A DNA stretch of 21,242 nt from Planctomycetota bacterium (lineage in GTDB: Bacteria > Planctomycetota > GCA-002687715 > DRQF01): positions 1 through 21,242 of the forward strand of contig JALTLO010000141.1 of the NCBI GenBank assembly GCA_027001995.1. Reading direction: 5' to 3'. The notes below the pieces were generated by a model. That model was not told the origin of the DNA. It was given only the letters and a program-made list of their open reading frames with translations, and searched no databases. Both the position numbers and the translations under genes were made by a program. Numbering within the stretch: position 1 is the stretch's first letter; each line of letters opens with the position of its first letter. This document shows positions 1 to 21,242 of the stretch, in pieces.

Positions 1-662
1 CTTTTAGATTCTCGGTCCTCGAGAGCCGTGTGAGCCCTCTGGGCATTCGCCAAATTGTCATCAGCTTTCTCAAGGTCATCAAGCCAGTCGGAGAGCTTCT
101 TGATGTGGACCTTTAACTTCGCACGGAAATCCGCGGCGAATTGTTTCTTGAGCTTACCGTTGATCCATCTCGTCGAAACTTTCTTCTTGTTCATGACGAC
201 TTCGTTGCCTTTGGCGTCAAGAATAATGAAAGTAGGCGTTCCTTTGAGCAGGTACTTTTGGCTAATCTTTCCTGCAGGAACATCTCGCGCGTCAATTCGA
301 TAGCATCGGAAGAAACGACTGCCGAGGACGAGATTCTCGTCACCGAACAACTTCTTTTCCACCTTGGCATCATCTTCCCGAGCAACATAAATCAACGAAG
401 GCTTGTTCTTCTCTTCCGAAAGCTTGGAGAGTGCGCTGAGAGGCAGTGCTCGTTCCCCATAGTTTTCATCCCAAGAAGTGGGCCATTCAGCATCAATCCA
501 GTTGATGGCAAGTTCACGAGCCACTGCTGGGCTACGATTCCGGCTACCAATAGTTGTTGGGACGCGACCTGCGCCCCCTGGGGTTTTACTCCCGCCTCAC
601 TGGCCGTAAGCGGCAAGTTGCCCCAAAGTGATGAGGGCGACAATGAGAGTCATTTTTCTCAT
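1..662 (-). CDS. Putative exported thioredoxin-like-fold protein with an in-frame UGA at codon 22 (candidate selenoprotein); 3'-truncated by the window edge
   Basis: Manual translation from ATG 662 gives MRKMTLIVALITLGQLAAYGQ*GGSKTPGGAGRVPTT...KNKPSLIYVAREDDAKVEKKLFGDENLVLGSRFFRCYRIDARDVPAGKISQKYLLKGTPTFIILDAKGNEVV..., which stays open to position 1 (about 220 codons, the only stop being TGA at 599-597). An SD-like AAGGAG lies about 10 nt upstream. The N-terminus looks like a Sec-pathway signal peptide. The TPTFIILDAKG segment resembles the cis-Pro/beta-hairpin of thioredoxin folds. A helical, coiled-coil-like region follows. Confidence 0.7.
559..577 (-). promoter_or_regulatory. Candidate bacterial SECIS hairpin
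   Basis: The minus strand reads GGGGCGC-AGGUC-GCGUCCC: a 7-bp stem (one G-U pair) with a 5-nt loop containing GGU. The loop starts 26 nt after the in-frame UGA. It resembles the GCAGGUC apical motif of the E. coli fdhF SECIS (recalled from memory, not aligned). Confidence 0.55.
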
Positions 663-730
663 GAGAAATCTTCTCCTTCGAGATTTGGATTTGACGGACT
701 GCAACGATGTTGCTTAGAGAGCTACCGCAA

Positions 731-759
731 ATTACACGCCAATGAGCCCCAGAGTGCAA
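731..759 (-). promoter_or_regulatory. Possible sigma70-type promoter for the UGA-containing gene
   Basis: The minus strand reads TTGCAC-17 nt-TGTAAT, about 70 nt upstream of ATG 662. Pattern match only. Confidence 0.3.
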
Positions 760-919
760 GTCTCATTTTGCCACAACTGAATTCGGGCCGATAGATGGTT
801 GTGGACCGATACTCACGACCTTGAGTGTATTTATGAAGAAACAAATAAGATGACCAAGCACGCAAGTTGTAAAGTCCGTTTTCCATTTGCTCCCCCGGGG
901 ATTGGCTTTCTTGGAAGAA

Positions 920-2617
920 TCAGTTGCCAGAAGACTTCAAGAGTTCGCACCAAGCGCGCCCGCGGAGGCGCCAGGAGTTAGGGGTCATGGGAATATCGTC
1001 GGCGACTATGAGCCCAGTACTCTTGCGTAGCGCGGCCAGGGCCGATGGCATCAAACATGCAATACCATTCATGAGGTAGTGACTCAGCCAGTAGTGAGCC
1101 CGTTTGTCTCCCAATTCGTTGAGACCCCAGGCAATACCGAAAGCCGCAAATTCTTGGCCGTCAAGCATGGCTTTGTAGACGTTAGGAATGAGGTCTTTGA
1201 AGCCCGAAGCACCCGCAGCCAATCCCGCCGCCATGCGGACCGCTTCATTCTTGTGGGCGAGGGCCAAGCGGAGAGGTTCTTTAATCTTGGGCGACTTGAG
1301 ATGGGCCAATATGTCCAAGCCAGATCTCTTGGCTAAGTGGTTTGGATCTTCGCTTTCCGTATAGACTTTTTCGATGCTCTCAAGGATGGCATCAGTCAAG
1401 AAGGCAAGGGTCAGGTCTCCTGGGAGTTTTTTCTCCCGCTGAGAATAAAACCATGCCACCATCCCTTTGAGCTGGGGGGCAGCTTCTTCGCTGGCCAAGA
1501 CCCATTGAGATAATTCTTTGATCTTGGAGGCCCGAATAGCTTCGGGCAAATCACCAGAACGATTCAGGAGGGCTCCCAAGGCCCAATAGCTGGCGAAGTC
1601 TGGCGACTCCTTGATCATGGCAACCGCTTGATCAAACAAAGGTGCGATGTTGACCTGAGCCAAGAGGATACCAGCATTGTAGCGCACCTTGGATGAATAG
1701 GCGCCATCCAAGTATTCCTTGGCTACTTCCGTGAGTTGAGCCGCCTCTCGCTTGGCGACATCGGAGGATAAGGTGTACAGAAAATAAAGTGCTGCCTCAA
1801 TCGACTCTGCCGAATAGGCATCATGGAGTGCATAGGACTTAATGGCTTCAATACTCTGGGAGCCATGAATCCCCAAATAGGCCATGGAAAACAGAGCATT
1901 GATTTTGATGTACTCTCTTTGATCCTCAAGGATTTCGATGATTCCGGGGGCAAGGCCGGAGTTCTCTTTTTCCCAGAAGTTCTGAGAGTTCATCCGCGAC
2001 AAAGCAGACATAGCCAAAGCCCTTTGGCCAGCATCGACAAGCTTTGAACCCGCGATCCGGGCTAAAGCTGAAACACCGTAGGGCCCCATGGAAGCGAATT
2101 TTCCCAGAGGTAAAAAGCTCGTCGTGAGAGTTGCGCAATCAGCTAAGTCTTTGATTTTCTTGCTGGCGAAATCCCAGGCCGCTGCCTTCATGCAGGAAAT
2201 CCCCTCTTCACCATCAAAGAAATCCATGGGACCATACCAGGAATCATAGGCCGCGCTGAAGGCCAAGCAGGCCAGGGATTCCCGCCGCGTCACCAAAGGT
2301 TCTTGCCGAACAACTTCAAGCATTCTGGGGATAGCCCGGGCCGCATCCATGTTTTGAGCCAGAGCCAGGGCCGCACCATAGCGCACCAAAGAAAGGTCAT
2401 GGGAGAGCCAGGGTGCAAAAAAATCCTCGTCTTCAAGACCAGATTCATCCGCTTTCTTGAGCAAGACACGAACCCCAATCGCCCGCTCTGCGGCGTAACG
2501 GCTGGTCAACATTGCCACCAAACTTGAATCCATGGATGGCTTCGTCGTTGTTTGCCCGCAACAAACAGAGACACAGAGAAGTAAGGGCAAGAAAGGAAAA
2601 AGGACGGAAGGCTTCAT
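920..2617 (-). CDS. Exported HEAT/PBS-lyase-like repeat protein (565 aa)
   Basis: Hydrophobic N-terminal signal (MKPSVLFPFLPLLLCVSVCCG-Q). Recurring HEAT-like helices: VRYGAALALAQ, QRALAMSALS, IKINALFSMA, VRYNAGILLAQ, VRMAAGLAAG. Confidence 0.75.
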   Translation of the reverse strand: MKPSVLFPFLPLLLCVSVCCGQTTTKPSMDSSLVAMLTSRYAAERAIGVRVLLKKADESGLEDEDFFAPWLSHDLSLVRYGAALALAQNMDAARAIPRMLEVVRQEPLVTRRESLACLAFSAAYDSWYGPMDFFDGEEGISCMKAAAWDFASKKIKDLADCATLTTSFLPLGKFASMGPYGVSALARIAGSKLVDAGQRALAMSALSRMNSQNFWEKENSGLAPGIIEILEDQREYIKINALFSMAYLGIHGSQSIEAIKSYALHDAYSAESIEAALYFLYTLSSDVAKREAAQLTEVAKEYLDGAYSSKVRYNAGILLAQVNIAPLFDQAVAMIKESPDFASYWALGALLNRSGDLPEAIRASKIKELSQWVLASEEAAPQLKGMVAWFYSQREKKLPGDLTLAFLTDAILESIEKVYTESEDPNHLAKRSGLDILAHLKSPKIKEPLRLALAHKNEAVRMAAGLAAGASGFKDLIPNVYKAMLDGQEFAAFGIAWGLNELGDKRAHYWLSHYLMNGIACLMPSALAALRKSTGLIVADDIPMTPNSWRLRGRAWCELLKSSGN

Positions 2618-2785
2618 GTCGTTTGCTCAAAGACGCCCTGGCACGGGAGATTTGATCTTAGAGATCTTCCCCCAAGTTCGTCAACATCGTTGTTGAAGTC
2701 CATCCAGAATTAGGACGAAACAACAACAATGCCCCCGGCGGTCCCCGGACAAGCTCATGACATCAAGGTTCTGAGGCATACCAAT

Positions 2786-4819
2786 CTAGCCAAAGTAGAT
2801 CCCTCGATCTCGAAGGAGAGTGACCAAGCCGGATTCTCTTGGGTCTTCTTCAACCTCAGCCATCGTATCGTTGAGGCGGCTTACGATCATGTTCTTGATT
2901 TCAGCGAGCCCAACGATGCGATCCATCTCTTCCTTTTTGGCAACTTCCAAGATCCACAGCCGACGTGACTTGACATGCAAGAGTTTCTCACACCAATCAC
3001 GAATGGAGAAAGCCACGTTATCCGGGATACCATGCCGCGTGTGAGAACTCAGGATCTCTAAGATTTCATCGGCGGTCATGCCCGAGGCTGCGGCTTCTTG
3101 GACACTCTCGTGGCTCAAGTGATAGTGGAGTGCAAAGTCAGCTTTGACCCTCTTAGCAAATCGACCCAGTTCTTGAATCAAATTCGGCGTCGAGTTCTCG
3201 GGAAATGCGATGATCTCGTGGTCAGGATTGACGATCAAGGCCACGCCGTTGTTGGGGGCATCGGCGGGGATCTCTAAGCCCAGCAACATGCCTCCCAGGG
3301 GCGTGAGGCGAATAGCCCAAGGACGCTTTTCCCGACCACGGCGGGCCAGCTCAATCACACCTGCCCGGCAAAGCCCTTCAACGAGCCAAGCCTGCAAATC
3401 TCGCTGCATCATGTCGGGAGAGGCGAGTTTGGGGAAAGGTGCGTTCTTGTGGCGCTCCTGGTAAACCTGTGCTTGTTCTGGTCGCACCGCGTTTTTGAGA
3501 TAGCGGTTTCGGGCTCTTTGGACCAAAGTAGGTGCGTCACACCATGTGCCAATACCGGCTTCCTTTAAGAACTCAACAATGCCATAGCGCAAACCCTTGT
3601 GATGAATGGGCGACATCCCCCAATTCTTCGACCGCATGGCAAACTTGAAGAGGTCCTTGGCCATGTCCTGCGCTGGCCGTTTTGCCATTTCGCGCCAAGC
3701 CGGAGACATTTTCAAACAGGAATCCAAACCCGGCGAGCAGAACTCCCGGTACTTGAAATAGGTCAGGTACCAAAGTAAGTCGGCCTCAGCCCCGAGGAGA
3801 CGCTTTCCGGGTGAGAGGGAATCTTTCGCTAAACGTTTGACGGCTGCCTTGTAGTATTCACCATCTTTCTTTACCCGAAACGTGCTGCGCCCAATTTCCG
3901 ATGCCAAAGCACGCAAGTCTCCGATGGAGTCACCACCCCGCTGGAGATCACCAGAAGCATCATCTTGATCAACCTCCCCCATGCCCATGAGTACGGCCGA
4001 AATTTCACCAAAAATAACAAGCCAGCCTTCCCGGCAGGCCAAGCCATGATTGGCAAGCTCACTGGACTCGAAACTTCCCAACAGGTTTCTTTCGAGTTCC
4101 TGTCCCCAAGCAACGATTCCCTCTTCTTCCACATCGATACCCAAACGGCGTAGGGCTCCAGGATCAAGAATACCACCGTGCTCGCTAAAATTAGAAAACA
4201 GAGCACGAAGCGATTCGTTCTCGATGCGGCTCACTCGATCTTCGATGGCGGAACGCACGCAGAGACGATTGCGAAGTTCCTTGTGGTCAAGTTCAAGCAA
4301 ATCATCCAGGCCAAGATTGGTCAGACGTTCCAAGAGTTCTCCGCGATCCAAGAATCGAATATGGGACTGCAGATTGAGAGAGGCCTCCACAGGTCTCTTG
4401 CTCTTATTGAACACATCTTCCAGCAACTTGCCGATTTCTTCGGGAATACAAAAGGAGGTGCCCCGTCCCGACTTGCCGCGTATTCGCTTGGGGACAAAGA
4501 AGGCCCGTTCTGCCAAAGCTGTGCCAACAGGCAACAGTTCAAAATCATTGACTGGCAACTCGTTCTGATCAAAACCACGTAGATCAAATGCTTCCAGCCA
4601 CTGACCGGTACGAACCACGTAGACCAAGAGGTCTCTCAGTCGCGAAGGCAATTGAGACAATCTGGTTTCCATCGTCTTGCGGCACGTCAAGGCCTCCCGC
4701 AACATGCGCCTGCGATCGCTTTCGCCAATAGGCCACGCATGACGATCAAGATTCCAGAATCCGAGTGCTGAATCGAGTTGGCGCCCTTCAATTTGGGCTA
4801 GTGCTTCGTCTAGTTTCAC
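2786..4819 (-). CDS. XPB-associated protein with a C-terminal Helicase_C_3-type domain (no helicase motifs of its own)
   Basis: 677-aa ORF whose GTG start overlaps the xpb TGA stop (GTGA, 4816-4819). The C-terminal LIVNPDHEII...ELGRFAKRV...YHLSHESVQEAAASGMTADEILEILSSHTRHGIPDNVAFSIRDW is visibly homologous to the N-terminus of the adjacent XPB (LIVQNDRTV...RLGQFAELV...YCISPLSLWNAASAGLFFADVLTFLDEYSMFPIPKKLGEDIEDV). Confidence 0.8.
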   Translation of the reverse strand: MKLDEALAQIEGRQLDSALGFWNLDRHAWPIGESDRRRMLREALTCRKTMETRLSQLPSRLRDLLVYVVRTGQWLEAFDLRGFDQNELPVNDFELLPVGTALAERAFFVPKRIRGKSGRGTSFCIPEEIGKLLEDVFNKSKRPVEASLNLQSHIRFLDRGELLERLTNLGLDDLLELDHKELRNRLCVRSAIEDRVSRIENESLRALFSNFSEHGGILDPGALRRLGIDVEEEGIVAWGQELERNLLGSFESSELANHGLACREGWLVIFGEISAVLMGMGEVDQDDASGDLQRGGDSIGDLRALASEIGRSTFRVKKDGEYYKAAVKRLAKDSLSPGKRLLGAEADLLWYLTYFKYREFCSPGLDSCLKMSPAWREMAKRPAQDMAKDLFKFAMRSKNWGMSPIHHKGLRYGIVEFLKEAGIGTWCDAPTLVQRARNRYLKNAVRPEQAQVYQERHKNAPFPKLASPDMMQRDLQAWLVEGLCRAGVIELARRGREKRPWAIRLTPLGGMLLGLEIPADAPNNGVALIVNPDHEIIAFPENSTPNLIQELGRFAKRVKADFALHYHLSHESVQEAAASGMTADEILEILSSHTRHGIPDNVAFSIRDWCEKLLHVKSRRLWILEVAKKEEMDRIVGLAEIKNMIVSRLNDTMAEVEEDPRESGLVTLLRDRGIYFG

Positions 4820-6567
4820 GCCTCTGGTTTCTCCAATTTGTCGAGGATGCTGGCCTTCGCCAACTCACAGTTGCTCCAATCCAACCGAGGAAACTCGCCT
4901 TTCGCTTGTTTCACTTCGTAGTGATAGCCTTGCTCCGTCAGGAACATCTGACGGTTAGCGGCGAATACCATTTCTCGGGTGTCGTCAGTAACAAGTGTGT
5001 AAAAGACCGTCTCTTTTTCGTGGCTCTTGGGGCGCAAGACTCGCCCCAACCGCTGGGCTTCTTCTTGTCTCGAACCGAATGTTCCAGAGACCTGAATAGC
5101 AATATTTGCATCGGGCAAATCAACCGCAAAGTTGGCAACCTTCGACACGATGAGCTGGTTGATACGACCATCACGAAAATCTGAGTAGAGGACTTCGCGG
5201 TCGCTCTGAGACGTCTTGCTGGTGATTATTTCGATTCCAGTCAGCGCCCGAATCTGCGCCAACTGTTTGAGGTACATGCCAATGATAAGAACGCGATCAT
5301 CCTTGTGGCGTTTAAGCAAAGCATCGAGGGCTTTGAGTTTGAGGGGGTTTTCGGATGCCAAGCGATAACGATCTCTGAGACCGGCATGCTCATAGTGCAT
5401 GGCATCTTCTTTGCCGAAGGGCACGCGCATTTCGACGCATCGGGCTTCAGCAATAAAACCTTGCCCTTCTAAGCGACGCCAAGGCATGTCATAGCGTTTA
5501 GGTCCAATGAGAGAGAAAACCTCATCTTCCTTACCGTCTTCTCGCACCAAAGTTGCAGTCAATCCCAATCGACGACGGGCTTGCAAATCAGCGGTCATGC
5601 GAAAAACGGGAGCTGGGAGCAAATGGACTTCGTCATAGACAACAAGCCCCCAGTTCACCTTCATAAAGCTTTCGAAGTGAGGGTAGCCATCACCCTTGGC
5701 CGACCGATATGTGATCATCTGATAGGTCGAAACAGTGACCGGCGCGATTTCTTTGACTTCAGCACTGTATTCAGCGATTTCGGAATGCGGCAGATTGGTC
5801 TTCTCTTTCAGTTCTCGCACCCATTGCCGCACTGCCGTCGTGCTGTTGGTCAGAATCAATGTTTTCGTCTGATAGAGGTTCATGGCCGCCATAGCGGTGA
5901 TCGTCTTGCCAGCTCCGCAAGGCAGAACGACAACGCCATTGCCTCCTCGTTGATCTCCATCTTGATAGAAGGCCGCTGCAGCCGCGTTCTGGTAGGGTCG
6001 CATGACAAATGGTTTGCCACCAGGAAGTTCATCTACCAAGCTAAACTGCATGGCATCCCCTTCCACATACCCGGCAATGTCTTCCACTGGGAAACCCGCT
6101 CGAACCAAGTAGCGTTTCAATTCACCTCGGGCTTCATCCGAAATAATCAGTTCATGCCCTATCTCATTGGTTTCAACGATGAATTCGGCGATCGTCTCCA
6201 GGGTGCTCACTTCTTCCCAAAGTTCCGGCGTGACACTCAGGACCAAGTCGCTCCCTTCCCGGCGCAAAAGAAGTTTGCCAAATCGCCCCATGACGTCTTC
6301 AATATCCTCACCCAATTTCTTGGGAATAGGAAACATGGAGTACTCATCCAGGAAGGTCAAGACGTCAGCGAAGAACAAACCTGCCGATGCTGCATTCCAA
6401 AGTGACAAAGGTGAAATACAGTATGTGTGGAGATTGTCGGGACTCTTCACTAGCTCCGCGAATTGTCCGAGACGCTCTCGCGCTTCTTCCGCCTGAGGGT
6501 GGTGAACATCTAACAACACTGTGCGATCGTTCTGAACGATCAATGGACCATCACGCCGAGAGGCCAT
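4816..6567 (-). CDS. xpb: DNA repair helicase of the XPB/Rad25/Ssl2 family (SF2)
   Basis: Motifs VVLPCGAGKT (Walker A), DEVH, GLTAT, the XPB-typical LVRED loop, and SRQEEAQRLGRVLR. N-terminal Helicase_C_3 domain. SD-like GGGAG upstream, inside the 3' end of uvrA. Confidence 0.93.
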   Translation of the reverse strand: MASRRDGPLIVQNDRTVLLDVHHPQAEEARERLGQFAELVKSPDNLHTYCISPLSLWNAASAGLFFADVLTFLDEYSMFPIPKKLGEDIEDVMGRFGKLLLRREGSDLVLSVTPELWEEVSTLETIAEFIVETNEIGHELIISDEARGELKRYLVRAGFPVEDIAGYVEGDAMQFSLVDELPGGKPFVMRPYQNAAAAAFYQDGDQRGGNGVVVLPCGAGKTITAMAAMNLYQTKTLILTNSTTAVRQWVRELKEKTNLPHSEIAEYSAEVKEIAPVTVSTYQMITYRSAKGDGYPHFESFMKVNWGLVVYDEVHLLPAPVFRMTADLQARRRLGLTATLVREDGKEDEVFSLIGPKRYDMPWRRLEGQGFIAEARCVEMRVPFGKEDAMHYEHAGLRDRYRLASENPLKLKALDALLKRHKDDRVLIIGMYLKQLAQIRALTGIEIITSKTSQSDREVLYSDFRDGRINQLIVSKVANFAVDLPDANIAIQVSGTFGSRQEEAQRLGRVLRPKSHEKETVFYTLVTDDTREMVFAANRQMFLTEQGYHYEVKQAKGEFPRLDWSNCELAKASILDKLEKPEA

Positions 6568-9500
6568 GATTTGCTCCCTTTGCTGATCTACTTTTCTTCT
6601 TGGCCACAGAACTCTTTGGAGTCATTCGTCGCTTCTTCATATGGGTCTTGAGATACTTACCGGTGTGAGAATCTTTTATTTTGCAGAGTAGTTCAGGGGT
6701 TCCGACGGCAACGATCTGGCCTCCTTCATCGCCCCCAGAAGGACCTAAGTCAATGAGATGATCGCAGCTCATGGCAACATCCAGGTTGTGCTCGATAACG
6801 CAGACCGTGTGGCCTTGGTCAGTCAGACGATGTAAGACTCGTATGAGTTTGGCAACATCGTCAAAGTGAAGACCTGTCGTCGGTTCGTCCAAGACATAAA
6901 GCACGTCCCCATGAACACGTCTGGATAGCTCTTTGGCAAGCTTGATACGCTGAGCTTCGCCCCCTGAGAGGGTGTTGCTCGCTTGCCCTAAGCGAAGATA
7001 ACCAAGCCCCACATCAACCAAGGTTTCCAGAATCCGGGCAATCCGGCGATGATTCGAGAAGAACTCCGCCGCAACGCTCACTTCCATCGAAAGGACATCA
7101 GAAATCGTCTTTCCCCGATATTCGACCAACAAGGTTTCGGAGTTGTAGCGCAAACCGTCACAGGACTCGCAGGTGATCCAAACATCTGCCAAGAAGTTCA
7201 TCTCGACCTGAATCGAGCCCCGGCCGGCACAGACTTCGCATCGTCCACCTTTTGCGTTGAAGCTAAATCGACCTGGTTTGAAGCCCTTCATCTTGGCCAT
7301 AGTAGCGGTGGCAAATACGGCCCGAATGTGATCAAAGCAACCGGTATATGTCGCCGGATTCGATTTGGGGGTCTTGCCAATCGGAGCTTGGTCAATCACC
7401 ACGAGGTCGGAAACACGGTTAGCTCCCCGTATCGCTTTGTACTTGGCAATGCTTGATGACTTGCGTTTGAGGGTTTTCTCAAGCGCAGGAACCAGAGTAT
7501 TTACAATCAAGCTGCTCTTGCCACTTCCGCTCACCCCCGTGACACCCACGAAGCAACCCAAGGGGATTTTCACATCCATGTCTTTTAAGTTGTTGGTCCG
7601 GCAAGAAGTCAGCTTGATAACCTTGCCATTGCCCTTCCTCCGCACCCCAGGAATTGGCACCGATTTCTGGCCATTAAGATAAGCGGCCGTCAATGAATCC
7701 GGGTTTTTGAGCAGTTTGCTTCTGGGACCCGAGAAAACAACTTCTCCACCTTGGTGGCCAGCACCAGGGCCGATGTCAACAATGTGATCAGCCTTCGCCA
7801 TGGTGTCTTCATCATGTTCCACCACAATGACGGTATTGCCAAGATCCTTCAGCTCATCCAAAGTGCCGAGAAGGCGGGCTACGTCTCTTTGGTGCAAACC
7901 TATGGTGGGTTCATCCAAAACGTAAAGCACCCCCGTCAAGCCGCTGCCAATTTGGGTCGCCAAGCGAATTCTTTGGGCTTCACCCCCAGAGAGTGTTGTG
8001 GCCCGTCGATCGAGCCCCAGATAGTCGAGGCCAACTTCAACCAAAAAGCGAAGCCTGTCTTGGACTTCCTTCAACGGTCGCTCGGCAATTTTCTTGTCCG
8101 TTGCAGAGAGCTTAATCTTCGAGAAGAAGGCATGGGCCTCTTCTACGGTGAGCAAGGTTGTGTCGGCGATATTCTTGTCGGCGATGGTGACCGCCAGAGA
8201 CTCCTTGCGAAGTCTCTTGCCCAAGCACTCCTTGCAGTCCTTCGCACTCATCAGCTTGGCCACTTCTTCACGCCACTTGTCGCTATCAGATTCCCCGAAC
8301 CAGCGCTCGACATAACGAGCGAGGCCTGGCCAAGTGACTTTCATCACCATGCTTCGGCTCTCCCCTTTGCGCGCCTTCTGCATACGCAAAGAAACCCTTT
8401 CGTCAACACCATACAAGATGGCCTGCTGCGCCTCAGGTGACAGATCACACCATGATTCATCGACGTCAAAACCGACGACCTTCGCCACACCTTTGATTGC
8501 TTTTCGATAGTAAGATTTGCGTTTGAAGAAGCGGCCAACCTTACTGGTCATGGCCCCCTTCAAGATCGGCTTCTCTGGTGCATCAATCAATAAATCTGGG
8601 TCGCAACGCCTCACCATGCCCAAGCCCGAGCAAGTTGGACAAGAACCATGATGCGAGTTAAATGAAAACATGCGCGGGGTAAACTCTTCGGGGATCACCC
8701 GACCATGCTCGGTGCAGACTTTTTCTTCTGTAAACCAAGAGACTTCACCATCGGTTGTGGCATAGCCAAAGATGCCCCCACCGTGTTCGAAAGCCTGGGC
8801 CACCGATTCCAACACCCGAACACGCATTTTGGCCGACATCTTGATGCGGTCGAGAACCAAGCAGACTTCCTTAGCGCGAGACAAAGGGGGAAGGGCCTGA
8901 TCTAAGCGAATCTCCTTGCCATCCACAAGAGCCCGCAGAAAGCCCTGCTGAACGAACTCTTGGGCGTTTGTTTTCAACTCCGAGGCTTTCTTAAAAGCTA
9001 GGTCGCAGCCCAAGGATTTGCTGAACAAGGGGGCGACAAGATAAGCCTTACTGCCCTCTTGAGTCTTAATCTTCTTCCAAATGGCTGCGGGAGACCAAGG
9101 TCTCAGTTCTTTGCGGCAGGAAGGGCAATGTGGTTTGCCAATGCGCGCAAAGAGCAAACGGAGATAGTCGTATATCTCAGTTGTCGTCGCCACGGTTGAG
9201 CGGGGATTGCGAGAGACATTTTTCTGATTGATAGCAATCGCCGGCGCCAAACCCTCGATGCGCTCCACCGGAGCTTTTTCCAAACGGCCCAAGAACTGGC
9301 GAGCATAGGCAGAAAGGGACTCGACGAAGCGCCTTTGTCCTTCGGCGAAAATGGTGTCAAAAGCCAAGGAAGTCTTGCCACTGCCAGAAGGCCCCGTAAT
9401 GACAGTAAAACTCCCCGTAGGAATGGTGACATCAATCGACTTCAGGTTGTTCGTCGATGCGCCCTCGATCACCAAAGCCCCTTCGACACTCATATCTTTC

Positions 9501-12358
9501 GGAGATTTTCGTTTGCGGCGATTGGGTTTGCGAGGAGTAAGATGCTCCTTCATTGCCTGGGCGGTGAACGATTCCTTCTGCTTCACAAGGTCATCGAACG
9601 GTCCTTGAAATACGACCTGGCCCCCACCAGATCCACCTTCCGGCCCCAGATCCACGATCCAATCCGCGACTTTGACAACGTCAAGGTTGTGCTCCACCAC
9701 CACAACCGTGTTTCCAGCATCAACCAATCCTTGGAGAGCATTGAGCAGCTTTTCGACATCTTGAAAGTGAAGGCCCGTTGTCGGTTCATCAAGAAGATAG
9801 AGGGTGCGACCGGTTGCTGGACGACGCAGTTCACTGGCGAGCTTAACTCTTTGCGCTTCGCCACCAGAAAGTGTCGTGGCCGTTTGCCCCAAAGTGATGT
9901 ACCCCAAGCCAACAGACAAAAGAGCATCAAAGATGCGTTTGATCTTGGGATGATGGGCAAAGAAAGCGCTGGCATCCTCGACAGTCATCTCTAAGATGTC
10001 GAAAATGCTCTTGTCACGATAGGTAATTTCTAACGTCTCTGGGTTAAACCGTTGACCATTACAGTCTTCGCAAACCACTTCGACATCGGGCAAGAACTGC
10101 ATCGAGACGGTTTTGACCCCGGCTCCCGAACACGTTTCGCATCGCCCCCCAACAACGTTAAAAGAGAAACGACCTTTGACGTAACCCCGGGCCTTCGCCT
10201 CTTCGACTTGGGTAAAGAGCTCGCGAATGGGATCCCACACTTTGGTGTAAGTGGCGGGATTCGAACGGGGTGTGCGACCAATTGGGCTTTGGTCGATTTC
10301 GATGACCTTGTCAAAGTGCTCGAAACCTTTGATAGCCCGATGGGGCCCAGGTTTTGCCTTCGCTCCATGATAGTGAATGCTCAGAGCCCGCTTAAGGATG
10401 TCATCAATGAGCGTGCTTTTCCCTGATCCGGAAACGCCCGTAACAACAGTGAGAAGCCCAACAGGAAACTTGACGTCGATGTTCTTGAGATTGTGGTGCT
10501 TTGCTCCCAAGACTTGGAGGAAATCCTTGGCGGCTACCCTGCGCTCTTCAGGGATCGGAACAACGCGCCTGCCAGAGAGATAGTCGGCTGTGGCAGACCC
10601 CTTCATCGACAGGAGTTCCCGGAAAGTGCCAGCGCTCACAATTTCGCCACCGTGAACCCCCGCATCTGGTCCAACGTCGACAATGAAATCAGAGCGTTCC
10701 ATCATCTCTTGGTCGTGCTCGACAACCAAGACCGTATTGCCCAAGTCCCGAAGTTCTTCCAGAGTCTTGATCAGACGAGCATTGTCCCGGGCATGCAAAC
10801 CAATACTCGGTTCGTCCAAAACATAGAGAATACCCTTAAGCCGTGACCCGACTTGAGTCGCTAAACGAATTCTCTGAGATTCACCACCGGAGAGAGTAGC
10901 CGCGCTACGATTCAGATTGAGATAACCGAGTCCTACGGAACTCAAGAAAGTCAGACGACCATGAAGCTCTTTGACAATAGGCTTGCCAATCAGCGCATCG
11001 TTGCCACTGAACTCAAGGTCAGTAAAGAACGCCGTCAATTCATCAATTCCAGCAGCCGCTAACTCCGCGATGCCTTTGTCTCGAAAGCGCACAGCCCGGG
11101 CAAATTCATTCAGTCGGCTTCCCTGGCAGACATGGCAGGTCACATTGGCAAAAAAGCGCTCCATATGCTTAGCGGGTTTCGCAGCGAATTGATCACGCAA
11201 ACCAGGAAGGAGGCCGATGAGGGGTTTCTTCTTTGACGACTTAAGCTGCCAATTCTTGCCCTGGTAGGCCATCTTCAAGGGGATGACTTCCCCCTTGGAA
11301 CCATGAAGAATGGCTGATCGCGTATCGAGGTCGATTTCCTCCCACGGTTGTTCCATGTCAAAACCGTAGTGCTTGGCAATACTTGGCATTGACATCATGG
11401 AAACGTTGCCATAATCGCGGAGCTGAGAATTCCCCAGAGGAGCTAAGGCACCTTTGGCGATGCTCAGCCCTGGCTCGGGAACAACCAAATCTTCGTCAGC
11501 ATCGTGAAGAATGCCCAATCCGTCACAATGAGCGCAAGCACCGTGAGGAGAGTTGAATGAGAAAAGCCTTGGTTCTAAGTCAGGAAAAGTCTTAGAGGTA
11601 GCCAAAGAAACCATCTTCGATGAGAAAGTAAGATGATTCTCACCAAGGAGGACTGCCATCACCCCAGCACCCAATTTCAGAGCGGCCTCAATCGCCTCGG
11701 CCAAACGGCTTGCTTTCCCAGGGGAAACCTTGATGCGGTCGATGACCACTTCAATCGTGTGGCGAACATAGCGGGCCAGTTTGATCTCTTCATCTAACCT
11801 TCGCAATTCGCCATCGATACGAACGCGGACGTAACCCCGGAGGCGCAGGTCTTCCAGTTCTTTGCGATATTCACCCTTGCGGTCTTTGACGATAGGCGCC
11901 AAGACAGTCAATGACTTGTTGGGATGCTCGGCGAGGAGGCGGTCGCGAATTTGGTCCGCGGATTGAGCTCGGATTTCTTCACCTGTCTCCGGGCAATAGG
12001 GTGTTCCTAAGCGTGCGAAGAAGAGGCGTAAATGGTCGTAGACCTCTGTCACCGTTCCTACTGTTGACCGTGGATTCCGATTGACAGTCTTCTGATCGAT
12101 GGAAACTGTGGGTGACAAGCCATCAACGTGATCAACTGCGGGTTTGGCTATTTGCCCCAAGAATTGCCGGGCGTAAGAAGACAAGGACTCGAGGAAACGC
12201 CTCTGCCCTTCATTGTGGATAGTATCGAAAGCCAGGGAAGACTTACCCGATCCCGACACGCCGGTCACCGTCGTCAGCGAACCCCGAGGGATTGCCACAT
12301 GGACGTTCTTCAGGTTGTTTTCCCGGGCTCCCCGGACAATGATTTCGCTGTGACCCAT
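6551..12358 (-). CDS. uvrA: Double-length excinuclease ABC subunit A (two complete UvrA units fused, about 1935 aa)
   Basis: Four Walker A motifs (GVSGSGKS, GVSGSGKS, GPSGSGKT, GVSGSGKS), four LSGGE signatures and four LDEP Walker B motifs. UvrA-specific motifs are duplicated (EGQRRF, RNPRSTV, FSFNS, SNPATYT). Start placed at ATG 12358 (MGHSEIIVRGARENNLK); the ORF track extends to 12397. Confidence 0.96.
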   Translation of the reverse strand: MGHSEIIVRGARENNLKNVHVAIPRGSLTTVTGVSGSGKSSLAFDTIHNEGQRRFLESLSSYARQFLGQIAKPAVDHVDGLSPTVSIDQKTVNRNPRSTVGTVTEVYDHLRLFFARLGTPYCPETGEEIRAQSADQIRDRLLAEHPNKSLTVLAPIVKDRKGEYRKELEDLRLRGYVRVRIDGELRRLDEEIKLARYVRHTIEVVIDRIKVSPGKASRLAEAIEAALKLGAGVMAVLLGENHLTFSSKMVSLATSKTFPDLEPRLFSFNSPHGACAHCDGLGILHDADEDLVVPEPGLSIAKGALAPLGNSQLRDYGNVSMMSMPSIAKHYGFDMEQPWEEIDLDTRSAILHGSKGEVIPLKMAYQGKNWQLKSSKKKPLIGLLPGLRDQFAAKPAKHMERFFANVTCHVCQGSRLNEFARAVRFRDKGIAELAAAGIDELTAFFTDLEFSGNDALIGKPIVKELHGRLTFLSSVGLGYLNLNRSAATLSGGESQRIRLATQVGSRLKGILYVLDEPSIGLHARDNARLIKTLEELRDLGNTVLVVEHDQEMMERSDFIVDVGPDAGVHGGEIVSAGTFRELLSMKGSATADYLSGRRVVPIPEERRVAAKDFLQVLGAKHHNLKNIDVKFPVGLLTVVTGVSGSGKSTLIDDILKRALSIHYHGAKAKPGPHRAIKGFEHFDKVIEIDQSPIGRTPRSNPATYTKVWDPIRELFTQVEEAKARGYVKGRFSFNVVGGRCETCSGAGVKTVSMQFLPDVEVVCEDCNGQRFNPETLEITYRDKSIFDILEMTVEDASAFFAHHPKIKRIFDALLSVGLGYITLGQTATTLSGGEAQRVKLASELRRPATGRTLYLLDEPTTGLHFQDVEKLLNALQGLVDAGNTVVVVEHNLDVVKVADWIVDLGPEGGSGGGQVVFQGPFDDLVKQKESFTAQAMKEHLTPRKPNRRKRKSPKDMSVEGALVIEGASTNNLKSIDVTIPTGSFTVITGPSGSGKTSLAFDTIFAEGQRRFVESLSAYARQFLGRLEKAPVERIEGLAPAIAINQKNVSRNPRSTVATTTEIYDYLRLLFARIGKPHCPSCRKELRPWSPAAIWKKIKTQEGSKAYLVAPLFSKSLGCDLAFKKASELKTNAQEFVQQGFLRALVDGKEIRLDQALPPLSRAKEVCLVLDRIKMSAKMRVRVLESVAQAFEHGGGIFGYATTDGEVSWFTEEKVCTEHGRVIPEEFTPRMFSFNSHHGSCPTCSGLGMVRRCDPDLLIDAPEKPILKGAMTSKVGRFFKRKSYYRKAIKGVAKVVGFDVDESWCDLSPEAQQAILYGVDERVSLRMQKARKGESRSMVMKVTWPGLARYVERWFGESDSDKWREEVAKLMSAKDCKECLGKRLRKESLAVTIADKNIADTTLLTVEEAHAFFSKIKLSATDKKIAERPLKEVQDRLRFLVEVGLDYLGLDRRATTLSGGEAQRIRLATQIGSGLTGVLYVLDEPTIGLHQRDVARLLGTLDELKDLGNTVIVVEHDEDTMAKADHIVDIGPGAGHQGGEVVFSGPRSKLLKNPDSLTAAYLNGQKSVPIPGVRRKGNGKVIKLTSCRTNNLKDMDVKIPLGCFVGVTGVSGSGKSSLIVNTLVPALEKTLKRKSSSIAKYKAIRGANRVSDLVVIDQAPIGKTPKSNPATYTGCFDHIRAVFATATMAKMKGFKPGRFSFNAKGGRCEVCAGRGSIQVEMNFLADVWITCESCDGLRYNSETLLVEYRGKTISDVLSMEVSVAAEFFSNHRRIARILETLVDVGLGYLRLGQASNTLSGGEAQRIKLAKELSRRVHGDVLYVLDEPTTGLHFDDVAKLIRVLHRLTDQGHTVCVIEHNLDVAMSCDHLIDLGPSGGDEGGQIVAVGTPELLCKIKDSHTGKYLKTHMKKRRMTPKSSVAKKKSRSAKGANHGLSA

Positions 12359-12420
12359 GGGATTATGGCTCTTGGACGGATGCCCAGATTCACACATTTA
12401 CAAACTTAGTCAAACCAACG

Positions 12421-12426
12421 ATTATA
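12421..12426 (-). promoter_or_regulatory. Possible -10 element for the uvrA-xpb operon
   Basis: Perfect TATAAT on the minus strand about 63 nt upstream of ATG 12358. The matching -35 region is weak (TTTATG/TTATGG). Confidence 0.35.
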
Positions 12427-12552
12427 GAAAGTTCTGCCCATGCCCATAAAGGGGCGGACAAACAAAAAAACTGAGCGAATTGTCAGTGCTTGAGGGTGAG
12501 TCAGATCTCGAATCATGCAGATAATTGAGAATCTATTCAAGTCTATTTCGAA

Positions 12553-12713
12553 TGTTGACGATGATTAGGGTGCAAGCGACTCCGGTTGCGAAGCATCGAT
12601 CTTTCGAAGGACCCACTCGGTCACAAATATCAAATTCTTTACATGTAGAACCGATAGCTGGGCCTTCGATCGATCTGCTTTCCCCGCGCCTGGGGGCAAT
12701 CCCCCATCCAACA
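12553..12713. repeat. Long imperfect inverted repeat (rod-like hairpin, about 160 nt) of unknown identity
   Basis: Nested complementary blocks: TGTTG/CAACA, GATG/CATC, GGG/CCC, TGC/GCA, GCG/CGC, AAGC/GCTT, ATCGAT/ATCGAT, CGAAGG/CCTTCG, CCCA/TGGG, TCGGT/ACCGA. They surround a 28-nt AT-rich loop at 12622-12649. Confidence 0.7.
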
Positions 12714-12774
12714 ATCAATTGAGTTTTGTTAGTCGCTGGAGCGTTCTCGAACGATTCCCCCTGAGGAAGCGAGG

Positions 12775-12810
12775 GCCTTACTTCTCCCAAGCCTTACTTA
12801 TTCTCCCAAG
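12775..12810. repeat. Short tandem duplication of the arsC 3' end
   Basis: gccttac-ttctcccaag (12775-12791) and gccttac-tta-ttctcccaag (12791-12810) differ only by the arsC stop codon. Confidence 0.65.
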
Positions 12811-13202
12811 AGTAAATCGACCCGTTCTTTGATTTCATCTCGAATCCTGGCGAAGGATTCGAGGATTTCTTCTTCATCTCCCCCGGCCTCCGCCGGGTCT
12901 GGCAATGGCCAATGAACTCTCTTGATGTTGCTGAGCTCAAGAGGGAGATTCTCTTCAGCATGAGAGCACATGGAAACCACAAGATCCAATTCTGCTAGAG
13001 GCACATCGGAAACTTTGTTTGACGCCTGATCCCGTATGTCAACACCGCAATCATCCATAGAGACAATCGTTCTGGGGTTAATCCCTTGAGGTGCAGTGCC
13101 GGCGGAGAACACATGGTGACCCTGATCCAAATATTTCTTGCCAAATGCTTCGGCCATCTGGCTGCGGCAGGAATTGCCAGTACAAAGAAATAAGACGTTC
13201 AT
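12798..13202 (-). CDS. arsC: Arsenate reductase ArsC-like protein (LMW-PTPase fold)
   Basis: P-loop LFLCTGNSCRSQMAE, plus SAGT and HWPLPDP. The ATG overlaps the upstream stop (ATGA, 13199-13202). Confidence 0.8.
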   Translation of the reverse strand: MNVLFLCTGNSCRSQMAEAFGKKYLDQGHHVFSAGTAPQGINPRTIVSMDDCGVDIRDQASNKVSDVPLAELDLVVSMCSHAEENLPLELSNIKRVHWPLPDPAEAGGDEEEILESFARIRDEIKERVDLLLGE

Positions 13203-14053
13203 TGATTGAATTCTCCAGCAGCTGCTATTTCATCTCGCAAAAAACCTGCGATCGTTGGGTTGCCGGCAACTATCTCGCCACCAAACAGCCAATTTGAACC
13301 ATCCGAGAAGTCGGAAACAACGCCCCCAGCTTCCCGCACCAAAATTGCTCCTGCCGCCACGTCCCAAGGGGAAAGGTGTAGTTCCCAAAACCCATCGTAG
13401 CGCCCGCAAGCGGTATAAGCCATGTCCAACGCCGCGCTACCGCAACGTCTGATGGCTCGAGCCTTCTTAATCAACTTGGCGAAATGATCAAGATTGTCAT
13501 TCTCAAGCTCATCCACTTTGTAGGCAAACCCCGTGGCCAACATAGCATCGATCATGGCTTGGGTTTTTGTCACATGAATAGGACTTCCATTCAGGGTGGC
13601 ACCCTGGCCATGGCCAGCCAAGAAAAGCTCATCAAGTTTCGGGGCAAAGATGCACCCAGCAATGGGCTTACCGTCAAGAAGAACCCCTAAAGACACAGCA
13701 AACATCGGTATCTGGTGGACGAAGTTGGTGGTTCCATCCAGAGGATCCACGATCCAGCGATAACCTCGATCACTTGAGATAGAACCCCCATGACTCCCAG
13801 ATTCTTCCGCTAAGCAAGAATGATCGGGAAAAACCTTGGCAATTTCTTCCAAGATATAGGCTTCGGAAGCACGATCAGCCTTGGTGAGCAAATCTCTGGA
13901 ACCTTTGAAGTCCACATCTTTGTCTTCGAGTTGGCCCAAATGATCCATCAGAATGGAACCGGCAGAACGACCAATTCGCTCCAGATGGAGTAAGAGCAAG
14001 GCTATTTCTTCTTGTTCTGGCACGAGCCCTTCTCTTTCATTTTCTGCCACCAA
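13199..14053 (-). CDS. suhB: Inositol monophosphatase family protein (SuhB-like)
   Basis: Motifs LAEES, WIVDPLDGTTNF, RRCGSAALD and WDVAAG. The start is uncertain (TTG 14053, GTG 14050 or GTG 14023). Confidence 0.88.
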   Translation of the reverse strand: MVAENEREGLVPEQEEIALLLLHLERIGRSAGSILMDHLGQLEDKDVDFKGSRDLLTKADRASEAYILEEIAKVFPDHSCLAEESGSHGGSISSDRGYRWIVDPLDGTTNFVHQIPMFAVSLGVLLDGKPIAGCIFAPKLDELFLAGHGQGATLNGSPIHVTKTQAMIDAMLATGFAYKVDELENDNLDHFAKLIKKARAIRRCGSAALDMAYTACGRYDGFWELHLSPWDVAAGAILVREAGGVVSDFSDGSNWLFGGEIVAGNPTIAGFLRDEIAAAGEFNQ

Positions 14054-15372
14054 TCCATGCGAGTCCCGATGTCCTTCTCAAAGCCAAAAGGTGAGGGTTG
14101 GTAATAAACCGTGCCCTTCTTCTTTTCTGGCAGATAATCTTGATCTACCACCCCTTCATCAAAATCATGGGGATACAGGTAGTCTTTCCCGTATCCTAAC
14201 GACTTCATGTGAGCTGTGGGTGCGTTTCGCAGATAGATCGGGACTTCAAAAACATCGCCATTCTTGATGTCCGCCTGAACCGCCTTAAAAGCAGCGTAAA
14301 TGGCATTCGACTTAGGAGCTGTGGCCATATAGACGGTAGCTTCAGCCAAAGCCAACTCACCTTCGGGCTTACCCATCAATTGAAAACTCTCTCTTGCAGC
14401 CAGAGCAATTGTAAGAGCCTGGGGGTCGGCCAACCCTACGTCTTCAGAGGCGAAACGGATGATTCGTCGGGCAATCCAAAGTGGGTCTTCGCCGGAAGCT
14501 AACATCCGCGCTAACCAATAGAGAGAAGCCTGAGGGTCTCCACCGCGCATGGACTTATGGAAAGCACTCATGACGTTAAAATGGTCTTCCCCAGACCGAT
14601 CATAGCGCAGGCGCCCATCGGAGAGAGCACGGTCGACAGCGGCAGCATCCAAGAGCGAACGCCCCAAGTGCCCGCGGGATTTCTCCCGTTTGAGTAGGGC
14701 CTCTAATGCATTCAAGCTACTCCTAGCATCCTTTGCCGAACGCCTTACTAAAGTATCCACGGCATCATTGGACAATGCGATGTTCGTCGGCAAGTCGAAA
14801 CGCTTAGGATCATCAAGGGCCCTCCGGATCAACTGCTGAACGGATACGTCATCCAAGGGATTCAGAGTAAACAGTTGACAACGAGATAAGAGAGCCGCAT
14901 TGAGAGCGAAAGAAGGATTTTCGGTAGTCGCCCCGATAAGGACGACGGTCCCATCCTCCACATGAGGCAAGAAAGCATCTTGCTGACTCTTGTTGAAACG
15001 ATGAATCTCGTCAACGAAGAGAATCGTCCCTACATGTTCAATCTGTCTGTGGTACTTAGCTTCAGTCACCACCTCCCGCACCTGCTTCACCCCAGACAAG
15101 ACGGCACTAAAGGCCACGAAACGCAAGCCAGTTCGCCGGGAAATAATACGGGCGATTGTCGTCTTGCCTGTCCCTGGGGGCCCCCAGAGAATCATGGACG
15201 GCACATGATCCTCTTCGATCAGATCCCGCAGCAAAGATCCCCGCGCCACCAGCTCATCTTGGCCAAGGACGTCTTCAAAATCTTGGGGGCGCATGCGTTC
15301 TGCAAGAGGTTGGCTGTCGGGCAACGGCTCTTCAGAATCTTCCGTGTCATCGAAAAGCCCTGCATGACTCAT
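14002..15372 (-). CDS. rarA: Replication-associated recombination protein A (RarA/MgsA AAA+ ATPase)
   Basis: Motifs PLAERMRP, GPPGTGKTT, FVDEIHRFNKSQQD, GATTENP, SAFHKSMRG and ASEDVGLADP. ATG 15372 forms an ATGA overlap with the dacB stop. Confidence 0.94.
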   Translation of the reverse strand: MSHAGLFDDTEDSEEPLPDSQPLAERMRPQDFEDVLGQDELVARGSLLRDLIEEDHVPSMILWGPPGTGKTTIARIISRRTGLRFVAFSAVLSGVKQVREVVTEAKYHRQIEHVGTILFVDEIHRFNKSQQDAFLPHVEDGTVVLIGATTENPSFALNAALLSRCQLFTLNPLDDVSVQQLIRRALDDPKRFDLPTNIALSNDAVDTLVRRSAKDARSSLNALEALLKREKSRGHLGRSLLDAAAVDRALSDGRLRYDRSGEDHFNVMSAFHKSMRGGDPQASLYWLARMLASGEDPLWIARRIIRFASEDVGLADPQALTIALAARESFQLMGKPEGELALAEATVYMATAPKSNAIYAAFKAVQADIKNGDVFEVPIYLRNAPTAHMKSLGYGKDYLYPHDFDEGVVDQDYLPEKKKGTVYYQPSPFGFEKDIGTRMDWWQKMKEKGSCQNKKK

Positions 15373-16988
15373 GAATCCAACTCGGAAACCAAAGAGCAAA
15401 GGGCATCCTGCATTTTGCGGGCCCGATTGACAGATACGTTGTTGCAGAGAATGGAGAACGCTATGAGGTGTCCATCTGACAGACGCACAAAGCCACTGAG
15501 GGAACTGATCCCACTCATGGTTCCTGTCTTGGCAAAGACCCGCCCTTTCAGCTTCTTCATCCGACGACGCAAAGTTCCATTCCCCTCTGGCTGAGCCAGG
15601 AGTTCACGAAACTCTGCGCATCTCTGGGGATCCTGAGCCACGTGATCCAAGACGCGGACCATTTGCCATGGGCTCAAACGGTTCTCCCGGGACAAACCAC
15701 TGCCATCAGCCACGATAGTATTGGGACTCAACAAGTCTTTCTCACCCAACCAATCGGTCACAGCTCGGGTACCGGCGGCAAAGCTGCCTTCTTGATGAAC
15801 TTGACGACCCAGAGTACGGAGGACCAGTTCGGCATAGAGATTCATGCTATTCTGAATCATCGGAGCCAAAGTTCGCCTCAACTTGGACGTGTAGACCATC
15901 AAGTCTTTCATCCCGGCCACATCAAGGTCTGCAACCACATGGCCAACGCCGCCTTCGACAACCACTCCACGGTCTTCTAAAGCCAACTTCAAGGCGTGAA
16001 CGAAGAAACGGGGGCCATCATGGACATTCACCGCAGTTTCATAACCCCTTCCTTTGCTCCACAAACGTCCACTGACAACAAACTTATTGTTGTCCTTGCC
16101 CCGTCTTACGCCGATTTTGTGGCCATTTTTCTTGCTCGTAAGAGAAAGGGCATTCTTCACTTCAACGAATCCCAAATCTGGGTTCGCTCCGACTTTCGTT
16201 TCACCACCAACGTTCGCCGCCATCAATGTTGTTTGGTTGTCGTTGTAGACCAAAGGTTGCACTTCGACCATATAGGTGCGCCAGGCCGCATCTTTCGGCC
16301 AATTGGGGCCAATTTTCGGCCCAGTAAAAGCCCGGGCATCCGCCAGAATACGCCCCTCGATTCTCGTTAACCCTTGCTCGGCCAAGGCCGCGGCCAAGAC
16401 CTCCATGGGGCGTTTAGGATCGTCCCGAAAAAATCGCGCGCTGAGTGTGGGATCACCGCAACCAACAACAATGAGATTGCCGGACAAAACGCCATTCTCG
16501 AATGATCCATCCATGGCGAAACGGGTTCGAAACTGAAAATCGAGCCCCAAGGCATCCTGAGCCACAGCCCCAAGCAACAGCTTCATATTGGACGCCGGCA
16601 CCTGAGCCTCAGTACCGTGAAAATCAAAAAGGATGTCATCATGATCGACATCCAAGATCATGGCAGCAACATCAGCCTTTGCCCCCACTTGACGGATGGC
16701 TTTTAGACATTTTCGCCGAAGTTCCTTGATTCGTTTCGCGGTAATTCGGGGAGGAAGAGATGGGATGACTTCCTTGGGGGTGTCCACCCCTCGGTTCTGA
16801 TCATGGTCCTTTGAGACCATGCTATTCTCGGCCTCAACAGTCTTCTCGCTGTCAGTGCAGCTGAAGATCGCGCCCAAGAAAATCGTCAAAACAAGGGTCA
16901 AGAGAACCCGCACCCACAAGACGGACCCCAAGAATCTTGGGGTCCTATGATTCAACTCAAGCTCTCTTATCCGCCTATCGATCGTCAT
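15369..16988 (-). CDS. dacB: D-alanyl-D-alanine carboxypeptidase/endopeptidase (PBP4, peptidase S13), membrane-anchored or lipoprotein
   Basis: SxxK (PASNMK), SxN (SMN), DGSGLSREN and KTGT motifs, plus GCGDPTL. A hydrophobic N-terminal stretch ends in IFSC. The start is uncertain: ATG 16988 chosen, with TTG 16955 or the track start 17051 possible. Confidence 0.88.
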   Translation of the reverse strand: MTIDRRIRELELNHRTPRFLGSVLWVRVLLTLVLTIFLGAIFSCTDSEKTVEAENSMVSKDHDQNRGVDTPKEVIPSLPPRITAKRIKELRRKCLKAIRQVGAKADVAAMILDVDHDDILFDFHGTEAQVPASNMKLLLGAVAQDALGLDFQFRTRFAMDGSFENGVLSGNLIVVGCGDPTLSARFFRDDPKRPMEVLAAALAEQGLTRIEGRILADARAFTGPKIGPNWPKDAAWRTYMVEVQPLVYNDNQTTLMAANVGGETKVGANPDLGFVEVKNALSLTSKKNGHKIGVRRGKDNNKFVVSGRLWSKGRGYETAVNVHDGPRFFVHALKLALEDRGVVVEGGVGHVVADLDVAGMKDLMVYTSKLRRTLAPMIQNSMNLYAELVLRTLGRQVHQEGSFAAGTRAVTDWLGEKDLLSPNTIVADGSGLSRENRLSPWQMVRVLDHVAQDPQRCAEFRELLAQPEGNGTLRRRMKKLKGRVFAKTGTMSGISSLSGFVRLSDGHLIAFSILCNNVSVNRARKMQDALCSLVSELDS

Positions 16989-17976
16989 AGCCCTTCGGAT
17001 GTGAAGATGACCAGTCCCAAGCTGTCTTAACGATGGTTTCCAGATCACCATATTTGGGTTTCCAGCCTAAGACTTTTTCTGCCCTTTTGTAGTCGGCAAT
17101 AAGAATGGCCGGATCCCCCGCTCGGCGTCCAACCGCTTCGCTCTTGATGGCTTTGCCAGTGACTTTGGCAACGGTGTCGATCACTTGCTTGACGGAATAA
17201 CCTGTGCCATTGCCCAGATTGAACGCTGCGCTCTCGCCGCCGTTCTCCAGATACTCCAGCCCTTTGATGTGAGCATCCGCCAAATCCAAAATGTGGATGT
17301 AGTCTCGAACGCAAGTGCCATCCACCGTGTCGTAGTCGTCCCCAAACATTTTGATGTCGTCCCGTTGTCCCAAGGCAACTTTCAAGACCAAAGGAATCAG
17401 GTGAGTTTCTGGTTCGTGGTCTTCACCAATCACCCCACCTTCCGCGGCACCCGCTGCATTGAAGTAGCGTAAAATAACGTGCTCCATGCCGTAGGCCTCT
17501 TTGTAGTCCTTCAGAATGTGCTCGATCATGAGCTTCGTACGGCCATAGGGGTTAATCGGATCTTGAGGATGAGTTTCGTCGATGGTATCGCGGACTGGAT
17601 TGCCGAAAGTGGCTGCGGTCGATGAGAAAATAAAGCGTTTCACATTCGCCCGACGCATGGAGCGCAGAAGAGAAAGAGTCGACGCCACGTTGTTGAAGTA
17701 GTACTTCTCTGGGTCTTCGCAAGATTCGCCGACGTAACAATGGGCAGCGAAGTGAAAGACCGCACGAATGCTGTGCTCGGCAAAGAGTTTATCGAGTTTA
17801 GCCTCGTCATTCAGGCTGCCTTCAATGAAAGGTGTTTCCCCGCAAGCAGCTCGATGCCCTTCGGAGAGATTATCATAGCAAAGGGTCTTAAAACCACGCT
17901 GCCGAAGCTCCCACAAGCAATGACTGCCAATGTAGCCAGCACCACCAACAACAAGAATCGTGTCACCTTGACTCAT
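16975..17976 (-). CDS. galE: UDP-glucose 4-epimerase
   Basis: Rossmann motif GGAGYIGSH, plus FSSTAA, YGRTK (YxxxK), LRYFNAAGA, DGTCVRDYIH and RRAGDP. Confidence 0.95.
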   Translation of the reverse strand: MSQGDTILVVGGAGYIGSHCLWELRQRGFKTLCYDNLSEGHRAACGETPFIEGSLNDEAKLDKLFAEHSIRAVFHFAAHCYVGESCEDPEKYYFNNVASTLSLLRSMRRANVKRFIFSSTAATFGNPVRDTIDETHPQDPINPYGRTKLMIEHILKDYKEAYGMEHVILRYFNAAGAAEGGVIGEDHEPETHLIPLVLKVALGQRDDIKMFGDDYDTVDGTCVRDYIHILDLADAHIKGLEYLENGGESAAFNLGNGTGYSVKQVIDTVAKVTGKAIKSEAVGRRAGDPAILIADYKRAEKVLGWKPKYGDLETIVKTAWDWSSSHPKGYDDR

Positions 17977-18041
17977 GATTTTTCTCTGTCTCTTTTATCA
18001 ATCATGACAATCGTACGTCGATCACCATGGGTGCAATGGGA

Positions 18042-19601
18042 TTATAGTTTGAAGTCTTTGGGTTCGTACTTGCGATACAAGTCTCGGTTACGCCTATACC
18101 AGGCCATCCACTTCTTGCGAATTCTCACCATGTCCACAATCTCTAGGTCGTTGGGCAAGACCCGTTCAATCCATGCGAGAGTTGCGGCATTCAAACTCTC
18201 GTGGATTCGCCGGAAGACATAAAGATCAGGTTCTGTTTTCATCGCCATGATCAAAGCTGGTGTCACCATTTTTCCTGGATAATCTTGGAGAATGTGATTC
18301 GCCATGCCCCGCACCCGCGGATCTTTTTCATGCTCGATGCTGCCAAATAGCATGGTCACATTGAGTACTCGCTCATCGCCAAATCGGCGGTTCATTTGCT
18401 CAAGAGCAATACACTTAATGGCGCAGTCCCGATCTTTCAGAGCACGGGCGAACGCCTTGCGCACAATTTTCCTGCGACTGTCATTGGCTGGCAAAGGAGG
18501 AGCGCTTGCCAATACCTTGATAGCTTCCCGGCGCTTCTCAACATGAGGTGAGTTAGCCAAGTTCTTGATGTGATCGTCAAGGGTAAGCCGTCGTTTCTTC
18601 GGGTCTTCCCGTGGCGGCAGTTTTCGCAATTGCTCGATGGCATCCTGATATGGCGTGATTTGAGCCGCAGTCAGATCTCCGACGCCATCCTCCAACAAGC
18701 GCTCCAACACCTTTATGGCATCAGCGTTACGACCTTGGCTTCTGCGGATATCAAACAACTGCTCATAGAATCGCCGCTCTCCGGGCTTGATGACCAGAAG
18801 AGCTTCGTAATCTCTGGCGGCATCATCGAGACGGCCCAAGCGTTTCGAACACCAGGCTCGGGCTATGAGAACTCGGCTATCATTGGCATTGACCTTCAGA
18901 ACTTGGGTCAAGACATCAATGGCATCGGCGAACTTCCCCTGATTCCTCAGAGCCTCGGCGATCAAAAGACGAGTCTGGCGCAAGACCGCTGGGTCTTGAG
19001 CCACTTCAGGGCGATTCAAGATGGCCCGCAAATATCCCAGGCCATCTGAATAGCGCTCCAAACGAAAGTAGCACTGAGCCAAACCAAAGGTGGCTTTCAC
19101 ATGGCCAGGCCACAATTGAAGTACCCGTTTGAATTTTTCGATGGCTTCAGCCCAATTGCCTTTGTTGGAGTGATAAACCCCCAGCCCATCCCATGCCCAA
19201 GGCAAGTAGCGATCCAGGACAAGAGCTTCTTTGAACTCCCGATAGGCTTCGTCCAAGACCCGCGTTTGCCCCAAGATTCGACCGTAGAGGTAATGGTCAA
19301 TGGCTGTTCCTCGGGTCTGTGCCCGGGACGCAAAAAGCGTGACAGCTTTTTCAATTTCTGACTTCGTGCCAGCCAGGGCCTTTTCTTGCAGAGCGATCCC
19401 CTCTTGAACCAAGCCCTGAAGATGTTTCCGGCGGCCGACGGAGGCAGCGTATTCCGGATCTCTCATGAGCTGGTTTTGTCCGCCTTTGCTTTCAACGAAC
19501 TTCTGGAATTCCTTGATCATGGCGTCATCGGCGTCTTGGGCCGAAAGAAAGCTCGCGCTCATGAGAATCATCGAAATCGTCAATGCGATGGGCCTGGTCA
19601 T
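18042..19601 (-). CDS. Exported TPR-repeat protein with C-terminal HEAT-like repeats
   Basis: Likely start ATG 19601 (AAGGA upstream; signal MTRPIARTISMILMSASFLSA-like segment MTRPIALTISMILMSASFLSA-Q). TPR patterns include AWDGLGVYHSNKGNWAEAIEKFKRVLQLWP and AEALRNQGKFADAIDVLTQVLKVNAND. The C-terminus has HEAT-like EKRREAIKVLA and DPRVRGMANHIL. The track start is 19688. Confidence 0.8.
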   Translation of the reverse strand: MTRPIALTISMILMSASFLSAQDADDAMIKEFQKFVESKGGQNQLMRDPEYAASVGRRKHLQGLVQEGIALQEKALAGTKSEIEKAVTLFASRAQTRGTAIDHYLYGRILGQTRVLDEAYREFKEALVLDRYLPWAWDGLGVYHSNKGNWAEAIEKFKRVLQLWPGHVKATFGLAQCYFRLERYSDGLGYLRAILNRPEVAQDPAVLRQTRLLIAEALRNQGKFADAIDVLTQVLKVNANDSRVLIARAWCSKRLGRLDDAARDYEALLVIKPGERRFYEQLFDIRRSQGRNADAIKVLERLLEDGVGDLTAAQITPYQDAIEQLRKLPPREDPKKRRLTLDDHIKNLANSPHVEKRREAIKVLASAPPLPANDSRRKIVRKAFARALKDRDCAIKCIALEQMNRRFGDERVLNVTMLFGSIEHEKDPRVRGMANHILQDYPGKMVTPALIMAMKTEPDLYVFRRIHESLNAATLAWIERVLPNDLEIVDMVRIRKKWMAWYRRNRDLYRKYEPKDFKL

Positions 19602-19941
19602 TGTTCTAAGTCCTTGAAACATTAAAACTAGGGACATTCGACCCAATTTTACCAAAGGTGGGCGACGCGGCGAAGGGTTCGAATGCATCTAGCTCAAGAC
19701 GAGTCTGAACCGCCCCAGGCTCTCCCAGGATGCCAGGGCCTCCGTCCCAGCTACCTTGTTGATAAAACTGTGGATTAAAAGAGTTAAAGGGCACATCCAA
19801 GTTGTGATGAGGGAGTTATGACGAATTCCCGTAGTCCTCGAGGGCATTTACTTAAAGCACCCCTCTCCTTCTTCCGATAGAGACAGAAGAGAATGCTATG
19901 GGCATTTCATCTTTTGAGCTTAGATTTAGGACTTCGAAACC

Positions 19942-20301
19942 ATGGTGGACAAGATTCCACAAGATCGACGGGTGGCCGAGCGCTTGGACTCTGGCCATTT
20001 GGTCATTCATACAGACGTCGGTGAAGAAGATCTCAATCGCACTTTGGGTTTGGGGGTCACATTGGATCTCAACGAATTCGGAATCAAAGTGCAGGCTTCT
20101 GAAGCAATCCCCTTAGGCGAACGCTTCCGATTCAGCTTGGCGGTGGGCAACGAGGTCATTGAAGCGACTGGTAAGGTTGTCCACATTGGCAGAGCCCTCA
20201 ATGGGACCTTCGAAATGGGTATCGAATTCGTCGAGATCTATGCCCGGCACATCGAGGCCATTAGACGGCACATCGAAAACCAAAACCGAAGCCCCATGTA
20301 G
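19942..20301 (+). CDS. Stand-alone PilZ-domain protein (putative c-di-GMP receptor)
   Basis: RxxxR motif (DRRVAER), a second motif DLNEFG, and a beta-barrel pattern (IEATGKVVH...MGIEF). AGGA lies upstream of the ATG. Confidence 0.8.
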   Translation: MVDKIPQDRRVAERLDSGHLVIHTDVGEEDLNRTLGLGVTLDLNEFGIKVQASEAIPLGERFRFSLAVGNEVIEATGKVVHIGRALNGTFEMGIEFVEIYARHIEAIRRHIENQNRSPM

Positions 20302-20351
20302 AGCCTCCTTCAGCCATTTTGAGTCTCCGATTGGAACTAGGCTCTCCCCAA

Positions 20352-20380
20352 TTGCCTCAGCCCTCATTTGCGTGTAGATT
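20352..20380 (+). promoter_or_regulatory. Possible sigma70-type promoter for purC
   Basis: TTGCCT-17 nt-TAGATT, about 65 nt upstream of the purC ATG. Pattern match only. Confidence 0.35.
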
Positions 20381-20444
20381 CACCTAACTTTAGTGAATCC
20401 GAAACCTGGGTTAATCCCCATCACACTCAATTGAGAGAGCTGCA

Positions 20445-21242
20445 ATGGCCCTTCCAACTGTCCAACAAACAGACCTTCCGGATCTCAAGCTGAAAGCTCG
20501 CGGTAAAGTGCGCGACATTTATGATACCGGTGAGCACTTGCTTATCGTCGCCACGGACCGCATTTCTGCGTTCGATCACATCCTGCAAACCCCTATCCCC
20601 TACAAGGGAGCGGTTTTGACTCAGATCTCCCTCTTCTGGTTTGATCTCCTCAAAGATGTGACCCCGAATCATCTGGTCACTGGCGATGTCGATGAAATGC
20701 CCGATCACATCAAGAAGTACAAAGACGTGCTCCGAGGTCGTAGCATGCTCTGCCACAAAGCTGCAGCATTCGATGCCGAGTGCATTGTGCGGGGCTACTT
20801 GGTGGGTTCCGGTTGGAAAGACTATCAACGGACTGGCAAAGTCTGTGGCATTGATCTTCCCGCTGGCATGAACAAAGGCGACAAAATCGAACCGGCGATC
20901 TTCACGCCTTCGACCAAAGCTGAAGTCGGCGCTCACGATGAAAACATCGACCTGGACGCCTACACTCAAGTCGTGGGAGAAAAATGGGCAGCCCCGATGA
21001 AAGAACGGACTTTGGCCGCATTCACCAAATGCTCAGACTACGCCGCATCTAAGGGCATCACCATCTGCGATACGAAACTCGAATGGGGCTTGGTCAACGG
21101 TGAGCTCACCCTCATCGACGAGGCTTTCACGCCGGACTCATCTCGATTCTGGAAGACCGCGGAGAAAGAGGCAACCGCCCCGGGGGAAGATCCCCCAAGT
21201 TTCGACAAACAGGTTGTACGGGACTGGTTGGAAGCAAGCGAT
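20445..21242 (+). CDS. purC: SAICAR synthetase (phosphoribosylaminoimidazole-succinocarboxamide synthase), 3'-truncated by the window edge
   Basis: Manual translation (absent from the ORF track): MALPTVQQTDLPDLKLKARGKVRDIY...VATDRISAFD...ECIVRGYLVGSGWKDY...IFTPSTKAEVGAHDENI...DTKLEWG...LIDEAFTPDSSRFW...SFDKQVVRDWL. Confidence 0.96.
   Translation, partial: MALPTVQQTDLPDLKLKARGKVRDIYDTGEHLLIVATDRISAFDHILQTPIPYKGAVLTQISLFWFDLLKDVTPNHLVTGDVDEMPDHIKKYKDVLRGRSMLCHKAAAFDAECIVRGYLVGSGWKDYQRTGKVCGIDLPAGMNKGDKIEPAIFTPSTKAEVGAHDENIDLDAYTQVVGEKWAAPMKERTLAAFTKCSDYAASKGITICDTKLEWGLVNGELTLIDEAFTPDSSRFWKTAEKEATAPGEDPPSFDKQVVRDWLEASD

Follow-up and report, generated by a model that had tools for sequence, protein, structure and literature searches.

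Mammalian thioredoxin reductase carries a Gly-Cys-Sec-Gly arm at its C terminus. Among prokaryotes, a 2026 catalogue lists 119 selenoprotein families (PMC13188914, Table 1), including proteins with a thioredoxin-like fold (Sec-thioredoxin, DsbA/DsbG-like, thiol:disulfide interchange, and UGC TlpA-like) as well as SaoL, SaoB, SaoC, HgcA, and MbdU, whose adjacent Cys-Sec (CU) dyads are read as metal or organometal sites, an interpretation also given in bioRxiv 10.1101/2022.07.06.499078. No entry in that table has Sec behind a signal peptide, and the terms Planctomyc, signal peptide, periplasm, and secreted occur zero times each in the article. For planctomycete selenoproteins, Table S9 of PMC4807772 contains one unnamed "hypothetical" entry without a sequence, which may or may not belong to the family described here. 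Open-access and bioRxiv literature on bacterial tandem UGA or vicinal diselenides, or on Planctomycetota Sec together with a signal peptide, yielded nothing on this family, which is also not among the 119 of the catalogue.

We analyzed a 21,242-nucleotide stretch of planctomycete DNA (the window), near the beginning of which the minus strand had been predicted to encode an exported selenoprotein. The analysis indicated that this locus is very probably one gene, with UGA-22 read as selenocysteine, for an exported thioredoxin-fold protein of an uncatalogued family. On the minus strand, the ATG at 662-660 opens 21 sense codons (MRKMTLIVALITLGQLAAYGQ), which are followed by TGA as codon 22 (599-597) and by 198 stop-free codons down to base 3. 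The good Shine-Dalgarno sequence and ATG of the original prediction were read directly (AAGGAG at 678-673 and ATG at 662-660), and its estimate of about 200 stop-free codons 3′ of the UGA agrees with the count. Since base 1 of the window is also base 1 of contig C141, the C terminus of the gene is missing; about 55 further residues are expected past the contig end, as the 91%-identical database protein P0011 extends 55 residues beyond it, and full-length relatives comprise 274 to 304 amino acids. The features of the locus are as follows.

673-678, minus strand: Shine-Dalgarno-like AAGGAG, 10 nt 5′ of the start codon, read from the sequence
603-662, minus strand: predicted Sec-type signal peptide of codons 1-20, including the start codon (662-660), with the cut predicted at G20/Q21
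600-602, minus strand: Gln21, predicted mature residue 1, invariant in a 20-sequence alignment of the window's order
597-599, minus strand: in-frame TGA, codon 22, probably read as selenocysteine; TGA at the homologous position in 65/67 genes
580-596, minus strand: small hairpin 1, directly 3′ of the TGA (G-run, A-rich loop, C-run), from minimum free energy (MFE) folds
559-577, minus strand: candidate SECIS hairpin, 7-bp stem and loop AGGUC (570-566), overlapping the codons for G-A-G-R-V
564-596, minus strand: Gly-rich arm spanning residues 23-33, with disorder predicted (AF2)
522-524, minus strand: GTG codon 47, the false start used by table-11 ORF finding and by public gene callers
135-509, minus strand: thioredoxin-fold domain, residues 52-176, without CxxC (AF2, Foldseek, VIA-align)
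305-303, minus strand: Cys120, conserved within the order only (alignments)
236-234, minus strand: invariant Pro143, at the cis-Pro position (alignments)
3-116, minus strand: first part of a long C-terminal helix, residues 183-220, truncated by the contig end (AF2, 183-219)

TGA terminates 9 of the 15 complete stop-to-stop frames of at least 200 codons in the window, a set in which some frames are probably antisense shadows; the TGA-ending frames include the HEAT-repeat frame at 920-2626 (HEAT_2 match). UGA is thus a real stop elsewhere in the window, as had been stated, and code 4/25 reassignment was rejected because TGA ends so many of these long frames.

Homologues are present in 22 of 41 related genomes and, across the phylum, in at least 80 of the 401 genomes sampled. 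At E <= 1e-10, the family comprises at least 619 clusters at 50% identity, with up to six paralogues per genome. A related-locus search with the single protein returned one locus, in a Planctomycetota MAG. From related and distant Planctomycetota genomes, we assembled the 67 genes with a definable start; three further genes were left out because no start was found, among them L040 and L065, in both of which a U can be seen behind a hydrophobic segment. One or two in-frame TGA codons lie one to three residues behind the predicted signal-peptide cleavage site in 65 of the 67 genes, and this recurrence at the same place indicated that the in-frame TGA is not an accident. The motifs of these 65 genes are CU (16 genes), UC (20), UU (10), UGU (2), U-x3-4-C (11), C-x2-4-U (2), and lone U (4), and, within the dyads, QCU alternates with QUU and QUC. 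The Q-U-G-G of the window is of a minority type (4/65), most relatives having a Sec/Cys or Sec/Sec dyad; the lone Sec at residue 2 that the original prediction described would hold for the window protein but not as a rule of the family.

The other two of the 67 genes are Cys-only, one being a paralogue in the same genome (L032 on contig C193, QCA) and the other L070 (QCKC). Cys also occupies the TGA site in the full-length database homologues P0046, P0018, P0034, P0056, P0077, P0101, P0129, and P0026. Codon 22 thus corresponds to TGA or Cys, and not to Trp, Arg, Gly, or Ser, which is the distinction that the original prediction had drawn for its homologues. In part of the wider family (P0030, P0039, P0106, P0115, P0117, P0140, P0148, P0150, and P0159), the arm has no Cys or Sec at all, suggesting that the thioredoxin-like body works without the arm in some lineages.

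The AF2 model (pLDDT 90, pTM 0.80) shows a thioredoxin fold with a long C-terminal helix; mean pLDDT is 53 to 59 at residues 1-30 and below 50 at residues 21-23. The best Foldseek match was the C-terminal domain of DsbD (E 4e-4; TM 0.65 to 0.69 on the target), and VIA-align superposed residues 52-176 of the window protein on 1vrs_D with a Z of 10.9 and an rmsd of 3.1 over 111 residues. Because many ordinary thioredoxins score nearly as high (Z 9 to 10), the DsbD match is informative about the fold alone. Across 60 sequences, Pro143 does not vary, and it was assigned as the putative cis-Pro by its position. Between strand 1 and helix 1, Cys and Sec are missing from all 20 aligned sequences, and CxxC, UxxC, and CxxU are all absent; the only Cys of the body is Cys120 in strand 2, which is not conserved outside the order. 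Pfam gave sub-threshold matches only (Thioredoxin_8, 16.6 bits versus a cut-off of 27), with Thioredoxin_2 matching 3 of 20 members at a best E of 0.0013 and none above the cut-off, and NCBIfam gave no relevant match for any of the 20. These data support the earlier view that the placement of Sec is unlike that in classical families, as there is neither a CxxU/UxxC motif nor a match to a catalogued family. In the modelled architecture, the arm would be tethered to a thioredoxin-fold domain that has lost CxxC and kept the cis-Pro, and the long helix that follows is probably a coiled coil.

What the N-terminal Sec does is a matter on which we offer a tentative reading. We give close to an even chance, though slightly less, to its being a mobile redox centre in the periplasm. 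Sec would cycle between the selenol and a selenenylsulfide or diselenide, and the CxxC-less thioredoxin domain would serve as a docking module. In most relatives the redox centre would be the Sec/Cys or Sec/Sec dyad, and in the window protein Cys120 or a second chain's Sec would act as the redox partner. Counting against this explanation, the window protein lacks the neighboring Cys that most relatives have, conservation of Cys120 stops at the order, and part of the wider family does without Cys or Sec in the arm. The gene neighbors (amidohydrolase, TonB-dependent receptor, and HEAT protein) gave no functional hint. The amidohydrolase and the TonB-dependent receptor are conserved neighbors in the window's family and not beyond family level, and the upstream HEAT gene was found beside none of 59 homologous loci.

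Alternatively, the protein could be a selenoprotein whose Sec is not part of a disulfide/peroxide oxidoreductase and instead forms a binding or carrier site for a soft metal, metalloid, or chalcogen (Hg, Cu, or As as ligand, or persulfide/selenide transfer), which we consider unlikely, although to be taken seriously. The CU dyads of SaoL, SaoB, SaoC, HgcA, and MbdU are interpreted as metal or organometal sites, the thioredoxin-fold body has no CxxC, and the variable dyad spacing (UC, CU, UU, UGU, UxxxxC) would suit chelation at the tip no less than redox chemistry; in addition, the sequencing runs that hold the window DNA are labelled vent metagenome. However, no metal-resistance, transporter, or chaperone genes adjoin in the loci examined, no metal-binding family was matched, and a single Sec with no neighboring thiol, as in the window protein, is poor for chelation. 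The mobile redox arm is the preferred, if tentative, reading.

Following standard bacterial Sec biology, UGA-22 would be recoded to Sec by SelB and Sec-tRNA(Sec), guided by a SECIS within the ORF about 26 nt downstream. With a 7-bp stem, the loop AGGUC starting 26 nt after the TGA, and a folding energy of −12.2 kcal/mol, the candidate hairpin at 577-559 fits the bSECIS model of PMC13188914 (section 5), in which the spacing is 16 to 37 nt. A hairpin after the UGA, as described in the original prediction, is thus present. Dinucleotide shuffles of the 60 nt after the TGA reach a comparable stability (z −0.55; 60 of 200 fold at least as well). Using our own implementation of the published model, we found a compliant hairpin in 51 of 64 genes versus 19% of 2,299 control in-frame positions of the same genes, and hairpins of −12 kcal/mol or better in 48% of the genes versus 4% of the controls, the control positions being unmatched to the high G+C of the Gly-rich region. 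Among the 13 genes without a compliant hairpin is L072, for which the scan began at an upstream TGA assigned in error.

In 10 close homologues, the wobble positions of the stem are fixed (GGC 10/10, CGC 10/10, and GTC 9/10, the one GTT keeping a G-U pair), those of the loop vary freely, and hairpin 1 and the candidate SECIS hairpin (hairpin 2) recur together in the MFE folds. Two stem pairs covary in a sister subfamily (CG 9/GC 6 and CG 8/GC 7/GU 2/UA 1), giving a covariation score of 0.233 versus 0.083 ± 0.022 in shuffles, none of 500 of which scored as high; since the motif used to choose the rows holds the inner stem pairs constant, the information comes from the outer pairs alone. The distance from the TGA to the conserved G-A-G-R-V hairpin is 41 to 47 nt in the close homologues L015 to L018 and 80 nt in L071, which exceeds the 16 to 37 nt that the published model allows, and in some of these genes the SECIS may therefore be a different element. 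An Rfam scan of 400-760 at E <= 10 returned three snoRNA/leader matches only, all at chance level.

The genome encodes the complete machinery for selenocysteine, with selA, selB, selC (tRNA-Sec), and selD all present, the point on which the original prediction had called for confirmation. The tRNA-SeC lies on contig C148 beside selA and selD and is the sole tRNA with the anticodon tca among 43 tRNAs; profile scores for selB (334 bits), selA (511 bits), and selD (357 bits) are all above curated cut-offs, and selD itself contains an in-frame TGA. Across the phylum, selA was found in 78 of 80 family-positive genomes, the other two having selB above the cut-off, in counts for which related genomes are not independent. 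With selA present in 290 of the 401 sampled genomes of the phylum, its co-occurrence with the family discriminates weakly.

These data bear on the possibility that UGA-22 is recoded to Cys, Trp, or Gly, through near-cognate or suppressor decoding or a mischarged tRNA-Sec-like tRNA. In its favor, the selenium assignment for UGA-22 comes from sequence analysis, and the Cys found at the site in some homologues implies that Cys would be functionally tolerated at position 22. Still, the only tca tRNA is called as tRNA-SeC and adjoins selA and selD, the selD of this genome likewise needs a UGA read as Sec, SECIS-type hairpins lie 3′ of the TGA in 51 of 64 genes, and TGA ends many long frames in the window. 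Such recoding is therefore improbable, and selenocysteine is the residue that we assign to codon 22.

Under translation table 11, the gene is split into a 35-residue ORF (597..704) and a 174-residue ORF starting with GTG (3..524), and an antisense ORF of 217 residues covers 141..794. Public gene calls begin downstream of the TGA, P0003 and P0011 exactly at GTG codon 47, and the annotations seen were of a truncated "hypothetical protein"; both the truncation by gene callers and the antisense ORF had been anticipated. One might accept the split as real, with the TGA as a true stop that leaves a separate 21-residue leader peptide and a cytoplasmic thioredoxin-like protein starting at GTG 524, since table-11 ORF finding gives exactly this arrangement and all database entries are annotated likewise. 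Against this, in all 67 genes the body follows the leader and the TGA in the same frame, uninterrupted by TAA or TAG. The segment encoded between the TGA and the GTG shows in-frame conservation and is modelled as part of the fold, with residues 34-50, 5′ of the table-11 start, at pLDDT 88 to 95. Moreover, the annotated starts of the truncated public proteins vary from one homologue to the next and are not conserved, and Cys-form homologues are called at full length with the signal peptide attached. We consider a true stop at codon 22 very improbable.

The 20-residue leader ending in AYG, which had been described as signal-peptide-like, combines MRK as its basic n-region with a hydrophobic core and the c-region A-Y-G, and AF2 models a helix at residues 6-19. 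Every one of the 67 genes with a defined start has an equivalent hydrophobic leader, in frame, ahead of the TGA, so that the conservation of the signal peptide on which the original prediction depended is found upstream in the homologues. The protein would be exported through the Sec pathway and cut after A-Y-G by signal peptidase I, and the mature protein would then start with Gln-Sec-Gly-Gly, presenting the selenol on a disordered glycine-rich arm. The layout of this N terminus would be as originally proposed; the predicted cut, like the other cleavage sites in this study, was placed by eye from the −3/−1 rule.

It is also conceivable that the product is a lipoprotein, in which signal peptidase II cuts directly before the Sec or Cys and this residue becomes lipid-modified, and some distant relatives indeed have lipobox-like strings before the first Cys (F-A-G-C and I-G-G-C). 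The lipobox consensus ends in the residue to be modified, and a Gln at −1 does not fit it. The window reads A-Y-G-Q-U, with the Gln at −1 invariant in its order, position −3 is Glu or Asp in the majority of U-first relatives, and a signal peptidase I cut at A-x-A or A-x-G one residue earlier fits throughout. The lipoprotein reading was rejected for the window gene because of the Gln at −1, and we rate it as highly improbable.

The genome assembly is fragmented (204 contigs). The TGA is unchanged in assembled contigs of runs X1 and X3; the contig of X3, a second sample, spans 462-886 with a single difference, at base 725, while a contig piece from run X2, of another study, starts exactly at 597 and gives little information on the TGA. 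Among the sequencing runs listed as containing this DNA, none is an RNA run. Despite the fragmented assembly and a base call compared with assembled contigs only, the chance of a pseudogene or of a TGA caused by assembly or sequencing error is next to nil, since the sequence comparison, in which 65 of 67 genes drawn from dozens of genomes share the TGA position, effectively refutes it, in line with the X3 contig that differs only at base 725 and with a downstream frame intact for 198 codons.

Taken across the phylum, these comparisons raise the possibility, which we put forward tentatively and at clearly less than even chances, of an exported Planctomycetota selenoprotein family whose reactive centre is formed by the first mature residues and exposed by signal-peptide cleavage, as a periplasmic arm analogous to that of thioredoxin reductase. 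Depending on the member, a lone Sec, a Sec-Cys dyad, or an adjacent Sec-Sec pair would sit on a floppy glycine arm, and in the UU members two consecutive UGA codons would be served by one bacterial SECIS and could give a vicinal diselenide. If true, a large, misannotated family would be added to the bacterial selenoproteome, and Sec would be possible at the extreme N terminus of an exported protein, which would constrain the interplay of SECIS, signal peptide, and SelB in co-translational targeting. The UU and UGU relatives would then be natural tests of two UGA codons decoded with one bacterial SECIS, and selenium-based chemistry would extend to the planctomycete periplasm in a phylum where 290 of 401 sampled genomes have selA. 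Sec-blind gene-prediction pipelines lose the signal peptide and mislocalize these proteins as cytoplasmic.

The window protein would share with the DsbD gamma domain its nature as a periplasmic thioredoxin-fold domain, but it lacks the CxxC, the membrane domain, and the DsbD alpha domain, and identity is 14 to 16%. With the SAO/Hgc selenoproteins (SaoL, SaoB, SaoC, HgcA, and MbdU), the family has in common adjacent Cys-Sec dyads, signal peptides in several cases, and typical truncation at the TGA in databases; those proteins differ in having unrelated folds and neighborhoods and dyads that are internal or C-terminal, and no sequence match to them was found. The thioredoxin-fold selenoproteins (PMC13188914) resemble it in the UGA with a downstream hairpin, a thioredoxin-like fold, Cys homologues, and frequent export. 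Their Sec, however, replaces a Cys of CxxC/UxxC inside the fold, a site that is absent in the window protein, whose Sec would precede the domain by 30 residues, carried by a disordered arm that forms the mature N terminus. As in mammalian thioredoxin reductase, the Sec of the family would lie on a flexible, Gly-flanked terminal arm outside the folded domain, usually beside a Cys, as in the relatives that read Q-C-U-G. In contrast to that enzyme, the arm described here is N-terminal and would be made by signal-peptide cleavage on an exported protein with no flavin domain, and it has no adjacent Cys in the window protein (Q-U-G-G) and a Sec-Sec pair in some relatives.

We re-read the minus strand at the start of the window, where the original prediction had placed a Shine-Dalgarno site with an ATG at 662, a signal-peptide-like leader, an in-frame TGA and about 200 stop-free codons, and recovered each of these elements directly from the sequence. 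Codons 1 to 21 translate as MRKMTLIVALITLGQLAAYGQ, and 198 sense codons lie beyond the TGA, reaching base 3.

Features of the locus
678-673, minus strand: Shine-Dalgarno-like AAGGAG, 10 nt ahead of the ATG
662-660, minus strand: start codon ATG
599-597, minus strand: in-frame TGA, codon 22
577-559, minus strand: second hairpin after the TGA, 7-bp stem, loop AGGUC, -12.2 kcal/mol, loop start 26 nt after the TGA
141-794, plus strand: antisense ORF of 217 aa (ORF finding), overlapping the selenoprotein gene
920-2617, minus strand: upstream gene, 565-aa protein with HEAT_2 repeats and its own signal-peptide-like N-terminus

Since the window starts at base 1 of its contig (host assembly, 204 contigs, 5.2 Mb, 52% G+C), the C-terminus of the protein is lost at the contig end. 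A Logan contig of the probable source run, X1 (record 1, 2,131 nt), runs about 930 nt past base 1, so the missing C-terminus and the downstream neighbor exist in public data, and P0011, one of the closest database relatives, provides the missing C-terminal residues, about 55 in number. Independent copies of the DNA were sought as assembled contigs. The sequence from X1 was identical, and a contig from X3, another sample of the same study, covered 462-886 and differed at one base, 725, which leaves the TGA intact in a second sample; pieces from a second study (X2) were 95-99% identical and broken at 523-596. No RNA run was among the sequencing runs listed for the window DNA.

As anticipated, gene callers handle this frame poorly: translation table 11 breaks it into a 35-aa ORF and a GTG-started 174-aa ORF, the antisense ORF probably arises as a shadow of the coding strand, which is rich in G+C, and the closest database relatives (91%, 87%, 70% and 65% identity; 223-232 aa; "hypothetical proteins" of uncultured Planctomycetota) have start codons downstream of the TGA that are differing and non-homologous. 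TGA is a real stop elsewhere in the window, as had been claimed, ending 9 of the 15 complete frames of at least 200 codons, including the HEAT-repeat frame (920-2626). The HEAT gene was syntenic with the selenoprotein gene in none of 59 other loci.

With the read-through protein as the query, a six-frame search detected homologues in 22 of the 41 related genomes, the host counted (8/8, 4/5, 7/8 and 1/1 by taxonomic family in the window's order). Each match was extended between TAA/TAG stops and a leader Met was then chosen, which yielded 20 genes, namely, the window gene and those of relatives (19 together) and one paralogue in the host genome. The TGA directly followed the hydrophobic leader in 19 of the 20, as Q-U-G (U, selenocysteine), Q-G-U-G, Q-C-U, Q-U-U or Q-U-C, with Q-U-G found in the window and one congener. 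A profile built from these 20 sequences had matches in at least 80 of the 401 genomes of a phylum-wide sample, as many as 6 of them in a single genome, and 40 further regions fetched from this sample were searched with it. In both sets together, the TGA lay 1-3 residues past an A-x-A or A-x-G site in 65 of the 67 genes with a definable start, the other 2 being Cys-only; 3 further genes were excluded when the script found no start (2 of them visibly having U after a hydrophobic stretch), and the starts of loci L046 and L072 were assigned by hand.

Tip motifs in the 65 genes
CU: 16 genes
UC: 20 genes
UU (adjacent TGA TGA): 10 genes (L019, L025, L026, L030, L031, L046, L049, L052, L053, L059)
UGU (one Gly codon between two TGAs): 2 genes (L056, L067)
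U-x3-4-C: 11 genes
C-x2-4-U: 2 genes
Lone U: 4 genes, window included

Twelve relatives carry two Sec codons with a single obvious hairpin downstream, which makes one ask how a single SECIS could act on both UGAs. Several distant genomes hold tandem same-strand family members a few hundred bases apart (L033, L035, L038, L039, L043, L050, L054, L059, L064), often differing in tip motif, e.g., UC beside U-GGGR-C.

When 1.84 billion cluster representatives were searched with a profile, 1,854 proteins matched at E ≤ 1e-3, of which 619 reached E ≤ 1e-10 and 181 reached E ≤ 1e-30. Most of the 150 matches listed begin at profile position 45-60, i.e., these proteins start just past the TGA. Among those listed, 19 reach the N-terminus, and 10 of the 19 have Cys at the Sec site, giving pairs such as G-C-GGGG-C beside G-U-GGGG-C and G-CCC-GRS beside G-UC-GRS.

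Folding of the 60 nt past the TGA gave two hairpins, the second of which bears out the predicted one and matches the published bacterial SECIS model (PMC13188914). The 60-nt region folded no better than its dinucleotide shuffles (z -0.55) and had no relevant Rfam match. Using our own implementation of the model, as set out in PMC13188914, we detected a compliant hairpin in 51 of 64 genes (80%) versus 19% of 2,299 control positions taken in frame within those genes, and one at -12 kcal/mol or better in 48% versus 4%, both comparisons using controls unmatched to the Gly-rich region in G+C. The second hairpin overlaps the codons G-A-G-R-V in 10 close homologues; the wobble bases of its stem are fixed (GGC 10/10, CGC 10/10, GTC 9/10, the remaining GTT keeping a G-U pair), and those of its loop vary (4 and 3 alternatives at two sites). 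Its loop starts 26-35 nt after the TGA in 5 homologues, 41-47 nt after it in 4 others and, in one paralogue, 80 nt after it, thus exceeding the range of the model in half of them; minimum free energy folds of close homologues suggest an enclosing stem that would start right after the UGA. More distant members of the order have hairpins of unrelated sequence, 18-30 nt from the TGA. Among 19 sister-subfamily genes picked by a common loop motif, two outer stem pairs covaried (CG 9, GC 6, other 4; and CG 8, GC 7, GU 2, UA 1, other 1), with a score of 0.233 versus 0.083 ± 0.022 in shuffles (reached by 0 of 500); slid controls scored 0.02-0.135.

The host genome also holds the selA, selB, selC and selD genes for which the original prediction had called: selA at 511 bits (cut-off 268), selB at 334 (242), selD at 357 (125) with its own in-frame TGA, and, among 43 tRNAs, one with anticodon tca, called tRNA-SeC.

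Sec machinery on other host contigs
C148:21750-24413: selA, TGA-containing selD and tRNA-Sec, head-to-tail cluster (loci L009 and L010)
C17:34238-36124: selB, apart from that cluster

All 22 family-positive relatives have selA, versus 36 of the 41 genomes overall. In the phylum sample, 290 of 401 genomes have it, as do 78 of the 80 family-positive ones (two tables compared by reading). Both remaining genomes, G083 and G164, have selB above the cut-off, accompanied in G083 by a selD with a TGA; in G164, which has the TGA form, neither selA nor selD was found (92% complete, 340 contigs, selB at a contig edge). Because the genomes are related and selA is widespread among planctomycetes, this co-occurrence is a consistency check and no strong test.

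AlphaFold2, run on a 60-sequence alignment, gave a mean pLDDT of 90 and a pTM of 0.80, with pLDDT below 50 at residues 21-23, below 60 along the arm to about residue 30 and 88-98 from residue 34 on.

Predicted structural elements (AlphaFold2)
Residues 6-19: leader helix
Residues 52-176: thioredoxin fold
Residues 183-219: long helix

The best Foldseek matches in the PDB were the DsbD C-terminal domain (E 4e-4, TM 0.65-0.69 on target), a UAS domain and thioredoxins, and an independent search with VIA-align agreed (Z 10.9 for 1vrs_D, with 111 residues aligned at rmsd 3.1, and Z 9-10 for many thioredoxins). Pfam gave thioredoxin-like matches below threshold only, and NCBIfam nothing relevant. The sole invariant residue in the 60 sequences is Pro143, at the cis-Pro position, and conservation reaches 90% or more at the Sec column, W55, P88 and F118; Cys120 (strand 2) is invariant inside the window's order and not outside it. 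The modeled protein has a thioredoxin-fold body, in which a CxxC motif is absent, and a disordered arm. To judge from the 9 of 19 N-terminus-reaching listed proteins with neither Cys nor Sec anywhere in the arm, the body evidently also functions in a branch devoid of the reactive tip. Proteins of this kind (P0106, P0115, P0117, P0140, P0148, P0150, P0159, P0030, P0039) keep a signal peptide and a Gly/Arg-rich arm of the A-Q-R-G-G-G-R-G type. The host paralogue (C193:1643-2575; L032:1318-2268, minus strand; full length in public data as P0012) has 317 aa, a signal peptide, Q-C-A where the window has Q-U-G, a long Ser/Pro/Gly-rich linker and the same body.

The window holds one frame with a conserved TGA and a SECIS-type hairpin after it, in a genome with Sec machinery, and very probably this TGA truly encodes Sec, the product being an exported protein of thioredoxin fold that lacks CxxC, in support of the original reading. 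By established bacterial Sec biology, SelB and Sec-tRNA would decode UGA-22; the leader would direct Sec-pathway export, and signal peptidase I would cleave after A-Y-G (-3/-1 rule, by eye), so that the mature protein would begin Gln-Sec, whose Gln might cyclise. The terminal selenol may then be a mobile redox center, with the thioredoxin body as its docking module and the C-terminal helix driving oligomerisation; with no neighboring Cys, its partner could be Cys120 or, from a second chain, another Sec. This redox role is a tentative reading, a little short of an even chance, by analogy with animal thioredoxin reductase, which has a Gly-Cys-Sec-Gly arm. The main functional rival, somewhat less likely, is that the arm is a soft-metal or chalcogen binding tip, of the sort proposed for other CU-dyad selenoproteins in PMC13188914 and bioRxiv 10.1101/2022.07.06.499078. 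The gene neighbors favor neither reading and do not help decide.

The 2026 review (PMC13188914) counts 119 prokaryotic selenoprotein families or subfamilies; its whole table has no family with Sec behind a signal peptide and none with a UU dyad, nor does its text use the terms Planctomyc, signal peptide, periplasm or secreted. A 2016 planctomycete genome paper (PMC4807772) lists 13 candidate selenoproteins, one an unnamed "hypothetical" that may or may not belong to this family. The family was absent from the further full text searched (open-access papers and bioRxiv). The large family of which the window gene is a member was absent from every catalogue and curated family library searched. Set against these and this literature, its product is, as read from the gene sequence, a bacterial selenoprotein with unprecedented Sec placement.

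Follow-up and report, generated by a model that had tools for sequence, protein, structure and literature searches.

A tandem UvrA, a bacterial XPB and a likely relative of TFIIH p52 encoded by overlapping genes in Planctomycetota

The uvrA-xpb-partner locus and its neighbours

The window analysed here, 21,242 nucleotides in length, comprises positions 1-21242 of contig JALTLO010000141.1 from the Planctomycetota bacterium assembly GCA_027001995.1 (here genome G000, contig C141), a source genome that is 92% complete and whose nearest relative in our wider locus survey is also titled Planctomycetota. It carries three consecutive genes on the minus strand (Table 1), which a sequence-only reading had described as a double-length uvrA overlapping xpb, and xpb overlapping a p52-like partner, with neither uvrB nor uvrC in the window. 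Both overlaps are exact, and the Shine-Dalgarno-like AGGGAG lies within uvrA with a spacing of 6 nt to the ATG of xpb; the gene identities were borne out, the UvrA and XPB equivalog models being passed; and uvrB and uvrC are absent from the window and lie next to each other elsewhere in the genome, on contig C198. The start codon of uvrA is the ATG at 12358; orthologs align from this Met. Promoter and terminator scans gave no useful result.

Table 1. Features of the window and of the partner protein (nucleotide positions refer to the window, residue numbers to the partner).
Feature	Position	Strand	Description or basis
Tandem (double-length) UvrA	6551..12358	-	1935 aa; two complete units and a short basic linker
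uvrA/xpb overlap of 17 nt (6551-6567) with Shine-Dalgarno-like AGGGAG	6551..6580	-	sequence
Bacterial XPB helicase/translocase	4816..6567	-	583 aa; NF045503, PF13625 at 9-132
GTGA stop/start overlap of xpb and partner (4 nt)	4816..4819	-	sequence
p52/Tfb2-like partner	2786..4819	-	677 aa; PF13625 at 528-649, predicted fold
galE, dacB, rarA, suhB: upstream part of the conserved string	13199..17976	-	synteny control, outside the module
Partner domains	winged helix ~56-141; p52 N-half-like 280-515; clutch 525-615; p8-like ~616-673		model

XPB was matched in 33 of 61 genomes in a search of relatives and in 199 of 401 genomes in a search of the phylum, and we surveyed the XPB loci of the relatives set together with 80 phylum loci that were hand-picked for family spread and upstream room and are thus not a random sample. 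Among 114 XPB loci, uvrA lay within 250 nt upstream in 53, which belong to 15 Planctomycetota families, and farther upstream in 6; 7 were unscorable, and among the 107 Planctomycetota loci that could be scored 48 had no uvrA upstream. The linkage is therefore not confined to close relatives, a restriction that would have spoken against the sequence-only reading, and because the three-gene order is kept in 18/18 scorable loci of the window's taxonomic order it is not due to chance. A further survey of 80 loci found the genes linked in 11 of 18 scorable Planctomycetota loci (3 of these 18 being duplicate loci), whereas all 50 scorable loci from beyond the phylum were unlinked. The arrangement is thus real and clade-wide. 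In an unrooted FastTree phylogeny of XPB most linked rows cluster in a single large group that encloses some unlinked rows, a pattern that fits one origin of the linkage followed by several breaks. No UvrA-XPB fusion was present among the loci examined; long open frames in one genome (G026) had resembled such a fusion and were rejected as separate ORFs in different frames.

The three genes form part of a longer string, galE-dacB-rarA-suhB-uvrA-xpb-partner, that is conserved as a block, and its upstream members vary. Just 22 of the 48 linked loci with sufficient room have suhB upstream of uvrA. At 13 loci in four families (f28, f37, f56 and f90) uvrA is missing and suhB directly precedes xpb; in two families (f36 and f53) uvrA lies 0.9-7.8 kb away with xpb still in place; and in five other families gyrA was directly upstream of xpb in 5/5 ORFs scanned. 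PF13625, the sole domain scanned for among hand-picked neighbouring ORFs, was carried by 15 of 28, and proteins with this domain flank xpb in Actinomycetota, Cyanobacteriota, Chloroflexota, Bacillota and Acidobacteriota. At the five actinobacterial loci scanned a PF13625 protein adjoins xpb as it does in the window, and differs in lying upstream of xpb, with uvrA not adjacent. The constant unit is XPB with its partner, whereas the upstream neighbour varies. Because the string includes non-repair genes, uvrA has left it in four families and gyrA takes the place before xpb at five other loci, a direct hand-off from UvrA to XPB does not follow, and linkage alone is no demonstration of a hybrid machine.

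The tandem UvrA and the excision-repair complement

The two units of the window UvrA are 44% identical and each carries PF17760 and PF17755. The protein scored 2568 bits against NF001503 (cut-off 1147) and 2483 bits against TIGR00630 (cut-off 730), the latter cut-off being exceeded by each half by itself, and with 1414 bits it falls below the cut-off of 3054 of PRK00635, a double-length UvrA model that we take to be chlamydial. Walker A Lys, Walker B DE, signature and His switch, covering all four ATPase sites, are kept in both halves of 51/51 intact tandem UvrAs (49 adjoining xpb, the window's included, and 2 nearby). As for UvrB, we take R176, E185, R206 and D219 of UvrA to be contacts. In the numbering of G. 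stearothermophilus UvrA, mapped via alignment, the equivalents of G173, R176, D205, R206 and R216 are kept in both the N and C half of 49/49 linked tandem UvrAs, and the E222 equivalent is Glu in 42/49 and 30/49 of the two halves; R216 and E222 belong to the UvrB-facing surface of UvrA as described in PMC3025350, and background on UvrA-UvrB stoichiometry and interfaces is given in PMC7835731 and PMC12796330. With ATPase motifs and UvrB contacts preserved in both halves, UvrA probably continues to load UvrB.

The C half lacks the RKG/His cluster and part of IGRTPRSN. Loss of the RKG is common to four tandem UvrAs (G030, G032, G041 and G059) from genomes 66-89% complete in which full-type XPB was not found, and these four branch as sister to the main linked clade in a quick tree made without an outgroup; in the order of one such sister-type UvrA, full-type XPB was found in 1 of 9 genomes (completeness 59-86%). 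Seen as it is in genomes that yielded no full-type XPB, the C-half asymmetry is not tied to XPB. We considered whether the UvrB-binding domain of the C half had been rebuilt for XPB and rejected this, given that the UvrB contacts are kept and the same loss is seen in the four UvrAs above. Residues specific to linked UvrAs are few, scattered and confounded by kinship, with no clear patch or cluster. One position in the UvrB-binding domain is Arg in 48/49 (N half) and 43/49 (C half) linked UvrAs and acidic in 13/18 single UvrAs, a difference that is likewise confounded by kinship.

Double-length UvrA of Planctomycetes has already been published (PMC8567305), and the window protein resembles the one described there in comprising two fused uvrA genes, in occurring with UvrB, UvrC and Mfd, and in keeping its ATPase sites and UvrB contacts. 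Unlike the double UvrA as described in that paper, the main text of which mentions XPB 0 times, the window subtype is stop/start-coupled to xpb.

The excision-repair genes uvrB and uvrC on contig C198 scored above the cut-offs of their models (997 against 750 bits and 559 against 285 bits), domain 2 of UvrB is canonical and its alignment to solved UvrBs is gap-free, and mfd, recA and two lexA genes are also in the genome. A second double UvrA, on contig C105, lacks in each half the stretch that would hold the UvrB-binding domain. Of the ordinary excision-repair set that the sequence-only reading had left to be looked for in the genome, uvrB and uvrC are thus present and intact, whereas a single-length uvrA was not found in this 92% complete genome. 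Because of this, and because the contig C105 copy is without the UvrB-binding region, the window UvrA is, on sequence grounds, the only candidate found for the housekeeping damage sensor. More widely, a search of 37 genomes gave no UvrA match besides the two halves of the uvrA next to xpb in 23 of them, and the UvrAs carried by 36 genomes in which xpb is unlinked are single or of another tandem kind. No palindrome was common to the upstream regions of uvrA, uvrB, recA and lexA, and SOS regulation of uvrA was unsupported, the seven SOS-box patterns used in the scan matching only upstream of one lexA.

Three families (f73, f80 and f21) have a degenerate UvrA directly before xpb. In 9/9 degenerate copies examined the DNA-binding insertion domain is absent from both halves and most UvrB-contact residues are kept. 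Families f80 and f21 possess other UvrAs in addition to the degenerate copy. In f73 (genome completeness 80-92%), a UvrA match was obtained in 39 of 41 genomes but exceeded the cut-off in only 2, and 37 of 41 have a UvrA remnant only, with no intact UvrA found; XPB is present in 40/41 and UvrB in 41/41, and the remnant shares a contig with xpb in 31 of 39 genomes and lies on a different contig in 8. All four f73 remnants examined are without the insertion domain (PF17755), the proximal His switch and all C-half ATPase motifs, and all four retain the N-half UvrB-contact residues. UvrC is present in 4/4 f73 genomes examined, and frames of 1084-1124 aa that match UvrB domain 2, and are probably Mfd, were found in 3 of 4 f73 genomes searched. 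The insertion domain and proximal ATPase of E. coli UvrA are reported in PMC3025350 to be less needed in transcription-coupled repair. Because the parts lost in f73 overlap with these, the losses suggest that some motor brings lesions to the remnant, the candidates being Mfd with RNA polymerase and XPB with its partner.

XPB and its p52-like partner

The window XPB scored 800 bits against NF045503 (cut-off 610), the family to which the actinobacterial XPBs of M. tuberculosis and Kineococcus (PMC3353954) also belong; Corynebacterium glutamicum, included as a control in the phylum search, exceeded the same cut-off. Its Walker A, DEVH, RED and motif VI are intact in an alignment of relatives, and its PF13625 match corresponds to the N-terminal p52-binding-type domain; an ATPase/translocase role is predicted from the equivalog match and the motifs. 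The function of bacterial XPB is still called elusive in a 2026 review (PMC13024598), and isolated bacterial XPB is described as a weak enzyme in vitro (PMC3353954). The only bacterial XPB phenotype that we found in the literature is the rifampin hypersusceptibility of an M. tuberculosis ercc3 deletion (PMC10534295), which would fit a role in transcription as well as in repair.

In eukaryotes XPB works within TFIIH with p52 and p8 (human ERCC3/GTF2H4/GTF2H5, yeast Ssl2/Tfb2/Tfb5; PDB 8ebu, 6nmi, 7zs9 and 6trs), where the XPB N-terminal domain pairs with the clutch of p52 in a pseudo-symmetric dimer (PMC6422496) and the ATPase of XPB is under the control of p52/p8 (PMC13024598). An AlphaFold model of the partner, built from an input of 96 sequences, had a mean pLDDT of 91.4. 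When this model was searched against the PDB with Foldseek, p52/Tfb2 chains took all of ranks 1-18, at E values from 2.3e-8 to 2.3e-5; TM-scores over the whole chain were low (0.15-0.25 by query length), and identity to p52 was 10-15%. VIA-align placed partner residues 280-673 onto human p52 130-459 (Z 15.0, 296 residues), the rmsd of 8.9 probably reflecting hinge differences. Four consecutive p52 domains in order gave Z 13-15, whereas unrelated VIA-align rows begin at Z 9.5. By parts, residues 280-515 matched the N-terminal half of p52 in a Foldseek-free search (Z 8.7, rmsd 4.0, 159 residues), the winged-helix region 280-514 matched 6tru_C 127-318 (Z 9.3, rmsd 3.5, 152 aligned), and the clutch, residues 525-614, matched both the XPB N-terminal domain (Z 15.6, rmsd 1.2, 90 aligned) and the p52 clutch in 6trs_A (Z 12.3, rmsd 2.0, 87 aligned). 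The C-terminal domain falls inside the whole-chain alignment to p52 130-459; folded alone, the last 72 residues gave p8/Tfb5 as the top rows, weakly (Z 5.7, rmsd 2.3, 56 aligned), in a tie with the XPB damage-recognition domain (DRD) and with Foldseek E values of 0.11 or above. Towards the N terminus, where p52 has the winged helix that contacts p34 (p52 residues 1-125), the winged helix at 56-141 of the full-length model matched generic MarR-type rows, and VIA-align gave no alignment of residues 1-279 to p52.

Profile evidence at the sequence level is thin: PF13625 is the only domain matched in the window partner, the best PDB E values were 0.0015-0.002, with p52 reached at 0.0015 by alignment A2, and in the deeper profile A3 XPB outscores p52. 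Pfam Tfb2 (PF03849) matched neither the window partner nor any of 18/18 members of A2, and a distant relative (L160) passes this model (39.9 against a cut-off of 34.5 bits). At E <= 0.001 the partner profile retrieved 8234 cluster representatives, of which the weaker may include XPB N-terminal domains; at 1e-30 it retrieved 1185. No nuclease domain was found in the partner with Pfam or NCBIfam and none was prominent in the fold lists, and no separate p8 (PF06331) was found in the 92% complete genome.

The label 'p52-like' that the sequence-only reading gave to the partner therefore holds beyond the shared clutch, as the likeness in Foldseek and VIA-align spans several domains, and the model makes the partner a likely structural relative of TFIIH p52. 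By analogy with TFIIH, it likely binds XPB to give a two-subunit DNA translocase of the TFIIH type. As modelled, the pair would be like TFIIH in having an XPB with an N-terminal domain and a partner with winged-helix, clutch and putatively p8-like domains in matching order; it is unlike TFIIH in that the partner is about 150 residues longer N-terminally than p52, no separate p8 was found and the genes lie in a bacterial operon behind uvrA. Among prokaryotic systems, the archaeal XPB-Bax1 helicase-nuclease (cited in PMC3353954) similarly gives XPB a dedicated partner, but the window partner is p52-like, with no nuclease domain detected (Pfam, NCBIfam, fold lists), and the A. fulgidus XPB appears from PMC3353954 to be without the N-terminal domain that the window XPB has. 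In 2012 p52 homologs and a complex or partner of XPB were stated not to have been found in bacteria (PMC3353954), and our own literature search, with subscription journals mostly outside its scope, found no published description of a bacterial p52 or of a uvrA-xpb operon. The new part of the locus is the p52-like partner, the double-length UvrA being already known.

Readings of the locus

On balance we favour an explanation in which the tandem UvrA, as a single-chain pseudo-dimer, serves ordinary excision repair by loading UvrB, and the same transcript would also yield XPB and its p52-like partner as a distinct translocase of the TFIIH type. The overlaps would then likely give co-expression and not an obligate hand-off from UvrA to XPB. 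Judging from TFIIH structures, the clutch domain of the partner would pair with the XPB N-terminal domain and its p8-like C-terminal domain would support RecA2, and this pairing would tune ATP-driven duplex translocation and local DNA opening. The XPB-partner pair would be the older and more widespread unit, placed behind uvrA once, in an ancestor of the Planctomycetota, and retained there by most descendants; it would act as a machine of its own, likely in DNA repair or at stalled transcription. Several observations run counter to this explanation: uvrA and xpb adjoin more closely and more lastingly than the genes around them (within 250 nt at 53 loci in 15 families); degenerate UvrAs remain attached to xpb even where, as in f80 and f21, other UvrAs exist, and are the sole UvrA in 37/41 f73 genomes; linked and single UvrAs appear to differ by the kinship-confounded Arg-versus-acidic position; and the sequence evidence for p52 is weak.

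In a rival reading, which we regard as possible though doubtful, the XPB-p52-like motor would contact the tandem UvrA in a coupled module, with UvrB and UvrC still verifying and cutting. The motor might scan the duplex and, in the manner of RNA polymerase and Mfd, pass lesions on to UvrA-UvrB, or it might open the DNA once UvrA has bound. Besides the tight coupling in 15 families, f73 argues for such a module, for it keeps XPB and UvrB in nearly every genome alongside a UvrA remnant that has shed its insertion domain and C-half ATPase and held on to its N-half UvrB contacts, in line with the lesser importance of the insertion domain and proximal ATPase under transcription-coupled delivery (PMC3025350). 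However, Mfd, which is present in the source genome and probably in three of the four f73 genomes searched, could deliver instead; uvrA left the string in f28, f37, f56 and f90 and shifted in f36 and f53 while xpb stayed; linked-only UvrA residues form no clear cluster; and the C-half asymmetry is shared by genomes in which the search gave no full-type XPB. The suggestion of a hand-off alongside UvrB made by the sequence-only reading is accordingly weakened by the frequency with which XPB and its partner occur without an adjacent uvrA, by the non-repair genes of the string and by the sister UvrAs, and is kept alive by the f73 remnant. Its other suggestion, that XPB receives lesions from UvrA in place of UvrB in a UvrB-independent hybrid pathway, found no support and we consider it highly improbable: uvrB and uvrC lie outside the operon and XPB is, like UvrB, an SF2 motor, but UvrB (with a canonical domain 2), UvrC and Mfd are intact in the source genome, uvrB is in 41/41 f73 genomes, the UvrB-contact residues are invariant in both UvrA halves and the partner has no detected nuclease domain. 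A different doubt concerns the partner itself, which might share with p52 only the clutch and generic winged helices and be a DNA-binding or other accessory protein, not a p52-type regulator of XPB. The low identity and whole-chain TM-scores, the unaligned residues 1-279 and a C-terminal domain that on its own ties with the XPB DRD, with no Foldseek E <= 0.001, speak for this; we nonetheless think it improbable in view of the four p52 domains aligned in order over about 296 residues (Z 13-15, against 9.5 or less for unrelated rows), the relative that passes Pfam Tfb2 and the stop/start coupling of the partner gene to xpb.

A bolder proposal, which we put forward as unlikely, is that in a large planctomycetotal clade UvrABC has physically incorporated a TFIIH-type XPB-p52 motor, which scans or opens DNA and delivers lesions to a single-chain UvrA that loads UvrB, and that this let f73 discard the DNA-clamping domain and most ATPase sites of UvrA. 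If true, the wired motor would be a living intermediate linking the excision repair of bacteria with that of eukaryotes, and p52 would have bacterial ancestry. Under the favoured explanation of a separate translocase, the partner is the probable missing subunit of bacterial XPB, which had no known partner or pathway, and may explain the weakness of the isolated enzyme in vitro. The XPB-partner pair offers a two-protein test of the origin of the TFIIH motor, and the uvrA linkage together with the f73 remnant provides a concrete system for asking whether a TFIIH-type motor acts in excision repair.

Partner C-terminus and gyrA neighbours

The final 150 residues of the partner, the 677-aa p52/Tfb2-like protein, are similar to the XPB N-terminal domain followed by the XPB damage-recognition domain, a hint that duplication of the XPB N-terminus gave rise to the clutch and the p8-like domain of p52. 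In five families the gene directly 5' of xpb-partner is gyrA (at the XPB loci L030, L032, L089, L097 and L114), and, since the action of a duplex translocase produces supercoils, this link could be functional. Among the XPB loci, L155 is labelled Alcaligenaceae and L177 Clostridia, whereas the XPB tree places them among planctomycetes and cyanobacteria; they are possibly mis-binned or transferred.

Coordinates of the features discussed (G000 is the genome of the window)
Feature	Location	Strand	Remarks
XPB-like end of partner	window 2789-3240	-	
gyrA	L030:6301-8883		
HEAT-repeat protein, 565 aa	window 920-2617	-	start signal-peptide-like; 169 nt after partner
Arsenate-reductase-like gene	window 12798-13202	-	between suhB and uvrA
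lexA, one of two in G000	G000:C86:327-935	-	CTGT-N8-ACAG site just 5'
Second double-length UvrA-like gene	G000:C105:14483-19615	-	~1700 aa; both halves without UvrB-binding domain region
Stripped-down tandem UvrA, ~1320 aa	L094:6014-9985		family f73; also at L095, L096, L119
Tandem uvrA of genome G159	L101:3080-9706		interrupted by a single in-frame TAG near residue 199

Operon surroundings and SOS-type sites

The HEAT-repeat gene adjoins the operon mainly in the window's own family. The arsenate-reductase-like gene was seen at this position only in the window's genus and is probably a recent insertion into the conserved gene order galE-dacB-rarA-suhB-uvrA-xpb-partner. No CTGT-N8-ACAG site was found before uvrA, uvrB or recA in G000.

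Other UvrA-family genes

Copies resembling the second double-length UvrA-like gene are present in five other genomes (G002, G006, G044, G159 and G343). For the in-frame TAG in the tandem uvrA of G159, sequencing error and recoding are both candidates. The stripped-down tandem UvrA is the sole UvrA-family gene in 37 of the 41 genomes of f73, where UvrB is intact. In a second tandem-UvrA lineage (L043, L044, L228-L233, L250 and L251) the asymmetry of the main xpb-linked proteins is reversed, such that the RKG cluster is absent from the N half and kept in the C half, which has lost the DR motif; in family f80 this lineage takes the form of two separate genes.
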